From contig CAZLXA010000002.1 of NCBI GenBank assembly GCA_964563715.1, forward strand, positions 9,467 through 73,466: a stretch of 64,000 nucleotides of DNA. Direction: 5' to 3'. Positions within the stretch are counted from its first letter, which is position 1. Each line of letters begins with the position of its first letter. Positions 1 to 64,000 of the stretch are shown in pieces. Source of the stretch: an uncultured Candidatus Saccharibacteria bacterium. GTDB taxonomy: Bacteria > Patescibacteriota > Minisyncoccia > Phycocordibacterales > UBA9973. The notes beneath the pieces are model-generated. The model searched no databases. It saw only the letters and a list, made by a program, of their open reading frames with translations, and was not told where the DNA came from. Both the position numbers and the translations under genes were made by a program.

Positions 1-127
1 TAAAATGTAGCTTTTTTTATTTTTCCAATATATTCATTTGAACATCGTCCCATATGCAGATTAATTTGACAAGATAGTATTTTATGATATTGTAAATACA
101 GTATCGATCTTTTACATTTTCATTTAA

Positions 128-685
128 TTGGTTTTCAGAGAAGCTTTGGGCTTTTGTGATAACCAATTAAATCTAAAAATTATGTATCTCAATGAAAATC
201 AATTAATCCTTTGGATAGAAGAAGCCGGCCAGGTAGAACAAGCAGTAAATAATGTTCTAAGAGAATATAAACCTGAATATCACGATGAGGTTCTTAAAAA
301 AATTGCCTTTGTAGCAATGAAACAGGGCCTGTTTAAGGGTTCAAGGCGAGCCGTGAGTCATATATCAGAACCAGTAAAACAAGAAGTTTTACTTGAAATG
401 ATCAAGCAACACAAGAGAGGATTTGGTTTTATAAATCACAATTTCTTTTTTACCGCATGGTTGGAAACAATAAAATTGCTTTCTGAAGAAAATCGAGACA
501 ACGAACTCGTGTATTATATTATGTTTATAGTGCAAAAATATGCCCCTTCAGATCACTTAATTTCGCTAGTGAGTAAAGCAATAGGACTTATTGATTCTTC
601 TATGTTGAAACCTATTCCGTATGGTGTTCGAGAATGGGAAAATACGATTGAGGATTTGTATTTTGAATCATTTCGAGTTTATTAA
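128..685 (+). CDS. hypothetical protein (185 aa)
   Basis: Long ORF followed 11 nt later by a hairpin plus T-run. The track start is TTG; the first ATG is at 182. No motif recognised. Confidence 0.4.
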   Translation: MVFREALGFCDNQLNLKIMYLNENQLILWIEEAGQVEQAVNNVLREYKPEYHDEVLKKIAFVAMKQGLFKGSRRAVSHISEPVKQEVLLEMIKQHKRGFGFINHNFFFTAWLETIKLLSEENRDNELVYYIMFIVQKYAPSDHLISLVSKAIGLIDSSMLKPIPYGVREWENTIEDLYFESFRVY

Positions 686-696
686 TATCTAAATTC

Positions 697-726
697 AGGT
701 CTTGCATAACGCAAGACCTTTTTTGT
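697..726 (+). terminator. intrinsic terminator-like hairpin
   Basis: AGGTCTTGC-ATAAC-GCAAGACCT followed by TTTTTTG, directly after the stop at 685. Confidence 0.55.
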
Positions 727-920
727 TTTATCTCTTTTAATATGGTTCCAACGTCATCCAAGTTCGGAGCTTATATAATTGTAGCAAGAACCGTTCTTAC
801 TACAACTTGCTACAATAATTTAAAGGTTATTTTTCGGAGGTTATATAAGTTCGAACCTATTGACTTTACATATAGTTAGAAGTAATGTGAAGAAAAAACC
901 ATTAATAAAAATTTAATGTT

Positions 921-1121
921 ATGGTGCCAAACAAAAATATAGAAAAGGTTAAGACACAAATATCAAATATGAGTGTCCCAGATAAAAAAGTAAGAAAAGC
1001 TGTAGAAAATCTTACTACTACACGCCAACAAGACAAGGAAGAAATTCTTGCCTTGCTCAAGAAAAAACGACCCACATTCTTTTCTCAGTGGCAATTAGAA
1101 ATTGCCTCTAAGTACATGTAA
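921..1121 (+). CDS. hypothetical small protein (66 aa)
   Basis: ORF only. Lys-rich, no motif. Confidence 0.3.
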   Translation: MVPNKNIEKVKTQISNMSVPDKKVRKAVENLTTTRQQDKEEILALLKKKRPTFFSQWQLEIASKYM

Positions 1122-1152
1122 AAAGATAGTATAAACCTTAAACTTTTCAGAA

Positions 1153-1365
1153 ATGAAATACACAGTGTATAGTTATGAAATAATCGATGGAGACATTGAC
1201 TTCATTGAAAGACAGGAAAATAAGGGTGAAAAATTTGACCCAGTTGAGGCTAAGGAATTGGCTAAAGTGCTAGATGAAGAACAGAAAGGGATAAGGGCTA
1301 GGGGTGAAGACCTTCGCTCCATAGTTCACCTTGTTTACGATGAAAATTATCATAGGATTAACTAA
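1153..1365 (+). CDS. hypothetical small protein (70 aa)
   Basis: ORF only. Acidic, no motif. Confidence 0.3.
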   Translation: MKYTVYSYEIIDGDIDFIERQENKGEKFDPVEAKELAKVLDEEQKGIRARGEDLRSIVHLVYDENYHRIN

Positions 1366-1538
1366 TTGGAAATATAAATACGAATTACAAAGAGTAGATT
1401 AAAATCGCTCTTTTTTATTTTTCCAATATATTCATTCGAATATCATCGCAGGTTTGGAGTCTACTAGAATATGATTATTTATTAAGGTTATTTTTGTTAC
1501 CTATGTAGAAGTTTTAATTTGTGGTAATATATTTTTAT

Positions 1539-2102
1539 ATGATAAATATAAATAGTTTAGTTCCAGATTTTGAAGTTGAGTCATATCAAGATAATGACAT
1601 TAAAAAAATAAAATTATCAGATTATAAGGGAAAATGGGTAATATTGATTTTTTATCCTGCTGATTTTACATTCGTTTGCCCCACAGAGCTTGAGGATGCT
1701 CAAAATCATTATGAAGAGGTAAAAAAACTTGACGGAGAAATTATGAGCATCAGTACAGACACTGCTTTTGTTCATAAGGCTTGGCATGATAATTCTCCTG
1801 CTGTTGGAAAAATAGAGTATCCAATGCTATCTGACACAACAGGGAATATATCAAGGATGTTTGGAACATATATTGAAAATGAAGGTTTATCTCTTCGTGG
1901 AACTTTTATTATTGACCCAGATGGAATATTAAAAACAATAGAAATTCATGATAATAACATAGGAAGAAGTGCAAAAGAGATGCTTAGAAAACTTGAAGCA
2001 GCAAAATTTGTGAGAGAACATGATGGCAGTGTATGCCCAGCTAGTTGGGAGCCAGGAGCAGAAACTTTAAAACCAGAGGTTAATTTAATTGGCAAAATAT
2101 AA
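1539..2102 (+). CDS. 2-Cys peroxiredoxin (AhpC/Tsa family)
   Basis: FYPADFTFVCPTEL peroxidatic-Cys motif and a C-terminal VCPASW resolving-Cys motif. The ATG at 1539 is preferred over the GTG at 1521. Confidence 0.85.
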   Translation: MININSLVPDFEVESYQDNDIKKIKLSDYKGKWVILIFYPADFTFVCPTELEDAQNHYEEVKKLDGEIMSISTDTAFVHKAWHDNSPAVGKIEYPMLSDTTGNISRMFGTYIENEGLSLRGTFIIDPDGILKTIEIHDNNIGRSAKEMLRKLEAAKFVREHDGSVCPASWEPGAETLKPEVNLIGKI

Positions 2103-2121
2103 TTTATCGATAATATAAAAT

Positions 2122-2706
2122 ATGAAATTAATTGTTGGTTTAGGAAATCCAGGAGAAGAATATAAAATATCCAGACATAATACTGGTTTTATTGTCCTTG
2201 GTAATGTTTTGGGAAATGTTGATTGGAAACAAAGCTCTGGAACAAAAGCTCTTTTTTATAAAGATTCAATTTTAAAGAAGCAAGTGTTGTATTTAAAACC
2301 TCAAACATTTATGAATAATTCTGGCGTGGCTGTTTCTTATACACAGAATGAAAAAGCACTTATTAAATCAGAAGATATAATCGTTATCTATGACGATATT
2401 GATTTACCACTCGGTAGTTTAAAAATTTCTTTTAATCGATCTTCTGGCGGACACAATGGACTCGAATCAATAATTAAAAAAGTTAAAACAAAAGAATTTA
2501 TTCGTATACGTGTTGGTATTTCACCAACTACGCCGTCAGGAAAAATCCGAAAACCAAAAGGAGAGGAAGCAATATTAAAATTTTTATTAGGAAAATTTAA
2601 GGAAGACGAATTAAAAGAATTAAAAAAGATATCAAAAAAGGTTGCCGAAATTATTGAAATGATTGTAAGTGAAGGAAAAGATAAAGCGATGAGTGTGTTT
2701 AACTAG
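2122..2706 (+). CDS. pth: peptidyl-tRNA hydrolase
   Basis: N-terminal MKLIVGLGNPGEEYxxxRHNxGF and GGHNGLxSI motifs, typical of Pth. Confidence 0.9.
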   Translation: MKLIVGLGNPGEEYKISRHNTGFIVLGNVLGNVDWKQSSGTKALFYKDSILKKQVLYLKPQTFMNNSGVAVSYTQNEKALIKSEDIIVIYDDIDLPLGSLKISFNRSSGGHNGLESIIKKVKTKEFIRIRVGISPTTPSGKIRKPKGEEAILKFLLGKFKEDELKELKKISKKVAEIIEMIVSEGKDKAMSVFN

Positions 2707-2722
2707 TGATTAGTGATTAGTC

Positions 2723-2755
2723 AAAAGGCCAGTCGACGAAGTCGACTGGCCTTTT
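2723..2755. terminator. bidirectional terminator hairpin between convergent pth and rpsA
   Basis: AAAAGGCCAGTCGAC-GAA-GTCGACTGGCCTTTT, a perfect 15-bp stem with A/T runs on both sides. Confidence 0.65.
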
Positions 2756-2770
2756 GTATTTTCCTAGAAC

Positions 2771-3904
2771 CTAGTTACTAGAACCTGCCTTATTGTCTTC
2801 TAAATAAACGAGCGTCATTCTCTGGTCTTTTGGTTCAAAAAGAGTCACTTGGAAATTATATGTTTTACCAAGTTCGAGCGTTTTCTTTAATTTCTCCTCA
2901 GAGCCAAATCCTGAATTATGAGCAAGTCCAGCAACGCCTTGTTTAATAGAGATAAGAGCTCCGTGTTTATTGAATTTGATAACAACTCCAGAGACGATGT
3001 CGCCCTTTTTAAGTGTATTTTCAAATTCTTTCCAAGGATTATCTTTTAAGGCTTTAACTGAAAGTGATATTTTACCATCTTTGATTTCAATAATTCTTGC
3101 TTTAACTTTATCACCAACTTTAAACATTGTTCGTGGATCTTCAACTAGACCCCAATCAATTTCAGAAATGTGAACTAAACCTTCAAGACCTTCTTCAACT
3201 TTTAAGAAAATACCAAAGTCAACAATTCCAGCCACGGTACATTCAATATCATCACCAACAGCATATTTACCAACAATTTCTTGTCTTTCTTCTGGGTTAT
3301 TGTCTTTTTCAGAGAAAATAAGTTTTCCTTCTTTGGGTAAAGCAGAAATCATAACAACACTGATTCTTTTACCAATCAGTAATTTCAAGGCCTTCAAAAT
3401 TTTATCTTTATCAGAATCTTCTACCCTTGGATAGTGTTCACTCTTAAGTTGAGAAGCCGGAAGGAAACCTGCGATTCCTTGCCATTCTAATATTAAACCA
3501 CCTTTATTGGCTTCTTTGATTGTTAATTCAAGAGCAACTTTTGATTTAATAGCTTTTTCAGCTTCACTCCAAATCAAAGCTTGCTTGGCTTCTTTTAGTG
3601 ATAACTCGAAATATCCTTCTTCATTATCAATAGAAACAACTTTCGCTTTAACAACATCGCCGATATTTATTTTCTTAATAATATCTTTGGCGTTAATAAA
3701 TTCACGGCCATAAATAATACCTGTTCCAAAAGGAGCCAGATCAATATAAACCGATGATTTTTGAATTGAAATAACCGGACCTTCAACTAGAGCTTCTATT
3801 TGAGGTGGTAATTCGACTTTGTCTAACATTTTACCAATACTCGAAAGTTCGATTTTGGCATTTTCGGCAATACTATCTATAACGTCTTTATCTTCATTTT
3901 TCAT
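2771..3904 (-). CDS. rpsA: 30S ribosomal protein S1-like (four S1 domains)
   Basis: Repeated S1-domain signatures (GxVxxxxxFGxFVxL, GLxHxSE), 377 aa. Confidence 0.8.
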   Translation of the reverse strand: MKNEDKDVIDSIAENAKIELSSIGKMLDKVELPPQIEALVEGPVISIQKSSVYIDLAPFGTGIIYGREFINAKDIIKKINIGDVVKAKVVSIDNEEGYFELSLKEAKQALIWSEAEKAIKSKVALELTIKEANKGGLILEWQGIAGFLPASQLKSEHYPRVEDSDKDKILKALKLLIGKRISVVMISALPKEGKLIFSEKDNNPEERQEIVGKYAVGDDIECTVAGIVDFGIFLKVEEGLEGLVHISEIDWGLVEDPRTMFKVGDKVKARIIEIKDGKISLSVKALKDNPWKEFENTLKKGDIVSGVVIKFNKHGALISIKQGVAGLAHNSGFGSEEKLKKTLELGKTYNFQVTLFEPKDQRMTLVYLEDNKAGSSN

Positions 3905-4076
3905 ATTTATTAATATTTAGTTATCAGAAATTCTTCTTCTGGCACTAAAAAAACCGCATCTTGCGGCACAGTTGAAGATCTTTTTGTTTTACTTAATCAA
4001 ACTACAAAAAGGGGTAACCTTCAAACCGAGCTTATAATTTAATTAATATACTATATATATAATAATTAATCAACTC

Positions 4077-4103
4077 CCAGATAGCGGCAAGGCCGCTATC
4101 TGG
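4077..4103. repeat. REP-like hairpin copy 1 (CCAGATAGCGGC-AAG-GCCGCTATCTGG)
   Basis: Perfect 12-bp stem, 29 nt upstream of the ATG at 4133. Confidence 0.9.
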
Positions 4104-4132
4104 TATTTTTTGTTTGTAGTATAATAAATATT

Positions 4133-4861
4133 ATGAGTATAAGGAGACAGCCATTGATAACAGAACAAATTTATCATATTTACAATCGTGGGGTTGATAA
4201 ACGTGATATTTTCATAGATAAAAACGACGTTTATCGTTTTGTTGAAAGTACCAAAGAATTCAATAGAGAAGACAAAATACTTAGCCTTGCGAATCTTCAT
4301 AAACCTAAACTAAATTCCCAGATAGCGGCCTTGCCGCTATCTGGGGAAGAAAACAAAAAACCACTAGTTGAAATAATTGGGTATTGTTTAAATCCAAATC
4401 ATTTTCATTTTATTTTAAAACAATCTGTTGATGATGGTATATCTAAATTCATGCATAAACTGCAAGGGGGGTATACATCATATTTTAATATAAAAAATAA
4501 TAGATCAGGGTGTCTTTTTCAGGGAAAATTTAAATCACAAATAATTGTTAATGAAGATTATTTTAATAAATTGATAGGTTATGTAAATAAAAATTATTTA
4601 ATCCATAGTATCCCAGAAAATAAAAATGATTTAGTTTTTTCAGGTGATTATGAATATGAAAATAATAAATTTAATATTATTTCCAAAAATGAAGGCGAAA
4701 GAATTTTAGAAGTTTTTGGAGGAATCAATAAATTTAAAAGACATTGCGATTCTGTGGTTTCGGCAGTTAGAGAAGAAAGAGGAAAAAACTCTTTACTTCA
4801 AGATGAGGATTTCAATACAGTCATCGAAAGCCTTCCAGATAGCGGCCTTGCCGCTATCTAG
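4133..4861 (+). CDS. HUH / Y1 transposase-like protein (IS200 TnpA / REP-associated tyrosine transposase family)
   Basis: IYHIYNRG N-terminus, HUH motif NPNHFHFIL, RSGCLFQGKFKS, then YVNKNYLIH as a candidate Tyr region. The cognate-looking hairpins flank it. Confidence 0.65.
   Translation: MSIRRQPLITEQIYHIYNRGVDKRDIFIDKNDVYRFVESTKEFNREDKILSLANLHKPKLNSQIAALPLSGEENKKPLVEIIGYCLNPNHFHFILKQSVDDGISKFMHKLQGGYTSYFNIKNNRSGCLFQGKFKSQIIVNEDYFNKLIGYVNKNYLIHSIPENKNDLVFSGDYEYENNKFNIISKNEGERILEVFGGINKFKRHCDSVVSAVREERGKNSLLQDEDFNTVIESLPDSGLAAI
4318..4344. repeat. REP-like hairpin copy 2, inside the HUH ORF and in frame
   Basis: CCAGATAGCGGC-CTT-GCCGCTATCTGG, translated as QIAALPLSG. Confidence 0.9.
4835..4861. 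repeat. REP-like hairpin copy 3, containing the stop codon of the HUH ORF
   Basis: Same 27-mer with one G>A change (CTATCTAGG), which creates the TAG stop. Confidence 0.9.
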
Positions 4862-4945
4862 GGATTTGGGCAATTTAGGATGTATATATTTGGTTTTTGA
4901 ACTAGTATTCTTTCTTTTTTAAGTATTATTTGGTATAATATATTT

Positions 4946-5572
4946 ATGATTATCACATATTTTGGAAAGCAATTCTTTAAAATCGGTCAAGGTAGTTTAA
5001 CAGTGGCTTTTAATCCTATCAGTAAAGATTCAAAATTTGCTTCACTCGCTAGTCGTTTTGGTTCGGATATTGCTCTTTCGACAATTAATCATCCAGATTA
5101 TAATGGTTTTGAAATGGTTACTCACGGAGAAACGGTACCTTTTGAAATAAAAGGCCCAGGTGATTATGAAATTAAAGATATTTTTATTAAAGGAGTAATG
5201 ACTAACACCGAAATAGATGGAAAGAAATATATTAATACAATATATTCATTGTCTATTGAAAATATTTCCCTTTGTTTTTTGGGTGCAGTATCAGATGAAA
5301 AATTTAATGCTATAGTTCGCGAACAAATAGAATCACCAGATATACTATTTGTGCCAATTGGTAACAATGATTTACTAAGCCCAATCGAAGCTTATAAATT
5401 AGCTGTGACCCTAGAACCCAAAATAATTATCCCAATGGATTATGATGAAAAAACGTTGAAAATATTTTTGAAAGAAGCTGGTCAAGAAAAAGTAGCATCG
5501 ATTGAGAAACTTACAATAAAAGCTAAAGAGTTAATTGGTCGTGAAGGGGAGATTGTCGTATTATCATCATAA
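4946..5572 (+). CDS. MBL-fold (UPF0173/YtkL-like) hydrolase, putative
   Basis: MIITYFGxxxFKI N-terminus and overall pattern resemble Lactamase_B_3-type proteins. No clear HxHxDH motif. Confidence 0.5.
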   Translation: MIITYFGKQFFKIGQGSLTVAFNPISKDSKFASLASRFGSDIALSTINHPDYNGFEMVTHGETVPFEIKGPGDYEIKDIFIKGVMTNTEIDGKKYINTIYSLSIENISLCFLGAVSDEKFNAIVREQIESPDILFVPIGNNDLLSPIEAYKLAVTLEPKIIIPMDYDEKTLKIFLKEAGQEKVASIEKLTIKAKELIGREGEIVVLSS

Positions 5573-5587
5573 TTTTTAATTTATTTT

Positions 5588-5893
5588 ATGCGAGCATATA
5601 TAAAAAAATTGCAATCTAAATCAGAAATCGCCAGAAAACAAATTTTTATTGGTTCACTTGTTGTTTGTATGTCGGTAGTAGGTGTTGTTTGGGTTAGTAG
5701 TTTGGGTTATAAATTTAATAAAGAAAGTACAGCGAAGGTTCAAGAAGATATAAAACCATTTGCATTGTTTGGTCAAACAATTTCTGAGACATATAACAAT
5801 GTGACTGCTAGTGTTGGAAATATTTCAACTAAAAAGATTGAAGAAAAGAATGACGAAAAGATTATAGAACTTATTCCGGTTGAATACCAATAG
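5588..5893 (+). CDS. small membrane-anchored protein
   Basis: One N-terminal TM helix (IFIGSLVVCMSVVGVVWV). Stop lies 3 nt before the gyrA start. Confidence 0.4.
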   Translation: MRAYIKKLQSKSEIARKQIFIGSLVVCMSVVGVVWVSSLGYKFNKESTAKVQEDIKPFALFGQTISETYNNVTASVGNISTKKIEEKNDEKIIELIPVEYQ

Positions 5894-5896
5894 ATT

Positions 5897-8347
5897 ATGG
5901 ATAAAAAAGATGAAGAGATAAAAGATAAGCATATTAACGTTGTTTCTGTCGATATTGGATCAGAAATGAAAGAATCGTTCATCGATTACGCGATGTCGGT
6001 TATTACTGATCGAGCATTACCCGATGTTCGTGATGGTTTAAAACCAGTTCATCGTCGTATTTTATATGCAATGTATGAGATGGGTCTAACTCACCAAGGG
6101 CGTTTTCGTAAAAGTGCGGCTGTAGTCGGAGATGTTCTCGGAAAATATCATCCTCATGGTGATGTGGCTGTGTATGATTCGATGGTTAATATGGCCCAAG
6201 ATTTTTCTTATCGTTATCCACTTATTCACGGTCAAGGAAACTTTGGTTCGATCGATGGAGATGGAGCGGCGGCGATGCGTTATACTGAAGCAAAAATGTC
6301 AAAAGTCTCATCGCTTTTATTACTTGATTTAGAAAAAGAGACAGTTGATTTTCGCCCCAATTATGATCAAACTCGTAAAGAACCAATTGTTTTACCGACC
6401 GCAGTGCCAAGTTTAATTTTAAATGGAACATTAGGTATCGCTGTTGGAATGGCTACTAATATTCCACCTCATAATTTAGCTGAAGTCGTTGATGCGACAA
6501 TTCACTTAATCGACAATAAAGATGCAACAACTGAAGATTTAATGCAATTTATTAAAGGTCCTGATTTTCCAGTCGGAGGAATAGTTTACGGCCAAGCCGA
6601 TTTACTTCACGCCTATTCCACTGGCCGAGGTGGAGTAGTGACTCGGGGAGAAGCAGAAATTGTTGAACAAAAAAGTGGGACATTCCAAATTATAATTACC
6701 TCTATTCCTTATCGAGTTAATAAGTCAGCTTTAATTGAAGCAATTGCGGCTCTTATTCAAGAAAAAAAATTAGAAGGTATAAAAGGACTTCGAGATGAAT
6801 CAACAAAAGATATTCGAGTTGTTATTGATTTAAAAAATGGAGTTATTCCTCAGAAAGTCTTAAATTATATTTACAAGCACACTCAACTTGAACAATCTTT
6901 CAATTTTAATATTGTGGCACTAGTTGATGGTGTCCCTCAGACATTATCGCTTAAGAGTTTACTTTCTGAATTTATTTCTCATCGAGTTGTCGTTGTTCGA
7001 CGTCGAACAGAATATGATTTGCGTAAAGCGAAAGACCGAGAACATATTTTACTTGGTTTAAAAAAAGCCCTCGACCATATAGATCGCGTAATTTCAATTA
7101 TTCGAGCTTCGAAAGATACAGCCGTGGCTAAATTAAATTTAATGAAAGAATTTAAATTCTCTGATATTCAAGCCACAGCTATTTTAGAAATGAAACTTCA
7201 AAAATTAGCTGGACTTGAAAGAAAGAATGTTGAGCTTGAATTAAAAGAAAAACAAGAATTGATTAAAGAATTAGAAGCTTTACTTGCCAGTCCTAAAAAA
7301 ATGCTCAAAATTATTGGAGATGAGCTCAAGGAAATTAAAGAAAAATATAACGATATAAGAAAAACAAGAATTGTCAAAGGTGGAGTTAAGGCTATTAATG
7401 AAGAAGATTTAATTCCAGAAAAAGAATCAGTCTTGGTCTTTACAAAAGGTGGCTATGTTAAAAGAACTGACCCAAGTGAGTATCACACTCAAAAACGTGG
7501 AGGGGTTGGGGTGATTGACATTGAGACGAAAGAAGAAGATTTTGTCACGATGCTTGTCTCGGCTAATACACATTCGGATTTACTTTTCTTTACGAATTTA
7601 GGCAAAGCGTATCAAATTAAAATGTACGATATCCCTGAAGGCAAACGCGCCACAAAAGGTAAGTCAATTATGAATTTTATTTCACTGGGTGGCGAAGAAA
7701 AAGTTACTTCAATTTTACCAATTGATAAAGAAACTAAAAAGACAATAGAAACACTGATGATGGTGACAAAAATGGGTATTACTAAAAAAGTTGGAGCTGA
7801 AAGCTTTAAGGATGTTCGTCGAAGTGGTTTGATTGCTATTAAATTAGATGATGGAGATGAACTTCAGGCTGTGCTTTCTATCTCAAAAGGTGATGATGTC
7901 ATGCTCGCCACAACACTCGGTCAATCTATTCGTTTTCAAGAAAAGGATGTTCGCGAAATGGGCCGAAGTGCCGGAGGAGTTCGAGCTATTAAACTTAGTA
8001 AAGGTGATTTCGTGATCGGAGTTGATAAAGTTCCAAAAGGAGAGAATTCACTTTCAATCTTAACTTTGTCATCTAATGGTTTGGGCAAAAAAACAAATAT
8101 TAAAGAATATAAAACACAAAACAGAGGTGGATCTGGAATTAAAACAGCCAAAGTTACACCTAAAACTGGTAAATTAATTGTGGCTAAAATTGTAAAAGAT
8201 GAAACTGAAATTATCGCTGTCTCACAAAAAGGCCAAGTGATCAGGGTCAGCCTTGATTCATTGCCGACTTCTGGTCGTCAAACTCAAGGAGTGACGGTTA
8301 TGAAATTGCGACCTGGGGATAATATTGCTTCAATCACATTTTTGTAA
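5897..8347 (+). CDS. gyrA: DNA gyrase subunit A
   Basis: [28 protein letters not shown], AAAMRYTE (active-site Tyr) and C-terminal beta-pinwheel repeats. Confidence 0.95.
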
Positions 8348-8379
8348 TATTTATTTTTAATTTGTGATATAATATAAAC

Positions 8380-8913
8380 ATGTTTACAAATCCAGAACAA
8401 AATATTTTACCACTCGGCTTAAGAGATGGAATGAAAGTAGCAGATTTTGGAGCCGGAACAGGTTTCTACTCTAAAGCAGCAAGTAGTATAGTTGGATATT
8501 CTGGAAAAGTTTATGCTATTGAGGTTCAAAAAGATTTAGTAAAAAAATTAGAAAGTGAAATAATACACTGGGGACTGAAAAATGTAGAATGTATTTGGGG
8601 TGATATTGAAAGAAGCGGGGGAACTAAAATTTCTGATCATTCTATGGATGCAGTTATTATTTCGAATGTTTTATTCCAAGCTGAAGATAGACTTGGTTTA
8701 ATTGATGAAGCTAAAAGGGTTTTAAAAATAGGTGGCCACATTCTCTTGATTGATTGGAGTGATTCTTTTGGAGGTATGGGTCCAACAGCTCATAATGTTG
8801 TGAATGAAAGTATGGCACGGGAATTATTTGAAAAAAGAGGGCTTAAATACGAAAAAAGAATTTCCGCAAATGACCATCATTATGGTATAATTTTTAAGTA
8901 TGAGTCCCGTTAG
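8380..8913 (+). CDS. class I SAM-dependent methyltransferase
   Basis: VADFGAGTGFYS motif I, IISNVLFQ, LKIGGHILLIDW. Confidence 0.75.
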   Translation: MFTNPEQNILPLGLRDGMKVADFGAGTGFYSKAASSIVGYSGKVYAIEVQKDLVKKLESEIIHWGLKNVECIWGDIERSGGTKISDHSMDAVIISNVLFQAEDRLGLIDEAKRVLKIGGHILLIDWSDSFGGMGPTAHNVVNESMARELFEKRGLKYEKRISANDHHYGIIFKYESR

Positions 8914-9020
8914 AAGCCACGATCACGATATAAAAATGAAATTAATATATAATTATAAATTAAGAAAAGTAAGTCAACGTAGTTGTAAAAATACAACGAT
9001 CGTGACCTGCTTCTAACGGG
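8906..9020. repeat. 115-bp inverted-repeat (MITE-like) element filling the intergenic gap
   Basis: Left arm CCCGTTAGAAGCCACGATCACGAT. The right arm, reverse-complemented, is CCCGTTAGAAGCAGGTCACGAT. The interior is AT-rich with small hairpins. Confidence 0.55.
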
Positions 9021-10322
9021 ATGAGTAATTTCCAAACAATTTTAATTGCTATTTTTCTTTCCTTTTTTGTTTTTGGAGTTTTAATTTTCTCAGGTCTAAT
9101 TGATATTGGTAAAACCAAAGAAAATACTAGCCTACAAGGTAAGGTTGTTATTTGGGGTACTTTTCCAAGTGGAGTGATGATTGATGTGATTAAAAATATT
9201 AAATCAAATAATAAAGATTTAAATATAAGTTATATTAGAAAAGACCAAATGACTTACCAACAAGATTTAATTGAAGCCTTTGCCAATGGAGTTGCCCCTG
9301 ATTTGTTTATAATTACTCCAGATATGATAATCAGGAATACCAATTTCTTCTATAAAATCCCTTATGAAAGTTATGCGGAAAAAACTTATCGAGATACATT
9401 TATAAATGGAGCAGAAATTTATTTAGACACAGAAGGGGCTTTAGCATTTCCACTAGTCGTAGACCCAATGGTTTTGTATTATAACAAAGACATTTTATCA
9501 AATGAAGGTATTGTTTCTCCTCCGACAACTTGGGATGAATTATTTACCTTAAATTCGACATTAACCAAAAAAGAAAATAATGGAACTATTAGTCAAAGTA
9601 TGATTGCTCTTGGGCAGTACGATAATGTTAATAATGCAAAAGATATTTTAGTAAATTTACTTTTACAAAATAATAATTCCTTAATTAAGAAAAATGAAAA
9701 AGGTCTATATATTTCAACTCTAAGTAGTAATCCATCAAATCTATCAGTCACTCCAGCCCAATCGGTTTTGACTTTCTATAATGAGTTTTCAAATCCATCA
9801 AATATTGCTTATTCATGGAATAAATCTCTACCAGAATCGCGAGATATGTTTACGAGCGGTAAAATGGCATTTTATTTAGGACGGGCTAGTGAATTATTTA
9901 GTATTGAATCGATTAATCCTAATTTAAGTTTTGATGTTACTCAAATTCCACAAATTAAAAATTCCACAACCAAACGGGCATATGGAGAAATTTATGCTAT
10001 GGCTATCAATAAAAAGTCGCCCAATGTGTCTACGGCTTTTAACGTCGCAAGTAATATAGCTTTAGGAGATGAGGCGAAAAATTTTGCTACCGCATCTTCA
10101 CTCCCACCAGCATCGAAAGTTTTACTTTCCGATAAGCCTAAAGACCCATATCTATTTACTTTTTTTAATTCGGCTTTAATTGTCCGTTCATGGATAGACC
10201 CAGATAAAATTAAAAGTGATTTAATTTTTAGTGAATTAGTAGATAACATATTATCAAATAGATTGTCGATAGGTGAGGCTATTAATAAAGCTCAAGGCCA
10301 ACTTGAGATTTTAATTAAATAA
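9021..10322 (+). CDS. membrane-anchored extracellular solute-binding protein (ABC SBP family 1-like)
   Basis: N-terminal TM helix and an SBP_bac_1-like pattern (GxAPDLFI, VLYYNKD, PxTWDEL). No permease or ATPase genes adjacent. Confidence 0.55.
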   Translation: MSNFQTILIAIFLSFFVFGVLIFSGLIDIGKTKENTSLQGKVVIWGTFPSGVMIDVIKNIKSNNKDLNISYIRKDQMTYQQDLIEAFANGVAPDLFIITPDMIIRNTNFFYKIPYESYAEKTYRDTFINGAEIYLDTEGALAFPLVVDPMVLYYNKDILSNEGIVSPPTTWDELFTLNSTLTKKENNGTISQSMIALGQYDNVNNAKDILVNLLLQNNNSLIKKNEKGLYISTLSSNPSNLSVTPAQSVLTFYNEFSNPSNIAYSWNKSLPESRDMFTSGKMAFYLGRASELFSIESINPNLSFDVTQIPQIKNSTTKRAYGEIYAMAINKKSPNVSTAFNVASNIALGDEAKNFATASSLPPASKVLLSDKPKDPYLFTFFNSALIVRSWIDPDKIKSDLIFSELVDNILSNRLSIGEAINKAQGQLEILIK

Positions 10323-10327
10323 TAAAT

Positions 10328-10750
10328 ATGATTAAAAAATCGTTAATGTTTGTGCTGGCTTTTGTTATAATTTTCTTACCATCTTTTTTTGTCCTTGAGG
10401 CAAAAGAAGTTCAATTTAAAGGACTAGTGCCAATTTGTAATACTATGGTTGATGGAGCCAAAGGTGGTTTTTCTGATCCTTGTGATTTTGATGTGTTACT
10501 TGCTTTTGTAAATAAAATCATAAATTTTCTTTTAGTTGTCATGGCCACACCACTTTTTGCTCTTATTTTAGTTTATGTGGGTTGGTTGTACCTTAGTGAC
10601 ATGGGTAGTGCTGAGAATATTGGTAAGGCCAAAAAGATTTTGAAAAATGTTGTCATTGGTTATATCATAGCACTGGCTGCGTGGTTAATTGTTAAAACCA
10701 TACTTTCAACATTAGGCTTTAATCCAAAAGATGCATTTTTGCTTTTTTAA
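10328..10750 (+). CDS. TrbC/VirB2-like T4SS pilin family protein, paralog 1
   Basis: Signal peptide, GLVPIC...PCDF motif, then two hydrophobic helices split by a GSAENIGKAKKILKN loop. Confidence 0.55.
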   Translation: MIKKSLMFVLAFVIIFLPSFFVLEAKEVQFKGLVPICNTMVDGAKGGFSDPCDFDVLLAFVNKIINFLLVVMATPLFALILVYVGWLYLSDMGSAENIGKAKKILKNVVIGYIIALAAWLIVKTILSTLGFNPKDAFLLF

Positions 10751-10796
10751 TTATTATTAATCGTCGTTTTTAATATAGAATATATTTAATAAAAAA

Positions 10797-11234
10797 ATGA
10801 AGTTTTTAAAAAGAAGAAAATATGGTTTGATGTCAAATATTTTAAAGTATAGTTTTGTTATAGTTTTTGCATTAATGTTGATCACTCCAGTTTTATTGGT
10901 AAATGCAGAATTTGAGACAGGCGATGGTGTAAGCACTGGTACAAATATTACTACCGGTATTGAAAATCCACTGGGTCAAGATGGCCCTCAAGATATCCCG
11001 GCATTCATTCGTCTTATTGTCCGAGCGATTTTATATGTCGGAGTACCAATTGTCGCTTTAGCTATTATTTATACTGGATTTTTATTTGTGGAAGCGCAAG
11101 GCAATCCCGAGAAAATTACGAAAGCTAAGAAGGCTTTAACCTATACACTGATTGGGGCAGCATTATTATTAGGAGCATTTGTTGTCGCAGAAGCGATACA
11201 AGCAACGGTCGAAGAAATTACAAGCACAACATAA
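10797..11234 (+). CDS. TrbC/VirB2-like pilin family protein, paralog 2
   Basis: Signal peptide plus two TM helices separated by QGNPEKITKAKKAL. Confidence 0.5.
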   Translation: MKFLKRRKYGLMSNILKYSFVIVFALMLITPVLLVNAEFETGDGVSTGTNITTGIENPLGQDGPQDIPAFIRLIVRAILYVGVPIVALAIIYTGFLFVEAQGNPEKITKAKKALTYTLIGAALLLGAFVVAEAIQATVEEITSTT

Positions 11235-11265
11235 TATTATGTTGATTATTAATAAATATTAATTT

Positions 11266-11679
11266 ATGAAGAAAAAATTTGTATTACTCAGTAGTTTAAT
11301 TATTGTTGGATTGTTAATGTTTACCTCCGTAGGGGCAGTTTCTCCTGCAGATGGTAGTCCAGCTGTAACATCAACTACAACTGAGAGAATTTGTAGTAAT
11401 AATTCATTGACAGATGTAACCGGTATAATTAATTGGGCTAGTTGTTTGTTGGTTAAAACAATAATTCCATTTTTATTTGCTCTGGCAACAGTAGCCTTTA
11501 TTTGGGGAGTGATTCAATATTATTTGAATCCTGATAATGAAGAGAAAAGAAAAAAAGGTAAAAGTTTTATTATTGGAGGTTTGATTGCATTATTTGTCAT
11601 GTTGTCAGTCTGGGGCCTAGTCGCAATCTTAACTAACACATTTGGGTTGAGTAATACTATTCCACAGCTTCCACAATAG
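11266..11679 (+). CDS. TrbC/VirB2-like pilin family protein, paralog 3
   Basis: Signal peptide, FIWGVIQYY, loop NPDNEEKRKKGKS, second TM helix. Confidence 0.5.
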   Translation: MKKKFVLLSSLIIVGLLMFTSVGAVSPADGSPAVTSTTTERICSNNSLTDVTGIINWASCLLVKTIIPFLFALATVAFIWGVIQYYLNPDNEEKRKKGKSFIIGGLIALFVMLSVWGLVAILTNTFGLSNTIPQLPQ

Positions 11680-11793
11680 GGTAGATATTGTTTTTTGTTT
11701 TTGTGTTATACTTAGTTAGTAAAGGTAAAAGTCTTTTTCACTTTGGTCGGTAGAAAAGACAATATTATAAAAATGTTTTATTATTAAAAATAT

Positions 11794-12159
11794 ATGAAGA
11801 AAATTATTTCGTTTGGGGCAGTTTTGGGAGCTTTCCCAGTTGTGGCTTTAGCTGCTGATGCTTGGTCAATTTTGGGTAATATTGGTAATCTATTAGGATT
11901 TGTTATTCCAATACTTATTACTTTAGCAGTTGTTTATTTTATCTGGGGTGTCATTCAATACACTGTTTCAAATGATGAAGAAGCTAAGAAGGGTGCTCGT
12001 GGTAAAATTATTCAAGGACTTATCGGTTTGTTTGTTATTGTGGCCTTCTGGGGCATTTTATCACTTATAACAAGTACATTTGGAGTAGGACCTGAACAAT
12101 TAGACCCAAGTATGATTCCTTGTATTCCAAATGAACAAGCAGGAGTATTTTGTAATTAA
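11794..12159 (+). CDS. TrbC/VirB2-like pilin family protein, paralog 4
   Basis: Signal peptide, FIWGVIQYT, loop SNDEEAKKGARGK, second TM helix. Closest to paralog 3. Confidence 0.5.
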   Translation: MKKIISFGAVLGAFPVVALAADAWSILGNIGNLLGFVIPILITLAVVYFIWGVIQYTVSNDEEAKKGARGKIIQGLIGLFVIVAFWGILSLITSTFGVGPEQLDPSMIPCIPNEQAGVFCN

Positions 12160-12162
12160 TTT

Positions 12163-12486
12163 ATGTTTCAAATTATTCCCATAGCTGAAGCTAATATTGT
12201 GACTTTAATGGAAAGTATTAATCGGGTTATTATTAATCCATTAATTATTTTACTTTTTGCTTTGGCTGCCGTTTACTTCCTATTTGGTGTGGCTAAATTT
12301 TTATTAGCCCAAGGCAATGAAGAAGTTCGTAAGACAAGTAAAAGTCATATGGTTTGGGGAATAGTTGGAATGTTTATTATGATTGCCGTTTTCGGAATAA
12401 TGAATATTATTCTTACAACTCTAGATGAGGATAGAATAAATTTAGAAGATAATGGTAATTACACAATACAAGAGATGGTTCAATAG
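12163..12486 (+). CDS. TrbC/VirB2-like pilin family protein, paralog 5
   Basis: Two TM helices separated by QGNEEVRKTSKSH. Starts 3 nt after paralog 4. Confidence 0.45.
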   Translation: MFQIIPIAEANIVTLMESINRVIINPLIILLFALAAVYFLFGVAKFLLAQGNEEVRKTSKSHMVWGIVGMFIMIAVFGIMNIILTTLDEDRINLEDNGNYTIQEMVQ

Positions 12487-12511
12487 TATAAACAAAAATA
12501 TACAAAAGAAA

Positions 12512-12547
12512 AACGCCTCCTCATTTGATTGAGGGGGCGTTTTGTTT
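12512..12547. terminator. bidirectional terminator hairpin
   Basis: AAACGCCTCCTCA-TTTGAT-TGAGGGGGCGTTT followed by a T-run, between convergent genes. Confidence 0.55.
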
Positions 12548-12562
12548 TTTGAAATGTACAAA

Positions 12563-12991
12563 TTATATATCTCGCTTTCGCAAGATTAAGTAACCAGATT
12601 CTCCATTGCTTGATTTAAACCAAAGTTGTTCATTGTGCTCTGATTTTCCAAACTTAGAGGAAATGTCTTGTTTCTTTTGTCCACATTTTTCAACACCATT
12701 CGCATTTATTACGCAGTATGGCTGTGTTGAATTTAGGAAAGCTCCACGACAAGAGCTGGGCACATAAACAGGATCTCCATATTCACCAGTATAATACACT
12801 GTGTCGTATGTGTATTCGATATTGGCGACGGTAGTGGAAGAATTTGCTCCAGGACTATACTCCATTTTTGGCGGATCATAATTCAATTCATCGTTATCTT
12901 TTGCTTTGGAATTTTTTATTCCGGAGATGATAAAAGGAATTACGATAATCAAAATGAGTGCAATACTCAAGAAAATTTTTAACTTATTCAT
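12563..12991 (-). CDS. secreted/membrane-anchored hypothetical protein (142 aa)
   Basis: N-terminal TM helix or signal peptide, and 3 Cys. Its start overlaps the upstream gene's stop (ATGA). Confidence 0.45.
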   Translation of the reverse strand: MNKLKIFLSIALILIIVIPFIISGIKNSKAKDNDELNYDPPKMEYSPGANSSTTVANIEYTYDTVYYTGEYGDPVYVPSSCRGAFLNSTQPYCVINANGVEKCGQKKQDISSKFGKSEHNEQLWFKSSNGESGYLILRKRDI

Positions 12992-14184
12992 GATTTGCCT
13001 CCTTTCATAATGTTAGAAATTAAATCACCAATTCCAGCGATATTTCCTAAAGAACCTTCATAAATAAATCCAGTTCCTGGTTTAAAGTTTTTCCATTTCA
13101 TGATAGCATTATAGCAATCAATATATGGAACATTCGGTACACCACTCTTTTCTAACGCGGACCTAAGAAGGTCCACTTTTTTGATATCCGTTTCTACTTC
13201 ATAGGTTTCTGAATTTCGCTCTTTTTCTTCTTTCTGAAGAGCAATATCAGCTAAATAGATATCCCCAAATGGTTTAACATCACCGACCGTCAACCTTTTT
13301 AGATAGGTGCCAGTATTAGCGATCTTAATTCTGGCGTTACCATTTTTAATTTTTTCGAGCAGAATTTTCCTTTTTTTTATCTTATCTCTAAGAATGTCGA
13401 TGTCAATATTTAGGCGGTTAATCGTACTTAAGAGTTTTTCCCAATTAAGGTTAAATTGATCAGACCAATCATCTTTAAAATCTTTCCCATCCCCCCATTC
13501 TTCTCTAATAATTGCATTTTGCGGATTTTTATTAAGATACCAATCCAAAAGAATAGGAGTAGGAATATGATCATTAATTTTTTCAAAATGATCATATCCA
13601 TCGCTAGGAGGGTTGTCTTCAGAAGAACAAAGAGATTTAGCTAGAAAATCTAAGGTTTTTAATCCTGAACTTATCATTTCTTTCCATTCCATAGGTCCCT
13701 CAGTTATACTTCTTGAATATTCCCTAAGACCACCTTCTAAAATATCAGAAATGTGTTTATCAACCTTAGAATCTTCCCCAATTTCAATAAAAGTTCGAAT
13801 ATCTTCTTCCACTATATTCCACTCAAGTGAAATAGGAATTTTAATATTTATATTGTCTGGAGTTAATACATCTTGCGGATCAAGATCTTTTATTCGACGA
13901 TCTACTGAAAAAATTAGAATATCAAACAGTAATCTTTTTAAGAAGATCCAGTTATAACCTTCTCTCAAAATTACAGGTTTGTTATCAGGTTTCCAAATTT
14001 TTTTGTTTAATCTTGTTAGAACTCCAATTTGGGGAGGTCGATTTTTTATACTATCGTCGATTCCCTGAATTATTACTATTCCAACAATTAGAACTGGAAG
14101 TCCTGTCCAAAGATTTGGAAAAAGAAAAATGAAGATAATTAGGATAATCATTAAAATGATTAGAACCCAGAGTGTGTTTTTCAT
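12988..14184 (-). CDS. membrane protein with possible SPFH/band-7-like domain
   Basis: Two N-terminal TM helices. The segment IGVLTRLNK...REGYNWIF...DVLTPDNINIKIPISLEWNIVE resembles the SPFH core. Assignment is weak. Confidence 0.4.
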   Translation of the reverse strand: MKNTLWVLIILMIILIIFIFLFPNLWTGLPVLIVGIVIIQGIDDSIKNRPPQIGVLTRLNKKIWKPDNKPVILREGYNWIFLKRLLFDILIFSVDRRIKDLDPQDVLTPDNINIKIPISLEWNIVEEDIRTFIEIGEDSKVDKHISDILEGGLREYSRSITEGPMEWKEMISSGLKTLDFLAKSLCSSEDNPPSDGYDHFEKINDHIPTPILLDWYLNKNPQNAIIREEWGDGKDFKDDWSDQFNLNWEKLLSTINRLNIDIDILRDKIKKRKILLEKIKNGNARIKIANTGTYLKRLTVGDVKPFGDIYLADIALQKEEKERNSETYEVETDIKKVDLLRSALEKSGVPNVPYIDCYNAIMKWKNFKPGTGFIYEGSLGNIAGIGDLISNIMKGGKS

Positions 14185-14531
14185 GTCGTTTTGTTTTTTT
14201 GTATTAGTTGTTTATGATTTATTGATTTGATTATTTCATCGCCAATTATTTTGAGAGGGGATTAGCGCACAAAATAATCAAATCAATTGAATTAACAACA
14301 TTTGTCAAAAAGCCTTAAATTTAACGTATTATATCACACATAATGGCTATTTGTCAAGGAGATAATTTGAAAAATATACATACATTTTAAGGTCAATTTA
14401 TTGAATATATTTGATTTTTTAGATAAAAATGCTATACTCACAAGTAATTAATGATAATAGATTACTGATTATAAACTTGGATTCATTTTTTTAATTCGTA
14501 ATTCTTAATTATTAATTCGTAATTATTTTAC

Positions 14532-14606
14532 GGCCTTATCGTCTAACGGTTAGGACATCGGCTTTTCAAGCCGGTAATCCGGGTTCGATTCCCGGTAGGG
14601 TCACCA
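14532..14606 (+). tRNA. tRNA-Glu (anticodon UUC), CCA encoded
   Basis: Cloverleaf folded by hand: acceptor GGCCTTA/TAGGGTC, anticodon stem TCGGC/GCCGG, loop TTTTCAA, T-arm CCGGG-TTCGATT-CCCGG. Confidence 0.9.
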
Positions 14607-16275
14607 ACAAGCCTTTTGAAGTATATTTTTCTCTATTTATCCTTAAAACTAAAGTCAATTTAGGTGTTCCACTAATTATTTCTTTACAAGTTGGAAACTC
14701 TTCAAAGATCAAACTAAATACTGCCTGCAATTCTTCGGGAGAAGTAATATCTTCAAGCATTTTAGCTGGGTGTTCCATTAAATCTTTTGAAGATTTAATA
14801 TACTCGATTACATCTTCTTCTCTTAATTCAACAGTTTTTCTATTTTCTTTCGATTTATTTATTTTAACTTGTAGTTCTGCTATTTGTTCTTCAATACCAT
14901 TTCTAACAGCGTCCATCGTAGCTAATGGAAAAGATTTTATTAAGTTTGCCTTCTCTAACTCCAAATCTGCAATATGTTGATTTGCTTGAGAAGAAGAAAT
15001 AGCAAGATCACCTTCTTGTTCACGATACTTGAAAAGCAAAACTCTATCAAGAATTTTTATAAAACTATCCGTATAACGAAGTTTGTTTATAAAAGTAAAA
15101 AATTGTTTTTCAATCTCAATTTGATTATAAGAGACTCTTTTATGATTTCTTTCACAGTGATACGCGCCAAATTTAGCACCACTTTTACCAGTTGAAAAAC
15201 TAGCCTTCATAGATTTCCTACAAATATCACAAAGAAGCACCCCTTTAATCGGAAAACTAGGATTATATTTTTTTCTTTTTGCAGAAAGACTAGAAAGATT
15301 TTTCTTTAAAATTAACTGATCTTTACTAATACTTTCAAGATAAATTTTACCTCTGTTTGCTTTATTAAAAGTATCTATAGATACTAAGCCTTTATATTTA
15401 GCAATAATAGGTTGATTTTTTGTCCATTTTTCACATATAACACCACAATAAGTTGTTCTTTTAATTATTGCCTGTAAATGTTTTACTGTCATCTGATGTC
15501 CTCCTATTGAACCCAAAACTTTTTGTTTTGATTTATCCCATCTTTTTTGTAATGGTGTTTTATATCCGATAGTATTTAACTCATCACAAATTTGTTTATC
15601 GGACAATAAACCATCAGCTCGTAAATTAAAAACTTTAATTATAAAAAGTGATCTTTCAGGGTCTGGAACTTGTATACATTTCTTTTTATTTTCAACAAAA
15701 ATTTGTTTATTTACATATCCTTCATCAGGTCTACCTATTTGATAACCATCTTGGGTAAGGCGTATTTCTGGCTTAATAAGACGATGCAAAATTTTTATTC
15801 TTTCTTTTCTTGCGTCTTCAACTTTCTGCCTTTCTGCGTCTTCGCTCGGTCTTGCCACAGCCCAAGAATATTCAAAATCAAAACCAAATTCCTCGAAAGA
15901 ATTTTTCTCATCTTGAATTATTTCTGTTGTATCTCTTAATTTTACATCGAATTGTTTTACATCTTCCCATATTTGATCATAGTCAATGGTTCCAGCTCTA
16001 GTCAATCTATCAAAATCCCAAAAAACAAAATATTTTATATTTACTTGCTTTTTATTGCCCTTTAGTATTTCCATTATTTGTAAATAAACAGGTCTATTTT
16101 TCTTTGTCCCTGTGTAAGGTTCTTTAAAAACAATACCTTGAGGAAAGAGTTTCCAACCCATTTTTTCACAATGAAGTTTTATTTCTCTTTCTTGATCATC
16201 TAAACCCTCGCCATTTTGAGCTTGTTTTGGGCTACTAACTCTTGCATATCCAATTACATAAATAGGTTCGTTCAT
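14566..16275 (-). CDS. large serine recombinase (resolvase/invertase N-domain + recombinase domain + zinc ribbon)
   Basis: YARVSSPKQ catalytic-Ser motif, central recombinase domain, CDICRKS...YHCERNH zinc ribbon and a coiled-coil tail. The last 13 codons are antisense to tRNA-Glu. Confidence 0.85.
   Translation of the reverse strand: MNEPIYVIGYARVSSPKQAQNGEGLDDQEREIKLHCEKMGWKLFPQGIVFKEPYTGTKKNRPVYLQIMEILKGNKKQVNIKYFVFWDFDRLTRAGTIDYDQIWEDVKQFDVKLRDTTEIIQDEKNSFEEFGFDFEYSWAVARPSEDAERQKVEDARKERIKILHRLIKPEIRLTQDGYQIGRPDEGYVNKQIFVENKKKCIQVPDPERSLFIIKVFNLRADGLLSDKQICDELNTIGYKTPLQKRWDKSKQKVLGSIGGHQMTVKHLQAIIKRTTYCGVICEKWTKNQPIIAKYKGLVSIDTFNKANRGKIYLESISKDQLILKKNLSSLSAKRKKYNPSFPIKGVLLCDICRKSMKASFSTGKSGAKFGAYHCERNHKRVSYNQIEIEKQFFTFINKLRYTDSFIKILDRVLLFKYREQEGDLAISSSQANQHIADLELEKANLIKSFPLATMDAVRNGIEEQIAELQVKINKSKENRKTVELREEDVIEYIKSSKDLMEHPAKMLEDITSPEELQAVFSLIFEEFPTCKEIISGTPKLTLVLRINREKYTSKGLLVTLPGIEPGLPA
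14590..14604. repeat. attL core (direct repeat)
   Basis: TCCCGGTAGGGTCAC, identical to 21491-21505. Confidence 0.8.
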
Positions 16276-16290
16276 CGCAAGTATATTTTA

Positions 16291-16452
16291 TCATTTATTA
16301 TCTAAATCTTTAAGCTTTTTATCAATAAACATTTTAAAAGCTATATCAGCAAAGCGAGAAGACATACCAAATAGTTGCTCAATTTCTTTTTCAGAAAATT
16401 GTTTTAATTCCTGTTCTGTAAGTATTTGAGTTTTAAACTCATTAAGCGTCAT
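16291..16452 (-). CDS. small ORF (53 aa) directly upstream of the recombinase; possible directionality factor or regulator
   Basis: Hand-translated as MTLNEFKTQILTEQELKQFSEKEIEQLFGMSSRFADIAFKMFIDKKLKDLDNK. Its stop is 15 nt before the recombinase ATG. It is below the ORF-track size cutoff. Confidence 0.3.
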   Translation of the reverse strand: MTLNEFKTQILTEQELKQFSEKEIEQLFGMSSRFADIAFKMFIDKKLKDLDNK

Positions 16453-16504
16453 TCATAGAGTTTATTCTTAAAAATCTATACAGTAAAAACTGCTTTAAAC
16501 TATA

Positions 16505-17257
16505 CTACTTAGACATCTTAGAAATTATTTTTCTTATTGATCCATTAGATAACTTCTGTTTAAATACTTTTTTAACATAAATTTGAATGATTGTTTCTTT
16601 TCTTTCAAAATTCTTTAATTTACTTTGTATTTCAGGCAAAAGCCCATCATTTTTTGCCAAAAGAAGAAGATCTTTAATCTTTATCTTATGATAATGAAAT
16701 ATAAAATTATCTCTTAAAAAATATTGAGACGGTTTCAGTTTTATAGCCTTGTTTCCACTTAATTTTAATTGAGTTTCAGAAATTATTTTTGAATTAGAAA
16801 GTATAAAAGTTTTAATATTATTAACTGGATTATTTGTTCCAATTCTTACATAGACACCTTTTGGTAAAAACAGACTTTTGTTAGGTAAATCAATAGCTTC
16901 AGATAAAGAAAAAAATTCACAGCCTGTTAAATTTATATTCTTTATAGTTTTATCTGATACTTGATTAAAAATAAAATATTCTTGAAGAAAATCATTAACC
17001 GTCTGGTCTTGAGATATAAATGTGTCAAAATGACTAGGATTATTGTGGGCTAATATAGCTTTATACACGCCTAAATGTCTTACAACAGTAGTTAAATCAT
17101 ATTTACTAAGATCTATGCCATTACCAAAAGCAATACCATATTTAGGCAAACCAGCCCTTTCTCGATGGACAAAAAGAAGTTCCTTGTTTTTCTTTTTAGC
17201 AAGTAATTGAAATAAAACTTGTATTTTTGAAGTGTCTTTTTTCTTTATCATAAACAA
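16505..17257 (-). CDS. island hypothetical protein (250 aa)
   Basis: ORF only. No motif recognised. Very AT-rich. Confidence 0.45.
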   Translation of the reverse strand: MFMIKKKDTSKIQVLFQLLAKKKNKELLFVHRERAGLPKYGIAFGNGIDLSKYDLTTVVRHLGVYKAILAHNNPSHFDTFISQDQTVNDFLQEYFIFNQVSDKTIKNINLTGCEFFSLSEAIDLPNKSLFLPKGVYVRIGTNNPVNNIKTFILSNSKIISETQLKLSGNKAIKLKPSQYFLRDNFIFHYHKIKIKDLLLLAKNDGLLPEIQSKLKNFERKETIIQIYVKKVFKQKLSNGSIRKIISKMSK

Positions 17258-17367
17258 TTACAGTTTACCATTTTTGCTTCAATTTTCCTTAGTTTTTTGT
17301 TATACTAAAATCACAACTAAATAAGTTTTCCTAACCCCTATGAGATTTATTATAGGATATGGAATTT

Positions 17368-17507
17368 AATCGCGACGAACTTAAAGAACCTATCATTAGG
17401 GCGTTCGTCGCGTTATATTGGGAAACCGATATATAGATCTTCGGATCTTCCTAGTGGTAGGCTTTTTGCGTCTTACGCTAGGAATTTATCATTAAATCGC
17501 GACGAAC
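17368..17507. promoter_or_regulatory. iteron/operator-like repeats in the divergent intergenic region
   Basis: AATCGCGACGAAC at 17368-17380 and 17495-17507, with an inverted copy GTTCGTCGCG at 17403-17412. Also an AGATC-TTCG-GATCT hairpin. Confidence 0.45.
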
Positions 17508-17512
17508 AATTT

Positions 17513-17872
17513 ATGGATAAAAAGACAAAAATAATATTGGTAATTGTTTTAATAATAGGTTTATTTTATATATCAAAAAATCTTTTCTCAAATAAAGAAG
17601 CTGATTTATTTCAGAAAAAACAAGAGTGTTCTAAAAACTATGATTTAGTAAATCAAAAAATTAAGGATAGTGGCAGAATTATGAGTAATGAAAGCTACAC
17701 ACTCAATGAGATCTTTTATAGCCCTAAAATGAATACTTGTTTATATGCTTACACTATTCACACTGGAGGCGGAGAAGAAATTTATAGTATTTATGATGTC
17801 TTTGGTGGGGATATTTTTGGAGGTAGTCTTTCTGATGAATTTCAAAAGGAAAGAACAAAATTAAAACAATAA
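17513..17872 (+). CDS. island small membrane-anchored/secreted protein (119 aa)
   Basis: N-terminal TM helix (IILVIVLIIGLFYI) and 2 Cys. Confidence 0.4.
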   Translation: MDKKTKIILVIVLIIGLFYISKNLFSNKEADLFQKKQECSKNYDLVNQKIKDSGRIMSNESYTLNEIFYSPKMNTCLYAYTIHTGGGEEIYSIYDVFGGDIFGGSLSDEFQKERTKLKQ

Positions 17873-18253
17873 TTAAAACTTTCGTATAACTTCTTCAGCA
17901 ATTCTTTGATGATCGAAACTAAATTCAGGAAGTTCCTCGAGATGATTTTTTTCAAAAATTGTATTGGTTGAAAATTCTCTTTTGTATTTTCTTTCTAATA
18001 GCCAAGCACAGGCTTTCCAATCTTTCACTCCAGCCTTTCTGATTGTTTCCAATAGTGTTTGCTTGTATTCAATCACACTTTTGGCAACTTTATCCGAAAA
18101 GTCCGAATTTGAACGCTTCCAATTACAAAGCGTATCTTCGTCTATCCCAGCGAGCAAAGAGGCTTCTTTTTGGGTTAAACCATTGCTTAAAGCCTCAGTG
18201 ATAATAGCAACCCTCTCAGGGGTCATCTTGTATTGTATTTTAGAATTAACCAT
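17873..18253 (-). CDS. HTH DNA-binding protein (phage terminase-small-subunit-like / homeodomain-like)
   Basis: GLTQKEASLLAGIDEDTLCNWKR HTH, followed by WKACAWLLERKY, a pattern common in small phage/mobile-element HTH proteins. Confidence 0.5.
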   Translation of the reverse strand: MVNSKIQYKMTPERVAIITEALSNGLTQKEASLLAGIDEDTLCNWKRSNSDFSDKVAKSVIEYKQTLLETIRKAGVKDWKACAWLLERKYKREFSTNTIFEKNHLEELPEFSFDHQRIAEEVIRKF

Positions 18254-18313
18254 AAATTATTCTTAGCGATTAACTAATAATTTACGATTTGATAATTTAA
18301 TTATAACAGAGAA

Positions 18314-18787
18314 TTAAGGATTTACAACATACAAATAACCCCCTTTGATAGCTTGATTTCTTTGTTGATTTTCAATTATTCTAGGCACAAGATAAAAGAC
18401 AGTGGAAATAAGTAAAAGTGATGTAGCTAAAAGAAATAGAGGTTTTTTATAAAATAAATTATCTTCTTTAATAACCGACTGAAGAGTAATTACAAAAAAC
18501 ATCATCATTGATACAAGTAATATTGAGAGTGATATAAAATCACCCATATTAACAACTTTTTCAAAAAGCTTAAATTCCACTGAAACAAAAGTGATAAAAG
18601 AAGCAAAAATACCTAATATGGTTATTAGTTCTCTTTTTGACTGTTCAATACTGTTAGTCAATTCTTTTGTTTTTTCTTTTAGTGTTCTGATATCAAAATT
18701 TACTGAGTCATCAGAACTTTCTTCAATATTTTTAGCACCCTTATCATCAACTAAACCTATTACTTTTTCTTCTTTTTCTTTCTCCAT
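18314..18787 (-). CDS. island membrane protein (157 aa; acidic N-terminus, 3 predicted TM helices)
   Basis: Hydrophobic segments ILGIFASFITFVSV, FISLSILLVSMMMFFVITL and LFLLATSLLLISTVFYLV. Confidence 0.45.
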   Translation of the reverse strand: MEKEKEEKVIGLVDDKGAKNIEESSDDSVNFDIRTLKEKTKELTNSIEQSKRELITILGIFASFITFVSVEFKLFEKVVNMGDFISLSILLVSMMMFFVITLQSVIKEDNLFYKKPLFLLATSLLLISTVFYLVPRIIENQQRNQAIKGGYLYVVNP

Positions 18788-18790
18788 ATA

Positions 18791-19045
18791 TTATTTTAAT
18801 TCAAGATTTGGAATAAGTGCCTTTAGTGCAAAATAATAGATCCTTCCTGTTGTATTTCCAACAACAATAACCATTGGAACAGATTTTCCACCAAGAATAA
18901 ATCCTGCTGTTTGATCTTGTATTGTTTGAATTGCAAAACCATCCACAAGAGTAAAGCCAGTAGTTTCTCCAAGAAAAGCTTCTCTGTTTTGAAATTTTTG
19001 ATTTAATGCTGTAGTTATTTGACTTTTAAGTGAATTAAAATCCAT
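18791..19045 (-). CDS. island small protein (84 aa)
   Basis: ORF 3 nt upstream of the membrane-protein gene. No motif. Confidence 0.35.
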   Translation of the reverse strand: MDFNSLKSQITTALNQKFQNREAFLGETTGFTLVDGFAIQTIQDQTAGFILGGKSVPMVIVVGNTTGRIYYFALKALIPNLELK

Positions 19046-19119
19046 ATGTATTATTGTAGCATTTTATATACCAAAAATAAATAGTTAAAATTACTAAAAA
19101 GTGGTAAAATACTTTTTAT

Positions 19120-19944
19120 ATGACGACTAAATTACTACAGAATATCAACAAAAAACCACACTTTTTAAGTGATGATTTTGTTTTGTATCAAGGAGATAGC
19201 ATTGAGCATTTAAGCCAACTTCCAGAAGGAAGTGTTGATATGATTTTTGCAGATCCCCCTTATAATTTATCAAATGGTGGTTTTACTGTTCACGCAGGAA
19301 AAATGGTTAGTGTCCACAAGGGAGACTGGGATAAAAGTAAGGGATTTGATAGTGATTATGATTTTCATTTAAAATGGCTAGAAGCTTGCCATAGAGTTTT
19401 AAAAGAAAATGGCACTATTTGGGTAAGTGGAACATATCATTCAATATATCAATGTGGAACAGCAATGCAACAGATTGGATTTCATATTTTAAATGATATA
19501 TCTTGGTTTAAACCAAATGCTTCGCCAAATCTTTCTTGTAGATTTTTTACCGCTTCTCACGAAACATTGATATGGGCAAGAAAAAGCAAAAAAGGTAAAC
19601 ATTATTTTGATTACAAGTTGATGAAAAATGGAGACTGGAAAGATGACTTTATAAAAAAGCCTAATTTACAAATGCGTTCTGTTTGGTCAATACATCCACC
19701 GAAGAATTGGGAAAAAGTTCACGGAAAACATCCAACCCAAAAGCCCATAGAATTATTACGTCGTTGTATTTTAGCAAGCACAAAAAAGGGAGATATAATT
19801 ATTGATCCTTTTACAGGAAGTTCAACAACAGGAATTGCTTCAAAAATGATAGGTGGAAGAAAATTTGTTGGTTTTGATTTAGATAAAAACTTCTTAGACT
19901 TGTCTGTCAAAAGATATAAAGAAATTATTAAAAATAATAAATAA
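19120..19944 (+). CDS. DNA methyltransferase, N4/N6 type (beta class, PF01555-like)
   Basis: Motif IV IFADPPYN comes before motif I DPFTGSSTTG. HPTQKP motif present. Confidence 0.85.
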   Translation: MTTKLLQNINKKPHFLSDDFVLYQGDSIEHLSQLPEGSVDMIFADPPYNLSNGGFTVHAGKMVSVHKGDWDKSKGFDSDYDFHLKWLEACHRVLKENGTIWVSGTYHSIYQCGTAMQQIGFHILNDISWFKPNASPNLSCRFFTASHETLIWARKSKKGKHYFDYKLMKNGDWKDDFIKKPNLQMRSVWSIHPPKNWEKVHGKHPTQKPIELLRRCILASTKKGDIIIDPFTGSSTTGIASKMIGGRKFVGFDLDKNFLDLSVKRYKEIIKNNK

Positions 19945-19949
19945 TATTT

Positions 19950-20495
19950 ATGATAAAAGATGGTAAGGGTGGAGCAAATACAAAAACAGGTCTTGTTTTT
20001 GAAATAGAAAAAGATTTAGTTGTTTTTTTAAGTAAGCAAAAAGGATATACAACTCAAAAAATCGAAGGCTATAAACAATCATATTTTATTCTATACAACA
20101 AAGAACAAGTGGCGAGAACTTTTCCCAAGAATGATTTATATACATTTTTAGAAAAAGAACATAATCTTGATTGGGCTTCTATCCTGTCAAAAAAACTTTT
20201 ACCAGACGATGCCTTATATGTTGTTCTGAATAATACTGTTTATATTATTGAAAAGAAAAATCAACAAGTAGCTGGTTCTGTAGATGAAAAATTACAAACC
20301 TGTGATTTCAAAAGAAAACAATATAAAAAACTTTTTTCAAGATTAAATTTTGAAGTTGAATATATTTATCTTTTATCTGATTGGTTTAAACATCCATCTT
20401 ATAAAGATTATTTGGATTACATTATTTCAGTAGATTGTCAGTATTACTTTGAATATATACCCTTGCAGAAATTAGGACTTCCTATTCCTAAATAA
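19950..20495 (+). CDS. putative type II restriction endonuclease (PD-ExK)
   Basis: Starts 5 nt after the MTase. LPDD...(13 aa)...IIEKK fits the PD-(D/E)xK pattern. Confidence 0.45.
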   Translation: MIKDGKGGANTKTGLVFEIEKDLVVFLSKQKGYTTQKIEGYKQSYFILYNKEQVARTFPKNDLYTFLEKEHNLDWASILSKKLLPDDALYVVLNNTVYIIEKKNQQVAGSVDEKLQTCDFKRKQYKKLFSRLNFEVEYIYLLSDWFKHPSYKDYLDYIISVDCQYYFEYIPLQKLGLPIPK

Positions 20496-20504
20496 TTTTT
20501 ATAT

Positions 20505-21152
20505 ATGGCAAACGAACAAGAAATTAAAGATAACCTAAAAGCACTAGAAGATAGTATTTTTGAAGCTAAATCTGCTTATACACTTTGGAAAGTAATTGCA
20601 TACTCTAGGTCAAGTGGAGTTGTTCCGCTAGAATTAGCTGAAAAATATGTAAAATCTCAGCAAACAGCACCTGCTTTTTTTATTATGGCAGAAAGAACTG
20701 CTTTAATTTCTTTTGTTATTCTTATTCTACACCCCATAGATCAAGACTCTAGATCTTTTTCTCTTTTTAATGTTAATAAAGAAAAAACAAATGAATTTAT
20801 AAAACAAAACGAAAAAACAGTTGAAAATCTTAGATTAGTAAGAAATAAAGTATTTGCACACAAGGATAGTGTAGACGCTTTAAAAATTTTAGTTCCATCA
20901 ATAGAGATAATGGACAATTTTTTTGAAAATATGATTAGTTTTTATAATAATTTAACCAGTGAACACAACCAAAGCATAACTGATTTTAATGCTAGTTGTG
21001 ATAATCTTATTCACGAAATGGAGTATATGTTTATGAACTTAACAAGAGGAGAAAAAATTAGGCTAGAAGAAATAGATCTTGAATGGATGTGGGAAAAAAA
21101 TCCTAAAAAAATATCGGACATTTTTGATAGTAAGAATAATAAAAAATCTTAA
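20505..21152 (+). CDS. HEPN-domain protein (AbiU2-like), putative RNase / abortive-infection effector
   Basis: LRLVRNKVFAHKD contains the RNxxxAH form of the HEPN Rx4-6H motif. Helical composition. Starts 9 nt after the endonuclease ORF. Confidence 0.45.
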   Translation: MANEQEIKDNLKALEDSIFEAKSAYTLWKVIAYSRSSGVVPLELAEKYVKSQQTAPAFFIMAERTALISFVILILHPIDQDSRSFSLFNVNKEKTNEFIKQNEKTVENLRLVRNKVFAHKDSVDALKILVPSIEIMDNFFENMISFYNNLTSEHNQSITDFNASCDNLIHEMEYMFMNLTRGEKIRLEEIDLEWMWEKNPKKISDIFDSKNNKKS

Positions 21153-21337
21153 CAAGTTAATGATAGACAGTTCTACTCCTATAACGGTATAAATATTTTA
21201 GTAATTTTTTAATTTTAAGTATATTTTACAACCTCAGTTTTATTTATAAGTAAATACCCATAGGTAGATAAAACACTTTTCCATTTTAAAATCTCTATTT
21301 CAAAGGTGTTCCACTCTATGGACTGTAAGCTCACAAA

Positions 21338-21372
21338 TGAAAAAACCTGTCGCAAGATAGGTCTTTTCATTT
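21338..21372. repeat. hairpin repeat copy 1 (ATGAAAAAACCTGTCGCAAGATAGGTCTTTTCATTT)
   Basis: Near-identical to 22272-22307. Sits within a longer perfect stem at 21332-21375. Confidence 0.8.
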
Positions 21373-21490
21373 GTGATCCTAAGCGAGATATCTGCATATC
21401 TCGCGTCCGGGAGTCGAAAAGCTTTTGTGTCTTTTTTAAAATTCATTTTAAAAAAGTACAAAAGGTATACTGTTCTCGTAGAGAAAGATA

Positions 21491-21505
21491 TCCCGGTAGG
21501 GTCAC
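21491..21505. repeat. attR core (direct repeat)
   Basis: TCCCGGTAGGGTCAC, identical to the tRNA-Glu 3' segment. Confidence 0.8.
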
Positions 21506-21580
21506 AGATTGACGTATATATAAAATAATGTTATTGTCAAAACAATAAACGAATTTTGTTGTACCTAAAATAATTTAAGA

Positions 21581-22117
21581 ATGGAAAATGTTTTAGAAAT
21601 GATCCGCCAAAAAGCGGAAGAAGTTATTAGTGCTTATGTTAAACTGCCAGAAAGTCTTACAGAAAGAAATGGCCGTGAAGGTGGTTACCTTACAATCAAA
21701 AATATCCAATCAGGAATGATTGAAGCTATTTATTTGATTGGATGCATTCAAAAAGGTAAGGAAGAAAAATACCTTACCTTATCGCAGGAAAAAGCTAATC
21801 GTCTTTTCAGAGTTAGAATGTCAGGAGGAAACGATCGAACTTCTTGGGAGAGTAGAAATGAGGAAAAAATGGAATATGGTGGGGCTATCTTTTTTCCTGC
21901 TTGGGATGAAGAATACATATTATCATTTTCTGGTCTTCCTGAACTTGGAGATGAAGCTTGCATGTTCATTACTCAAGCATTAATTTCTTCAAAATCAGCT
22001 GAAACGATTGAGCTCGAAGCTTCGTCTATACTACATTCAATTTATTTCAGTAAGTTAGGAAGGCCCGGACAACCCCTATTCCATGCTTTGTTGGAAGCAT
22101 TTAAAATAAAAATTTAA
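21581..22117 (+). CDS. hypothetical protein (178 aa); faint GlcG/DUF336-like GGAI...SG...DE pattern
   Basis: ORF followed by a terminator hairpin. The motif resemblance is weak. Confidence 0.45.
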   Translation: MENVLEMIRQKAEEVISAYVKLPESLTERNGREGGYLTIKNIQSGMIEAIYLIGCIQKGKEEKYLTLSQEKANRLFRVRMSGGNDRTSWESRNEEKMEYGGAIFFPAWDEEYILSFSGLPELGDEACMFITQALISSKSAETIELEASSILHSIYFSKLGRPGQPLFHALLEAFKIKI

Positions 22118-22137
22118 TATTTTGGTTGAAGAATTTT

Positions 22138-22170
22138 ATAGCCCTCAATTTTAAAGAGGGCTATTTTATT
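22138..22170 (+). terminator. intrinsic terminator
   Basis: ATAGCCCTC-AATTTTAAA-GAGGGCTAT followed by TTTTATT. Confidence 0.6.
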
Positions 22171-22271
22171 GTTAATTTACTGTATCCTTTTATATTCTCT
22201 ACAATCTGATTCCCCGCCTACTCACGAGTACACGAGGGCGGGCGGGCAATTTGAACTACAAAGAGTCATAG

Positions 22272-22307
22272 ATGAAAAAACCTGTCGTAAGATAGGTTTT
22301 TTCATTT
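22272..22307. repeat. hairpin repeat copy 2
   Basis: ATGAAAAAACCTGTCGTAAGATAGGTTTTTTCATTT. Confidence 0.8.
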
Positions 22308-22415
22308 AAGTGTAGCAAGAACGGTTCTTGTTATTCTCAATTTTGTCCCGAATTGCATTGAAGCTTAAAAAAGCCATTCCTAATTCATAGAAATGGCTTT
22401 TAAATTTTAATTAAT

Positions 22416-22682
22416 TCAACATTTTTCAACCAAGTGGCTAATTTGTTTTTTGATAAAAGTTTTACTCCAAAATACTTCATTATTGGTAGCTTCGTGATAG
22501 TAACCACAATTACACCTTACAAATATTGGTTCCTCATTACTCATTTTATCTCTACAAACATGGTTTACAGAGCATTTTGAAGGCCGTGGCCTAGTTAAAT
22601 TATATTGTCTGATCAGTTGACGATCAGGATTAAAATTTTGGGTTACACTAAACCCTTGTTGACTGTCTGTAAAATAAACCAT
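22416..22682 (-). CDS. small Cys/His-rich hypothetical protein (88 aa)
   Basis: ORF with CSVNHVC...CNCGYYHE, a possible zinc-binding pattern. Confidence 0.35.
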   Translation of the reverse strand: MVYFTDSQQGFSVTQNFNPDRQLIRQYNLTRPRPSKCSVNHVCRDKMSNEEPIFVRCNCGYYHEATNNEVFWSKTFIKKQISHLVEKC

Positions 22683-23082
22683 GTTGCCTCCTTTTTTGGT
22701 TAAATTAATTATTGAATTATAAAGAACAAAAAACAGCTTTTTTGAAAGCTGATTTTTAAAAATAAATTAGTTTGGGTTTTATTATCAAAAATCAACTTTC
22801 AAATTGAAAGTATAAATAAAAATTGTCCAAGTATTTTTATTTTGATTTCTGCTAATATTTAACATATATTTATAATTACATTTTTGAAAAAAGAAGTCAA
22901 TAAAATTAATCTAATGCAATAATGCAAAAACCATTTAACAGAGCGAGGTCTTGCCTCGCTCTGTTTAGATGTATATTATTTTGATATACTGTATTTATGG
23001 AACCCCGAATAAATTTTCAAGATTAATTACGGGGGATATGAAATTTTATAGATTTGTATTATTAATTAATTTATTATAATTT

Positions 23083-23730
23083 ATGAGCGAAAATTCAAAC
23101 GGGGCAGGCAGAAAAATTGGGAAGCTTATAATTGCTCGGCATCACGAGTCGGAATGGAATAAATTGGGAAAATGGACAGGGGTTACAGAGGTCCATTTAA
23201 GCCCTGAAGGGTTTGAGGGAGCCAAAGAAATGGGGAAGTTAATTAGAGATTTTAATTTTGACTATATATTTACATCTACTCAAATCCGGGCTCATGAGAC
23301 ATTAGAAAATATAATGGCCACAGCAGGTATTGGGGTAGATACACCGATAGAAAAAGCTAGAGAATTAAATGAGCGTGATTACGGAGATTATACTGGAAAA
23401 AATAAACTAGAAATTAAAGATATTTTAGGTGAAATAGAGTTTAAAAAGTTGAGACGAGGTTGGGATGTTCCGATTTCTAATGGAGAAAGTTTAAAAATGG
23501 TTTATGGAAGATCTGTTCCTTATTATTTAAATAAGATATTACCACTAATTAAACAAGGGAAAAATGTTCTAATCGTGGCGCATGGTAATTCAATTAGATC
23601 AATCATGAAATATATAGAAGATATTTCAGACGAAGGAATTGCTGATGTTGAGATGCCTTTTGGTAGTTTTCTAATTTATGATTTAGATGAAAAGGGTCAT
23701 ACAAAAAATAAAGAAATACGCCAATTGTAA
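23083..23730 (+). CDS. gpmA: histidine phosphatase family protein, 2,3-bisphosphoglycerate-dependent phosphoglycerate mutase-like
   Basis: ARHHESEWN (RHGE-type motif) and a distal VAHGNSIR motif. Confidence 0.75.
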   Translation: MSENSNGAGRKIGKLIIARHHESEWNKLGKWTGVTEVHLSPEGFEGAKEMGKLIRDFNFDYIFTSTQIRAHETLENIMATAGIGVDTPIEKARELNERDYGDYTGKNKLEIKDILGEIEFKKLRRGWDVPISNGESLKMVYGRSVPYYLNKILPLIKQGKNVLIVAHGNSIRSIMKYIEDISDEGIADVEMPFGSFLIYDLDEKGHTKNKEIRQL

Positions 23731-23892
23731 AAATTGATTTTTAGGCCTTATTTTTGTATACTAAAAATGTTAGTTTGGAAGTGTGGTAATGAAAAGTAAA
23801 CTGCTTTACTTTTCATCCGGTTGCAAAGCAAATTACCGTTACGAAGTAGGTAATAGGGGAAAGGTTGAGTGTACTAATTTCGTCCCTAATAC

Positions 23893-23979
23893 GGAGGGTT
23901 GGCAGAGAGGTTGAATGCACCGCTTTCGAAAAGCGGAATCTTCGAAAGAGGATCACAGGTTCAAATCCTGTACCCTCCG
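23893..23979 (+). tRNA. tRNA-Ser (anticodon CGA), class II with long variable arm
   Basis: Hand fold: acceptor GGAGGGT/ACCCTCC, anticodon stem CCGCT/AGCGG, loop TTCGAAA, variable arm ATCTTC-GAAA-GAGGAT, T-arm ACAGG-TTCAAAT-CCTGT. Confidence 0.9.
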
Positions 23980-24089
23980 CTTGGTATAGAAAAATGATTT
24001 TTTGAATTTAAAATTTGTGCGGTTATGCTGTTTTGGTAGGTTCGAAGAGGTTTGAGATATGTTTAGTTCTAAGATAACTTGAAAATTTT

Positions 24090-24162
24090 GCGCGGTTAGC
24101 TCAGTTGGTAGAGCGCGTCATTGACGTTGACGATGTCGGGGGTTCAAATCCCTCACCGCGCA
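24090..24162 (+). tRNA. tRNA-Val (anticodon GAC)
   Basis: Hand fold: acceptor GCGCGGT/ACCGCGC, D-arm GCTC-AGTTGGTA-GAGC, anticodon stem CGTCA/TGACG, loop TTGACGT. Followed by a hairpin terminator. Confidence 0.9.
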
Positions 24163-24339
24163 CAAAAATTACAGTAGTAATTTTTGTGCGGTAACGAGCC
24201 AACTGCTTGGCTCGTGAGTGGGATTTGAAGACCTTGAGCTTGGATTTTGAAATTTTAATTTCAAAATACGCGAAAGGTGTACAGAATCTGTAAGATTCGA
24301 AAAGCGTACTCGCGGTCCTGTATCGCGTATATTAACATC

Positions 24340-25101
24340 ATGAAAAATACACAAATAATAATTTTAGCAGCCGGAAAAGGTAAAAGAATGGAGTCAGACG
24401 ACCCCAAGGCTTTGGCTATGCTTCAAGGTAAACCATTTTTGCGTCATATTTTAGATACGGTTTCGCATTTAAATTTATCAATTGATCCTGTCATTGTTGT
24501 TGGACATAAGAAAGAAAGAATTTTTGAGGTATTTGGTGAAGACTTAAATTATGCTCATCAGAGCGAGCAATTAGGAACTGGGCATGCGGTTTTATCGGCC
24601 AAAGACAAAGTCCATCCTGACCATAAGATTGTATTGGTTTTATCAAACGATCAACCTTTGCTTTCAAAAGAAACTATAGAAAGCATAATTGAAGCTCATA
24701 ATAAAACAGGTGCGACAATAACCATGGGCACAGTCATCTTACCTGATTTTAAAGACTGGCGGGCTGGGGCATATTATTTAGGAAGAATTGTACGAAATGA
24801 AAAAGGGGAAGTTGCAGAAGTTATAGAATATAAAGATGCAAATGAAGAGCAAAGGGAAATAAAAGAAATCAACCCAGCACTTTATGCATTTGATTCCGTT
24901 TGGCTTTGGGAAAATATAAATAAAATAAAAAATGATAATGCCGCTGGAGAATATTATTTGCCGGATTTAATTAAATTGGCATTCAAACAAGGACAAAAAA
25001 TGGAAGGAGTACCACTTAAAAATATGATGGAAATTTTCCAACCTAATTCAAAAGAAGAACTAGAAATTCTAGAAGGGATTTTAGCAAACCAAAATTTATA
25101 A
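24340..25101 (+). CDS. sugar-phosphate nucleotidyltransferase, GlmU N-terminal-domain-like (no acetyltransferase domain)
   Basis: [12 protein letters not shown] and QLGTGHAV motifs. The ATG at 24340 is preferred over the GTG at 24277, which would read through tRNA-flanking hairpins. Confidence 0.75.
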
Positions 25102-25125
25102 ACAATATAATTTAAAATAAAAACT

Positions 25126-25222
25126 AAAATAGCTCTTCTCAAAGGGCATACCAATTTCTTGCTAGAAATTGGCTCAGCGTTCGCGCCGTCGCGCTTACGA
25201 GCCCCTTTGATAAGACTATTTT
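25126..25222 (+). repeat. structured ~100-nt repeat, copy A
   Basis: Terminal inverted arms AAAATAGCTCTTCTCAAAGGG / CCCCTTTGATAAGACTATTTT, inner hairpin CCAATTTC-TTGCTA-GAAATTGG, and a GC-rich third segment. Confidence 0.75.
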
Positions 25223-25245
25223 GTTTTTATTATTGTAAAAAATAT

Positions 25246-26172
25246 TTATTTATTTTTGTGAATCCAAATATAGGCGTCCTCGAGAGCTTTAACAGCATCG
25301 CCAGTGGCGATGTTGTTTTGATGATAACGGCCATTTGTACAGTCACCAGCGGCCCATATACCCGGAACGGATGACATTTGAGTCATTGGATCAACAACAA
25401 TTTTACCAATTGTATCAATTTCGACGACATCTTTCATAAAACTAGTATTTGGTGTTTGACCGATTTCAACAAAAATACCAGTAGTTGGAATTGTAATTTC
25501 TTCATTTGAAATTTTATCTTTATAAGTTAAAGATTTAACAAATTGTTCGCCATCAACTCTTAAAATATCGGCGTTGGTAATAGCTTTAAACTTAGGATTT
25601 TCTTGTGTTTTCTTAACCGTAATTTCATCAGCTTTAAATTCAGCACTTCGGTGAATTAAAGTCACACTTTTACAATAAGCTAGTAACTGAATAGAGGTTT
25701 CAAAAGCGGCATTACCTCCACCAATAACTAAAACATCTTGATCGGCAAATAATGGTCCGTCACATGAAGCACAATAAGTAATTCCTTTGTGCTCAAAAAT
25801 ATCGGCATTGATAGCTTCTAATTTTCGGCGACCACTACCAGTAGCAACGAGTATAGCTTTCGTCTCATAACTTTTATCACTTTCTGTTTTAATTAAAAAG
25901 ACATCAAGAACCTTATTAACCTCAGTAATTTTTTCTCCATCAATAATATCTAAAAACGGACCTTTGTAATATTCGACGTGTTTTTTCAAACTCTCACCTA
26001 GTTGGGCTCCAGAAATTTCTGGCGTACCAATCCAATTGTAGATAGTAGTCGAAACAGTTGACTGACCTCCAAATTCGGCAGTTATAATAGCTGTTTTTAA
26101 TTGTTTGCGGGCGGCGTAGACGGCGGCGGCTGTGCCAGCTGGTCCTCCTCCTAATATTATTAAATCGTACAT
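25246..26172 (-). CDS. trxB: thioredoxin-disulfide reductase
   Basis: GGGPAGTAAAVYAAR FAD motif, CASCDG redox-active site, GGGNAAFE NADPH motif. Confidence 0.9.
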   Translation of the reverse strand: MYDLIILGGGPAGTAAAVYAARKQLKTAIITAEFGGQSTVSTTIYNWIGTPEISGAQLGESLKKHVEYYKGPFLDIIDGEKITEVNKVLDVFLIKTESDKSYETKAILVATGSGRRKLEAINADIFEHKGITYCASCDGPLFADQDVLVIGGGNAAFETSIQLLAYCKSVTLIHRSAEFKADEITVKKTQENPKFKAITNADILRVDGEQFVKSLTYKDKISNEEITIPTTGIFVEIGQTPNTSFMKDVVEIDTIGKIVVDPMTQMSSVPGIWAAGDCTNGRYHQNNIATGDAVKALEDAYIWIHKNK

Positions 26173-26198
26173 AGTTTTATCTTAACACATAAAATAAA

Positions 26199-26310
26199 AA
26201 TCTTAAATAAGTTCTTCTTAAAAGGTTCGGATAATTTCTTGTTAGAAATTTCCTCATTGCTCGCGCCGTCATGCTTGCGCACTCTCTCCTAATAAGACTT
26301 ATTTAAGATT
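26199..26310 (+). repeat. structured ~100-nt repeat, copy B
   Basis: Arms AATCTTAAATAAGTTCTTCTTAAAAGG / CTCCTAATAAGACTTATTTAAGATT, inner hairpin AATTTC-TTGTTA-GAAATT, and shared core TCGCGCCGTC. Confidence 0.75.
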
Positions 26311-26318
26311 TTTAAACT

Positions 26319-27500
26319 TTATTTTTTATTTCTTCGTAAAAATGCAGGGACGGTGTTCCAATCATCTGTGTCGTCGATGAATAAATCATCTTCAATTTTT
26401 TCAGTTTTCTTTATGTAATCAGTATTACCATTTTTTGATTGGTCTTTTGTCACAGCTTGAATTATTTCTTCTTTTGATGAATTTGAAACTGTTGGTTCAA
26501 TTGGTTTATTTTGGCCGATTTGGAAAAGTGAGCGTTTAGGCATATCGGTTGGGAAACCAGTCGCGATGACGGTAACTTTCATTTCACCTTTTTTTAATTT
26601 ATCATCTTGAATTGTTCCAAATATAACTTTGGCATCCTTATCGATTGATTCGGTGATTATCTTGGCAGCATCTTGAATTTCGTGGATAGTTAAATCATCG
26701 CCACCGGAGATTGCAAACAAAACTCCACGGGCCCCAGAAATAGATAAATCAAGAAGGGGGGAGTTAATAGCAGAAAGAGCTGCTTTTTCTGCTCGGCCTT
26801 CACCTGCGGCAATACCAACACCCATTAAAGCCGATCCAGCATCTGACATGACGGCTTTAATATCAGCAAAGTCAACATTGATCATACCGGGAGTTGTAAT
26901 TAATTCTGAGATTCCTTCTACCGCTTGTTTTAGAACTTCATCACACATAGCGAATGCTTGACGGAAGCCTAGGTCTTTTCCTGAAATAACGATTAAGCGA
27001 TCATTTGGAATAACTAAAATAGCATCAACTTCTTTTTCAAGTTCAGCTAATCCCATTTCAGCTATTTTCATTCTCTGATTTCCTTCGAATGAAAATGGTT
27101 TAGTTACAACAGCAACTGTCAGTATTCCTTGTTCTTTAGCAGCTTGAGCCACAATTGGAGCAGCACCTGTTCCAGTACCTCCACCCATTCCACAAGCAAT
27201 AAAAACCATATCAGCCCCCTTAATGACATCTTGGATTTCTGCTTTAGTTTCTTCGGCGGCTCGGCGTCCAACTTCTGGATTCATTCCTGAACCTAATCCT
27301 TTGGTTAGGTTTTTCCCCAAGTGAACCTTTTTTTCAGCAAGTGAATTATGAAGATCCTGAGTATCAGTATTCATAACAATGAATTCGACTCCTCGAACCT
27401 TTGATGTAATCATATGATTAAGCGCGTTTTTACCTGAACCACCGACGCCGATAACTTTAATTCGGGCAAATGATTCAATGTCTGGATTTAATTTAGGCAT
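26319..27500 (-). CDS. ftsZ: cell division protein FtsZ
   Basis: IKVIGVGGSGKNA and GMGGGTGTGAAP tubulin signature. The ATG at 27500 is preferred over the TTG at 27587. Confidence 0.92.
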   Translation of the reverse strand: MPKLNPDIESFARIKVIGVGGSGKNALNHMITSKVRGVEFIVMNTDTQDLHNSLAEKKVHLGKNLTKGLGSGMNPEVGRRAAEETKAEIQDVIKGADMVFIACGMGGGTGTGAAPIVAQAAKEQGILTVAVVTKPFSFEGNQRMKIAEMGLAELEKEVDAILVIPNDRLIVISGKDLGFRQAFAMCDEVLKQAVEGISELITTPGMINVDFADIKAVMSDAGSALMGVGIAAGEGRAEKAALSAINSPLLDLSISGARGVLFAISGGDDLTIHEIQDAAKIITESIDKDAKVIFGTIQDDKLKKGEMKVTVIATGFPTDMPKRSLFQIGQNKPIEPTVSNSSKEEIIQAVTKDQSKNGNTDYIKKTEKIEDDLFIDDTDDWNTVPAFLRRNKK

Positions 27501-27669
27501 ATATTTGTGAGACTTTAGTCTTTCGTTAATAATAAGTTTATGTAAGTACATAATACCAGATATTAGGAAAAAGGAAACATTTGACAATATTTATATATGT
27601 TTTCTTATTATGTCTAAAACAATTTGTATAACAAATTATGCGCCCGAACATTTTATAAAACAAAATGTT

Positions 27670-28842
27670 TTAGGGTAGGAGTTGAGAAAAAATTGATTTA
27701 AAAAAACTTTTTACTTCTTTAATATTATTACCCAGAGAACTATTTAGATCATTTGAAAATTCGTCACTTTCAGTTAGAGCCAAACCAAGAGCGGTATACC
27801 AAGAAGCATCTCGAATCTTAAATTTATTATTTAATGTTCCATCAGCCGGTCCAACTTTTACTGGAAGTTTTAATTGATTGCGAGCAATATTCTCAATATT
27901 TTTAATCAGTGAACCATTACCAGTTAAAATTATTCCAGCCGGTAGAAGTTCATTTCTTTTTAGTCGTTTAAGTTGATTGCTGATAAGTTCAAAAATATCA
28001 TCAAGACGAGCTTCAATTATTTCATCGATTTTTTTCTTTGAATAATCAGCCCCGATGACACTACCTAGTTTAATACTCTCCGCTTCATCAAGTGAAATTT
28101 TTAAACCGAGAGCAATATCTTTAGTGATGTCCATACTCCCAATTGGAAATACCGAAACTGAAATTGGTAAATTATTTTCAAAAACGGCTGTTGAAACAGT
28201 CTCTGAACCAATATCGACTAAAATACAACCAGCAATTTTTTGCTTATTATTAAGGAGTAGATTGCCCGAAATAATAGGCGAGGCCGATATTTCCTCAATA
28301 TCTATTTTAGCCAAGGTCAAACAAGTTATTAGGTCTTCAATATTTTGTTTTAAACAAGTAATAAATAGAGTTTTAACTTCAAGTTTAATTCCACGCAATC
28401 CTTCAGGCCTGGCATAAATATCTTTACCATCTAATTTATAACCGATAGGAATGGTGTGAATAATTTTTTTATTTATAATATCAAGATTCTCTTCACTATT
28501 GGCAATAACTTTTTGTACATCTAAATTTGTTATTTCTTGGTCAGCCTTAGAAATAATTACTGAGCCAGTTGAAAATGTCGAACCGAGACTTATCCCACCA
28601 ATAGAAACATAAGCCCGGCGGATTTTAATTCCTAAAATATTTTCAGCTTGCTTAACAGCTTTTTTAATACTATCGGTGACACTTTCAATATTTGTAATAT
28701 AACCAAAACGCATACCAACGGTTGGGGACATGCCGGTTGCTAAAACAGTCGGCTCGGTTTTGCCTTTGTCGAAACCAACGACAATAACTTTAGTCGAATG
28801 TGTTCCTATGTCTATTCCGCAAGTATAATTATTTTTTATCAT
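27670..28842 (-). CDS. ftsA: cell division protein FtsA
   Basis: Actin-fold phosphate motifs GIDIGTHSTKV and LVDIGSETVS, immediately upstream of ftsZ. Confidence 0.85.
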   Translation of the reverse strand: MIKNNYTCGIDIGTHSTKVIVVGFDKGKTEPTVLATGMSPTVGMRFGYITNIESVTDSIKKAVKQAENILGIKIRRAYVSIGGISLGSTFSTGSVIISKADQEITNLDVQKVIANSEENLDIINKKIIHTIPIGYKLDGKDIYARPEGLRGIKLEVKTLFITCLKQNIEDLITCLTLAKIDIEEISASPIISGNLLLNNKQKIAGCILVDIGSETVSTAVFENNLPISVSVFPIGSMDITKDIALGLKISLDEAESIKLGSVIGADYSKKKIDEIIEARLDDIFELISNQLKRLKRNELLPAGIILTGNGSLIKNIENIARNQLKLPVKVGPADGTLNNKFKIRDASWYTALGLALTESDEFSNDLNSSLGNNIKEVKSFFKSIFSQLLP

Positions 28843-28860
28843 GAATTAAAAAATTGAATG

Positions 28861-29250
28861 TTATGAAAACATTTTAAGGTATTTCTTCTCTTGTCTTTCC
28901 ATTGTACTACTATGTTCGAAACCTTTCAAATGCAAACAACCGTGGATAACTAATAATTTGAAAAATTGAGTATAAGTCATCATAAAAAGTGGAGCATCCT
29001 TTTTGACCTTTTTTGGATCAATGGTTATTTCCCCAGAATTTTCTGATAAAGGAAAAGATAAAATATTTGTTGTTTCATTTCTGCCTCGGTATTTTAAATT
29101 GATTTGTTTTTGTTTCTGTGGCGATAGTAGACTTAGTCCGAATTCATAATCTTTACCTAGGATTTTATTTTTTATCGAAACAAAAGGCACTCCGACCGGG
29201 GTCGGAGTGCCTTTTGTTTTGTTTACAATAGTACAAAAACCAGTATTCAT
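28861..29250 (-). CDS. ybeY: rRNA maturation RNase YbeY
   Basis: HGCLHLKGFEH zinc motif. The true start may be the in-frame GTG at 29190, because 29183-29215 is a terminator-like hairpin. Confidence 0.8.
   Translation of the reverse strand: MNTGFCTIVNKTKGTPTPVGVPFVSIKNKILGKDYEFGLSLLSPQKQKQINLKYRGRNETTNILSFPLSENSGEITIDPKKVKKDAPLFMMTYTQFFKLLVIHGCLHLKGFEHSSTMERQEKKYLKMFS
29183..29215 (-). terminator. hairpin/T-run downstream of rpsU
   Basis: AAAAGGCACTCCGAC-CGG-GGTCGGAGTGCCTTTT, about 45 nt after the rpsU stop. Confidence 0.5.
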
Positions 29251-29256
29251 AATTTT

Positions 29257-29508
29257 CTATTTATGACCTCTTTTTTTAGTGAACTTTGTAGCCTTACCTA
29301 ATTTGAAAAGTTTTTCAGTATTTTTCCGACGAGCCAATCTTTTTAGGGTTGCCGCCTTAATTTTAATTTTAGACTCAGCTCTTTTATTATAACGCTTACT
29401 TTTAACCTTTTGAATGATGCCAGATTCCTGAACTTTACGAGTAAATCTGCGAACAAGATTCATATTGCTTTCATTTGCGTTTTTCTTTACTTCTATGACT
29501 GTTATCAT
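29257..29508 (-). CDS. rpsU: 30S ribosomal protein S21
   Basis: MITVIEVKK...LVRRFTRKVQESGI...KRYNKRAESK pattern. The internal ATG at 29508 is preferred over the long hydrophobic N-extension. Confidence 0.75.
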   Translation of the reverse strand: MITVIEVKKNANESNMNLVRRFTRKVQESGIIQKVKSKRYNKRAESKIKIKAATLKRLARRKNTEKLFKLGKATKFTKKRGHK

Positions 29509-29600
29509 ATGTTTTATACTAGCATGTTTTAAGAATATGGGCAAGTGTGGGAGAAATATAGTATAGATAATTATCAAAATGTAATAAAAAAGTGAGGAGG

Positions 29601-29885
29601 TTAATCTTTCAAATGAATTACCTTTAGGTTATAGATTTTTGATTTTTGTGAGTCCTTTTCTGTTTTATCTGTGGATAACTTTTTGTAAGTATGCCTTAGA
29701 GGTCTTTCTCCTGATTCAATTTTCTTAATAATATCATGTACATCCTCAGATCGATAGACCCTGTAATTGTTGATAGGGTGCCTAAAAGCAGTCAGTTTAC
29801 CTTGTTTATCCCAGTTGCGTAGAGTCAATTTAGATACTCCAAGTATTTGGGCTGCATCTTTAATTTGAATCAATTTACTGTTCAT
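29601..29885 (-). CDS. MerR/excisionase-type HTH DNA-binding protein
   Basis: IKDAAQILGVSKLTLRNWDKQGKL...YRVYRSEDV. Confidence 0.65.
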   Translation of the reverse strand: MNSKLIQIKDAAQILGVSKLTLRNWDKQGKLTAFRHPINNYRVYRSEDVHDIIKKIESGERPLRHTYKKLSTDKTEKDSQKSKIYNLKVIHLKD

Positions 29886-30405
29886 TGATAGTATTATACA
29901 GTACTAAACATTAATAAACAATATTATGGTTAATAAACTGTAGTAATGTTTATATATCTTTTACGAATTAGTTATATTTGTTTAAAAATATTTAATTTGA
30001 TGATTTGAATTAGTTTAAAATAATTATATATTTTAATTCAAATAATACATTTGAAAATAATGTACCATTAAAAAATAAACTTATGAGATTAAATTCTAAA
30101 TTATTTTATATAAAATTATTTATAAACCATAGTATTATTTTTTACATATTATTAATAGAAATATATTGTTAAATATTATTAATTAAGATATAATTTAAAA
30201 TATAATATCATTTATGAATATTTACTCCAATCAAAAACAAATTTAAAAAAATAATTAATATCAAATAATTTTGCTTAACGAAAAAAGTAACTTAATAAAA
30301 CTACCAGATAAAATTCCACCTGAAGATGGAAGCTGGTTCTCAATGTTTCATACGATAGTAAAAGAATACAAATTAAAATTATCAATATTAAAAAAAGAAT
30401 ACAAA

Positions 30406-33400
30406 ATGAAAAATATATTTTTAAAACTAAATAACAAAACTATAAATATTAAAAGTAAGATATTTATAAAAACATTTGCACCAATTTTTGTCGCCTTTTT
30501 AATTTTTACATCTTTTTCTTTCCTCTCCCAAAAAGCATTCGCAGACGATGTTTCACTTAACTGGGGAAAAGGAATAAATGGATATTTATCTTTCGCAAAA
30601 GAATACATAGTAGCTGATTCTACTGGGAATATTTATATTGTGGGAAATTTTACTGGTACAGTTGATTTTGACCCAGGCGGAGGTGTATATAATTTAACCG
30701 CTGTAGGAAGTTATGATGCATATATTTTGAAATTAGATTCATTGGGAAATTTTTTATGGGCGAAAGCAATTGGTGGAGTAGATTATGATGTAGCAAATAT
30801 TATAGCTATTGACTCTACTGGGAATATCGCTGTTGCTGGAAATTTTGCTGGTACAGTTGATTTTGACCCAGATGCTAGTGTGTATAATTTAACCGCTGTA
30901 GGAAGTTATGATGCATATATTTTGAAATTAGATTCATTGGGAAATTTTTTATGGGCGAAAGCAATTGGTGGAGTAGATTATGATGTAGCAAATATTATAG
31001 CTATTGATTCTACTGGGAATATCGCTGTTGCTGGAAAATTTCAAAGTACAGTTGATTTTGACCCAGGTATTGGTGTATATAATTTAACTTCTTCGGGGAG
31101 CAATGATGCCTTTATTTCAAAGTTTGATTCATCGGGAAATTTTATATGGGCAAAAACAATTGGTGGAACAGGTGATGATGTAGCTAACTCTATTGTTGTC
31201 GAAGTAACAACTGGAAATATTTATATAGCTGGAAAATTTCAAAGTACAGTTGATTTTGACCCAGGTATTGGTGTATATAATTTAACTTCTACTTCAAGTG
31301 AGGATGCTTTTTTTGCAAAATTAGATTCTTCTGGAAATTTTGTATGGGCAAGAAGAATAGGTGGGGTAAATAATGATGTTGCTAGTAATATAGCTATTGA
31401 TTCTGCTGGTAATCTGGGTGTATCAGGTAATTTCGCTGGGACAGTTGATTTTGACCCAGGTGTTGGTGTTTATAACTTGAGTGGTTTTAATTCATACAAC
31501 AATCCATTTCTTTCAAAATTTGATTCATCGGGAAATTTTATATGGGCGAAAGTCTTTTACACAACAAATCATGCTTCTGTTGATTCTCTAGTATCAGATG
31601 CAAATAATAACTTTTATTTGGCGGGTTCATTTCAAGGGACCATGGATGCGAATCCTAATTCTGGTACAAAAAATCTTTCTGGTACAAGTCCTTCAAAAAA
31701 TTTTATTATTAAATTAGACACTTTAGGAAATCATATTTGGTCAAATACCTATAATGTAAGTAGAAGTTATATAACCATAGATTTAAGTGGGGATATTTTA
31801 GTTACGGGTCCTTTTTATGGTACAACTGATTTTGATCCAAGCGCTGGTGTCTTTAATTTAACCTCTGTAGGTGTTATAACCAATACTTATATAGTTAAAC
31901 TTTCACCAATTCCTTCAGATTTTATTCCAAATGCATTTACTTTCAACGACCAAATACTAAAAGCTGTAAATACTTCTTATGAATCGAATACTATTACATT
32001 GTCAGGATTAAATGAAGTTGTAGCTATTTCTATATCATCCTGTAGTAGTTCTATTTGTGAATATTCAATAAATAACGGAACATATACTTCAGTTCCTGGT
32101 ATTATAATAAGCGGGGATACTGTAAAGGTCCGACAAAAATCTTCTATCAATGATTCGACCACTACTGATTTAATTTTAAATATAGGTGGAGTTAGTGATA
32201 CATTTTCTGTAACTACAGACGACTGGACTAAACCTTTAATTTCTTCTTTTTCTGTCCCAGCAAAATCAACTTCATATATTATTCCTATAACCAATTTTGT
32301 TGCAACCGATGATCAGTTTGTTGCTGGGTACTTAATCACAGAATCATCAACTACTCCATCTATAAATTCTCCTGATTGGACAGTTACTCCTCCATCAACC
32401 TATCTTGTATTCACAAATGGACTAAAGACACTATATTCTTGGGCAAAGGATAATACAGATAGAATTTCAAACCCAATAAGTGCTCAAATTCTAGTTGATA
32501 CTTCACCTGTGGTTTCTACTTTTACTATTCCGTTAAATTATAATTCTGCAACAGTTCCTATTAATACTTTTAATGTTACTGATAATGTTGGTGTTGCAGG
32601 TTATATGGTTACAGAAAATCTGACTCCACCAAATATAAATGATTCAAGATGGACTGAGACTGCTCCCTCTTCGTATACGTTTGAAAATATAAATGACTCA
32701 GTACCGAGTACCTGGAATCAAAGGACAGCAGCTACTTTTTCAACATCATGGCGTACCATCGCTTCTTCGGCCGATGGGAATAAATTGGCTGCTGCTATTG
32801 GACAAATCGGTGGAGCTAGTAATTGTAGTTCACCAAGTTGTTATATATATACATCAACTGATGCTGGAAATACTTGGACCGCACGAACTAGTGCTGGCTC
32901 CCGTAATTGGTCAGGTATCGCTTCATCATCAGATGGAACAAAATTAGTAGCAGTAATTGGTGGGGATTATATTACCGGATACGTATATACTTCAATAGAT
33001 AGTGGAGCGACTTGGGTAGCCAGGACTGGAAATGGTTCTCTAAGATGGCACGATGTTACTTCGTCTTCGGATGGAACTAAATTGGCTGCCATAACAGGAG
33101 GGCGATATTATAATGGATCAATATATACTTCAATAAATAGTGGGGAAACATGGACAGCACAAGCTGGAGCAGGTTCACGTTATTGGATGTCAATAGCTTC
33201 ATCATCTGATGGTACAAAATTAGTAGCAAATCCCGGATATGGTTATATTTACACTTCAAATAATAGTGGGGTGACTTGGATAGAGAGAACAAGTTCTGGT
33301 ATACGTTCTTGGGTAGACGTGGCGTCTTCTGCTGATGGATTAAAATTAGTAGCGACTTCAGGAAATGGTTATATTTATACTTCAAATGATGGTGGGGCTA

Positions 33401-36400
33401 CATGGATAGAGAAAACAAGTTCTGGTATACGTAGCTGGGGCCAGGTTGCATCTTCGTCGGACGGAGTAAGGCTAATTGCGGCAACGAGTAATTCGGGATA
33501 TATATATTACTCAAGTGACTCGGGGACAACGTGGCTTGAGCAAGCATCAATGGGATTAAAGGAACGTGCTGGTGTTGCTTCCTCTTCTGATGGAACTAAA
33601 ATAGCTATCGGAGATAGATATGGAGATATATATACTTCCAAATTTGGGAATGAACTTCATGGTTGGGCTAAAGATTCAGAAGGGTTGGTGTCAAGTTCTA
33701 CAATATATTCAAATGATACAGTGATAATTGATTTTAATACTCCAGTAGTTACAGCATTTTCAATACCCACTAATTCATCTTCATTAACTGTTCCGATTAC
33801 AACTTTTACAGCGACCGATAATGTTGGAGTGACTGGATACATACTAACCGAAAGTCCTACAGTTCCACCGTCTAATGATATTGGTTGGACGACTGATGCT
33901 CCGGCGACATATACATTTTCTTCGTACGGGAATAAGACTTTATATGCCTGGGTAAAAGATGGGAATAATAGTATTTCAAATCCACTTTCAGCTTCAATAT
34001 TTCTTAATTCCGCTCCGTCTGTAACCTCTTTTGTAATTAATTCTGATTATAATTCTTTTACTATTCCAATCTCGACTTTCACTGCAACTGATGATACTCA
34101 AGTTACTGGATATAAAATAACGGAGAATAACGATGTACCGTCCCCATTTGATAATGGTTGGAGTGACACAGCTCCCACAAATTATACTTTTAGTATACAA
34201 ACAGATATTTCTCCTAAAAATTGGGTGCAAAAAACGAGTGATGCCAATAGGAGTTGGCAGGCAATAGCTTCCTCTTCTGATGGAACAAAAATTGTTGCAG
34301 TAGTAGGTGCAGATTTTAATTCTGGTTACATTTATACTTCAGATAATAGTGGAACTACATGGATAGAAAGAACAAATGCGGGACTACGTAAGTGGAAAAC
34401 TGTTGCTTCTTCTTCAGACGGAACAAAATTAGTAGCTGGTGCATATGACGGTTATGTGTATACTTCTGATGACTCGGGTGCTACCTGGATAGAAAGACAA
34501 CCTGAAGTTGGGAGAAAATTTAATTTTTACCGTCCAATCGTTTCTTCAGCCAATGGAACAAAATTGGCATTTGTTGAAAACATGTGTGTAAACCAAGGTA
34601 GATTATATACATCGACAGATGGTGGAGATACATGGACAAATAAAATTATTTCAGGTTCGCAAATTATTTCCTATTCGTCTGATGGTAATATATTGATTGC
34701 AGGTGATAATTATGGTGGTACAGGATGTACCAGTGGAACTAATGGGGGTTATATTTCTACTTCAACTGATAATGGTAATACTTGGACACAAAGAACCAGT
34801 GCTGGTTTACGAAAATGGAGTGCGGTGGCTTCTTCTTCAGACGGAACAAAACTATTTGCTACAGCTGATAAAGAAATTAATAGTCCTGGATATATATACA
34901 CATCTATCGACGGAGGGGTAACTTGGTTAGAAAGAGTATCGGCAGGCTCACATGAATGGAAATCAATTATTTCCTCATCGGATGGAACAAAATTAGTAGC
35001 TCAAGTTAGAGGGCAGAATGGTGCAGGAGATATTTATTCTTCGACAGACGGTGGAATTAATTGGAGTCTAAGAAATAGTAATAATTCATGGTATGGAGTG
35101 TCATTATCCGCTGATGGAAATAAATTAGCTACTATTGTTAACGGTGGATATATTTATACTTCAACTGCCATTTATACCGCCGAGGGTGCAAAAACTTTAT
35201 ATGCTTGGGCTAAAGATGAAAATGGTGGTGTTTCGAATCCATCTACCGGGCAAATAGTTGTCCATGTAAATCCTCCCACGTCCACAATTAATCCCCTTTG
35301 TGACATTTCAGAAAATAGATGTACTGCTTCAGGAATAGTTTCTAGTCCACAGCAAGTTTATGCTGTTCAATTAATTTCTGGTATTTCTTCAGAAGCTATT
35401 TCCGATATTGAAATTTCGATAAAAGATGATACTTTGGATAAATGGTTTTCGAACGGAGTATTTTCTTCAGATGTTGAAATATATTCTACAATAACTAATA
35501 CGACGGAGTGGTCATATGGTACAAAAACTTGGGCATATGATTTATCTACACTTCCTCTAACTATTGGTAATGTTTATAAACTTAATGTAAAGGCTACAGA
35601 TACATTTGGTAGTGTTGAAAACCCTGTTTCGACAACATCTTTCGTTTTTTCGAGTTTAACACTAGATAACGCCGCTCCTGTTATTACTCTGACCGGGTTA
35701 AATCCGATGAACGTAACACTAGGTCAATCATATTCTGAGCCGGGGGCAGATGCTGTGGATGCTATTAGTGGCCCACGTCCGGTAAGTATTTCTGGTACTG
35801 TTAACAATAATGCTCTTGGGTCCTATACTATTACGTATACCGCGACAGATATGACAGGGAATATTGGAACAGCTACGAGAACAGTAAATATAATTCCATC
35901 TCCAACAGTGTCTTTTGATACTGTTTCTAATAACGGAGATGAAAGTGCGAGTCCTTATGATGCTATGGTAAGTATTTCACGTGCTGATGCTCAAAATACA
36001 ACTGTTGAATATATTGTCTCAGGAACAACAACCAATGCCGATCATACACTTGTCAGTGGAACTGTTACTTTCTTGGCAGGAGAAGTATCGCAAGAGATAT
36101 CCATTCCAATAATTGACGACATTCTAAAAGAATTAAATGAGACAGTAATCTTGACCCTTTCGAATCCTATTAATGGGATATTAGGAACTAATGTGTCATT
36201 TACTTACACAATTAATGATAATGATATTGCGTCAGGAATAGAATTTTCAACTGGCGAATCCTCTAACCTAGAAAGTCTTAATATGGTAGATATTCCGATT
36301 TCATTAGCTAGTATCTCTGGTACAAACACGACAATTGATTATACTATTTCTGGAACAGCGACAAGTGGAGATGATTATTACTTAGATGAAGGGACAGCAA

Positions 36401-39195
36401 CTATTATTGCAGGAGAAACAACAACGAATATTAATATTGAGATTATAGATGATATTCTGAAGGAAGAAAATGAGACTGTTATTATTGCATTATCTAATCC
36501 TACAAATTCAACTCTCGGATCAAATAGCACTTATACTTATACCATTACAGATGATGATATCTTACCCTCAATTGGTTTTGATGTTGTCTCAAGTGAAGGA
36601 GATGAAAATGTTACAACCGTAAATATTCCAGTTTCAATATCCTCTCCTTATGCGGAAGATGTTACTTTCACTTATTCGGCGACAGACGGGACCGCCACGG
36701 GTGGAGATGTTGACTACTCACTTGTAAGTGGAACTGGTACAATAATAGCAGGGGAAACTTCAACTGAAATAACTATCGTTATATTTGACGATGATATTTC
36801 TGAAGAAACTGAAACATTATTAGTTACTATTTCAAACCCTGTTAATGCAACACTTGGAAAGAACATTAGTCATATTTATTCTATCTTAGATAATGAAATT
36901 TCAATTACAAGTGTGACTGGAAATAATATTAAAGCAACAAGTGCAAAAATAGTTTGGACTACAGCAGATTTTACTGATGGATTAATAGAATATGGAATTA
37001 TTGCTCCAGGGAATGAAGGAGCATATAATCTTCAAAAATCTAATGAAGATAAAATATTAGACCATAGTTTCTATTTAGGAAATTTAACTCCTGAAACAAC
37101 TTATTATTTTAGAACAACTTCTACTAATCTAAATAATGAGACGACAGTTTTTGAGTCAGAATTTGCAACAACACCTGGACCAGTAATTAGCGATGTATTA
37201 TCAAGTGAAATAACTGATACTACCGTACTAATTACTTGGACAACAGACATTCCTACGACTTCACAAGTAAATTATGGAATAGATATAAATCTCGCGGATT
37301 TTGATAGGTCGGGCTCTGATGAATTAGTTACAACCCACTCAGTTTTACTTACAAACCTTGCTTCGGCTAATACTTATTACTATTTAGTGGCTGGAATTGA
37401 TGCTGATACAAATGAAACGGAAGATGCAAATAATGGTGATTATTATATTTTTATTACAGGGGATGACCAAACTCCTCCAATACTATCTGAAATATCAGTT
37501 CCTATTATAACTTCAACTCAAGCAGCAATTGTTTGGTTGTCCAATGAGCCGGTTGATGGTAAGGTAATGTATGGAACAAATGTAGGAGTTTATGAAAATG
37601 AGACTGATTTAATATTAACACCACTCACAAATCATTTAGCAATAACGGGAGAATTGTCGGAGACAACAACTTATTTCTATGTAGTGGAATCTTCAGATGC
37701 AAATGGAAATACAACTACTTCTGAAGAACACTCCTTTGTAACACAAGCGCCAGGGGAAGTCATTGTTTATAGAGGCGGAGGTAGTGGAATAATGGGTGTA
37801 GCTCAAGAAATGTATGACTTACTCCTTAATGAAAATAAAATTTACAAAGATAGAATTGGGTCTATTGAAAATGAGCCAGTAATTTCAAATATTCAAATTT
37901 CTAATGTAACGGCTTTTGGAGCCACAATTTCATTTGAAACAGATAAAGACACAATAGGATTTATAGATTATGATAGAAATACAAACTATAGTCTTTTGGC
38001 GGCGGATAAAAATTGGTCCAAAAGTCATTCGATTATTTTACATGGTCTAAATTTTGGAACAGATTATTTTTTCAAAATTTCAGCCATGAATAAATCTAAT
38101 CTAAGAAGTGTTTCCGAAGAGCAAAACTTTAAAACGAAATTTTTTAGTGAGAATATTGATCAGTTAACAAAAGTTGAAAACATTGAGCAATTTCAGAAAG
38201 AGTTAGAGTCAACTATTGAGTCAATATTACCTTCGATTGTACCCCCATTTATAGATAAACCAGTTGTTTCTGATATTACCGAGAATAGTGCAATTATTTC
38301 ATTTCGTACAAATGTTAGTGCTTATCCAATAGTTAGCTTCACTCCAGAAAGTTCTTATGACGCAAACAAAGAAAATTCTTACAATGGTGAAATATCAGAT
38401 ACAACAAAAAAAGGTATATCCCATAAACTTAATTTAGTTAATCTAAAACCTAATACAAAGTATCATTTCATTGTAAAAGCTTTCTCCTTACCACAAGTTA
38501 TAGGTAAATCAGATGATTTCACTTTTATGACCAAGGCTTCTAAAATTCAAGGATCAATTATTGACATTAAAAAAGATTCATTTATTGTTGTCTGGAACAC
38601 AGATGAACCAACATCATCAATTGTAGAGTATAAGAATATAAATTCTGGCAGAGTATCTCGTATTGCAGATAGTACAATAAATAGTTCCCACTCACTTAAG
38701 ATTGAAAACCTTACTCCTGGTACTCAATACCAAGTTACAATTTCTGGAATAAATAGTAAGGGTAATATTATAGAGGGAGGAAGTCCTCTTAATATTAAAA
38801 CTTCAACAGATAATATTCCTCCTACAATTTCAGGTATAAAAGTTGATAGTTCTTTAGTTGCAGGAAGAGAAGATAAAGTTCAAACAATAATTTCATGGCA
38901 GACTGATGAACCTTCTACCTCTGCTGTCTATTATGAAGAGGGTTCTGGTTCGATAGATTCACCTCTCTCAAGTAAACAAGAGGACTCTGAATTAACTAAA
39001 AATCATGTTGTTATATTAAATTCCCTAAAGCCTGGCACGGTTTATAGATTTTCTGTTGAATCTATGGATGGGGCAGATAATATAAACAAACAACCAGTTA
39101 GAACCATAATTACACCTAAAAAATCAGAATCAATTATTGATGTAATCTTTAAAAATTTTGATGACACATTTAATTTTATTAATAATGTTAGATAA
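30406..39195 (+). CDS. giant secreted multidomain surface protein (SBBP repeats, 2 Asp-box/BNR propellers, Ig-like repeats, DUF5011, 3 Calx-beta, 7 FN3-like)
   Basis: Signal peptide at the ATG at 30406 (…FSFLSQKAFA). GNxxVAGxFxGTVDFDPG repeats, 12 SxDxGxTW Asp-boxes in two blocks, DDIxKExNET Calx-beta motifs and repeated IxWxTDxP...YG FN3-like units. Confidence 0.85.
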   Translation: MKNIFLKLNNKTINIKSKIFIKTFAPIFVAFLIFTSFSFLSQKAFADDVSLNWGKGINGYLSFAKEYIVADSTGNIYIVGNFTGTVDFDPGGGVYNLTAVGSYDAYILKLDSLGNFLWAKAIGGVDYDVANIIAIDSTGNIAVAGNFAGTVDFDPDASVYNLTAVGSYDAYILKLDSLGNFLWAKAIGGVDYDVANIIAIDSTGNIAVAGKFQSTVDFDPGIGVYNLTSSGSNDAFISKFDSSGNFIWAKTIGGTGDDVANSIVVEVTTGNIYIAGKFQSTVDFDPGIGVYNLTSTSSEDAFFAKLDSSGNFVWARRIGGVNNDVASNIAIDSAGNLGVSGNFAGTVDFDPGVGVYNLSGFNSYNNPFLSKFDSSGNFIWAKVFYTTNHASVDSLVSDANNNFYLAGSFQGTMDANPNSGTKNLSGTSPSKNFIIKLDTLGNHIWSNTYNVSRSYITIDLSGDILVTGPFYGTTDFDPSAGVFNLTSVGVITNTYIVKLSPIPSDFIPNAFTFNDQILKAVNTSYESNTITLSGLNEVVAISISSCSSSICEYSINNGTYTSVPGIIISGDTVKVRQKSSINDSTTTDLILNIGGVSDTFSVTTDDWTKPLISSFSVPAKSTSYIIPITNFVATDDQFVAGYLITESSTTPSINSPDWTVTPPSTYLVFTNGLKTLYSWAKDNTDRISNPISAQILVDTSPVVSTFTIPLNYNSATVPINTFNVTDNVGVAGYMVTENLTPPNINDSRWTETAPSSYTFENINDSVPSTWNQRTAATFSTSWRTIASSADGNKLAAAIGQIGGASNCSSPSCYIYTSTDAGNTWTARTSAGSRNWSGIASSSDGTKLVAVIGGDYITGYVYTSIDSGATWVARTGNGSLRWHDVTSSSDGTKLAAITGGRYYNGSIYTSINSGETWTAQAGAGSRYWMSIASSSDGTKLVANPGYGYIYTSNNSGVTWIERTSSGIRSWVDVASSADGLKLVATSGNGYIYTSNDGGATWIEKTSSGIRSWGQVASSSDGVRLIAATSNSGYIYYSSDSGTTWLEQASMGLKERAGVASSSDGTKIAIGDRYGDIYTSKFGNELHGWAKDSEGLVSSSTIYSNDTVIIDFNTPVVTAFSIPTNSSSLTVPITTFTATDNVGVTGYILTESPTVPPSNDIGWTTDAPATYTFSSYGNKTLYAWVKDGNNSISNPLSASIFLNSAPSVTSFVINSDYNSFTIPISTFTATDDTQVTGYKITENNDVPSPFDNGWSDTAPTNYTFSIQTDISPKNWVQKTSDANRSWQAIASSSDGTKIVAVVGADFNSGYIYTSDNSGTTWIERTNAGLRKWKTVASSSDGTKLVAGAYDGYVYTSDDSGATWIERQPEVGRKFNFYRPIVSSANGTKLAFVENMCVNQGRLYTSTDGGDTWTNKIISGSQIISYSSDGNILIAGDNYGGTGCTSGTNGGYISTSTDNGNTWTQRTSAGLRKWSAVASSSDGTKLFATADKEINSPGYIYTSIDGGVTWLERVSAGSHEWKSIISSSDGTKLVAQVRGQNGAGDIYSSTDGGINWSLRNSNNSWYGVSLSADGNKLATIVNGGYIYTSTAIYTAEGAKTLYAWAKDENGGVSNPSTGQIVVHVNPPTSTINPLCDISENRCTASGIVSSPQQVYAVQLISGISSEAISDIEISIKDDTLDKWFSNGVFSSDVEIYSTITNTTEWSYGTKTWAYDLSTLPLTIGNVYKLNVKATDTFGSVENPVSTTSFVFSSLTLDNAAPVITLTGLNPMNVTLGQSYSEPGADAVDAISGPRPVSISGTVNNNALGSYTITYTATDMTGNIGTATRTVNIIPSPTVSFDTVSNNGDESASPYDAMVSISRADAQNTTVEYIVSGTTTNADHTLVSGTVTFLAGEVSQEISIPIIDDILKELNETVILTLSNPINGILGTNVSFTYTINDNDIASGIEFSTGESSNLESLNMVDIPISLASISGTNTTIDYTISGTATSGDDYYLDEGTATIIAGETTTNINIEIIDDILKEENETVIIALSNPTNSTLGSNSTYTYTITDDDILPSIGFDVVSSEGDENVTTVNIPVSISSPYAEDVTFTYSATDGTATGGDVDYSLVSGTGTIIAGETSTEITIVIFDDDISEETETLLVTISNPVNATLGKNISHIYSILDNEISITSVTGNNIKATSAKIVWTTADFTDGLIEYGIIAPGNEGAYNLQKSNEDKILDHSFYLGNLTPETTYYFRTTSTNLNNETTVFESEFATTPGPVISDVLSSEITDTTVLITWTTDIPTTSQVNYGIDINLADFDRSGSDELVTTHSVLLTNLASANTYYYLVAGIDADTNETEDANNGDYYIFITGDDQTPPILSEISVPIITSTQAAIVWLSNEPVDGKVMYGTNVGVYENETDLILTPLTNHLAITGELSETTTYFYVVESSDANGNTTTSEEHSFVTQAPGEVIVYRGGGSGIMGVAQEMYDLLLNENKIYKDRIGSIENEPVISNIQISNVTAFGATISFETDKDTIGFIDYDRNTNYSLLAADKNWSKSHSIILHGLNFGTDYFFKISAMNKSNLRSVSEEQNFKTKFFSENIDQLTKVENIEQFQKELESTIESILPSIVPPFIDKPVVSDITENSAIISFRTNVSAYPIVSFTPESSYDANKENSYNGEISDTTKKGISHKLNLVNLKPNTKYHFIVKAFSLPQVIGKSDDFTFMTKASKIQGSIIDIKKDSFIVVWNTDEPTSSIVEYKNINSGRVSRIADSTINSSHSLKIENLTPGTQYQVTISGINSKGNIIEGGSPLNIKTSTDNIPPTISGIKVDSSLVAGREDKVQTIISWQTDEPSTSAVYYEEGSGSIDSPLSSKQEDSELTKNHVVILNSLKPGTVYRFSVESMDGADNINKQPVRTIITPKKSESIIDVIFKNFDDTFNFINNVR
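30691..31080 (+). repeat. near-perfect 195-bp tandem duplication inside the giant gene (one SBBP unit)
   Basis: 30691-30838 matches 30886-31033 with a single mismatch seen (GACTCT vs GATTCT). Period is 195 nt, or 65 codons. Confidence 0.85.
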
Positions 39196-39339
39196 ATATT
39201 TATTAAATATTTAATTAAGTAGCAAAAAAGTATTATAACCAATAATATTAACATTAATAAAAAACCCATATATTAGTTGATAATTTAAGGAAAAATATGT
39301 TATAATTTTAAGGTAACTTTATTAAATAACAAAAATAAA

Positions 39340-39786
39340 ATGGAACAAAGTAAAAAAAAGATAAATATACTGATTGTTGATGATGACGAAATGATGCGTA
39401 TATATTTTCGTGATATCTTTTGGATCCACGGAAGAAATGATATTTATGAAGTAGTTATGGCCTCTTCAATAGAAGAAGGTGAAAAGAAAATATTAGATAA
39501 AGAAAACAAACCCGAAATTATTTTTCTTGATTTGATGATGCCTGTTAAAGACGGAGATAATAGTTCTGATGGGCAGATGAGAAGATGTTTGGCTTTTATT
39601 GAAAAAGTAAAGAATGATAAAGATTTATCGTCTAAAATAATAATTTATTCTGGCCAAAAAGAAAAAATTATCGAAGATGCTGTTAAAAGGGCCGGAGCTG
39701 ATGGATATTTATTGAAGGGAGAATTAATGCCCAAAGAGATAATTGCTTTTACTGATAAAATTTATGAACCAAATAATAAGAATTGA
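39340..39786 (+). CDS. stand-alone response-regulator receiver (CheY-like)
   Basis: ILIVDDDEMM, IIFLDLMMP (phospho-accepting Asp context), and a conserved Lys region YLLKG. Confidence 0.75.
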   Translation: MEQSKKKINILIVDDDEMMRIYFRDIFWIHGRNDIYEVVMASSIEEGEKKILDKENKPEIIFLDLMMPVKDGDNSSDGQMRRCLAFIEKVKNDKDLSSKIIIYSGQKEKIIEDAVKRAGADGYLLKGELMPKEIIAFTDKIYEPNNKN

Positions 39787-41083
39787 AAATTTAAATTTAT
39801 GGTATGAGAAAGATAAGCCTATTGAAGTTCACGCATTAAAAAATATTAATTTATCTATAGATAAAGGTGACTATGTAGCTTTCTTTGGACCTTCAGGGTG
39901 TGGTAAGACAACCATGCTTTATTCTATTTCTGGAATTGATCATTTCCAAGAGGGCAAAGTCTTTATTAATGATAGAGATATTTCTTGTCTTAGTAATCAA
40001 GAACTCGCAATTTTTAGACAAACTGGAATTGGAATTATTTTTCAACAATTTAACCTAGTCCCATCATTAAACGTTTTGAAAAACGTAGCCTTACCTATGC
40101 TTTTTGTTGGTATTTCTTCGGCAAAAGCCGAAATTGAAGCTCGGAAGTTACTTGAACGACTTGATTTGATAAAATATGCCGATAGGTATCCTTTTGAGCT
40201 CTCAGGGGGACAGCAACAAAGAGTTGGTATTGCCAGAGCCTTAGCTAATGACCCTCCAATTATAATTGCCGATGAACCTCTGGGTAACTTAGACTCAGTT
40301 AATGCGAAAAATGTTCTTGAATTTTTAAAGGAATTGAATGAAAAGGACGGTAGAACCATAATCATGGTAACTCACGAAGCTTGGAGTTTAAGGGATGTAA
40401 AAACTATTTTTCATATGAAAGATGGTACGATTTCTGATATTGAAAAAGTTAATAATTTTAATATTGCTGATTCTTTATCGAAACATTTATACAAACAGAT
40501 GTCTTCGGTCTCCAGCGGTGATGGAATTAATGATAAAAATAAAGAAGAAAAAATTTCGGCTCGTATACTAGCTAACTTTTTGCTTCGCGGATATTCGATG
40601 GACGAAATTAGGCGCTTTGAATTGTTTGTAAATGATCGATTTGATAATAAAATAGATAAAAAACAATTAAAAAAACTAATTAATAAACCATTTAAAGATG
40701 GGGGAGTTGGGCTTTGGAAGAAAAAAGCAGAAAGAGTGACAGAATATTTAGAAGGGATTATAGAAGAAAGAAAATCAGTTAAACATATTTATGATATTAT
40801 TGAAAAAAATCCAGAACTATCTATAGGTGATGAAATAAAGAATATTAGAGACTGGTTGATAGAAGGATATACTGGTAATTTATCACAATTACAAATTATC
40901 GCGCTTGATCAAGTAATTTCCGATAGAATTAGGTATAATTTACCTGCTGATAAGGTGGTTGAAATATTAGATCTATCGAATAATAAATTCGGCGTCGGCT
41001 TGTCGTTTAGAGCATCTCAGTTAATTTCAGAAAAACTTGAATTAATATTAAATGAAAACTCCGAAAATAAAGACAATGAATAA
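39764..41083 (+). CDS. ABC transporter ATP-binding protein (MacB/LolD/FtsE-like) with ~220-aa C-terminal extension
   Basis: Walker A GPSGCGKTT, signature LSGGQQQR, Walker B IIIADEP. The ATG at 39764 overlaps the receiver gene by 23 nt. Confidence 0.85.
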   Translation: MNQIIRIENLNLWYEKDKPIEVHALKNINLSIDKGDYVAFFGPSGCGKTTMLYSISGIDHFQEGKVFINDRDISCLSNQELAIFRQTGIGIIFQQFNLVPSLNVLKNVALPMLFVGISSAKAEIEARKLLERLDLIKYADRYPFELSGGQQQRVGIARALANDPPIIIADEPLGNLDSVNAKNVLEFLKELNEKDGRTIIMVTHEAWSLRDVKTIFHMKDGTISDIEKVNNFNIADSLSKHLYKQMSSVSSGDGINDKNKEEKISARILANFLLRGYSMDEIRRFELFVNDRFDNKIDKKQLKKLINKPFKDGGVGLWKKKAERVTEYLEGIIEERKSVKHIYDIIEKNPELSIGDEIKNIRDWLIEGYTGNLSQLQIIALDQVISDRIRYNLPADKVVEILDLSNNKFGVGLSFRASQLISEKLELILNENSENKDNE

Positions 41084-41109
41084 TTTTAGGTTCATATAAT
41101 TATATAAAA

Positions 41110-42327
41110 ATGATAAACCAAACATTAAAAATACGTGAACTATTATCACTTTCATTTAGAACTTTCCGAACTAAACCACAAAGAGCCTTTTTAACTATTA
41201 TGGGTATGTCTATTGGTATTGCGACTGTTCTCTTGCTGGTTTCTTTGGGATATGGGTTACAATATATTTTAATTGGTAAGTTGATGACGACAGAAGACTC
41301 ACTTGTTACTATGGAAATTTCTTATCCATCTGAAAGTAATACAACAATCGGAAAACCATTATTAGAAAAAATAAAACAATATCAAAATGTAGCCGAAGTA
41401 AGCCCAATTGCAGAATTTTCTGGTGAAATAAATGAAGATGGCCACTCAGGTCTTTTGGTTGATGCTCGGATTGTTGAACCATCATATTTTAGGTTGGCAG
41501 GTTTGTTGCCAACTGTTGGTGAACCACTTTTTGACTCAGATAAAGAACCAGGGTTAGTAGCTTCTAGTCAGACATTAATTCCGCTTAATTTACCTCCTAA
41601 TGAAAATTCTTTGAATAAATCACTTTCTTTTAAAGTTTTTTATCCTAATAATGATGAGAATGAATCAGTCGAATCAATTTCAAATATTCCTCTGAAAATT
41701 AAAGGTATAATTGCTGATGAAGCCATGCCCCCAACAACTATTATTTTTGCTAATTCTCTGTCACTAGAACCACCTTTCTATCAAAAAATTTTAGTTAAAG
41801 CAGGTGATATAGATTTCGTTGAAGGATTAAGAGATAGATTTTTAGAAGAAGGTTTTTTGGTTTCGGCAAGAATTGACTTAGTTACTCAAGCAAGAAAAAT
41901 TACCAATATAATTACGATTATTTTAGGAGTATTTGGGGTTACAGCCTTAGTTGTCTCGGCGATAGGAATGTTTAATACGATGCTCGTTGGCTTTTTAGAA
42001 CGTATTTACGAAGTTGGTATTTTAAAATCTATTGGTGCTACAGATTATGATGTTCGTAATTTATTTTTAGTTGAAGCAACTATAATGGGTTTCCTAGGAG
42101 GTATTGGTGGTATTATTATTGGGATAGGTGGTGGTGAGATATTAAATTTAGTTCTTAGTGCTTTAGCTGTTAGGTTTGGTGGTGAAGCTATAAGATTATT
42201 CTTAACCCCATGGTGGTTTATCTTTTTAATATTAGTCTTTTCTTTAATTATTGGTTTTATTTCTGGTTGGTGGCCAGCCCATCGAGCGGCAGGTCTTTCT
42301 CCTAAAGAGGCATTTACGAAAAAGTAA
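41110..42327 (+). CDS. ABC transporter permease, FtsX/MacB family
   Basis: N-terminal TM helix, large extracytoplasmic domain, and a C-terminal FtsX-type 3-TM bundle (LKSIGATDYDVRNLF). Confidence 0.8.
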   Translation: MINQTLKIRELLSLSFRTFRTKPQRAFLTIMGMSIGIATVLLLVSLGYGLQYILIGKLMTTEDSLVTMEISYPSESNTTIGKPLLEKIKQYQNVAEVSPIAEFSGEINEDGHSGLLVDARIVEPSYFRLAGLLPTVGEPLFDSDKEPGLVASSQTLIPLNLPPNENSLNKSLSFKVFYPNNDENESVESISNIPLKIKGIIADEAMPPTTIIFANSLSLEPPFYQKILVKAGDIDFVEGLRDRFLEEGFLVSARIDLVTQARKITNIITIILGVFGVTALVVSAIGMFNTMLVGFLERIYEVGILKSIGATDYDVRNLFLVEATIMGFLGGIGGIIIGIGGGEILNLVLSALAVRFGGEAIRLFLTPWWFIFLILVFSLIIGFISGWWPAHRAAGLSPKEAFTKK

Positions 42328-44283
42328 TCACAATAAATCTTCCGGATCAACATTTATTGAGAAAGAAGGCGGAAGATCTTCTAGATTTTGTAGTAACTCA
42401 GGGTTGATGACTAACTTATCATTTGTTGGAAGAGGCCAGATTTCTGGATTTACTTTGATGACTGTATTTGTTATATATTGACCCTTAATCCTACTGACAA
42501 ATGCACTAAAAACTTGTGGCTCATAATCACCCAACTTTTGCTCGATAAAATTTCTGGCTCTCTCGGTGTCACGAGCTGAACCTTCAAATGTAATTTTAAT
42601 TAATCTTTTAAATGGAGGATAACCAAAATCTCGTCTTTCAGTTAAATCTTCACGACAGAGTGGTAAAACATTACCACTTAAAATATATTGCAATATTTTA
42701 TTATCAGGGATTCTGGTTTGAATAACTAAACTTTCTTCTGTAATGTTATGTAATTTTTCAATAATATGTAGAATTTTTTGTGTAATGTTAAAATTTGGAA
42801 TTGAAAATAAGCCATCGATTGAAATAATTGCGCTACTTGAAACTTTGTTTTGTAAATATGAAAAAACCATTTCTGTGCCAATTAAAATACTTCCGGGATT
42901 TTTATTAAATTCACTTATAATACTACGAGCCTCTTTAACAGTACTTGTTGATTCTTTGTCGATTTGAAAGATTTTTGTTTTTGGAAATAAATTATTTATT
43001 TCTTCTCTAACTTTATCTGTACCAATACCTAGGGGTGTTAAATTCCAGCTTAGACAGTTCGGGCAGGAGACTTCCGTTTTTTCTTTACGGCCACATTTAT
43101 TACACATAAAAATTCTAGGCGTTGTTGATTTTGTAGCAGTTATTTGCTTTGTGCCATACAAAACAATTGGTGTTGAGCACGATGGACATAGTAAGGTTTG
43201 ACCACAATCATTACAAATTGTGATTGGAGCTAAACCTTTGCGAACTGAAAAAAGAAGAACGGATTTATTATTTAAGATTGAATCTCCAATCATCTTTTTT
43301 GTGTCTTTTGAAATTGTGGTAAAAATTTTTTTACCACTTTGATCTACTTCGTCTTTCATGTCAACAACGATTTGATTTTCAGTTTGTGGAAGGCGATAAA
43401 GAGGTGAAGAAATTTCTCCAAATTCGCCTATATCATGCCTATACAATGTCTCTGGACGAAGCAAGGTATCACCAAAAATTAATTTAGTCTTTGAAACTGA
43501 GGATAAGATTTCAGCAAAACTTCTGATATCAATATATGGTCGATTCATTTGTTTATAAGTATCAGAACTTTCGTGCTCTAAGATAATTGTTTTAATGTCA
43601 TAGCGAGGAATTGACAAAAATATTCCAGTTCCGATAATTAAAATAGGATGTTTTTCTTCAACAACACCGTTGTAATTATTAATTAAAATACTTTTAGTCA
43701 TATCCGAATGAAAAGAAAAAACATATTGTTCTATGCCACGGGCAAGTTCTTTATTGAAGTGATCAATGTCAAATCTATTTGGAACACAAATAAAAATCGA
43801 TTCTTTTTTAGCAAAGGCTTCTCTAATTAAAGTCCGATAAAAAGCCAAACGGTCTTCTGGGGTGGCTTGAAAAATTAATTTTTCGTGTCCAACATTAACT
43901 TTTTCCTCATTTAAATCTCCATCTTGATTGTGTTTTTTTAATTTTTGAACATTGTCTATATAAATGGAAGGTAAGAGTGATTTTATGATTGAACCAGAGT
44001 TACTGACGGTATAGTTTTTTAATTTTTGACAAGCAACGAAAAAACTTTTATTGAATGGCGAATCACCTTTAATTTTAATTATTTTCTTTAATTGATAGTC
44101 GGCATTTTTTAAATCAGATTTAACATTTCTGGCTTCTTCGATATTAATAACAATTGCATCAATTACTTTCAACCGAACTGGTATAGAAACAATACTACCA
44201 AGCGGAACATCGTTCAAAGAAAAATACGAAAGATATTCTCTTTGATTTCCTTTTGAAAGTGGTATAACTGTAGCGATATACAT
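42328..44283 (-). CDS. priA: primosomal protein N' (PriA)-like, with degenerate ATPase motifs
   Basis: Collinear with PriA: four CxxC zinc-ribbon pairs (CNDCG..CPSC, CNKCG..CPNC), SDTYKQ and FGYPPF. No GxxxxGK[ST] anywhere. DEEH is replaced by LEHE. Confidence 0.7.
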   Translation of the reverse strand: MYIATVIPLSKGNQREYLSYFSLNDVPLGSIVSIPVRLKVIDAIVINIEEARNVKSDLKNADYQLKKIIKIKGDSPFNKSFFVACQKLKNYTVSNSGSIIKSLLPSIYIDNVQKLKKHNQDGDLNEEKVNVGHEKLIFQATPEDRLAFYRTLIREAFAKKESIFICVPNRFDIDHFNKELARGIEQYVFSFHSDMTKSILINNYNGVVEEKHPILIIGTGIFLSIPRYDIKTIILEHESSDTYKQMNRPYIDIRSFAEILSSVSKTKLIFGDTLLRPETLYRHDIGEFGEISSPLYRLPQTENQIVVDMKDEVDQSGKKIFTTISKDTKKMIGDSILNNKSVLLFSVRKGLAPITICNDCGQTLLCPSCSTPIVLYGTKQITATKSTTPRIFMCNKCGRKEKTEVSCPNCLSWNLTPLGIGTDKVREEINNLFPKTKIFQIDKESTSTVKEARSIISEFNKNPGSILIGTEMVFSYLQNKVSSSAIISIDGLFSIPNFNITQKILHIIEKLHNITEESLVIQTRIPDNKILQYILSGNVLPLCREDLTERRDFGYPPFKRLIKITFEGSARDTERARNFIEQKLGDYEPQVFSAFVSRIKGQYITNTVIKVNPEIWPLPTNDKLVINPELLQNLEDLPPSFSINVDPEDLL

Positions 44284-44373
44284 ACATATATATCGTAACA
44301 TATAGACGCGAAATAAACACAATTTATAAATTCTATATTTTATGCTATAATCACTTTATTATTTAAATATATT

Positions 44374-45387
44374 ATGGCTTTATTTTCAAAAAAACTTGGA
44401 ATTGATTTAGGGACAGCAAATACGCTTGTGTATCTTCCTGGTAAGGGCATTGTTTTAAATGAGCCTTCAGTTGTGGCTGTTTCTGAACAAGATAATACAA
44501 TTTTAGCCATTGGTATTGAGGCTAAAAATATGATTGGTAAGACACCAGAGAATATTATTGTCTATCGACCCATGAAAGACGGAGTGATTGCCGATTATCG
44601 AGTGACCGAAGCCATGCTAAGATATTTTATTGGTAAAACTCTCGGTAAGTATAATTTATTTAAACCTGATGTTATGGTTTCAGTGCCAGCTGGTATTACT
44701 TCTACAGAACGCCGAGCGGTGGTTGAAGCGGCCATTCGGGCCGGGGCCAAGAATGCTTATGTTGTTAAAGAACCAATTTTAGCGGCGATAGGAGCTGGAA
44801 TTCCGATTCAAGAATCACGAGGTTATATGATTATGGATATTGGTGGTGGAACGACAGATGTGGCAGTTATAGCCCTAGGTGGCATTGTGGCCTCAACTTC
44901 TGTTAAATGTGCAGGCGACAAAATTGATCAAGCTATAACTGATTACATAAAGAAAACATTTAACTTGGCAATTGGTGATAAAACAGCAGAAGCCATAAAA
45001 GTTAAAATAGGAGCGGCTGTACCACTTGAAGAAGAATTAACTATTACTATTAAGGGCCGTGATTTTATTCAAGGTTTGCCAAGAACGGCTCAAATATCAA
45101 CCAATGAAATAGTTCGAGCAATTGATAAAGAATTGCGCATTATGGTTGGAGCAGTGAAAGATGTTTTGTCTCAGACTCCACCAGAATTAGCATCAGATAT
45201 CATAGATGACGGAATAATAATGACAGGAGGGTCTAGTCAGCTTAGAAATCTGAGTGATTTAATTTATCGCCGAACGGGGGTTAAAGCTCGAATGGCTGAT
45301 GAACCGCTTTTGTGTGTGGCCAAAGGAACAGGTGAAGCCTTGAATCATTTGGACACTTACAAAAAAAGTATTTTAAGTAAAAAATAA
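44374..45387 (+). CDS. mreB: rod shape-determining protein MreB
   Basis: GIDLGTANTLVY, MDIGGGTTDVAV, GIIMTGGSS. Confidence 0.92.
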   Translation: MALFSKKLGIDLGTANTLVYLPGKGIVLNEPSVVAVSEQDNTILAIGIEAKNMIGKTPENIIVYRPMKDGVIADYRVTEAMLRYFIGKTLGKYNLFKPDVMVSVPAGITSTERRAVVEAAIRAGAKNAYVVKEPILAAIGAGIPIQESRGYMIMDIGGGTTDVAVIALGGIVASTSVKCAGDKIDQAITDYIKKTFNLAIGDKTAEAIKVKIGAAVPLEEELTITIKGRDFIQGLPRTAQISTNEIVRAIDKELRIMVGAVKDVLSQTPPELASDIIDDGIIMTGGSSQLRNLSDLIYRRTGVKARMADEPLLCVAKGTGEALNHLDTYKKSILSKK

Positions 45388-46454
45388 TGAGAGCGAATTA
45401 TCAAAAAATTAAACGAAACTTTTTTCGACTATTTTTATTTGGCTTTGCAATAGCAGGGTTTGTTTTTTTTATAGTTTATATTTCTATGCAATATGGCTGG
45501 TTGAATGTTCGAGGTTCAACTTCGACAAGAAATTCATATTTTAATATTGATAAAAATTTAGAAAATAATAATACTGGAGATTTAAAAATTATTTGTCAAA
45601 TTAATGTTTTAAATAAATATGCTCCTTTAACTTCAGTTAATATTTATAAAAATCTAACATCAGGAACAAGTGACGTGACATTAAATAAAATGATATTCGT
45701 AGCCAAGCGGCGTTTTGAAAATGATTATTACTTTAATAAAGAAATTAACAATTGTGAAGATTCTAGTCAAAGTCATGAGTTAGAAGTATTAATTTCAGCA
45801 TATAATTGGGCTGATACGGACCAATGGGCTTTAATGAAAGAGGTTTTTACTCGTGATCAAGAGATTATTAAAAAAGCAGCTCGTGATGCCAAGATTTCTC
45901 CGCGATTAATTATTAGTGGGGTAATTGGTGAGCAATTTAGATTTTTTAGTAATCGACGAGAAAGTTTTAAAAGTTATTTTGAGCCGTTAAAAATATTAGC
46001 ATCACTTTCTAATACTTCTTTCGGTATAGCTGGTTTAAAACCAAAAACTCTTGGACAAATAGAAGATAATTTAAAAAATAAAAATTCTGCTTTTTATTTG
46101 GGGCCCGAGATGGAAAAAATAATTAGTTATAAAGAGGGAGCTGACATTGAAACAGAAAGGATGAATAGAATTACAAATGTTAAAGATCCTTATTATTCAT
46201 ATTTATATGTCGGCTTGTATATGAAGCAACTTATCGCCCAATGGCAAAAAGCCGGATATGATATAAGCGAAAAACCAGAAATCCTTGGCACTCTTTATAA
46301 TCTTGGTTTTTATTATTCAGTGCCAAAAGAAAATCCACAAGCTGGGGGTTCGACTATAAATATCAATGGGGTTGATTATATTTTTGGTGATATTGCTTAT
46401 GAATTTTATTACTCGGGTGAACTTTCCGATATTTATCCAATTGAGGTACAATAA
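45387..46454 (+). CDS. membrane-anchored hypothetical protein translationally coupled to mreB
   Basis: Its ATG overlaps the mreB stop by 1 nt. One N-terminal TM helix. No MreC signature recognised. Confidence 0.5.
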   Translation: MRANYQKIKRNFFRLFLFGFAIAGFVFFIVYISMQYGWLNVRGSTSTRNSYFNIDKNLENNNTGDLKIICQINVLNKYAPLTSVNIYKNLTSGTSDVTLNKMIFVAKRRFENDYYFNKEINNCEDSSQSHELEVLISAYNWADTDQWALMKEVFTRDQEIIKKAARDAKISPRLIISGVIGEQFRFFSNRRESFKSYFEPLKILASLSNTSFGIAGLKPKTLGQIEDNLKNKNSAFYLGPEMEKIISYKEGADIETERMNRITNVKDPYYSYLYVGLYMKQLIAQWQKAGYDISEKPEILGTLYNLGFYYSVPKENPQAGGSTININGVDYIFGDIAYEFYYSGELSDIYPIEVQ

Positions 46455-46459
46455 GAGAT

Positions 46460-47155
46460 ATGGATGATTTAGAAAAATTATTTCCAATCAATTTATATCA
46501 TAGTTATGTGATTGAAGGCGATTCTAGTTTGACTGATGACTTACTTAGATTTTTAGAGATACGAGGTGAAATTGAAAAACTAAGCCCAGATGTTATTTGT
46601 CAAAATTACGAATCATTTACGATCGATGATAGTTATGCAATTAAGGATTGGCATAGTCGTTTGGGAGTAACAAATGGTAAAAAAATTTGTATTTTATCTA
46701 CTAAGTTTATAAACCGCGAAGCTGAACAAACACTACTAAAAATTATTGAGGAGCCTGCAATTAATACTCATTTTTTTATTATTATTCCAGATTCATCTAA
46801 GTTGCTTGAGACGATAATTTCACGGGTTCATGTTTTAAAAATAAAACCAAATGAAAATATTGAAATTAAAAAATCCGTTTTACTATTTATAAAAAATGAC
46901 CCAAAAGCAAGAATTGAGATGATAGCTCTCATTATTAAAAATAATAAAAATGAAGAAAATAGTGGACAGTTAAGATCATATGCCACAAATTTTGTTAACG
47001 AACTGGAATCTATTTATTATCAAAAATTTAAAAATGATAAAAACGATAAAAATATTAAAGACATTTTAAATGAATTACAAAAGTCTCGTGATTATCTAAG
47101 CACCCCCGGCGCTTCAGTCAAAATGATTTTGGAGCATTTAGCACTTGTGATATAA
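46460..47155 (+). CDS. holB: DNA polymerase III delta' subunit-like (clamp-loader AAA+, degenerate)
   Basis: LLKIIEEPAINTHFFII....TIISRVHV matches the LLKtLEEPp...TIxSRc sensor region. Confidence 0.6.
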   Translation: MDDLEKLFPINLYHSYVIEGDSSLTDDLLRFLEIRGEIEKLSPDVICQNYESFTIDDSYAIKDWHSRLGVTNGKKICILSTKFINREAEQTLLKIIEEPAINTHFFIIIPDSSKLLETIISRVHVLKIKPNENIEIKKSVLLFIKNDPKARIEMIALIIKNNKNEENSGQLRSYATNFVNELESIYYQKFKNDKNDKNIKDILNELQKSRDYLSTPGASVKMILEHLALVI

Positions 47156-47164
47156 TAAAAAAAT

Positions 47165-47698
47165 ATGGCATACAACACACAAAATTTTAAAATAGAATTA
47201 AAAAAGGTTGAAGAGTGGTTGAGTAAAGAATATTCGCAAGTTCACACTGGTCGGGCAACACCGATGATATTAGATAGTATTATGGTGGAGAGTTATGGTA
47301 GTCATCAGCCAATTAAAAATGTGGCTGGGATTACGATTGAAGATCCAAAGACCTTAAGAATTGCCCCCTGGGATAAAAATCAAATTAAAGAAATAGAAAA
47401 TGCTATTAATGCGGCCAATTTGGGATTATCGATTGTTTCTGATAGTGATGGTGTTCGTGCTATCTTCCCAATGCTAACAACTGAAAATCGAACTAAGTTG
47501 GTAAAAGTTTTAAAAGAAAAATTAGAAGATGCACGGATTAGTGTTCGAAAAGAAAGACAAAATGAAATCGATAAATTGACCGATTTATCTGAAGATGAAG
47601 TCAAAAGAGGAAAAGATGATATTCAAAAATGTGTTGATGAATCAAATAATAATTTAGAAGCAATTTTTACTAAAAAAGAAACAGAAATAATGAATTAA
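47165..47698 (+). CDS. frr: ribosome recycling factor
   Basis: HTGRATPMILDSIMVESYG, ENAINAANLGL and the length are typical of RRF. Confidence 0.9.
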   Translation: MAYNTQNFKIELKKVEEWLSKEYSQVHTGRATPMILDSIMVESYGSHQPIKNVAGITIEDPKTLRIAPWDKNQIKEIENAINAANLGLSIVSDSDGVRAIFPMLTTENRTKLVKVLKEKLEDARISVRKERQNEIDKLTDLSEDEVKRGKDDIQKCVDESNNNLEAIFTKKETEIMN

Positions 47699-47701
47699 AT
47701 A

Positions 47702-48823
47702 ATGTCTATAATAATTTTTATAATAATTTTACTTGTGCTTGTTGTTTCTCATGAATTCGGGCATTTCTTTGTGGCTAAAAAAGCTGGGATCCGAGTTGAT
47801 GAATTTTCTTTTGGTTTTCCTCCAAAACTTTTTGGTAAAAAAATTGGTGAGACGACTTATAATTTTAATGCGCTCCCACTTGGTGGCTATGTAAAAATTT
47901 ATGGTCAAGGGTCAGATGATTTTCCTGGACAAAATGGTGAAGAGGTAACTGAGGCAGATAAAGAAAGAAGTTTTATGCACAAGCCCCGATATATCCAGGC
48001 GGCTGTTTTATTTGCTGGTGTATTTATGAACCTACTTGTCGCATGGTTACTTTTGTCTGTTGGTTTTATTTCTGGCCTACCTACTTCAGTCGGTAGTGTT
48101 CCTAAAGGGGGTGTTATTGAAAATCAAGCATTAACTATTACGAGTGTTTTAGGTGGTTCACCAGCAGAAATTGGAGGACTTAAAACTGGCGATAAGATAT
48201 TATCACTCGAAACAATAGATGATTCAACAAAACTTTTATCATTAGAGTTAGGAACAGAGAGTGTTCAGTCTTTTGTTAAAGCAAATAGTGGTAAAGAAAT
48301 AAAAGTTTCATTAATTCGTGGTAAAGAACAAAAAGAAGTCACTGTTATTCCTGAACAAAATGATAACGGTAGTGCTGTAATCGGTATTTCAATGGATACG
48401 ATTGGAACTATGAAATTGCCAGTACATATGGCTATTTGGGAAGGATTAAAATTAACTGGTGATGTAACGAAAGCTACAGTATTTGGTTTTTATAATTTAA
48501 TTAAAAGTGCCATATTGGGTAAAGCTGATATGTCGACATTAACTGGTCCGGTTGGAATTGTTGGGGTGGTTGGAGATGCAGCTGAATTTGGTTTTATTTA
48601 TTTATTATCTTTCACCGCTTTAATTTCGATAAATTTAGCCGTTATAAACTTAGTTCCATTCCCAGCTCTTGATGGAGGAAGATTACTTTTCTTATTGATT
48701 GAAAAAATTAAAGGTTCTCGTATCAAACCTCAAATTGCTAATTGGGTAAATATGATCGGTTTTGGGCTTCTAATGCTTCTAATGGTGGTTATAACTTATC
48801 ACGATATCGTTAAACTTTTGTAA
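47702..48823 (+). CDS. rseP: RIP metalloprotease RseP (site-2 protease)
   Basis: HEFGHF zinc motif in TM1, a PDZ segment, and NLVPFPALDGG. Confidence 0.88.
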   Translation: MSIIIFIIILLVLVVSHEFGHFFVAKKAGIRVDEFSFGFPPKLFGKKIGETTYNFNALPLGGYVKIYGQGSDDFPGQNGEEVTEADKERSFMHKPRYIQAAVLFAGVFMNLLVAWLLLSVGFISGLPTSVGSVPKGGVIENQALTITSVLGGSPAEIGGLKTGDKILSLETIDDSTKLLSLELGTESVQSFVKANSGKEIKVSLIRGKEQKEVTVIPEQNDNGSAVIGISMDTIGTMKLPVHMAIWEGLKLTGDVTKATVFGFYNLIKSAILGKADMSTLTGPVGIVGVVGDAAEFGFIYLLSFTALISINLAVINLVPFPALDGGRLLFLLIEKIKGSRIKPQIANWVNMIGFGLLMLLMVVITYHDIVKLL

Positions 48824-48879
48824 TAGCTCGAGTTTCTAAGTTGATTTATTGTGATTTTTGTTGTATTATCGGCATCTAT

Positions 48880-49398
48880 ATGAGATGGATAATTTTTACG
48901 GGAACTTGGAGGTTAACAAATAAAGAAGTTGAAAATGATGTCAGGCTGGCAGCTAGGCAAGTTTTTGAGAGTGGCGATGGAATTTGTACCGGCGGAGCCA
49001 CGGGAGTGGATTATTTTGCTATGGATGAATTTGTTAAGTTAAATCCTGAGTGTAATCGTATTAGAGTTTTTATTCCTGCACGATTGGATCATTTTATTGC
49101 CGATTATCGTAAGAATTGGAAACATAGTCCGATTGATGATAACGATATAAACAATTTAGAACATATTTTAAAAATAATTAAAACCAGAAATCCTAGTGCG
49201 GTTTTTGAGGTTAGAAAAAATTCTGGTGATATAACTCAAGAAGAATATGATATTCGCAATAGTGAAGAGGTGACTTTCTCCGATGAAGTTTATGCCTTTC
49301 AAGTCAACAATAGTACTGGAACAAGCGACACAATTAACAAAGCCAATAATGTAAATTTACCTATTACCCTCCATAAAAATTATATTATAAAAGAATAA
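48880..49398 (+). CDS. hypothetical protein, possible SLOG/DprA-like Rossmann fold
   Basis: CTGGATGVDYFA glycine-rich motif. The ATG at 48880 is preferred over the TTG at 48841. Confidence 0.35.
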   Translation: MRWIIFTGTWRLTNKEVENDVRLAARQVFESGDGICTGGATGVDYFAMDEFVKLNPECNRIRVFIPARLDHFIADYRKNWKHSPIDDNDINNLEHILKIIKTRNPSAVFEVRKNSGDITQEEYDIRNSEEVTFSDEVYAFQVNNSTGTSDTINKANNVNLPITLHKNYIIKE

Positions 49399-49479
49399 TA
49401 TTTTTATATTTTACATTTCAGTAAATATATGATATTATAATTATGTATTCATCGTTATGATGATTTCATTTAAGCGCTG

Positions 49480-49500
49480 TCCGCACTTTGCGGATGTTTT
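49480..49500 (+). terminator. small hairpin/T-run upstream of typA
   Basis: CCGCA-CTT-TGCGG followed by ATGTTTTTATTT. Confidence 0.35.
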
Positions 49501-49527
49501 TATTTAATAAACAAAAATAATTAATAT

Positions 49528-51336
49528 ATGGAAATAAGAAATATTGCAATAATAGCCCACGTTGACCATGGTAAAACAACACTGACTGACCAGATGATGA
49601 AACAGTGTGGCATGGTTGAAGAAGGCATTACAATGGATTCAAACGCTCTTGAACTTGAGCGTGGTATTACTATATATTCTAAAAATACTTCTGTTATATA
49701 TAAAGGAACGAAAATAAATATTGTTGATACACCAGGACATGCTGATTTTGGTTCAGAAGTTGAACGAGTTTTGCGAGCCATTGATTCAGTTTTACTTTTA
49801 GTTGATGCCCAAGAAGGTCCAATGCCTCAAACCCGTTTCGTGTTAAAAAAATCCCTAGAACTTGGCTTAAAACCGATTGTCGTTATAAATAAAATTGATA
49901 AACCGGCCGCAAATCCAGATCGAGTTCACGATGAAATTTTGGAACTATTCTTAGAATTGGGAGCTTCACAAGAGCAAATTGATTTTAAATATTTATATGC
50001 TATCAGCCGTCAAGGCGTAGCTAAATTACACTTGGAAGATGAATCAAAAGACTTAACTCCATTGTTTGACTTAATTTTGTCGGAAGTAAAAGAAGCTTCA
50101 ATAAACAAAGAGGATCCATTTAGAGCCCAAGTGTTTAATTTGGGTTATGATAATTTTTTAGGTCGTTTAGCTATTGTCCGAGCCTATGCTGGGTCAATAA
50201 AAACTAGTTCGCCGATTATTGTTAAAGATTCCAATGGAAATTCTCGTAATGCTAAAATTTCAAAAATGTTTACTTTTGAAGGCATAAATAGAAAAGAAGT
50301 AAGTATTTTAAATACTGGTGATATTGCAATTATGGCTGGAATCCCCGATGTATATATTGGCGAAACGATTTGTGATGACATAAATACGGAAGCTCTTCCC
50401 TCTATTGATATTGATGAACCAACAATTTCTTTAAACTTTTTAGTTAATGATTCTCCTTTTTGTGGACGAGAGGGTAAATATGTTACTAGTCGACAAATTA
50501 GAGAAAGACTTGAAAAAGAATTAGAAATGAATGTTGGACTTCGTATAAATTTTGATGGCACCGATGAAGAAGAAATCCAAGAAGGATTTTTAGTTTACGG
50601 ACGAGGGGAATTACACATTGCTGTTTTACTTGAAAATATGCGTCGGGAAGGATATGAAATTCAAGTTTCGCAACCACATGTAATTATAAAAGAAGAAAAT
50701 GGAATGAAATTGGAACCTTATGAAGAAGCAACTATTGATGTTCGAAATGAATTTTCAGGAAGTGTTATTGAAAAATTAACTGCTCGTCGTGGTTTGATTA
50801 CATCTATGCATGAAAAAGAAGGAATCGTTCGAATGCTAATTGAAATTCCGACTCGTGGACTACTTGGCTACCGAGGGCAATTTGTAGTTGATACAAAAGG
50901 TGAGGGAATACTAGCTTCAAGATTTATTGGTTTTAAAAATTATGCAGGAGAAATTAAAAAAAGAGATGTTGGTTCGATGACCTCGATGGTCTCAGGTAAA
51001 GTTGTTGCTTTTTCACTTTGGACTTTACAAGAAAGAGGTATTTTATATGTTGAACATGGAGATGAAGTTTATGAAGGAATGGTTATTGGAAATGTTACAA
51101 AAGGTGATGAAATGGCCGTTAACCCAACTAAAGGTAAACAACTTTCAAATATGCGTTCAAGTGGTACAGATGAAGCTGTTAATGTCAAACCATCATTTAA
51201 ATTATCAATTGAAAGGGGTCTTGAAATTATGGCTGAAGATGAATTTTTAGAAATTACACCCAAAAGTGTTCGATTGCGTAAGAAGTTATTGACTGAAATG
51301 GATAGATCAAAAGCAAAAACCAGCCTTAAAAAATAA
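49528..51336 (+). CDS. typA: translational GTPase TypA/BipA
   Basis: AHVDHGKTTL, DTPGHADF and NKIDK G-motifs, with BipA-type C-terminal domains. Confidence 0.92.
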   Translation: MEIRNIAIIAHVDHGKTTLTDQMMKQCGMVEEGITMDSNALELERGITIYSKNTSVIYKGTKINIVDTPGHADFGSEVERVLRAIDSVLLLVDAQEGPMPQTRFVLKKSLELGLKPIVVINKIDKPAANPDRVHDEILELFLELGASQEQIDFKYLYAISRQGVAKLHLEDESKDLTPLFDLILSEVKEASINKEDPFRAQVFNLGYDNFLGRLAIVRAYAGSIKTSSPIIVKDSNGNSRNAKISKMFTFEGINRKEVSILNTGDIAIMAGIPDVYIGETICDDINTEALPSIDIDEPTISLNFLVNDSPFCGREGKYVTSRQIRERLEKELEMNVGLRINFDGTDEEEIQEGFLVYGRGELHIAVLLENMRREGYEIQVSQPHVIIKEENGMKLEPYEEATIDVRNEFSGSVIEKLTARRGLITSMHEKEGIVRMLIEIPTRGLLGYRGQFVVDTKGEGILASRFIGFKNYAGEIKKRDVGSMTSMVSGKVVAFSLWTLQERGILYVEHGDEVYEGMVIGNVTKGDEMAVNPTKGKQLSNMRSSGTDEAVNVKPSFKLSIERGLEIMAEDEFLEITPKSVRLRKKLLTEMDRSKAKTSLKK

Positions 51337-51443
51337 GATTATTTACAATATTGATAATATATGATGTAAAAAATTTGACTTTATCCTATTACAATGATAT
51401 TGTATAGAGAGATAAATAATTAATAAATTAAATTTTAATTCAA

Positions 51444-52475
51444 ATGGCTACAATAGTTACATTTAAACCTAAACAAGTTACAAAAAATATGCTCTCAGGT
51501 TTGCCCACAAGAGCTCATGAAGTGATAATTAATCGCTTCGGATTAACATCCGATGCTGAAAGAAAAACTTTAGAAGCAATTGGACAAAAATATGGAATTA
51601 CCCGCGAGCGTGTGCGTCAAATTGAAAATTCGGCGCTTGCTCTTATTCGTAAATCTGAATCATTTAAAAATGAAAAAGATGTTTTCGAAGAGTTGAAGAA
51701 ATTAATGCACTCATTAGGAGCTATAGTTTCTGAGCAGGATTTCTTGTCTCATTTATCTAAAGATAAATTAACCCAAAATCATATTCATTTATATCTAACT
51801 TTAGGTAATGATTTTACTAAACACAAAGAAGATGAACACTTTAAGTCTCGTTGGAGTGTTGATGATGAAATAGCGGTTCAAATACATAAATCTCTTAAAA
51901 ATCTTTTTGAAAATCTAACTGATGATGAATTAATTTCAGAAGGAGAATTGATTTCAAAATTTTTAGAAGAAGTGAAAGAATTAGCTGAACAATATAAAAA
52001 TGAAGAAATCGCAAAACGATGGCTTTCAATTTCAAAAAAGATTAGCAAAAATCCATTAGGTGAATGGGGTAAGTCTACATCTTCTTCCATCAAAACTCGT
52101 GGTGTGAAAGATTTTGCTTTTTTAATGATGCGTAAACATGGTAGCCCAATGCATTTCCGAGAAGTAGCCAAAGCAGTAGCTAGTACTTTTGATAAAAAAT
52201 GTCATGTTGCAACTTGTCATAATGAACTAATTAAGGACCCTCGTTTTGTTTTAGTTGGCCGAGGTATTTATGCACTTTCTGAATGGGGATATAAAACTGG
52301 TGTTGTTCGAGAAGTTATTAAAGAATTAATAAAAAAGAATGGGCCTATGACAAAAGAAGATATCATCGATCAAGTTATGAAAGAAAGATATTTGAAGAAA
52401 AATACCATTTTGGTTAATTTGCAAAATTCTAAATATTTTAAGAAAAATAAAACTGGTGAGTATACAATAGTCTAA
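51444..52475 (+). CDS. sigma-70 region-4 HTH protein with C-terminal HARE-HTH-like domain
   Basis: LEAIGQKYGITRERVRQIENSAL (region 4.2) near the N-terminus. C-terminal MHFREVA...DPRFVLVGRGIYALSEWGY. Confidence 0.6.
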   Translation: MATIVTFKPKQVTKNMLSGLPTRAHEVIINRFGLTSDAERKTLEAIGQKYGITRERVRQIENSALALIRKSESFKNEKDVFEELKKLMHSLGAIVSEQDFLSHLSKDKLTQNHIHLYLTLGNDFTKHKEDEHFKSRWSVDDEIAVQIHKSLKNLFENLTDDELISEGELISKFLEEVKELAEQYKNEEIAKRWLSISKKISKNPLGEWGKSTSSSIKTRGVKDFAFLMMRKHGSPMHFREVAKAVASTFDKKCHVATCHNELIKDPRFVLVGRGIYALSEWGYKTGVVREVIKELIKKNGPMTKEDIIDQVMKERYLKKNTILVNLQNSKYFKKNKTGEYTIV

Positions 52476-52478
52476 ATT

Positions 52479-52512
52479 AAAATCCTCTCTGACCTAGATC
52501 AGAGAGGATTTT
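52479..52512 (+). terminator. intrinsic terminator
   Basis: AAATCCTCTCTGA-CCTAGA-TCAGAGAGGATTT followed by TAATTT. Confidence 0.6.
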
Positions 52513-52549
52513 AATTTGCTTATATAGTATTTATTGATATAATCAAGAT

Positions 52550-52636
52550 ATGAAGAATGGTATAATTTTTGATATTATATTAGTTGTGGCAGGGCTGATT
52601 GTTGTAGCTATCTTGATTGGATATTTTACAAATTAA
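52550..52636 (+). CDS. possible 28-aa hydrophobic micropeptide
   Basis: Hand-translated as MKNGIIFDIILVVAGLIVVAILIGYFTN. A TATAAT-like box lies upstream, and the stop is 6 nt before the next gene. Below the track cutoff. Confidence 0.25.
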   Translation: MKNGIIFDIILVVAGLIVVAILIGYFTN

Positions 52637-52642
52637 TAATTT

Positions 52643-53938
52643 ATGATCCAAGATTTTTTTGTTTCACACAATTTAAATTTAATTCAAATGCTACTTGTAG
52701 CAATAGGTTATTTGATGCCTCTACCACTTGCGTATATTGCTTTTCATTTGTGGCACCATTACCGCCAGGAGCGTTTTATTATGAATATCAAGTGGGTTTT
52801 ACTTGAAATTCAAGTACCTCGTGATGTTATTAAAACACCAGCAGCGATGGAATTAATTTTCTCCAATGCTCTTTACCACAAAAGCATTAAAGGTTTCTGG
52901 GAAGAATTTATGATTGGTGCACCTTGGTTGTGGTTTTCTCTTGAAATTGTTTCAATTGACGGCCGAGTACATTTTTACATACGAACTCCAAGTAGAATTC
53001 GAGATTTAGTTGAAACTCAAGTTTATGCTCAATATCCCCAGGCTAAAGTAATAGAAGCAGAGGATTATGTTTGGAATGTTCCACAATATAAAAAAGATGG
53101 AGATTGGAATATGTGGGGTTGTGAATTTACTAAAATGAAAGATGATGCTCAGCCAATCAAAACATATCGGCAAGTTGAAGAAATGAAATCAGGAACGAAA
53201 GAAGAATTTAAAATTGATCCGATTACTCCAATTATTGAATTTTTGGGTTCATTGCCTAAAGGTCAACAGGTTTGGATTCAAATTGTTGTCCGACAAAGTA
53301 TTAAAAAATACCATAGCCATACTGGTAAACATGTAGGTTTTGTTGAGCACGCTGAAGAGCATATGAAAGAAATGCTTAAAATTTATACTAAATATGGTAA
53401 GGGTGCCGGACAGGGAGGTATCGATACTTTTGAAGTTCGAGCCCCAGGATTTTTAGACCCAATTATCAAGCAAATGGTTGTAATTATTCAACAGATTCAT
53501 TTTGATACCGGAATTAGAGTTGTAACATTATCTGACAAACGTTTAACAACTGACGACCAATTTAATAATTTAAGGCGAAATTCTCGTTTGATGTTTAGGC
53601 AATTTGCTCAACCATATTCAAATGAATTAAATAGAATAAGTGCAACCCAGTTTGATGCTCCGTGGTCAGATCCAACCGGATTGGCTTTAACTTCTATTAA
53701 AAGACGCATGCTTAATTTTTACCGAATGAGAACTTTTTTCCACCCGCCAATACAATATGCATTTAAGTACCCAGCAGTTTTATCGATGTTTTTTCCATCT
53801 GGTAAGCCGCAAATCTTTGTTTTGTCTTCAGAAGAACTAGCTTCACTCTATCATTTCCCTGGTATGGTTTCCGAAACTCCAAGCTTCAAGCGTATCGAAT
53901 CAAAGATTGCCAAACCACCATCCAATTTGCCTATATAG
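52643..53938 (+). CDS. hypothetical membrane protein (431 aa)
   Basis: N-terminal TM helix, then a soluble domain (LLEIQVPRD...FSLEIVSIDGRVHFYIRTP). No function recognised. Confidence 0.5.
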   Translation: MIQDFFVSHNLNLIQMLLVAIGYLMPLPLAYIAFHLWHHYRQERFIMNIKWVLLEIQVPRDVIKTPAAMELIFSNALYHKSIKGFWEEFMIGAPWLWFSLEIVSIDGRVHFYIRTPSRIRDLVETQVYAQYPQAKVIEAEDYVWNVPQYKKDGDWNMWGCEFTKMKDDAQPIKTYRQVEEMKSGTKEEFKIDPITPIIEFLGSLPKGQQVWIQIVVRQSIKKYHSHTGKHVGFVEHAEEHMKEMLKIYTKYGKGAGQGGIDTFEVRAPGFLDPIIKQMVVIIQQIHFDTGIRVVTLSDKRLTTDDQFNNLRRNSRLMFRQFAQPYSNELNRISATQFDAPWSDPTGLALTSIKRRMLNFYRMRTFFHPPIQYAFKYPAVLSMFFPSGKPQIFVLSSEELASLYHFPGMVSETPSFKRIESKIAKPPSNLPI

Positions 53939-53947
53939 TTTATCAAT

Positions 53948-54850
53948 ATGGATAATGATAATTTTAAATTTGGTCAAAAAATCAAAAAGATTAAAATAAT
54001 ATTATTAAGTATACTTATACTTGTTGGTTTTATTTTTATATTTTCTTATTATTTTTTATCTTATCCGTTGGGCAGTAAGGATGTAATTATTCATATATCA
54101 TCTGGTCAGTCAGTTGATTCTGTTGTAGATGAATTAAAAGATAAAAAAGCTATTCGAAATAATTTAACATTAAAAGTTTTTATTAAGTTTTTTAAAAAGG
54201 GTAATGGAATAATTGCCGGAGATTATTTAATTGAAAAAAAATCTCCTGTTTGGGTTGTTGCTTGGCAATTGGGGCAGGGTAAACATAAAATTGAGCCGAT
54301 CAAAATCACAATTAGAGAAGGTTTAACTAATATTGCTATAGCTGATTTATTGGCTGATAAGTTAGCAGGATTCAGACGTGATTTATTTTTGTCTCAAATT
54401 GAAAATATGCAAGGTTATTTATTCCCTGATACTTATTTTTTCTTTCCACACGAAACACCAGAAGAAATAGTTAAAAAATTATCAGATAATTTTAATCAGA
54501 GAATTAAAAATATCGACATAAATAATAAGAATTTAAGAGATGTAATAATTATGGCTTCAATTTTAGAAGGCGAAGCAAACGGTAAAGAAGATATAAAAAT
54601 TATTTCGGGTATTTTATGGAAAAGAATAAGTTTGGGAATGCCACTTCAGGTTGATGTTGATAAAAATACTTATGAGATAAAAGGACTTCCAGTTGCTCCG
54701 TTAAATAATCCAGGACTTTTGTCGATTGAATCTGCTGTTAATCCTGTTAGTTCTCCATATTTATATTATCTTCATGATAAAAATGGTAAAGTACACTATG
54801 CAATAAATTTTGAAGAGCATAAAAATAATATTAATAAATATCTAAAATAA
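53948..54850 (+). CDS. mltG: endolytic murein transglycosylase MltG (YceG family)
   Basis: N-terminal TM helix, GYLFPDTYFF, ASILEGEA. Confidence 0.82.
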   Translation: MDNDNFKFGQKIKKIKIILLSILILVGFIFIFSYYFLSYPLGSKDVIIHISSGQSVDSVVDELKDKKAIRNNLTLKVFIKFFKKGNGIIAGDYLIEKKSPVWVVAWQLGQGKHKIEPIKITIREGLTNIAIADLLADKLAGFRRDLFLSQIENMQGYLFPDTYFFFPHETPEEIVKKLSDNFNQRIKNIDINNKNLRDVIIMASILEGEANGKEDIKIISGILWKRISLGMPLQVDVDKNTYEIKGLPVAPLNNPGLLSIESAVNPVSSPYLYYLHDKNGKVHYAINFEEHKNNINKYLK

Positions 54851-54883
54851 TCCGTCTGCGTATTATACTACGACGAGATAAGT

Positions 54884-55795
54884 ATGATTTTAAAAACAAT
54901 TAAACAAAAAGAATATGAATTACTTGATTGTGGTCAAGGGGAAAAACTAGAAAGATATGGGTCGTATGTTTTACGACGACCAGACCCGGAGGCACTTTGG
55001 ATAAAATCAAAAAGTAATGATTTTTGGGAGAAAGCTGAATTAAAATTTATTAGAACTGGAATTAAAACCAAGTGGATAGTTAAAGAAGGTACACCAAAGA
55101 ATTGGGATATTTCATTTGGGGATTTAAATTTTTCAATTAGACCAACATCTTTCAAACATACCGGCCTTTTCCCTGAACAATTACCAAATTGGCAATGGAT
55201 GGAAGAGATAATTACTAGTGTGAGCGGAAAAAGGCCTTGCCTTAAGGGAGCCCAAGGCAAGGCCTTAAGGAGCGAACCCGTCTCTGTCTTAAATCTTTTT
55301 GGCTATACAGGAGGAGCAACACTTGCTTGTGCTAAAGCTGGAGCCGAAGTTTGTCATGTTGATGGCTCCAAAACGGCAGTTGAATGGGCTCGTATTAATG
55401 CGAAATTATCAGGTTTGGAAGATGACCCAATTCGTTGGATTGTTGAAGATGTTTTGGTTTTTTTAAAAAGAGAAATTAAAAGAGGAAGAAAATATGATGC
55501 AATTATTATGGACCCACCGTCATTTGGCCATGGACCAAAAGATGAATTATGGAAAATAGAAGAGCATTTTCTTATATTAATGGAACTTTGTCGTGAGCTA
55601 CTTTCTGATGACCCACTTTTTGTTATTATTAATGGTTATACAGCCGGATATTCAGCCATTGCTTACGAAAATAACTTAAAAGATATGATGAAAGATCATA
55701 CAGGGCAAATTGAAATTGGTGAATTGGCCATAGAACAAACAGACAGTGACAGATTGCTTCCTTGTGGTATATTTGCAAGGTGGAGTACGAATTAG
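54884..55795 (+). CDS. class I SAM-dependent rRNA methyltransferase (RlmI/YwbD-like)
   Basis: VLNLFGYTGGATLACAKAGA motif I and IIMDPPSFG motif IV. Confidence 0.7.
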   Translation: MILKTIKQKEYELLDCGQGEKLERYGSYVLRRPDPEALWIKSKSNDFWEKAELKFIRTGIKTKWIVKEGTPKNWDISFGDLNFSIRPTSFKHTGLFPEQLPNWQWMEEIITSVSGKRPCLKGAQGKALRSEPVSVLNLFGYTGGATLACAKAGAEVCHVDGSKTAVEWARINAKLSGLEDDPIRWIVEDVLVFLKREIKRGRKYDAIIMDPPSFGHGPKDELWKIEEHFLILMELCRELLSDDPLFVIINGYTAGYSAIAYENNLKDMMKDHTGQIEIGELAIEQTDSDRLLPCGIFARWSTN

Positions 55796-55836
55796 GTTCT
55801 AGTAATTAGTTTCTAGTAATTAGTGTAAATTGTGAA

Positions 55837-55940
55837 ATAAAATAAGTCTTTGAAAAATGCCTTGCGCAGAGCGACTGGCTCGAGCAGAGCAAAAACCTAG
55901 CAAGGTTTTATGTGTGCATTTTGAGAAGAGCTTATTTTAT
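55837..55940 (-). repeat. structured ~100-nt repeat, copy C (inverted relative to A and B)
   Basis: The reverse complement aligns with copies A and B. Arms ATAAAATAAGCTCTTCTCAAAATGC / GCATTTTTCAAAGACTTATTTTAT, inner hairpin AAAACC-TTGCTA-GGTTTT. Confidence 0.7.
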
Positions 55941-55958
55941 GAAGCACTTTTTAAATAA

Positions 55959-57122
55959 ATGAATTTAAATAAAAAAACAGTTTTTGTGGGAGTTTCAGGA
56001 GGAGTAGATTCGGCTGTTTCTGCAGCATTACTTAAAGACCAAGGCTACAATGTTATTGGGGTTTTTATCCGAACCTGGACACCTGATTTCATAGAATGTA
56101 CTTGGCGTGATGAAAGACGAGATGCCATGCGAGTTTGCGCTCATTTAGAAATTCCATTTTTAGAATGTGATGCAGAAGATGAATACAAAAAAGGCGTGGC
56201 TGATTATATGATAGAAGAATATAAAAAGGGTAATACTCCTAATCCTGATGTGATGTGTAATCGAGAAGTTAAATTTGGGGTCTTTTTGAATTTTGCCAAA
56301 GAGAGGGGAGCCGATTTTATTGCTACCGGACACTACGCTCGCAATAAGCGAGCTAGTAGAAAGTTGAAAGTAGAAAGTTATAAAGTAAAGAATTTAAAAA
56401 AAATTTATGAACTTGATGAACCTTATGAACTTTTAACTGGGTGCGATAGCACTAAAGACCAAGTGTATTTTTTGTGGACACTTACTCAAGATGATTTAGC
56501 TCATACACTTTTCCCGATTGGTCATTTAAATAAGATTGAAGTGCGCAAATTAGCTATCAAATATAAAATCCCAAATGCTAAAAAAAAAGACAGCCAAGGA
56601 GTTTGTTTCTTAGGACCACTTGATATGAAAGATTTTTTGAAACATTATATTGAAACAAAAAAAGGTGATGTGCTTGATATTGAAGGAAAAATTATTGGCA
56701 GTCATGATGGAGCAGTATTTTTCACATTGGGTGAAAGACATGGATTTACTATTTTTAAACATTCTGAAAAAGATAAGCCTTTATATATTATTGTCAAAGA
56801 CTTAGAAAAAAATACGGTTACGGTATCTACTAAAAATAATTTACCTCTCCCAACCCTCCCCTTATTAAAGGGAGGGCAAGGTTGGGGTCTAAATATGGTA
56901 AACACCAATTGGATTTCTCGTATCCCTGAAAAAGACAAAATTTATACAGCTCAGATTCGTTATCATGGCGAATTACTAAACTGTCAAATTTCTAGAAGTT
57001 TTGGAAGTCCGACTTCCAAAAATATGGAAATTATTTTTGATAAGGAGGTTTTAGTTAATAAAGGCCAATCAATAGTTATATATGATAGCGATATTTGCCT
57101 CGGTGGAGGTGTTGTGGAATAA
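55959..57122 (+). CDS. mnmA: tRNA 2-thiouridine(34) synthase MnmA
   Basis: PP-loop VGVSGGVDSAV, ATGHYAR, KDQVYFL, DSQGVCFLG. Confidence 0.9.
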   Translation: MNLNKKTVFVGVSGGVDSAVSAALLKDQGYNVIGVFIRTWTPDFIECTWRDERRDAMRVCAHLEIPFLECDAEDEYKKGVADYMIEEYKKGNTPNPDVMCNREVKFGVFLNFAKERGADFIATGHYARNKRASRKLKVESYKVKNLKKIYELDEPYELLTGCDSTKDQVYFLWTLTQDDLAHTLFPIGHLNKIEVRKLAIKYKIPNAKKKDSQGVCFLGPLDMKDFLKHYIETKKGDVLDIEGKIIGSHDGAVFFTLGERHGFTIFKHSEKDKPLYIIVKDLEKNTVTVSTKNNLPLPTLPLLKGGQGWGLNMVNTNWISRIPEKDKIYTAQIRYHGELLNCQISRSFGSPTSKNMEIIFDKEVLVNKGQSIVIYDSDICLGGGVVE

Positions 57123-57251
57123 TAATTAAGTAGCAAGTAGCAAGATAATAGTGATTAAGTTTTATGTGATTTACTGGACCAGCGCTATCGCATCCATTTG
57201 GTAAAAAGTAAAACTAATGTTTTTATTTTATAATTTGGTATAATATAAAAT

Positions 57252-57734
57252 ATGCAAAATTTATTTGATTCGGTAACTATTGATATTATTATTCGTTTAT
57301 TTGTGGCTTTGATTTTGGGAATGATTATTGGTACTGAGCGAGTTTGGGCTCATAAAACTGCGGGAATGCGTACTTATGCACTTGTGTCTATGGGTTCAGC
57401 TTTATTTGTTATCATTTCAAATGAAATGGTCGAATACTATGCGAATTTTTCAGGATTGAATCCCTTAATTCTAGTTTCGCAAATTGTTGTTGGGGTTGGA
57501 TTTATTGGGGCAGGTTTAATTTTTACTAAAGATTCGAAATTAGTTGGCTTGACCACAGCCACATCATTATGGGTTTCGGCTGGTATTGGAATGGCTGTCG
57601 GTTTCGAATTATATAATATTGCAATTGTTGCCACATTCCTAACTTTATTTATCTTTATTGTATTATGGTTCGTTGAAGAGCAATTAAAAAAATCAAAATA
57701 TTTCAAAGAAAATAATATTAATGATAGTAATTAA
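57252..57734 (+). CDS. MgtC/SapB family membrane protein
   Basis: GTERVWAHKTAGMRTYALVSMGSALF motif and 4-5 TM helices. Confidence 0.75.
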   Translation: MQNLFDSVTIDIIIRLFVALILGMIIGTERVWAHKTAGMRTYALVSMGSALFVIISNEMVEYYANFSGLNPLILVSQIVVGVGFIGAGLIFTKDSKLVGLTTATSLWVSAGIGMAVGFELYNIAIVATFLTLFIFIVLWFVEEQLKKSKYFKENNINDSN

Positions 57735-57747
57735 AAACTCAAATTAT

Positions 57748-57790
57748 AAATCCACCAGTAGGACTGGTGGATTTAGGGCTTTTTTAATTG
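57748..57790 (+). terminator. intrinsic terminator
   Basis: AAATCCACCAGT-AGG-ACTGGTGGATTT, followed shortly by GGGCTTTTTTAA. Confidence 0.6.
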
Positions 57791-57814
57791 TAGATTTTGT
57801 TGTATATTAAAAAG

Positions 57815-59629
57815 ATGCACTCAAGTGAAATAAGAAACAGGTTTTTAAAATTTTTTCAAAATAGAGAACACGCTCTTGTCCCTTCGGCGTCCCTAGTTAC
57901 CACAACCGAAGCAGGTGAAATGGACGCAACACTATTTAATACAGCAGGAATGCAACCATTTGTTCCATATCTTTTAGGAGAACCCCATCCAAAAGGAGTA
58001 AGATTGGTTAATGTCCAAAAATGCTTAAGAACTATTGATCTAAGTGAAGTGGGTGATAATACGCATAATACATTTTTTGAAATGATGGGGAATTGGTCGC
58101 TTGGGGATTATTTTAAAAAAGAAGCAATAACTTGGAGTTATCAATTTCTCACTTCAAAAGAAGAAGGATTAGGGTTAGATGTTAATCGTCTGTACGTAAC
58201 TGTTTTTTCTGGAAATGAAAAAGTTGAGCGAGACATAGAATCAGTTGAAGTCTGGAAATCATTAGGAATACCAGATCATCGAATATATTACAAGAATTCA
58301 AAATCTAATTGGTGGAGTGCAGGTTTGAATTCTCCAGCCGGACCAAGTACAGAAATGTTTTACGACATCACCGGAGAATTAGGAGATTTAACTCCAGATG
58401 AATTTAATAAATACGAAGATGAGCAGAAAGTCGTTGAAATATGGAATGATGTTTTCATGATGTATAAACTTGAAAATGGTGAAATCAATTCTGAGCTTCC
58501 CCAGAAAAATATTGACACTGGTGCTGGACTTGAACGCATAACTACGATGGTTCAAGGCAAGCAAAGTGTTTATGAGACAGATTTATTTTTACCAATAATT
58601 CGAAAAATAGAAGAACTTTCAGGATTGGAGTATGGAAACAAACGCGATGATGAATATGTAAAAAATGGAGATCACTGCTGGGTTGAAACAAGAAGAAAAA
58701 TTAGAATTGTAGCAGACCATATACGAACTGCAGTTTTTATAATTGCTGATGGAGTTACATCTTCAAATACTGGCCGAGGATATATTTTACGTAGAATTAT
58801 TCGTCGAGCAGTAAGATATTCAGATTTGATTTCTCTTAAACATGGGTCTTTACTTAATCTGGCAGAAATAATAATTGATGAATATAAAGAAGTATATCCT
58901 GAATTATTAGAGAATATAAATATTATTATAAAAGAAATAAAAGAAGAAGAAAATAAATTTCGCCTAACTCTTGAGAATGGTTTAAGAGAATTTGAGAAAG
59001 GTGTGGATGCTTTTGATTTATATCAGAGTTATGGTTTTCCAATCGAGCTGACCGAAGAACTAGCAAAGGAGAAAGGAGTAAAAATCGACAGAGAAGAATT
59101 CGATAAAAAATTAAAAGAACATCAAGTTCTTTCGCGAACATCTAGTGCTGGAATGTTTAAGGGCGGGTTAGCTAATCATAGTGATAAAACTATTCAGCTT
59201 CACACAGCTCATCATCTACTATTAGCTGGATTACAGGCGGTCGTGGGTCTGGAAATCAAACAAAGGGGAAGTAATATAAATGAAGAACGGTTGAGGATTG
59301 ATTTTCTTTGCGACCATAAGTTAACTGATATTGAAAAAAATGAAGTTGAAAATTGGGTTAATGATAAAATAAATAGGAACCTAAGTGTTATTAGAAAAGA
59401 AATGCCACTTCTCGATGCTCAAAAAATTGGAGCGGAAATGGAATTTGGAGCGAAATACCCAGAAGTCGTCTCTATATATTTTGTTCAAGATGAAAATGGT
59501 AATTATGTTTCAAAAGAATTTTGTGGCGGGCCCCATGTTGAAAAAACAGGTGAACTTGGTAATTTCAAAATTCTTAAAGAGGAAGCTGTGGCTTCAGGCA
59601 TTAGACGTATTAAAGCCACTCTTTCCTAA
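57815..59629 (+). CDS. alaS: alanine--tRNA ligase, short form (no C-Ala domain)
   Basis: MHSSEIRNRFLKFFxxxxH, FEMMGNWSLGDYFK, and HTAHHLL plus CGGPHV editing/SAD motifs. 604 aa from the ATG at 57815. Confidence 0.9.
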   Translation: MHSSEIRNRFLKFFQNREHALVPSASLVTTTEAGEMDATLFNTAGMQPFVPYLLGEPHPKGVRLVNVQKCLRTIDLSEVGDNTHNTFFEMMGNWSLGDYFKKEAITWSYQFLTSKEEGLGLDVNRLYVTVFSGNEKVERDIESVEVWKSLGIPDHRIYYKNSKSNWWSAGLNSPAGPSTEMFYDITGELGDLTPDEFNKYEDEQKVVEIWNDVFMMYKLENGEINSELPQKNIDTGAGLERITTMVQGKQSVYETDLFLPIIRKIEELSGLEYGNKRDDEYVKNGDHCWVETRRKIRIVADHIRTAVFIIADGVTSSNTGRGYILRRIIRRAVRYSDLISLKHGSLLNLAEIIIDEYKEVYPELLENINIIIKEIKEEENKFRLTLENGLREFEKGVDAFDLYQSYGFPIELTEELAKEKGVKIDREEFDKKLKEHQVLSRTSSAGMFKGGLANHSDKTIQLHTAHHLLLAGLQAVVGLEIKQRGSNINEERLRIDFLCDHKLTDIEKNEVENWVNDKINRNLSVIRKEMPLLDAQKIGAEMEFGAKYPEVVSIYFVQDENGNYVSKEFCGGPHVEKTGELGNFKILKEEAVASGIRRIKATLS

Positions 59630-59683
59630 TTTTCCACAATTTTAAAAGCTTTTTTATTAATCCTGTAGTATACTATATATATT

Positions 59684-60862
59684 ATGGGATTTTTATTTGG
59701 AAATAAAAAAGAAAAACTAATTGCAATTTTTGATATTGGTTCTGGTAGTGTTGTGGGAGCAATTGTTAAAATACCTAATGATGGTATTGGAATACCAGTC
59801 ATTATAAAATCGATTGATACTGAAATTAAATTTCAAGAAAATTTTGATTTCAATTTATTTATAAATGATATGGTCACAGCTTTACACGCAACAGCTTCTT
59901 CTTTATATAACAAAAAAGTTGGTGCTCCCGATGAAATATATTGTGTCTTAGCTTCTCCGTGGTATTTATCTGAAACTAGAACAATTAAATTATCTCGCGA
60001 TAAACAATTTGTTTTTAATAAAAAATTAGCAAATGAATTAATTCAAAAAGAAGTTGCAAATTTAGCTACAGTCTATGGGGACAAATACAATACCGATGAA
60101 AGTGCTCCAGAAATGATTGAACAACACACTATGGCTGTCGCTCTTAATGGTTACTCCATAAATCAGCCGTTAGGAATTAAATGTAATTCTCTTAAAATGG
60201 AAATGATAATTTCTTTGTCGCCCAAATTATGTTTAGATAAAATTAGACAAACCTTATCAAAAACATTTCATCATACTAAAGTCAATTTCTCATCTTTTAC
60301 TCTAATGTCATATTTAGCTGTGCGCGATAAATATATTAAACAGGATTCTTATCTGTTATTGGATATTAGAGGAGAAATTACCGATGTCGGAATTGTGACA
60401 AAAGGTGTATTGAAGGCGGTATTATCTTTTCCTTTTGGCAAAAAAGCTTTCTTTAAATATATGTGTACAAAAATGGAAATTGAATTACGCGATGCCAAGG
60501 AGTTATTTAAACTATATTCTGATGATAATTTATCGGAAGAATTTAAGAAAAAAGTTATTCCTCTTTTTGATTCAATAAAAAATTCATGGAGTGAAGCTTT
60601 TCGACAGTGTATTAACACACTTCCTCGTTCACTTATTCTCCCAAATACGATTTTCCTAACAGCTGATGATGATATTAAAAATTGGTTTACCGGATTACTT
60701 CAAACTGATGAATATATTAAATCAATGGTTTCTGATCATAAATGTAGTGTTATAACATTAGATGGGCCTGATTTTTTAAATATGTGTGATGTTAAAGATG
60801 GTATTTGTAATCCATTTTTAATGATCGAATCAATCGCCATTATGAGAAAAATTGGTAAATAA
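59684..60862 (+). CDS. actin-fold ATPase-like protein (FtsA/PilM-like), divergent
   Basis: Phosphate-1-like IAIFDIGSGSVVGAIV and phosphate-2-like LLLDIRGEITDVGIV. Confidence 0.45.
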   Translation: MGFLFGNKKEKLIAIFDIGSGSVVGAIVKIPNDGIGIPVIIKSIDTEIKFQENFDFNLFINDMVTALHATASSLYNKKVGAPDEIYCVLASPWYLSETRTIKLSRDKQFVFNKKLANELIQKEVANLATVYGDKYNTDESAPEMIEQHTMAVALNGYSINQPLGIKCNSLKMEMIISLSPKLCLDKIRQTLSKTFHHTKVNFSSFTLMSYLAVRDKYIKQDSYLLLDIRGEITDVGIVTKGVLKAVLSFPFGKKAFFKYMCTKMEIELRDAKELFKLYSDDNLSEEFKKKVIPLFDSIKNSWSEAFRQCINTLPRSLILPNTIFLTADDDIKNWFTGLLQTDEYIKSMVSDHKCSVITLDGPDFLNMCDVKDGICNPFLMIESIAIMRKIGK

Positions 60863-62228
60863 AATGGTTAAAAGAATTTTAGAGGATATTAAAATAGTAA
60901 AAAGGCCAGAATCTTATAAACAAGAAGATAGACAGCTTGATTTACCAACTAAAGAAATAAAAAAAGTTGAACAAGATTATCAGGGAGAAATTAAAAAATC
61001 AAAAATCGACGAATATTTTAGAACTAAAATTTCGAGCGAAAAAAGAATTAACAGAACACCACAAATAAAAAAAGAAAAAAAGATAATTAGTAGACCTGTG
61101 GTTATTATTTTTCTTATTTGTCTTATATTGGGTGCTATTTATTGGGCGGGAAATTTTTTTCAAAAAGCTAATATTGAAATAACTTCAAAACATCAGCCTA
61201 TTTCTTATAATAAGAAGAATTTTACTTCAACCGTAGACGATGATGTAAATACTATTGATTTTGAAATAATGATTGTTTCTGACCAAAAAATAAAAAATTT
61301 TACATTAACAGAACCGGAAAGTGTTTCTATTAAATCAACAGGGATCGTAACTTTTTATAACGAATTTGCAACAACCCCACAAAAATTATTAGCTGGAACA
61401 TTTTTGGCTGATGATACGGGTAAAACATATAAAACTAATGAAATAATAACAATACCGGGATATATACTGGATAATAATAAAAAAATAATTCCCGGCCAAG
61501 CAACTGCCAATATTAGCGCTTTTCTACCAGGTGAAGCTTATAATGGTTCACCCGAAGATTTTTATATAACCTCTTTTAAAAATACTACTAAGTATAATAA
61601 AATATACGCAAAAATAAAGACACCACTAGAAGGTGGGATGAGTGGTATGGTTTATACCTTAAATGAAGATGATAAAACAAATATTAAAACTTTTGCTGAA
61701 ACGATATTTAAAAATGATTTATTGGGAAAAGTTAATGCATTGGTTCCGCCTGGATATATTTTATATCCAAATGCTACGAATTTTTCATATAAAATCAAAG
61801 ATAATGCTATGTCAAAAACATCTGAAGCTGAAATCATAATCGAAGGAGAATTATCAGTAATTTTACTAAATGAAAAAAGCTTGGTTAAAAATATAATTAA
61901 AGTTTCACTTCCTGAAATTACAAAAGAAGAAATAAATGAAATTAAAATTTTAAATATAAATAAGCTTGTGTTTAACTTTTCAAATGTGAATCAATTAATT
62001 ACGAAAGATTTAAATACAATTTCTTTTTCATTAACAGGGGATATTGAGGCTCTTTGGGTACCAAATACAGAAATATTAAAATCGAAATTATTGGGAGTGC
62101 ATAAAGATAATGTCTTGGCAATTTTTCGTCAAGACCCAGGAATATCATCAGCTTTAGTGAAATTATTTCCTCCATGGCAAAAATATATTCCTAGTGATAT
62201 ATCTAAAATAAATATAATCTTAAATTAA
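60852..62228 (+). CDS. bitopic membrane protein (458 aa), overlapping the upstream actin-like gene
   Basis: Basic ~90-aa N-terminus, a single TM helix (VVIIFLICLILGAIYWAG), and a large extracytoplasmic domain. 11-nt overlap with the previous ORF. Confidence 0.5.
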   Translation: MVNKMVKRILEDIKIVKRPESYKQEDRQLDLPTKEIKKVEQDYQGEIKKSKIDEYFRTKISSEKRINRTPQIKKEKKIISRPVVIIFLICLILGAIYWAGNFFQKANIEITSKHQPISYNKKNFTSTVDDDVNTIDFEIMIVSDQKIKNFTLTEPESVSIKSTGIVTFYNEFATTPQKLLAGTFLADDTGKTYKTNEIITIPGYILDNNKKIIPGQATANISAFLPGEAYNGSPEDFYITSFKNTTKYNKIYAKIKTPLEGGMSGMVYTLNEDDKTNIKTFAETIFKNDLLGKVNALVPPGYILYPNATNFSYKIKDNAMSKTSEAEIIIEGELSVILLNEKSLVKNIIKVSLPEITKEEINEIKILNINKLVFNFSNVNQLITKDLNTISFSLTGDIEALWVPNTEILKSKLLGVHKDNVLAIFRQDPGISSALVKLFPPWQKYIPSDISKINIILN

Positions 62229-62450
62229 TTACTTATAAGTTTGGCTTCTAAGTGGTATTGACTATATCGCATAAATGTGCTACTATACAATGATAAGTAG
62301 TTCTTTGATAATTTCGTCTTTTTCATTGGAAACAGTGTTTTAAATATCAATTTTTTGGTATATAGAATACTGTTTCCAAAAATTTCATTTTGGTTCAGTA
62401 AAAATTGAATAATTTAACTCATAAATAATTAACAATTTAAACCTTACCTT

Positions 62451-63986
62451 ATGAAAACCAAATTTTTCTTTTTGACGATCATCGTGGCTTTATGCTTTTC
62501 CACTCAAATAAAAGCACAACAAATTAATTCAGTTGAAACATATATTCAAAGCGTTGGAGTTTCCGGCGCTATGATTAGTGTTACTGCCTACGGTAACACA
62601 ACATACTATTGCTCAATCGTTTATGGCCATGGTGGCTACGGATTAACAGAATTTGAAACGGGAACATATTTTTTGGACCCCAATGTTGAGTGGACGATTC
62701 CGCTTGAAAATTTACTACCAGGTACAACTTACGTGTATATGGTAAAAGTATCCTGGGATAACTACAATTACACTATAACCAGTAGTATCGAAAATTTTTC
62801 GACTTGCGAATGTCCCATGTATGCTAGCTTACAAAATACTTCAAGCACTCAATGCAGTGCTCAACTCGAAGTTATTGAACCGAATGACCCACTTTATAGC
62901 TATCAATGGCTACGAAATGGAGAAATAATTCCTGATGCAAACGATGCTGAGTATAATGCAACTACATCCGGAAATTATTCATTCAGGGCAAGTAGTCTCT
63001 ACTGTGATGTTTCTTCAGATCCAGTATATTTCGAAATCTCAAAGCCTGAATTAATTCTCGTTGCTGATAGTAATTTATGCGCAGGACAAAATACTATGGT
63101 ATTTGCGGGAAATTATGATGAATATCTATGGGAACCTACTAATTTGTTCGATGATCCACATTCGTCACAAACAGTTTTCCGTCCGATTGAAAGCACTGTT
63201 ATAATATTAACAGGCATTTCTAATGGATGTACAGAAGTAAAACAGCAATTCATAGCTATTCATGAACTGCCCCAATTGGGAATATCTTTTCTTGATTCAG
63301 TTTGTATTGAATCAAATGAGCCAATTCAATTGATCGGTTTGCCGTTAGGAGGGACTTTTTTGGGACAAGGAGTTTTTAATCATGGAAATGATTATGCTAC
63401 ATTTAATGCCAACCAGGTAATTTCTTCCGGTATTTACCCAATAGAGTACGTATATCATGACCAATACGGTTGTGGTGGTAGTATTTTCAAACAAATTGTG
63501 GTTACAGAAGAACCCGTTGTGAATGAAATGCTTTCAAAGAACAACAATCTGTATGTTTATGGAATATTCCCGAATCAAATTTTGATTTCTATTAATGGGC
63601 AAAACTATTATTCCTTTCAGCAAAATGAAACGGAGGCAATATTTCCTAACGTGCCAGTTTCAAATGGTGACTATGTTACCATTATGGCAATGGGAACGCA
63701 TGGGTGTTTTATAACCAAAGAATTCCGTTACGGGCTTGGTTATAACGAGGCTGAAAAAGATGAAATTGAAATGTATCCGAATCCATTTTCGGATATCCTT
63801 ACGGTAGAAATACCGGATGGCAAGTATGAAGTTGAAGTTATTGATTTGACTGGCAATATTGCCCAAATGAAATCTGCAACTAGAAATTTCATAATAGAAC
63901 GAAACAATCTTCCTGTTGGTATATACTACTTGAGAATTATTTCAAGTGAAAAAATACTAACCAAAAAAATCCAGGTAATTAATTAA
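62451..63986 (+). CDS. secreted protein with T9SS type-A C-terminal sorting domain
   Basis: Signal peptide ending FSTQIKAQQ, Ig-like YQWLRNGEIIPDANDAEYNATTSGNYSF, and C-terminal MYPNPFSDILTVEI...LPVGIYYLRI...KKIQVIN. Confidence 0.75.
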   Translation: MKTKFFFLTIIVALCFSTQIKAQQINSVETYIQSVGVSGAMISVTAYGNTTYYCSIVYGHGGYGLTEFETGTYFLDPNVEWTIPLENLLPGTTYVYMVKVSWDNYNYTITSSIENFSTCECPMYASLQNTSSTQCSAQLEVIEPNDPLYSYQWLRNGEIIPDANDAEYNATTSGNYSFRASSLYCDVSSDPVYFEISKPELILVADSNLCAGQNTMVFAGNYDEYLWEPTNLFDDPHSSQTVFRPIESTVIILTGISNGCTEVKQQFIAIHELPQLGISFLDSVCIESNEPIQLIGLPLGGTFLGQGVFNHGNDYATFNANQVISSGIYPIEYVYHDQYGCGGSIFKQIVVTEEPVVNEMLSKNNNLYVYGIFPNQILISINGQNYYSFQQNETEAIFPNVPVSNGDYVTIMAMGTHGCFITKEFRYGLGYNEAEKDEIEMYPNPFSDILTVEIPDGKYEVEVIDLTGNIAQMKSATRNFIIERNNLPVGIYYLRIISSEKILTKKIQVIN

Positions 63987-64000
63987 TCTGGATTTACGAA

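Follow-up and report, generated by a model that had tools for sequence, protein, structure and literature searches.

In a 64,000-nucleotide stretch of DNA from an uncultured Candidatus Saccharibacteria bacterium (contig CAZLXA010000002.1; this stretch is called the window here), the gene trxB is bracketed by two same-orientation copies of a structured repeat. Do these repeats serve the gene that they flank, or do they belong to something wider? The product of trxB is a thioredoxin-reductase-type Pyr_redox_2 protein, and the gene upstream of it is ftsZ. A sequence-only reading of the window had reported the two copies around trxB, and both are present there, with the full extents listed in Table 1. 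Copy A sits between the stop codon of trxB (25246) and that of a convergent NTP-transferase gene (25101), and copy B lies 5 nt from the ftsZ stop codon and 23 nt from the trxB start codon. The same reading had alluded to three copies, and a third was found about 30 kb from the trxB pair. This copy C is sense-oriented between two + strand genes, at 54884-55795 (SAM methyltransferase-like) and 55959-57122. Against the covariance model R1, copies A, B and C score 67.8, 56.9 and 34.8 bits (E about 1e-6 for copy C).

Copies A and B were also recovered as direct-repeat family D18. Their similarity had been put by eye at roughly 70%; the similarity is real and the figure was somewhat low, since aligned columns give 80% identity. 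The longest exact run common to both is 9-10 nt. The motifs AATTTCTTGYTAGAAATT and TCGCGCCGTC are common to the two copies and occur nowhere else in the window, where 0.18 matches to TCGCGCCGTC are expected by chance. The strand had been assigned differently. The RNA-like strand is the minus strand of the window, that is, the reverse complement of the sequences as they were then written.

Table 1. Positions of the repeat copies and their hairpins in the window.
Feature	Position	Strand	Description
Copy A, whole element	25119..25228	minus	P1 with paired A-tract and U-tract, plus three-way-junction cap
Copy A, hairpin P3	25151..25172	minus	9-bp stem; loop AGCA (TGCT on the plus strand)
Copy A, hairpin P2	25178..25199	minus	GCGC-GACG-GCGC upper stem, purine-rich internal loop, 2-3-bp lower stem
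Copy B, whole element	26196..26313	minus	fills the ftsZ-trxB spacer
Copy B, hairpin P3	26229..26253	minus	family-typical bulged A; loop AACA on the minus strand
Copy B, hairpin P2	26258..26282	minus	partly degenerate; GCGC...GCGC able to close a 10-nt loop
Copy C, diverged third copy	55835..55941	+	model R1 match at 55846-55932

In each window copy an A-tract and a U-tract border a long stem, P1, which is capped by a three-way junction with two hairpins, P2 (short and G+C) and P3 (longer). This architecture, read earlier as a closing stem with two internal hairpins, is not due to chance. Folding z-scores were -6.1 and -6.3 for copy A and -5.2 and -5.9 for copy B, and none of 200 shuffles folded as well as either copy. 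In the subfamily to which the window copies belong, P1 contains a bulged G as well as an A.G mismatch, with the A-tract and the U-tract at either side. Across the family, P2 has a G+C stem of 4 bp and a GNCG/GACU loop, with tandem G.A bracketing it, and P3 is a stem of 10-12 bp, mostly with a bulged A, that ends in an AGCA loop and has a G.U beside an A.G at its base. Copy A has A.A and A.G in the P2 internal loop where most family members have the tandem G.A, and copy B retains three of the four upper P2 pairs when read in the family register.

The fold of the element is clearly conserved. An alignment of 11 sequences of the window's subfamily, with copy C as one of its rows, shows compensatory changes on both sides of 29 of 39 pairs. 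Paired cells make up 94.8% of this alignment compared with 77.7% in shuffles, and its covariation score of 0.511 stands against at most 0.136 in slid controls. Thus, the covariation looked for in a larger alignment is strongly supported. Pairs in P3 and in both the upper and lower stems of P2 covary family-wide, and P1 varies in sequence while its pairing is maintained. The copies found at one and the same ftsZ-trxB locus (copy B and its counterparts in the relatives L123, L140 and L142) have compensatory changes in outer P1, which shows that pairing was maintained while TrxB fell to 74-82% identity. Pairing in a long palindrome can also be maintained by templated (quasi-palindrome) DNA repair, without selection on an RNA.

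Which of the two strands is the folded one? Of 115 copies, 107 fold more stably on the window minus-sense strand, and the mean advantage is 7.7 kcal/mol. In P1, G.U wobbles outnumber A.C in each gene-associated subtype (20:5, 13:1, 26:9 and 39:12), the G.U at the base of P3 is kept in 86 of the 115 copies, and the tandem G.A motifs are present on the folded strand only. Based on the excess of G.U over A.C and on the G.A motifs, the folded strand is predicted to be the one co-transcribed with ftsZ and trxB; in all three window copies it is co-oriented with the upstream gene. One subtype appears to carry a CTCG...CTCG "direct repeat", which on the sense strand reads as a CGAG/CGAG tandem G.A motif.

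The window copies are members of a large family of branched hairpins of about 110-150 nt that is found essentially only in Patescibacteria. A scan for further copies with the covariance model, as had been suggested, gave 124 matches in 713 kb. Copies occur about once per 20-30 kb, from which tens of copies per genome can be extrapolated on the basis of the sampled loci. An exact core pattern matched at least 119 stretches in species-representative genomes, nearly all of them Patescibacteria MAGs, although retrieval by exact pattern overstates the conservation of the core. Viral contigs held no match to this pattern, and a phage origin was rejected on that ground. The family is apparently undescribed so far. 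At gathering threshold, neither the three window copies nor 17 loci that contain canonical copies matched any Rfam 15 family. When the locus and a canonical copy were scanned permissively, the matches were at chance level only (TwoAYGGAY at 19.9 bits; Virus-PTE, RF02521, at 28 bits on the complementary strand, compared with a gathering threshold of 80). ARAGORN reported no tRNA or tmRNA at the copies. A LOOT RNA gene, distinct from the element and without sequence similarity evident by eye, lies at 17328-17449. Full-text searches of a limited literature, in which an earlier publication could still have been missed, found no description of the element, and a paper on tRNA introns in Patescibacteria does not mention it.

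The sequence-only reading had named a small structured RNA or attenuator family as one fit, had proposed that two direct copies could co-regulate trxB or mediate its deletion or duplication, and had suggested that the synteny of trxB be checked. The ftsZ-trxB spacer and the spacer downstream of trxB were compared in relatives with TrxB 74-91% identical, and the flanking elements vary: present, inverted, replaced or missing. The equivalent slots hold the element, an inverted element, a plain terminator (A-tract, hairpin, U-tract), a different capped hairpin or nothing. The orthologous copy B is present in L123, L140 and L142, an inverted element occupies the spacer in L130 and L161, and the spacer lacks the element in L122, L124 and others; L124 has only about 7 nt between ftsZ and trxB. 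A clean empty site for copy B was sought in L122, the closest relative by TrxB (91%). Its spacer holds a plain hairpin and is unalignable, and the insertion boundaries of copy B are therefore not definable. Slots this varied indicate that the element is not a trxB regulator, and an attenuator specific to trxB is not supported. Deletion or duplication of trxB between the copies is unlikely given how short their longest exact run is. What speaks for a trxB-specific device is local geometry, two same-orientation copies around one gene, whereas trxB persists in relatives whether its flanking elements are absent, single, inverted or of another kind, and the family adjoins tRNAs and many unrelated genes, housekeeping genes among them. 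This explanation is largely refuted, and its probability is close to negligible.

The three window copies occupy the slot of the relatives' ordinary terminators, at the 3' ends of ftsZ, trxB and the methyltransferase gene. In the wider family, 25 copies lie between convergent genes compared with 10 between divergent genes, an enrichment at gene 3' ends. The neighbours, checked for a functional theme, show none and range over cell division, redox, replication, translation, secretion and pili. The orientation relative to genes differs among subtypes. In the commonest subtype, the adjoining gene is on the opposite strand in 15 cases and on the element strand in 3, and the confirmed opposite-strand genes include those for PolA, S7, NDK, UvrD, a DEAD helicase, SerRS and SecY. 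Pooling all non-tRNA subtypes within 60 nt gives 36 opposite-strand genes compared with 14. In the opposite-strand cases of the commonest subtype, plain terminators are frequent beyond the element, so that those mRNAs would carry the complementary strand. This subtype has no U-tract, and its P1 runs about 17 bp from the CGAG/CGAG motif to the junction, as read from the sequences. Replication was rejected as the determinant of orientation, as copies occur on both strands of the window and the cumulative GC skew rises throughout it.

In the commonest and the tRNA-linked subtypes, a plain terminator hairpin precedes the element on the element's own sense strand, regardless of gene orientation, at a distance of a few to about 45 nt. 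By a crude measure this is a tendency and not a rule: perfect stems of at least 8 bp were found upstream in 11 cases and downstream in 2 (n=77). The spacing from a preceding terminator or stop codon is often just 5-25 nt. In the tRNA-linked subtype, the canonical terminator lies mostly between the tRNA and the element. In this size class, 13 of 35 copies end in an 11-21-nt direct copy of the 3' end of the upstream tRNA, and 12 of these 13 are beside an identified tRNA. At least nine different tRNA identities are involved. The longest of these repeats begin at T-loop position C56, and some extend into the trailer. The arm opposite the repeat is its complement, and the repeat thus belongs to the closing stem of the element itself. 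Outside this size class, none of 76 copies has a tRNA-type flanking repeat of 11 nt or longer.

How does the element compare with known intergenic repeats? The REP/BIME and REPIN sequences of proteobacteria are short multi-copy intergenic palindromes at gene 3' ends; they are co-transcribed, act as terminators or mRNA stabilisers and are thought to be mobilised in trans. The element is likewise short, multi-copy, palindromic, intergenic and clustered at gene 3' ends. It belongs to another phylum, however, and has a conserved apical three-way junction on a variable stem, whereas REP sequences have conserved 20-35-mer arms around a variable loop and an associated RAYT gene; no RAYT-like gene was noticed here. 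The Correia/NEMIS elements of Neisseria and the RUP, BOX and ERIC MITEs are intergenic hairpin repeats of 100-150 nt that are co-transcribed and are processed or cause termination; they occur in either orientation and show presence/absence polymorphism. The element resembles Correia/NEMIS in size, intergenic placement, variable orientation and presence/absence variation, but it has no counterpart to the conserved 26-bp terminal inverted repeats and TA target duplication of Correia. The earlier suggestion of a MITE is not supported in its classical form: terminal arms differ between copies, and no target-site duplication was seen. Even within a single genome (ELA554, at L005, L020, twice at L037, and L054) the outer arms are wholly different while the centre is constant. 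No direct repeat of at least 11 nt flanks any of the 76 non-tRNA-class copies, and the longest matches equal those of shuffled controls. The CTCG flanks were considered as a target-site duplication and are better read as the tandem G.A motif.

Class C group II introns insert just 3' of intrinsic terminators, a position shared by the commonest and tRNA-linked elements. The element is far too small for such an intron, no reverse transcriptase was seen, and the permissive Rfam scans, which reported matches at E up to 10, did not list Intron_gpII or group-II-D1D4. The tRNA 3'-end repeats, which bracket a terminator-plus-element unit at many tRNAs, resemble those of integrative elements aimed at tRNA genes. 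This far-border repeat is a feature of the tRNA-linked subtype and not of the window copies, the "island" is only about 110-150 nt with no ORF or integrase, and the repeat lies within the element's own closing stem. The attC sites of integrons have conserved R''/L'' and L'/R' boxes at the stem base and a variable centre, whereas here the base is variable and the centre conserved. Virus-PTE, the best sub-threshold Rfam match, likewise joins two hairpins at a three-way junction above a long basal stem. It is a plant-virus translation enhancer; the likeness is architectural only, and the element is not a member.

The best reading, a tentative one, is of a hairpin that is transcribed, forms a 3' end or a terminator and carries a conserved cap. 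The element would be transcribed as the 3' end of the ftsZ, trxB and methyltransferase mRNAs and act as a leaky, bidirectional terminator. The hairpin may block 3' exonucleases or serve as a processing site, and the cap may offer a docking surface for a putative conserved factor. The family probably spread as a non-autonomous element, at least historically. That the element, plain terminators and other capped hairpins interchange in the same slots of relatives argues for such a 3'-end module. Bidirectional intrinsic terminators share the slot and the paired A- and U-tracts at the stem base, and a run of at least four U ends P1 in 8 of the 11 subfamily members. However, the stem is long (25-33 bp), A+T-rich and branched, and its cap is atypical, at about 65 nt compared with the 3-8-nt loop of an intrinsic terminator. 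A simple consensus terminator scan did not call the element. Copy B leaves no space for a trxB promoter and thus cannot terminate efficiently. The opposite-strand genes of the commonest subtype and the terminator that precedes tRNA-linked elements also count against this reading. Alternatively, the element may be selfish non-autonomous DNA, a small module mobilised in trans that lands next to or within terminator-like hairpins and in the T-loop region at the 3' ends of tRNA genes. The mobilising enzyme would recognise the conserved fold on one DNA or RNA strand, and any terminator effect would be incidental. The copy density, the orthologous spacers with the element present, missing or inverted, and the lack of a function common to the neighbours all fit such a module. 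So do the tandem units in L071, L113 and L072, the paralogues of the "P0" subtype that are conserved over their full length of about 150 nt (two of them in L118, for instance), the tRNA repeats confined to one size class, and the tendency to follow a plain terminator whatever the gene orientation. Yet the terminal arms are unconserved, target-site duplications are lacking outside the tRNA class, no transposase, integrase or reverse transcriptase adjoins any copy examined, and viral contigs have no matches. Furthermore, the three window copies are old and diverged and still fold with compensatory changes, and same-locus copies persist across relatives in very compact genomes. This selfish explanation is less likely than the 3'-end reading.

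Could the element instead be an independent small-RNA gene family that acts in trans, for instance as a component of a ribonucleoprotein, with the outer stem or tRNA copy as the identity of each paralogue? The fold is strand-specific and is kept also at copies whose flanking gene lies opposite, helices keep their lengths although their sequences vary, the loops and G.A motifs are highly conserved, and copies are about as numerous as tRNA genes. However, copy B is wedged between ftsZ and trxB, the gap after a preceding terminator or stop codon is short in many copies, no conserved promoter was recognised upstream, and the variable region is base-paired and so unavailable as a guide; this makes an independent RNA gene improbable. 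A signal at the DNA level, a cruciform or single-stranded hairpin read by a DNA-binding or recombination protein (att/attC-like, dif-like, a replication signal or a roadblock), would explain copies in both orientations relative to genes and tRNA repeats that resemble att-site duplications, and tandem sheared G.A pairs are stable in DNA too. The orientation in the window follows transcription and not the replication inferred from GC skew (copies A and B on one strand, C on the other), the stem base has no conserved motifs like R and L boxes, and the apical loops are conserved while the stems vary, the reverse of attC; the probability of a DNA signal is low. A broader and rather unlikely proposal is a new phylum-wide functional structured RNA, or a mobile module that targets structure, associated in Patescibacteria with tRNA genes and the 3' ends of transcripts. 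The G.A-rich three-way junction would then recruit a putative conserved factor, and the closing stem would be made from local sequence. At tRNAs, an antisense arm and a duplicate of the adjacent tRNA from the T-loop to the 3' end would together form this stem. The arrangement may act as "punctuation", as a signal for processing, or as a switch in competition with the folding of the tRNA. It may instead mark a novel insertion mechanism aimed at hairpin loops or at the T-loop.

Patescibacteria (CPR) are a huge and largely uncultured lineage with genomes of about 1 Mb and very little spare DNA. A conserved structure of 110-150 nt in every 20-30 kb or so is a sizeable investment for such small genomes. 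If the element is functional, it would be a lineage-specific means by which transcripts and tRNA precursors are ended, insulated or processed, and would point to a putative partner that reads the G.A-rich three-way junction. If it is selfish, it would be a mobile module of unusual build, with a constant centre, locus-specific arms and a tRNA 3'-end duplication, moved by a mechanism that known MITE, REP or integrase models do not explain. Either way, the covariance model is ready for the annotation of CPR genomes, where the element can serve as a marker of terminator slots.

Copies A, B and C are the window's members of a family of branched-hairpin repeats (3 copies per 64 kb). On the minus strand of the window the gene order is ybeY, ftsA, ftsZ and trxB, and an NTP-transferase gene that ends at 25101 converges on trxB. 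The sequence-only reading, in which two same-orientation copies of a structured repeat bracket trxB, agrees with the sequence. Copies A and B show 80% column identity when aligned, were picked up as repeat pair D18 by repeat detection in the window, and hold its only occurrences of the motifs AATTTCTTGYTAGAAATT and TCGCGCCGTC. The proposed closing stem with two hairpins has been borne out as well: both strands of A and B fold in this way (z -5.2 to -6.3 against shuffles). The suggested covariance model check recovered the third copy, C.

Positions of the repeat copies, their neighbours and other features in the window and in loci of relatives (L-numbers)
Feature	Location	Strand	Remarks
ftsA	27670-28842	minus	
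ftsZ	26319-27587	minus	
trxB	25246-26172	minus	thioredoxin-reductase-type gene
Copy A with paired A and T tracts	25119-25228	minus (sense)	fills spacer between convergent trxB and NTP-transferase stop codons
Copy B with paired A and T tracts	26196-26313	minus (sense)	fills ftsZ-trxB spacer
Copy C	55846-55932	plus (sense)	model match, 34.8 bits; between two plus-strand genes; diverged more than A and B
CTAGT-rich short repeats	55795-55830		precede copy C
tRNA-Val	24090-24163		
Structured tRNA-Val trailer, ~175 nt	24164-24339	plus	MFE -53 kcal/mol, z -3.9
LOOT RNA (Rfam RF03000)	17328-17449	plus	70.9 bits; gathering score 46.4
Partial repeat of LOOT RNA segment AATCGCGACGAAC	17496-17510		~50 nt downstream
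Plain hairpin repeats CCAGATAGCGGCCTTGCCGCTATCTGG and AAAAAACCTGTCGCAAGATAGGTCTTTT	4077-4106, 4318-4347, 4835-4864, 22938-22967; also 21331-21372, 22266-22307		look like ordinary terminator hairpins, themselves repeated
2974-aa ORF	30271-39195	plus	many internal tandem repeats, periods ~195 nt and ~126-138 nt
ftsZ-trxB spacer: element, same orientation	L140, L142, L146; L123		P2 lost in L123
ftsZ-trxB spacer: element inverted	L130, L161		
ftsZ-trxB spacer: core 2 capped hairpin	L125, L128; possibly L163		cap looks different in L163
ftsZ-trxB spacer: plain A-tract/hairpin/U-tract terminator	e.g. L133-L139, L122 and its group		
ftsZ-trxB spacer: essentially empty	L124:3990-4000		ftsZ stop to trxB start ~7 nt; TrxB 87% identical
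Core 2 sites	L125:3890-3975 and 4925-5000; L128:3880-3975; L124, L131, L163		last three just 3' of trxB

On the sense strand the element has four parts: a long closing stem (P1), a short linker, a short G+C hairpin (P2) and a longer hairpin (P3). In the window's subfamily P1 spans ~25-33 bp, and its variable outer pairs are followed by a G bulge, 4 bp, an A.G mismatch and 7-8 bp. The lower stem of P2 (2-4 bp) covaries; above it come a GA/GA internal loop, a G+C stem of 4 bp and a loop of the GACG type. P3 (~10-12 bp) has an AGCA loop, usually one bulged A and, in most of the family, G.U and A.G at its base. Covariation across 115 copies is strong in P3 and in the lower stem of P2, with 232 cells changed on both sides versus 88 expected and no shuffle equal. 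When a structure was drawn by hand on 11 sequences of the window subfamily (A, B, C and same-locus copies of relatives), 94.8% of cells were paired versus 77.7% in shuffles, both sides had changed in 29 of 39 pairs, and the covariation score was 0.511 versus at most 0.136 with slid partners. The upper P2 stem changes in relatives from GCGC/GCGC to GGCU/AGCC, GCUC/GAGC and GGCC-type stems.

The sense strand is the more stable one in 107 of the 115 copies (mean 7.7 kcal/mol) and carries 317 G.U pairs versus 136. In ungapped, symmetric counts of P1 wobbles, G.U is commoner than A.C in each gene-associated subtype (20:5, 13:1, 26:9 and 39:12); the count is noisy in the tRNA subtype (77:64). The conserved internal loops can be read as tandem G.A on the sense strand only (GA/GA in P2, CGAG/CGAG at the P1 base of the commonest subtype, UUUUGAAGAG/CUCUGAGAAA in the P0 subtype). 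By stability, wobble bias and strand-limited tandem G.A, what is conserved is therefore one particular strand in single-stranded form, whether RNA or DNA. All the covariation evidence carries one caution: templated repair within a strand can also maintain complementary arms in long palindromes. Selection on the folded single strand is argued by the asymmetric features that are conserved, namely the G.A motifs, the bulged G and A, and the bias in wobbles.

An exact core pattern, TTCTTGYTAGAA-N(8-24)-TCGCGCCGTC, was scanned over one genome per species and matched in at least 119 stretches. Among the matches listed, all are Patescibacteria MAGs except three obvious chance ones (Latescibacterota, Pseudochryseolinea); their labels include Paceibacterota, Nomura-, Zambryski-, Kaiser-, Adler- and Taylorbacteria, Minisyncoccia and 'Saccharibacteria', and several genomes hold 2-5 matches each. 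The same pattern had no match in viral contigs. The covariance model R1, built from 115 copies, gave 124 matches on 713 kb of pattern-matched loci, or, with the seeds not counted, ~1 additional copy per 30 kb. Core conservation is overstated by exact-pattern retrieval, and the P2 stem and loops are variable in R1-found copies. Rfam 15, checked as had been advised, has no family for the element, and a full-text literature search found no description of it. Another palindromic repeat, GTCATTCCCGTGAAGACGGGAATCC and variants, occurs in the flanks of Patescibacteria loci L012, L048, L085 and L095, and directly adjoins a family member in L085.

Gene calls for the family loci were crude (longest ORFs and ARAGORN), and those checked were confirmed by Pfam. 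The tRNA-linked subtype, assigned by core length, comprises 37 copies. An upstream neighbour could be scored for 34 of these, and 25 of the 34 sit 34-117 nt 3' of a tRNA in the same orientation, usually with a plain terminator hairpin in between. The subtype involves at least nine tRNA identities. Of 35 copies in the tRNA size class, 13 have a P1 3' arm that, with the next bases, forms an 11-21-nt direct copy of upstream sequence, which is the tRNA 3' end in 12 cases; the longest repeats begin at T-loop position C56, and some extend 2-10 nt into the trailer. No such repeat was found in the 76 copies outside this size class. L071, L113 and L072 carry tandem units on the sense strand, 3' of tRNA-Met, tRNA-Ser and tRNA-Lys. 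The unit consists of trailer and element and closes with a tRNA 3'-end copy; in L071 the whole unit is immediately repeated. The window's tRNA-Val trailer runs from a plain A/U-flanked hairpin through an arm antisense to the tRNA-Val 3' end (with a small hairpin inside) and a different core to GGTCCTGTATCGCG, a tRNA-Val-like 3'-end fragment. In the orthologous trailers of L125 and L163 the arms are arranged in the same way around a non-family core; in L128 this position holds a family member. The longest NTP-transferase ORF (GTG at 24277) overlaps this trailer; an ATG at 24340 fits the 253-aa public gene call.

Genes abutting the commonest gene-associated subtype are antisense to it in 15 cases versus 3 sense (Pfam-confirmed PolA, S7, NDK, UvrD, DEAD helicase, SerRS and SecY genes adjoin the antisense side), often with a plain terminator on the far side of the element. 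With all non-tRNA subtypes pooled, 36 antisense versus 14 sense genes lie within 60 nt. The P0 subtype, with one more outer helix, is conserved over ~150 nt. The window's subtype lies mostly between convergent genes or directly 3' of a co-oriented gene, and over all copies convergent-gene spacers number 25 versus 10 divergent. No shared function was found among the neighbouring genes checked by Pfam.

Co-regulation of trxB by the flanking repeats, which the sequence-only reading had put forward, is contradicted by synteny in 42 metagenomic loci (TrxB identity 54-91%): relatives' trxB occurs without the element, with an inverted copy or with a plain terminator. The spacer 3' of trxB is equally varied in content. 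The element is thus not required for trxB and is interchangeable with ordinary terminators; the gap in L124 shows that a spacer element between ftsZ and trxB is dispensable. Window copy B, L123, L140 and L142 share slot and orientation, and their outer P1 differs by compensatory changes (AUCUU/AAGAU, GCCU/AGGU, AUCCC/GGGAU, ACCUG/CAGGU), so that pairing has been maintained across considerable divergence. By this comparison the element is both long-lived and replaceable. In relatives, the terminator slots next to trxB are also filled by core 2, a second family of capped long hairpins (consensus ~ ..ATGAGTCGCGTAGGGCyC...GGGGTAAAGCGCGAAT..), with no Rfam match at gathering threshold on L125, L128 and L163. 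Upstream of trxB in L122, L127, L129, L131 and L132, CTAGT-rich short repeats, TTCTAGTRAYTAG, in the ftsZ-trxB spacer bracket a small hairpin, AAGAAAATCATAAAC...GTTTATGATTTTCTT, and a promoter-like TATACT box. The repeats preceding copy C are similar.

For the window copies, a cis-acting 3'-end module is the best-supported reading, if a tentative one. The element would be transcribed as a 3'-end hairpin that acts as a leaky, bidirectional terminator; it may serve as an exonuclease block or processing site, and its cap, the three-way junction with P2 and P3, may be read by some conserved factor. A transcribed 3' end is suggested by all three copies, in which the folded strand is co-oriented with the upstream gene, terminator slots are occupied and U-runs stand at the ends. 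The main difficulty is that, elsewhere in the family, many members run antisense to the gene they abut or come after a canonical terminator. These copies fit better with a selfish, structure-dependent mobile module or with independent transcription. The same direction is indicated by spacers in which the element is polymorphic for presence or orientation, by the tandem units and by the repeats of the tRNA 3' end. We regard a purely selfish element as rather unlikely, yet as a serious competitor. The 3'-end and mobile readings are compatible with each other. REP and Correia elements are mobile and are also used as terminators, and the readings are ranked accordingly, with the 3'-end module first and the purely selfish element second.

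Independent transcription as a trans-acting small RNA is considered improbable. A DNA-level signal is slightly more doubtful still; a replication-oriented function is unlikely from copy orientation in the window relative to GC skew. Given the variety of spacers in relatives, a device specific to trxB is hardly credible.

In its way of working the element resembles the small palindromic intergenic repeats of other bacteria and an elaborated intrinsic terminator. The MITE assignment entertained earlier did not hold, as conserved terminal repeats and target-site duplication are lacking. The element likewise falls outside the definitions of REP/REPIN, attC and group II intron domains, and belongs to none of the Rfam families. 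Its tRNA-linked subtype shares the 3'-end direct repeat with tRNA-targeting integrative elements but differs from them in having no integrase and an insert of only 110-150 nt. What distinguishes the family is a reversed pattern of conservation, in which the branched cap is conserved and the stems are specific to each locus, along with tRNA 3'-end mimicry and phylum-wide spread.

Follow-up and report, generated by a model that had tools for sequence, protein, structure and literature searches.

The stretch of DNA analysed here, which we call the window, is 64,000 nucleotides long and has a G+C content of 32%. A SAM-methyltransferase gene (54884–55795, forward strand) and mnmA (55959–57122, forward strand), both assigned with Pfam, are separated by a 163-nt spacer that is occupied by a long extended hairpin, copy C (55829–55948, forward strand). 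This is the copy that was originally flagged; its coordinates are those of the whole hairpin on the strand that carries the G-U and G-A asymmetry of the family, and it matches our covariance model, R1, with 103.6 bits (E 4e-24). Two related copies lie on the reverse strand. Copy A (25116–25231; 115.1 bits) occupies a 144-nt spacer between convergent genes for a nucleotidyltransferase (24277–25101, forward) and a thioredoxin-reductase-like protein (25246–26172, reverse), also assigned with Pfam. Copy B (26196–26313; 99.5 bits) lies between ftsZ (26319–27587, reverse) and the thioredoxin-reductase-like gene, is co-directional with both, and ends 24 nt from the downstream start codon. Read on the forward strand by their inner hairpins, A and B are at about 25113–25228 and 26192–26307 respectively. 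The minimum free energies (MFE) of copies A, B and C are −44.9, −29.9 and −35.9 kcal/mol, with z-scores against dinucleotide shuffles of −5.74 for A and −5.05 for C and a range of −3.3 to −6.1 over the folds of the three copies. A scan of the whole window with the covariance model and with filters off returns exactly these three copies; the next-strongest matches are the opposite strand of A itself (34 bits) and one other site at 25 bits.

Copy C folds into a closing helix (P1) and two hairpins (P2 and P3). In the MFE structure the 5′ arm of P1 (55837–55851) comprises AATAAAATAAG, which pairs with 55931–55940, and TCTT(T), which pairs with 55925–55929; across the family the outer part of P1 varies and AGTCTT is near-invariant (alignment columns 9–22 with 105–119). 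An internal loop, (T)GA at 55852–55853, faces GA(G) at 55923–55925 and is followed by the inner P1 arm AAAATGC (55854–55860), which pairs with GCATTTT at 55916–55922; the same inner closing helix is AAAGGGG/CCCCTTT in copy A, and thus covaries. P2 (55862–55887) reads TTGC, a GCA loop, GAGC, GACTG, GCTC, GA and GCAG, and what the family conserves here is the inner 4-bp stem together with the G-W-C-K loop and the 3′ GA. P3 (55889–55913) reads GCAAAAACCT, AGCA and AGGTTTT.TGT, with an A-N-Y-A loop and a Y-R closing pair. The remaining segment (55914–55930) contains the junction GT, the 3′ arms of P1 (GCATTTT, GAG and AAGA) and a bulged G at 55930, and nowhere is the family more conserved than in its 3′ strand, TTGAGAAGAGCT.

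P3 is the inner hairpin from which an earlier note, made on the letters of the window, had argued for selection on the fold. Its alignment holds: the reverse complement of copy C aligns over the full length with A and B, with a mean column identity of 74%. The inner hairpins are as it described, AAAACC-TTGCTA-GGTTTT in C, AATTTC-TTGCTA-GAAATT in A and AATTTC-TTGTTA-GAAATT in B, and both arms of the stem have changed at positions 3, 4 and 5 with pairing kept (A-T to T-A twice, and C-G to T-A). The supposedly conserved CTTGCTAG loop does not survive, since copies that were not selected for this sequence have A-[G/C/A]-[C/U]-A, with only the two As invariant; its apparent conservation was partly an accident of having three copies and partly imposed by our first search pattern. 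The note had also read the complement of the informative strand, which for C is the forward strand and for A and B the reverse.

We collected the family with two sequence patterns and then with the covariance model, whose core spans about 115 nt; entire hairpins have a median length of about 120 nt, and whole insertions are 130–165 nt. When one genome of each GTDB species was searched with an exact pattern, 50 loci matched. Twelve are true structured homologues, all in metagenome-assembled genomes (MAGs) of CPR bacteria that carry the labels Candidatus Paceibacterota, Nomurabacteria, 'Saccharibacteria' or 'uncultured bacterium', and 38 come from unrelated taxa and match by chance. A second pattern with a different anchor recovered at least 120 stretches from metagenome contigs. 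R1 identifies 21 copies in the window and the GTDB loci, 91 in the first 80 metagenome loci, 53 in the other listed metagenome loci, and two further distinct copies near RayT genes (loci are labelled below with L-numbers, such as L033 and L071). The family thus has at least about 160 covariance-model matches (43 bits or more), and among the matches listed these come only from CPR MAGs and metagenomes; about 40 of the R1 copies were selected by neither pattern. Five candidates (L053, L065, L082, L104 and L118) fail the model and were rejected, and phage genomes and IMG/VR contain no real copy, as the two pattern matches found there also fail R1. Rfam 15 reports nothing at the gathering threshold across the window, and for A, B and C the best matches are at chance level, far under the thresholds, with no family reaching an E-value of about 0.1. 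We rejected 5S rRNA, SRP RNA, Y RNA and riboswitches on this result together with the multi-copy, randomly oriented behaviour of the element, and a hammerhead-like reading of CUU-N-GA...CGAAA because the invariant G5 and A6 are absent and no Rfam model matches. The literature that we searched on CPR and Parcubacteria repeats, structured RNAs, and RAYTs and REPINs in Patescibacteria does not contain a description of the element, and this family of hairpin repeats of about 120 bases is apparently undescribed.

The fold common to the family is Y-shaped, with the long closing helix P1 and the hairpins P2 and P3 meeting at a three-way junction. The outer part of P1 is a locus-specific stem that extends a median of 16 bp (10–20 bp) beyond a conserved base, with an A-rich 5′ arm, a U-rich 3′ arm and frequently a GA/GAA internal loop. 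In the conserved base AUAG-UCUU is paired with AAGA-G-CUAU, and the G is bulged in 79 of 90 copies. Next to it is an internal loop with either an A-G mismatch (in the AUC/GAG subfamily) or UGA/GAG, such that GAG is invariant opposite AUC or UGA. The inner P1 helix is 6–8 bp long and covaries, with G-C, A-U and U-A alternating (columns 26–31 with 96–101). The three junction strands are CUU, GA(G) and, in 88 of 90 copies, GU. P2 has a lower stem of 3–4 bp, a G-A-containing internal loop whose 3′ GA (columns 55–56) is present in 82 of 90, an upper stem in which all four pairs covary (columns 42–46 with 51–54; one pair is G-C in 35 copies, U-A in 31 and C-G in 16), and a G-W-C-K(G) loop in which G47 and C49 are each found in 89 of 90. 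P3 is 8–10 bp long, all ten of its pairs covary and 96.5% are paired; its A-N-Y-A tetraloop has A75 and A78 in every one of the 90 copies and is closed by U-A in 47 and C-G in 43. Because the metagenome search pattern contained neither the junction GU nor the GA motifs nor the loop As, their conservation is not biased by it. No loop-loop covariation between P2 and P3 is seen among the 90 copies.

We measured covariation in 90 distinct copies from outside the window, using 500 shuffles and slides by 1–3 columns as controls, and excluding the lower part of P2 (P2a), which is aligned inconsistently between subfamilies. Overall 94.2% of cells are paired, compared with 76.1% after shuffling and at most 54.6% after sliding. 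Changes on both sides are seen at 35 of 36 pairs (21.3 shuffled, at most 23 slid) and in 566 cells (155.5 shuffled, at most 109 slid), and none of the 500 shuffles reaches the observed value on any of these measures. The paired changes first noticed in three copies are therefore statistically robust in a larger alignment, in which the arms also stay complementary. Selection maintains both the fold and certain unpaired nucleotides.

The two strands are not equivalent. In each of the first 15 copies, the strand complementary to the one read in the earlier note folds better as RNA (summed MFE −658.7, against −574.3 kcal/mol for the other strand); within the window the opposite strands of A, B and C reach −41.9, −23.7 and −28.4 kcal/mol. 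Within paired columns of the 90 copies, the informative strand has 59 G-U or U-G against 28 A-C or C-A combinations, and 109 G-A or A-G against seven C-U or U-C. Both strands are also stable when folded as single-stranded DNA, so that the asymmetry indicates a single strand and does not specify RNA. The family is a dispersed, palindromic, non-coding and structured one of Paceibacteria-type CPR bacteria, with strand asymmetry.

Some copies seem to have been retained over long periods. At the junction between the methyltransferase gene and mnmA, the window, L032 and L070 share orthologous copies with the same locus-specific outer stem, and these are 85–92% identical, whereas fourfold-degenerate sites in both flanking genes are only 30–43% identical, which represents saturation. 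The differences between these copies are largely compensatory (UUGC/GCAG to UUAC/GUAG, and AAAACC/GGUUUU to AAAUCU/AGAUUU). A pair at a dnaK junction (L045 and L055) is 90% identical, and random pairs of the family have a median identity of 66% (5–95% range, 54–77%). Such identity alongside saturated fourfold sites argues for selection on the element and not only for shared ancestry, and some resident copies are under strong purifying selection. Copies at many orthologous junctions are no closer than random pairs (46–77%), and A, B and C are 63–67% identical to one another, which is at the random-pair baseline and gives no sign of recent proliferation in this genome. The family is old, with an identity of only about 65% between copies of one genome.

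The element is not a fixed structured gene, and it comes and goes between related genomes. By clustering the flanking proteins we identified 26 orthologous junctions at which one or more loci carry a copy. At about half of these another locus has no detected copy, in some cases with a gap of only 0–20 nt, and at six of the 26 the copies are in opposite orientations. The junction of copy A has a flipped copy in L033 and L076 and is empty in L081, with a 0-nt gap, and that of copy B has a copy in L033, L076 and L081 and one of flipped orientation in L120. Pairs of filled and empty junctions differ by clean indels of the whole hairpin (130–165 nt versus 0–16 nt). Among 15 such pairs we find no consistent target duplication; L033/L081 has one possible case, TGTAA, and as the flanks are only 70–95% identical short duplications could be obscured. 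Outside the hairpin arms these pairs show no terminal inverted repeats. The L071 contig carries two near-identical copies at different junctions, one of which is empty in L125, and their similarity reaches exactly as far as the extended hairpin does. In L101 and L126 copies of different subfamilies and opposite orientations directly follow the terminator of the HU gene, within flanks that are 98% and 94% identical. In L126 and L056 the outermost pairs include flanking or coding sequence. The earlier proposal of selection on the fold stands on the covariation and on the 85–92% identity at a saturated junction; what must be qualified is its target, since polymorphism in presence, orientation and subfamily means that selection may serve competence for mobilisation as much as a function for the host.

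The neighbours are housekeeping genes, including ftsZ, a trxB-like gene, mnmA, dnaK, the HU gene, nusA, recA, clpP, an RNase H gene and a uvrD-like gene, with no enrichment of transposases among them. Copies often begin 0–15 nt from a stop codon, and some overlap or supply it. A relation between copy orientation and the direction of neighbouring transcription, raised when copy C was flagged, is absent: of the copies at co-directional junctions 28 lie in the sense and 32 in the antisense orientation, and a further 19 copies lie at convergent and nine at divergent junctions. Occupancy is 20% for convergent, 13% for co-directional and 9% for divergent junctions, a weak preference (p = 0.054), and orientation relative to GC skew, as a measure of replication-strand bias, is not significant (21 versus 34). 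The flanks show no consistent promoter, U-tract or T-run, and scanning A, B and C for terminators gives no match. Ordinary hairpin-plus-T-run terminators adjoin several other copies (in L006, L079, L102 and L038), and at L079 and at position 6753 of L038 the placement of a canonical terminator or of a promoter is such that only the strand opposite to the element strand is transcribed. Inverted doublets and clusters, with up to five copies in 12 kb, are common.

A different long hairpin is present at some of the same junctions (L084 4330–4440, L056 11770–11872 and L078 4450–4564). Its only resemblance to the element is in the base, where AGUCCU pairs with AGGA-G(bulged)-CU and a purine-rich internal loop comes next; the base of the two families together can be written AGUCYU/ARGA-G-CU. 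If a common protein recognised the base, the base would be expected to be shared and asymmetric while the distal parts differ, and the arrangement would fit families served by one enzyme.

A candidate for such an enzyme is encoded in the window. The gene at 4133–4861 (forward strand) encodes a RayT-like Y1/HUH transposase homologue (Pfam PF01797, 'IS200-like', 27.3 bits against a cut-off of 23) with the motifs YHIYNRG, NHFHFIL and GYVNKNYLIH. Homologues that are 60–89% identical are found in Candidatus Nomurabacteria/Paceibacterota, some of them named 'REP element-mobilizing transposase RayT' by JGI, and one shares a 362-kb contig with the L033 copies. The order S1 protein, RayT, Lactamase_B_3 ... 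GyrA is conserved in three genomes, and judged from these loci the gene is single-copy and vertically inherited in the host lineage. RAYTs are typically single-copy (PMC5581495), and a conserved, syntenic RayT of this kind bears the signature of a domesticated, vertically inherited RAYT (compare PMC5581495). We infer that the product of 4133–4861 is a candidate trans-acting mobiliser of the element.

Known systems offer partial parallels. REPINs are non-autonomous and mobilised by RAYTs (PMC3337134), and they are vertically inherited (10.1101/2022.05.22.493013). Like REP/BIME and REPIN-RAYT systems, the element is extragenic, lies at gene ends in either orientation, forms hairpins with compensatory changes, occurs as singletons, inverted doublets and clusters, persists for long periods at some loci, shows no target duplication and shares its genome with one RayT-type Y1 transposase. 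Unlike in REPINs, neither of the arms, AUAGUCUUAUCAAAGGGG and CCCUUUGAGAAGAGCUAU, is itself a palindromic REP, although together they form an inverted repeat, and the 'spacer' between them is about 58 nt long and holds two conserved hairpins. The conserved part of the element is an internal base and a three-way junction with conserved unpaired bases, its outermost stem being variable, which differs from both REPs and REPINs. Further departures from REPIN-RAYT systems are that the RayT gene is flanked by another hairpin, of 23 nt, that copies within a genome are about 65% identical and do not form a tight sequence cloud, and that the host is an ultra-small CPR genome and not one of the known hosts in Enterobacteria or Pseudomonas.

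ERIC/IRU, BOX, RUP and Correia (CREE) elements are imperfect palindromes or MITEs of 100–150 nt in transcribed intergenic DNA, present in both orientations, with presence/absence variation and mosaic neighbours. The element resembles these in size, in its long imperfect hairpin, in its occurrence in both orientations and in its presence or absence between relatives; insertion polymorphism between related genomes, as expected of MITEs, is observed. It differs from them in that its internal hairpins covary and its junction nucleotides are conserved, and from MITEs in having no conserved terminal inverted repeats (the outermost 10–20 bp are locus-specific and the conserved inverted segments internal), no TA or other target duplication and no parent IS that we could find. 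As in the subterminal hairpins of IS200/IS605 and in attC sites, structure is kept over sequence, extrahelical bases and mismatches distinguish the strands, and terminal inverted repeats and target duplications are absent; attC sites can, moreover, carry branched variable terminal structures. Unlike in those systems, the element is dispersed singly, with no adjacent tnpA/tnpB or intI and no co-oriented cassette array. By inspection, the outer stems contain no GTTRRRY/RYYYAAC core sites, and there is no integron integrase among the window ORFs scanned, which were those outside 30271–53938 and 59684–63986.

With structured RNAs of the kind represented in Rfam, such as three-way-junction ribozymes and riboswitches, the element shares the three-way junction, covariation in all helices and conserved junction nucleotides, and tandem G-A pairs extend a helix beside the junction, as they do in structured RNAs. 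Unlike the hammerhead it has CUU-N-GA in place of the core CUGANGA...GAAA, and unlike cis-regulatory RNAs it is randomly oriented relative to genes, with diverse neighbours and no conserved flanking signals. Intrinsic terminators differ in having a short G+C-rich stem-loop followed directly by a U-tract, which A, B and C lack. By the features that define them, the element is not a REPIN, a MITE, an attC site or an intrinsic terminator, and it matches no Rfam family. Its behaviour is most like that of REP/REPIN and ERIC/BOX/Correia-type repeats, in an unexpected group of hosts: genomes of CPR/Patescibacteria are among the smallest and most tightly packed, so persistent structured repeats at housekeeping junctions are not anticipated there.

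We put at even chances the interpretation that the family of copy C is a non-autonomous element, similar to REP/REPINs or MITEs, whose mobile form is a folded single strand. This would most plausibly be single-stranded DNA handled by an HUH/Y1 enzyme, for which the conserved single-copy RayT homologue would be the obvious candidate; the substrate strand would be recognisable by its bulged G and purine mismatches, and the element would insert into very short spacers at gene ends. Once resident it would be part of transcripts of either sense, forming a long hairpin within a UTR or between cistrons, and some copies, such as C, may be retained by the host for long periods. Several observations sit uneasily with this interpretation. 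Conservation at the site of copy C far above that of synonymous sites indicates purifying selection at the level of the host, unlike a purely selfish element, and the copies in the window give no sign of recent proliferation. The RayT gene is adjoined by a different hairpin, such that the linkage that defines REPIN-RAYT systems is missing and does not tie an enzyme to the element. The excess of G-U and G-A on one strand would suit RNA as well as single-stranded DNA. Were the link to RayT true, it would extend REPIN-RAYT 'replicators within genomes' to a distant branch of bacteria, with a more elaborate folded substrate.

Purifying selection at orthologous junctions with saturated fourfold sites would also be explained if the element were an RNA module of the host, its strand acting as a protein-binding or catalytic RNA or as a processing or stability signal that punctuates operons, recognised through the conserved junction and the bulged-G base, with mobility incidental or ancient. 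We consider this possible but rather doubtful. Covariation of every helix, conservation of unpaired nucleotides, the excess of G-U over A-C and the much larger excess of G-A over C-U on one strand, and the preference of RNA folding for that strand by 84 kcal/mol over 15 copies are all as expected of an RNA, and both C and B are co-directional with their neighbours and lie 13–24 nt upstream of start codons. These points are opposed by the near-equal numbers of antisense and sense copies at co-directional junctions (32 and 28), by the loci such as L079 and L038 (6753) that transcribe only the other strand, by the lack of a conserved promoter or U-tract and of an Rfam match, and by turnover and replacement at the same junction within flanks that are 94–98% identical. 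It is unlikely, in our estimate, that the element strand represents a new class of small functional CPR RNA (a three-way-junction module, self-processing and ribozyme-like or recruiting a protein, that is copied about the genome and kept between operons as 'punctuation') or else the true dispersed substrate of the domesticated RayT. The RNA module, if real, would be a new and widespread class of structured RNA in organisms not yet cultured, and the dispersed RayT substrate would provide the first REPIN-RAYT-like partnership of replicator and host in ultra-reduced genomes.

A role that depends on structure only and works in either orientation, as a bidirectional terminator, an RNase III site or a block to 3′-exonucleases, with the conserved sequence reflecting shared ancestry, is improbable. 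The abutment of elements on stop codons, often with gaps of 0–15 nt, the ranking of occupancy from convergent (20%) through co-directional (13%) to divergent junctions (9%), the stability of both strands as RNA, and copy A as the sole structure between two convergent genes are all consistent with it. However, there is no G+C-rich stem with a U-run, the terminator scan is empty, ordinary terminators stand beside several copies and the preference for junction type is weak (p = 0.054). Such a role also leaves the invariant unpaired nucleotides, the bulged G and the strand asymmetry unexplained.

Template switching between the arms of a DNA palindrome is an established mutational mechanism for inverted repeats and can also yield paired changes without selection. 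That the complementary changes arose in this manner, by quasipalindrome correction during replication and with no selection on the fold, is quite improbable. The outer stems are suggestive, as they are locus-specific yet near perfect over up to 20 bp, and those of L126 and L056 draw their outermost pairs from flanking or coding sequence; the effect would also be independent of orientation. But the bulged G, the A-G mismatch and the G-U pairs are conserved in the family and also into the second one, whereas template switching would have removed them. This mechanism does not conserve loops or junction nucleotides, it leaves 85–92% identity at saturated divergence unexplained, and the excess of independent double substitutions and the persistence of asymmetric irregularities already suggested by these data count against it. 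Gyrase and IHF bind some REP/BIME clusters, and the intergenic position, orientation independence and palindromic symmetry would suit a double-stranded site or cruciform bound by a nucleoid or topology protein, yet this is very improbable, as recognition of double-stranded DNA needs no complementarity of variable sequence within a strand and the strand-asymmetric mismatches would be unexplained.

For annotation, the covariance model allows spacers of about 120 nt to be masked or labelled, and the filled and empty junctions can be used as markers in strain-level comparisons. In the window and in L173, L175 and L177 the three-way-junction element never flanks the RayT gene, its nearest copy being 1–20 kb away, and in all four the gene is instead accompanied by its own 23-nt hairpin, in which AGATAG and CTATCT enclose a stem. 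Each RayT gene has three of these: one upstream, one in frame inside the coding sequence and one over the stop codon. The inner stem of the AGATAG hairpin covaries between genomes, and it is essentially not dispersed, with one extra copy in 1.09 Mb. An AUAG...CUAU foot is common to this hairpin and the three-way-junction element, which we note only as a lead.

The RayT-like gene (4133-4861, + strand), a Y1/HUH transposase homologue, is always accompanied by three copies of a 23-nt hairpin, AGATAG-NGGNN-N-NNCCN-CTATCT, which in the window lie at 4077-4106, 4318-4347, and 4835-4864. The first copy is about 50 nt upstream of the gene, the second is within the coding sequence and in frame, encoding SQIAALPLSG in the window, and the third overlaps the stop codon; the inner stem shows covariation between genomes. 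The AGATAG hairpin likewise accompanies the RayT-like gene in comparison loci from other genomes and contigs (L-numbers, with local coordinates), at L173 9948-10715, L175 9948-10691, and L177 9947-10718. In a 45%-identical homologue, L161 4690-5490, all three positions are taken by a hairpin of another sequence.

Two other repeat families were observed. One is an intergenic long hairpin of about 105 nt that, in related genomes, occupies the gene junctions used by the Y-shaped three-way-junction element (L084 4330-4440, + strand; L078 4450-4564; L056 11770-11872, - strand). The only features it has in common with that element are a purine-rich internal loop and, at the base, the motif AGUCCU/AGGA-G(bulged)-CU. 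The other has a GTCTGGCTCCTCGTCCTCCCTCATCCGAGGAC core enclosed by outer inverted repeats, AAGCGGAACAAATTAT and ATAATTTGTGTAGCTT, and is present at L120 724-870, L078 6860-6975, L084 1916-2031, L088 1509-1734, L075 2179-2355, and L085 ~200-400. At the last two of these the outer repeats enclose a nested three-way-junction element, a mosaic organisation that resembles a BIME.

Spacers adjoining three-way-junction elements, and some junctions lacking a copy, recurrently contain short A/T-rich tandem motifs. The motif is TAGTAATTAG-TTTC-TAGTAATTAG in the window (55800-55826) and repeated TTAAGAATTAATAATT or TTCTTAATTC at the other loci (L115 7843-7872; L098 ~2900-2950; L146 upstream of 1947-2063). 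At L132 1066-1082 and L134 7485-7501 a TATAAT box ends about 7 nt ahead of an ATG start codon, which suggests leaderless transcription of the gene behind it; in L134 a 164-nt insertion lies directly upstream of the box.

The region at about 9000-23000 is likely a genomic island, carrying four T4SS-pilin-like genes (10328-12159), a serine recombinase (14566-16275, - strand) abutting a tRNA (14532-14603), a DNA methylase (19120-19944), and an AbiU2/HEPN gene (20505-21152), and many of its ORFs are without a Pfam match. A LOOT RNA (17328-17449, + strand; Rfam RF03000, scoring 70.9 bits where the gathering threshold is 46.4) is flanked by unannotated ORFs, in surroundings that look like an integrated element. 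ORF 21581-22117 is bracketed by two terminator-like hairpins that share 90% identity and are spaced 935 nt apart (AAAAAACCTGTCGCAAGATAGGTC TTTTCATTT; 21331-21372 and 22266-22307); a related hairpin, rich in G+C and with CTTG as its loop, is located at 22938-22967. A giant ORF of 2974 aa (30271-39195, + strand) has internal tandem repeats with periods of 195-198 nt at 30622-31551 and 126-141 nt at 32749-35132.

Follow-up and report, generated by a model that had tools for sequence, protein, structure and literature searches.

A freshwater population of Paceibacteria (Patescibacteria) carries a genuine chromosomal gene whose protein product ends in a true T9SS type-A C-terminal sorting domain (CTD). 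The open reading frame (ORF) lies at positions 62451–63986 on the forward strand of the 64,000-nt stretch of DNA analysed here (hereafter, the window), with an ATG at 62451 and a stop codon at 63984–63986; it encodes 511 amino acids, and positions 62229–62450 form the intergenic region upstream of it. Our preferred reading, to which we assign a probability of roughly 0.6, is that the gene encodes an adhesin that was acquired horizontally from a Bacteroidota-type donor and then retained, with its CTD uncoupled from T9SS. The gene and its leader comprise the following features:

62258..62286, forward strand: promoter-like site (TTGACT, 17-nt spacer, TACTAT), a consensus match only
62326..62379, forward strand: near-perfect 54-nt hairpin within a leader of ~165 nt, from minimum free energy (MFE) folding
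62451..62519, forward strand: putative signal peptide, aa 1–23, with a hydrophobic N terminus and predicted SPI cleavage between IKA and QQ
62520..63485, forward strand: four predicted beta-rich modules with approximate boundaries (aa 24–118, FN3-like; aa 119–197, Ig-like; aa 198–275 and 276–345, Cys-containing and Ig_7/PKD_6-like)
63486..63740, forward strand: penultimate seven-strand beta-sandwich, aa 346–430 (AF2 strands at model residues 11–81)
63771..63983, forward strand: T9SS type-A CTD, aa 441–511, from HMMs, matches to solved CTDs and AF2

The best 80 AlaRS loci, with identities of up to 99% to that of the window, all belong to Patescibacteria-, Nomurabacteria- or Paceibacterota-type MAGs, several of which are titled only 'bacterium' and one of which is mislabelled as Gammaproteobacteria. 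Together with four tandem T4SS_pilin genes in the window, these relatives confirm the view of the first-pass annotation that the rest of the contig is Patescibacteria-like. Lineage-typical syntenic housekeeping genes flank the CTD gene on both sides in independent assemblies. The junctions on either side are identical in five contigs that were assembled independently from several samples (four Logan runs and a JGI Lake Mendota assembly), with p458 as the left neighbour and infA-rpsM-rpoA on the right. Downstream, the gene order runs infA-rpmJ-rpsM-rpsK-rpsD-rpoA-rplQ-rplM-rpsI-grpE in the same lineage, and infA and rpsM are 85–90% identical to those of the Paceibacteria locus L007. Divergent alleles of the CTD gene occupy the identical site in three other assemblies (L006, L013 and L138).

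The order AlaRS-p392-p458-infA-rpsM is kept in about 58 related loci, in about 55 of which no more than about 300 bp separate the end of p458 from infA, identifying the CTD gene as a lineage-specific inserted cassette. In L007, whose AlaRS is 83% identical, the gap between p458 and infA measures 72 bp and holds no CTD gene. Beyond the downstream end of the cassette the infA promoter is still in place, and the flanking intergenic sequences, this promoter included, are conserved with relatives. The cassette has its own terminator-like hairpin as well as the promoter-like site, which is conserved in L013 and L138. The leader (62287–62455) folds with an MFE of −37.1 kcal/mol (z = −4.75), and 0 of 200 shuffled sequences fold as well. 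L013 and L138 retain its hairpin, in which one A-U pair is replaced by U-A in a compensatory change and one G.U pair by A-U. The hairpin has no Rfam match; it may serve in regulation or attenuation, or may terminate the upstream gene.

The identity of the last ~75 residues, proposed by the first-pass annotation, was borne out by several lines of evidence. The Pfam model PF18962 (Por_Secre_tail) matches aa 441–509 over its full length (profile positions 1–75 of 75) with a score of 39.2 bits, well above its cut-off of 27, and the NCBIfam model TIGR04183, suggested as a check at first reading, reaches 39 bits where 23 are required (profile positions 1–69 of 72). The match thus sits at the extreme C terminus (aa 441–509 of 511) of a protein with a predicted N-terminal Sec signal peptide. 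A complete allele (P0002, 41.4 bits) and a distant homologue (P0003, 32.0 bits) likewise exceed the CTD cut-off. A profile of the C-terminal region matched the solved CTD of Flavobacterium johnsoniae NucA (8glk_D, E = 4e-13) and the further solved CTDs 8glj_D, mirolase 8qb1 and RgpB 5hfs. The alignment with 8glk_D runs end to end and places KK opposite KK. The motifs YPNPF and GxY (VGIYYL) and a near-C-terminal Lys (TKKIQVIN) are all present, and the P-N-P, G and G-x-Y columns are invariant over 19 aligned CTDs. This Lys is the only conserved PorV-contacting residue of CTDs (PMC10994853). An AF2 model of the C-terminal 166 residues (aa 346–511) reached a mean pLDDT of 84.6; in it, the CTD forms seven strands (aa 440–509, pLDDT 90–96), the expected CTD fold being a 3+4 strand sandwich (PMC11285876). 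A fold search with this two-domain model ranked PorZ (5m11) fourth and was dominated by generic tandem Ig/FN3 receptors, which is why we prefer the sequence-profile matches to solved CTDs.

The N terminus (MKTKFFFLTIIVALCFSTQIKA, followed by QQ) resembles a Sec/SPI signal peptide, as predicted from its hydrophobic core and from reading by eye; with an AxA-like site and Gln at +1, it also has the Bacteroidota-like look that had been noted at first reading. Gln follows the predicted cleavage site in all full-length alleles (TRA followed by QI in P0002, IKA followed by QI in L013), a pattern described as the Bacteroidetes 'Q-rule' (PMC5837995). About five other signal peptides were predicted in the window, and Gln at +1 occurs in none of them. 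For the modules that follow, no single Pfam model scored above threshold on the 511-aa protein, and the matches within aa 24–345 were faint (Ig_2 at aa 135–181, Pur_ac_phosph_N at aa 65–118). Full-length AF2 modelling with three sequences was unreliable (pLDDT 39, and below 50 over the N-terminal modules) and yielded no confident structure for the N-terminal 345 residues. Profile positions ~127–356, however, match 15–70 repeats per protein in giant proteins of 2–8 kaa, which swamped an exhaustive representative search (48,777 library proteins matching at E ≤ 1e-3). Four giant proteins that carry names include one from a 'Bacteroidetes bacterium' MAG, one from Maribacter and one annotated with a T9SS type A sorting domain; a Pfam scan of two of them found Ig_7, PKD_6, HYR and SprB domains. 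Giant Bacteroidota adhesins of this kind (Ig_7 CHU_C-associated, PKD_6, HYR and SprB-type) thus have the same Cys-containing Ig-like module as residues ~127–356, but whereas they carry 15–70 repeats, the window protein has ~3–4 such modules in 511 aa, with an identity of 23–35% per module (the range seen with P0052). These features suggest that the product is an exported surface or secreted adhesin.

Compared with Bacteroidota T9SS cargo, such as F. johnsoniae NucA, RemZ and RemA, Porphyromonas gingivalis RgpB and Tannerella forsythia mirolase, the protein has the same predicted Sec signal with Gln at +1. It also shares with type-A cargo a domain of ~70 aa at the extreme C terminus, the PNP and GxY motifs, the near-terminal Lys and a predicted 7-strand sandwich. 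What differs is the setting, a Patescibacteria chromosome in which neither an outer membrane nor T9SS is expected, so that secretion through SprA/PorV and cleavage by PorU are unlikely in cis. Patescibacteria are regarded as monoderm and no T9SS is known from the phylum; the CTD is therefore most likely not a signal for outer-membrane translocation or attachment here. This points to a CTD uncoupled from T9SS in the Paceibacterium. The first-pass annotation had also raised the idea of a repurposed tail, and of this the uncoupling stands as a reasonable corollary of the presumed transfer. A second surface-type protein in the window, of 2974 aa (30271–39195) and one of the large Ig/FN3-rich proteins native to Patescibacteria, is likewise rich in beta-sandwich modules (FN3, Calx-beta and Bact_surface_Ig-like domains) and, unlike the CTD protein, has no Por_Secre_tail; both are presumably surface-exposed and involved in cell–cell contact.

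CTDs are rare in the lineage. We scanned 1.38 Mb of Paceibacteria DNA, together with 51 Bacteroidota-like control loci, with an HMM built from 19 CTD sequences. It matched 78 ORFs across the 51 control loci, all of which were recovered and each of which has one or more CTD ORFs. The window gene, by contrast, is the sole one in the sampled Paceibacteria DNA: no credible match other than itself and its L013 allele was found in the 1.38 Mb, one further ORF being marginal (E = 0.005), and the many CTD paralogues that would mark functional T9SS cargo were thus absent from it. A wider search with the CTD alone (85 aa) against an index of 5.8 billion proteins returned seven candidates, none of which scored. 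Scanning metagenome_contigs with the family alignment gave no further family members, only generic CTD matches (25–43% identity within aa 371–511). The corresponding scan of viral_contigs found none, and so gives no hint of a phage vehicle. The nearest CTD matches outside the family (P0158–P0160) were considered as a sign of wider use in CPR bacteria and rejected, as their contexts, for example next to succinate dehydrogenase genes, are not Patescibacteria-like. In the literature that we searched, we found no paper that discusses T9SS CTDs in CPR bacteria.

The distant homologue P0003 (MBU0612163.1, from GCA_018813625.1) is titled 'T9SS type A sorting domain-containing protein [Patescibacteria group bacterium]'. 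Its overall identity to the window protein is 30–33%, with the same C-terminal architecture of Ig module, beta-sandwich and CTD and an almost identical CTD motif, YPNPFSDIL(N/T)VEIPDGKYEV. By region, identity is 48% in the CTD and 21–30% in the N-terminal modules, and Arg stands where the window CTD has the conserved C-terminal Lys. The gene sits at another locus, adjoining hpf and fmt, on a Paceibacteria-like contig (hpf 59% and fmt 66% identical to their counterparts in locus L009). The position of the gene is less certain because it lies at the contig edge and has a much higher GC content than its neighbours (41.9% versus 32.7% for the rest).

The CTD gene is under purifying selection. Between alleles, dN/dS is 0.17 for the whole gene at a dS of about 0.8, and the penultimate domain (aa 346–430) retains 86–93% amino acid identity with a dN/dS of 0.07–0.08. 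In this comparison the constraint is weakest in the CTD (dN/dS 0.22–0.38), whose faster evolution could reflect the gradual erosion of a domain for which the cell has no further use. Both complete alleles (window and P0002) have an uninterrupted ORF. The L013 and L138 alleles are interrupted only by runs of N, so that their apparent gene splits are not frameshifts, and their readable sequence has no stop codons. The gene is also mosaic between strains as a result of recombination: relative to L013, dS is 0.02 over aa 1–118 and 0.4–1.9 over the rest, whereas the backbone has a dS of 0.06–0.16. Such mosaicism fits a surface-exposed interaction protein.

Composition marks the gene as mildly atypical. 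The remaining 50 genes have a GC content of 32.4 ± 3.2%, from which its own 35.8% (z = 1.07) does not set it apart. Its GC3 has a z of 1.9, its codon usage ranks third worst of 51 genes (z = −1.9), and its tetranucleotide distance falls in the top 9%. The tetranucleotide and codon comparison advised at first reading therefore does reveal a deviation, but a modest one of about 1–2 s.d. The contrast in GC content that had been read from single 60-nt lines did not hold up: lines of the gene range from 28 to 43% GC, and 20% of them reach at least 40% GC, as do 18% of backbone lines, so we discarded line-level GC as evidence. A missing Shine–Dalgarno motif was set aside as a marker of foreign origin too, since such motifs occur in just 3 of the 51 backbone genes.

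Of the three explanations offered by the first-pass annotation, horizontal acquisition from Bacteroidota best fits the modules, the synteny and the rarity of CTDs in the lineage. Because our searches turned up no closely related donor sequence from Bacteroidota (outside the family, the best matches have 23–35% identity per module), we infer the donor phylum, Bacteroidota, from the domain types and the Q-rule. In the scenario that we propose, a self-contained cassette, made up of the promoter-like site, the ~165-nt leader, the gene and the terminator-like hairpin, would have arrived by transfer from a Bacteroidota-type donor and inserted between the conserved Paceibacteria gene p458 and the infA promoter. 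Its product would be exported by Sec, probably with signal peptidase I cleaving before the Gln, and would present about five Ig/FN3-like beta-sandwich modules followed by the intact T9SS type-A CTD. The CTD would persist as a folded terminal beta-sandwich that may contribute to binding or to retention in the envelope.

Other readings are considerably less probable. There is a slim chance that the CTD adhesin of an epibiotic Paceibacterium binds PorV/SprA or the attachment complex of a putative host from the Bacteroidota. The fold-specifying motifs and the PorV-contacting Lys are all kept, the CTD is under purifying selection and is the part best conserved with P0003, the allele mosaicism resembles that of host-interaction proteins, and Bacteroidota are reported to rank among the more frequent partners of Patescibacteria in horizontal gene transfer (PMC12455944). 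Folding constraints, however, explain the conserved motifs equally well, P0003 has Arg in place of the Lys, and the gene is rare even among close relatives. The site bound by the CTD also lies within the SprA pore, and substrates come in at its periplasmic end (PMC10994853), making access for an external ligand doubtful. Slightly more doubtful still is the specific version in which an epibiont captured a Bacteroidota cargo adhesin and kept its CTD because it still recognises PorV, SprA or the attachment complex of the host.

It is similarly improbable that the gene is a recently acquired neutral passenger, functionless in its recipient and not yet lost. Its confinement to a narrow clade and the comparatively fast evolution of the CTD would suit such a passenger, and Patescibacteria genomes do contain transferred genes (PMC12455944). 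The low dN/dS at substantial synonymous divergence, the readable alleles free of stop codons and the leader hairpin conserved with a compensatory change all speak against it. Streamlined genomes, moreover, tend to purge useless DNA.

We also think it unlikely, to a somewhat greater degree, that the protein belongs to an old, vertically inherited Patescibacteria surface family whose tail, without any donor in Bacteroidota, merely resembles a T9SS CTD by common descent or convergence. The homologue with 33% identity at a different locus of another Paceibacteria contig, and the failure to find a close Bacteroidota homologue, would be expected of such a family. Against this stand the syntenic site without the gene in about 58 relatives, the single other marginal CTD match in 1.38 Mb, and an HMM match that is full-length and above curated cut-offs. 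The modules are moreover typical of giant adhesins that, where named, come from Bacteroidota, all alleles have Gln at +1, and both members of the family (the window gene and P0003) have a higher GC content than their contigs.

Very improbable is that the lineage has a T9SS, or an analogue that recognises the CTD, with the protein as its cargo. The intact and conserved CTD would agree with this, but none of about 50 ORFs scanned with Pfam in the 64-kb window and the 5 kb beyond it matches a T9SS or outer-membrane family, a dedicated machinery for one cargo would be unusual when each Bacteroidota-like locus has several CTD proteins (78 ORFs in 51 loci), and T9SS has been described as a system of the Bacteroidota (PMC10994853). 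An assembly chimera or bin contamination, with a Bacteroidota fragment joined to the Patescibacteria contig in the gap at 62229–62450 as the first-pass annotation had considered, is effectively refuted: the position of the gene near the window end, its unexpected tail, its somewhat atypical GC3 and codon usage and the GC-rich contig-edge homologue P0003 are outweighed by junctions common to five independent contigs, downstream housekeeping genes that continue with 85–90% identity to L007, divergent alleles in the same slot in three other assemblies and conserved flanking intergenic sequences that include the infA promoter.

T9SS sorting domains are treated as a Bacteroidota signature, and it is easy to dismiss them as contamination when they turn up in MAGs of other phyla. 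The gene described here provides a securely placed and evolutionarily maintained example of a T9SS CTD in a Patescibacteria chromosome, and a clean case of a surface-protein cassette that passed between phyla into a streamlined genome. It raises the question of what role a secretion tail plays once parted from its machinery. If the CTD is only a leftover fold, it would be a modest curiosity; if the tail does dock to a host, a secretion signal would have been reused as a docking ligand, and the gene would indicate which phylum supplies the host for an uncultured freshwater Patescibacteria lineage. It also raises the question of whether such genes record the ecological partners of Patescibacteria, few of whose hosts are known.

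The open reading frame near the right end of the window runs, as described in the first-pass annotation, from an ATG at 62451 to the end of the stop codon at 63986 on the plus strand and encodes a 511-aa protein. The claim that this protein carries a tail of the type IX secretion system (T9SS) held in every test run, with the terminal ~70 residues forming a type-A C-terminal sorting domain (CTD). The full PF18962 model of Pfam (1–75 of 75) aligned to aa 441–509 and scored 39.2 bits, where the gathering score is 27; for TIGR04183 (NCBIfam) the score was 39 bits and the cut-off 23. Solved CTDs were matched by a 19-sequence C-terminal profile, including F. johnsoniae NucA (8glk_D, E = 4e-13), 8glj_D, mirolase (8qb1) and RgpB (5hfs); used as a single sequence, the window CTD aligned end to end with 8glk_D. 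Structures 8glk and 8glj stem from work in which type-A substrates were trapped on the SprA–PorV translocon (PMC10994853). An AlphaFold2 model of aa 346–511, the part modelled with confidence (mean pLDDT 84.6; 90–96 in the CTD), comprised two seven-strand β-sandwiches, the second being the CTD, in agreement with the 3+4 sandwich published for this kind of domain (PMC11285876). The CTD has the PNP and GxY motifs as well as a near-terminal Lys. At the domain level, the tail belongs fully to TIGR04183/PF18962.

Judged by eye and hydrophobicity, the N terminus (MKTKFFFLTIIVALCFSTQIKA, then QQ) resembles a Sec/SPI signal peptide; a signal peptide had been proposed. Gln directly follows the predicted signal-peptidase site in every full-length allele, a trait reported to be Bacteroidetes-specific (PMC5837995), and is at +1 in none of the ~5 other predicted signal peptides of the window.

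The contig is patescibacterial, as first suggested, on the evidence of its AlaRS relatives and four tandem pilin genes. For the AlaRS gene (57797–59629), the 80 best matches among 185,579 species genomes were all Patescibacteria-type MAGs, labelled Nomurabacteria, Paceibacterota, Parcubacteria or Minisyncoccia, with many TPA records as 'Saccharibacteria', several as plain 'bacterium' and one, evidently mislabelled, as 'Gammaproteobacteria'. Identity fell from 99% (locus L013) through 83, 80, 78 and 76% to ~50%. The enzyme is short (610 aa), ends in a tRNA_SAD domain and is equally long across related Paceibacteria loci. A Shine–Dalgarno-like motif precedes only 3 of 51 window genes, and in many of them TATAAT lies 6–10 nt ahead of the start codon, a pattern suggestive of leaderless or Shine–Dalgarno-independent translation. 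Besides the pilin genes, the window contains a probable integrated island (14532–22117), which also encodes a PD-(D/E)XK-like protein, and a presumably native giant surface protein of the lineage, from which Por_Secre_tail is absent:

4133–4861: protein of 242 aa that weakly matches an IS200-like Y1 transposase (27.3 bits)
10328–12159: four small genes in tandem; each product has a signal peptide, a T4SS_pilin domain (PF18895) and a hydrophobic helix at the C terminus
14532–14606: tRNA-Glu, overlapping the end of the serine recombinase gene
14566–16275, minus strand: serine recombinase gene
17328–17449: LOOT RNA (RF03000; 70.9 bits)
19120–19944: N6/N4 DNA methylase
20505–21152: AbiU2 HEPN protein
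30271–39195: protein of 2974 aa; domains: Pur_ac_phosph_N/FN3-like (five), Calx-beta (three), Bact_surface_Ig-like (one)

A chimeric join in the upstream intergenic region (62229–62450), raised as one explanation for a Bacteroidota-style gene here, is rejected, because a comparison of assembled contigs revealed shared junctions in five of them, divergent alleles in the same slot and Paceibacteria-type genes downstream. An exact-protein look-up returned five contigs with the gene, all assembled independently, from four Logan runs (SRR12261223, -24, -25 and -27) and JGI 3300059473; in all five, the left neighbour is p458 (a 454/458-aa protein) and the right neighbour infA. The longer contigs run on into rpmJ, rpsM, rpsK and rpsD, and one (L001) also into rpoA, rplQ, rplM, rpsI and grpE. 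Divergent alleles fill the same slot in L006 (77% aa identity, then infA), L013 and L138 (JGI 3300020048); apparent gene breaks in the latter two proved to be masked N runs. Downstream, infA and rpsM are 85–90% identical to those of the Paceibacteria locus L007. JGI 3300059473 is the co-assembly of a 20-year time series from Lake Mendota, which identifies the organism as a Paceibacterium of freshwater.

The order AlaRS–p392–p458–infA–rpsM is kept in ~58 of 80 related loci, and in ~55 of these p458 ends at most ~300 bp from infA; L007, which is the nearest species to lack the CTD gene, has a gap of 72 bp. The gene is a lineage-specific insertion between p458 and infA, and the infA promoter (TTGACTAAAAAT...TTATAT) is retained in the window's species, now downstream of the inserted gene. 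The alaS–p392–p458–infA block is deeply conserved across ~58 Paceibacteria species; p392 and p458 (59684–62228; loci L007–L086) had no Pfam match, and the N-terminal segment of p458 is hydrophobic. The inserted gene has the following elements of its own:

62258–62286: promoter-like site of the CTD gene
62326–62379: near-perfect 54-nt hairpin in a ~165-nt leader (folding z = −4.75)
L001 ~3501–3540, just beyond the window end: GC-rich hairpin followed by a T-run, found by reading the sequence and not listed by an automatic terminator scan

The leader hairpin has no Rfam match and is kept in L013 and L138; one of its pairs shows a compensatory switch from A-U to U-A. Many other window genes have almost no apparent leader, in contrast to this one. 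The p458–infA junction is a permissive insertion site, because L010 carries an unrelated Cys-rich gene there. This gene (L010 14298–16030, apparently frameshifted) belongs to a CxxC-repeat family of ~450–570 aa, of which a second case adjoins hpf (L009 8815–10524); the family may be mobile.

Between the window and L006 alleles, dN/dS was 0.17 at dS 0.83. Reliable module comparisons outside the CTD and signal peptide gave 0.04–0.21, and the CTD 0.22–0.38. In the comparison with L013, the gene proved to be a mosaic: residues 1–118 are nearly identical (dS 0.02), dS beyond residue 118 is 0.4–1.9, and the backbone genes p392, p458 and rpsM give far lower values of 0.06–0.16. This contrast, along the gene and with the backbone, indicates recombination within the gene that involved more distant alleles, a common occurrence in surface proteins.

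Horizontal acquisition, with Bacteroidota as the probable donor phylum, had also been proposed and is favoured by giant-adhesin modules with Bacteroidota names, Gln at +1 and composition. An exhaustive profile search returned 48,777 proteins at E ≤ 1e-3, headed by 2–8-kaa proteins with 15–70 repeats of a module matching aa ~127–356. Names were informative for four of ten top matches looked up: a 'Bacteroidetes bacterium' MAG protein, a Maribacter litopenaei protein, a membrane-anchored protein and a 'T9SS type A sorting domain-containing protein' (unclassified bacterium). Two giant proteins scanned with Pfam contained Ig_7 (CHU_C-associated), PKD_6, HYR and SprB domains. As per-module identity was only 23–35%, no specific donor was identified. 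Composition was mildly atypical: GC was 35.8% against 32.4 ± 3.2 and GC3 28.9% against 21.7 ± 3.8 (z = 1.9); by synonymous-codon likelihood the gene ranked third from the bottom among 51 (z = −1.9), and its tetranucleotide distance fell within the top 9% for backbone windows. A CTD HMM built from 19 sequences and run on 1.38 Mb of Paceibacteria DNA found no credible CTD beyond this gene and the L013 allele, with one further marginal ORF (E = 0.005); its positive control matched 78 ORFs, covering 51 of 51 loci. The nearest non-family CTDs adjoin genes such as succinate dehydrogenase, not a Patescibacteria-like context. This context, CTD rarity, Gln at +1 and mildly atypical composition are further evidence suggesting a foreign origin, and Bacteroidota are reported to be among the relatively frequent donors of horizontally transferred genes to Patescibacteria (PMC12455944).

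The sole other family member, P0003 (MBU0612163.1; 30–33% identity overall, 48% in the CTD), comes from a Patescibacteria MAG and already bears a T9SS sorting-domain label from NCBI's pipeline; in the literature searched, we found no paper linking T9SS CTDs with CPR/Patescibacteria. It occupies another locus, on the edge of a contig (L005 1–1505), and the adjacent hpf and fmt share 59% and 66% identity with those of the Paceibacteria locus L009. Its GC is 41.9% against 32.7% for the rest of the 5.3-kb contig. P0003 could be a second recent acquisition, or L005 may contain a join in need of checking.

The protein would most likely be exported by Sec and cut before Gln to give a small multi-Ig adhesin, either displayed or released, with the CTD retained as a folded terminal domain that may act in binding or retention. 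The phylum Patescibacteria is regarded as monoderm. In contrast to self-served T9SS cargo, the CTD gene has neither paralogues in the 1.38 Mb of Paceibacteria DNA nor visible machinery, as no T9SS or outer-membrane component was found among ~50 window ORFs scanned with Pfam. Given these points, and because T9SS is regarded as a Bacteroidota system (PMC10994853), we infer that the CTD cannot serve in cis as an outer-membrane export or attachment signal. More adventurously, it might still recognise PorV/SprA on a Bacteroidota host: its motifs and Lys are retained and it is the part best conserved relative to P0003, but the binding site, as known, is within the pore of the translocon. On sequence grounds, we class the protein as an adhesin of the T9SS-cargo type that resides and is maintained in a lineage where no T9SS is expected.
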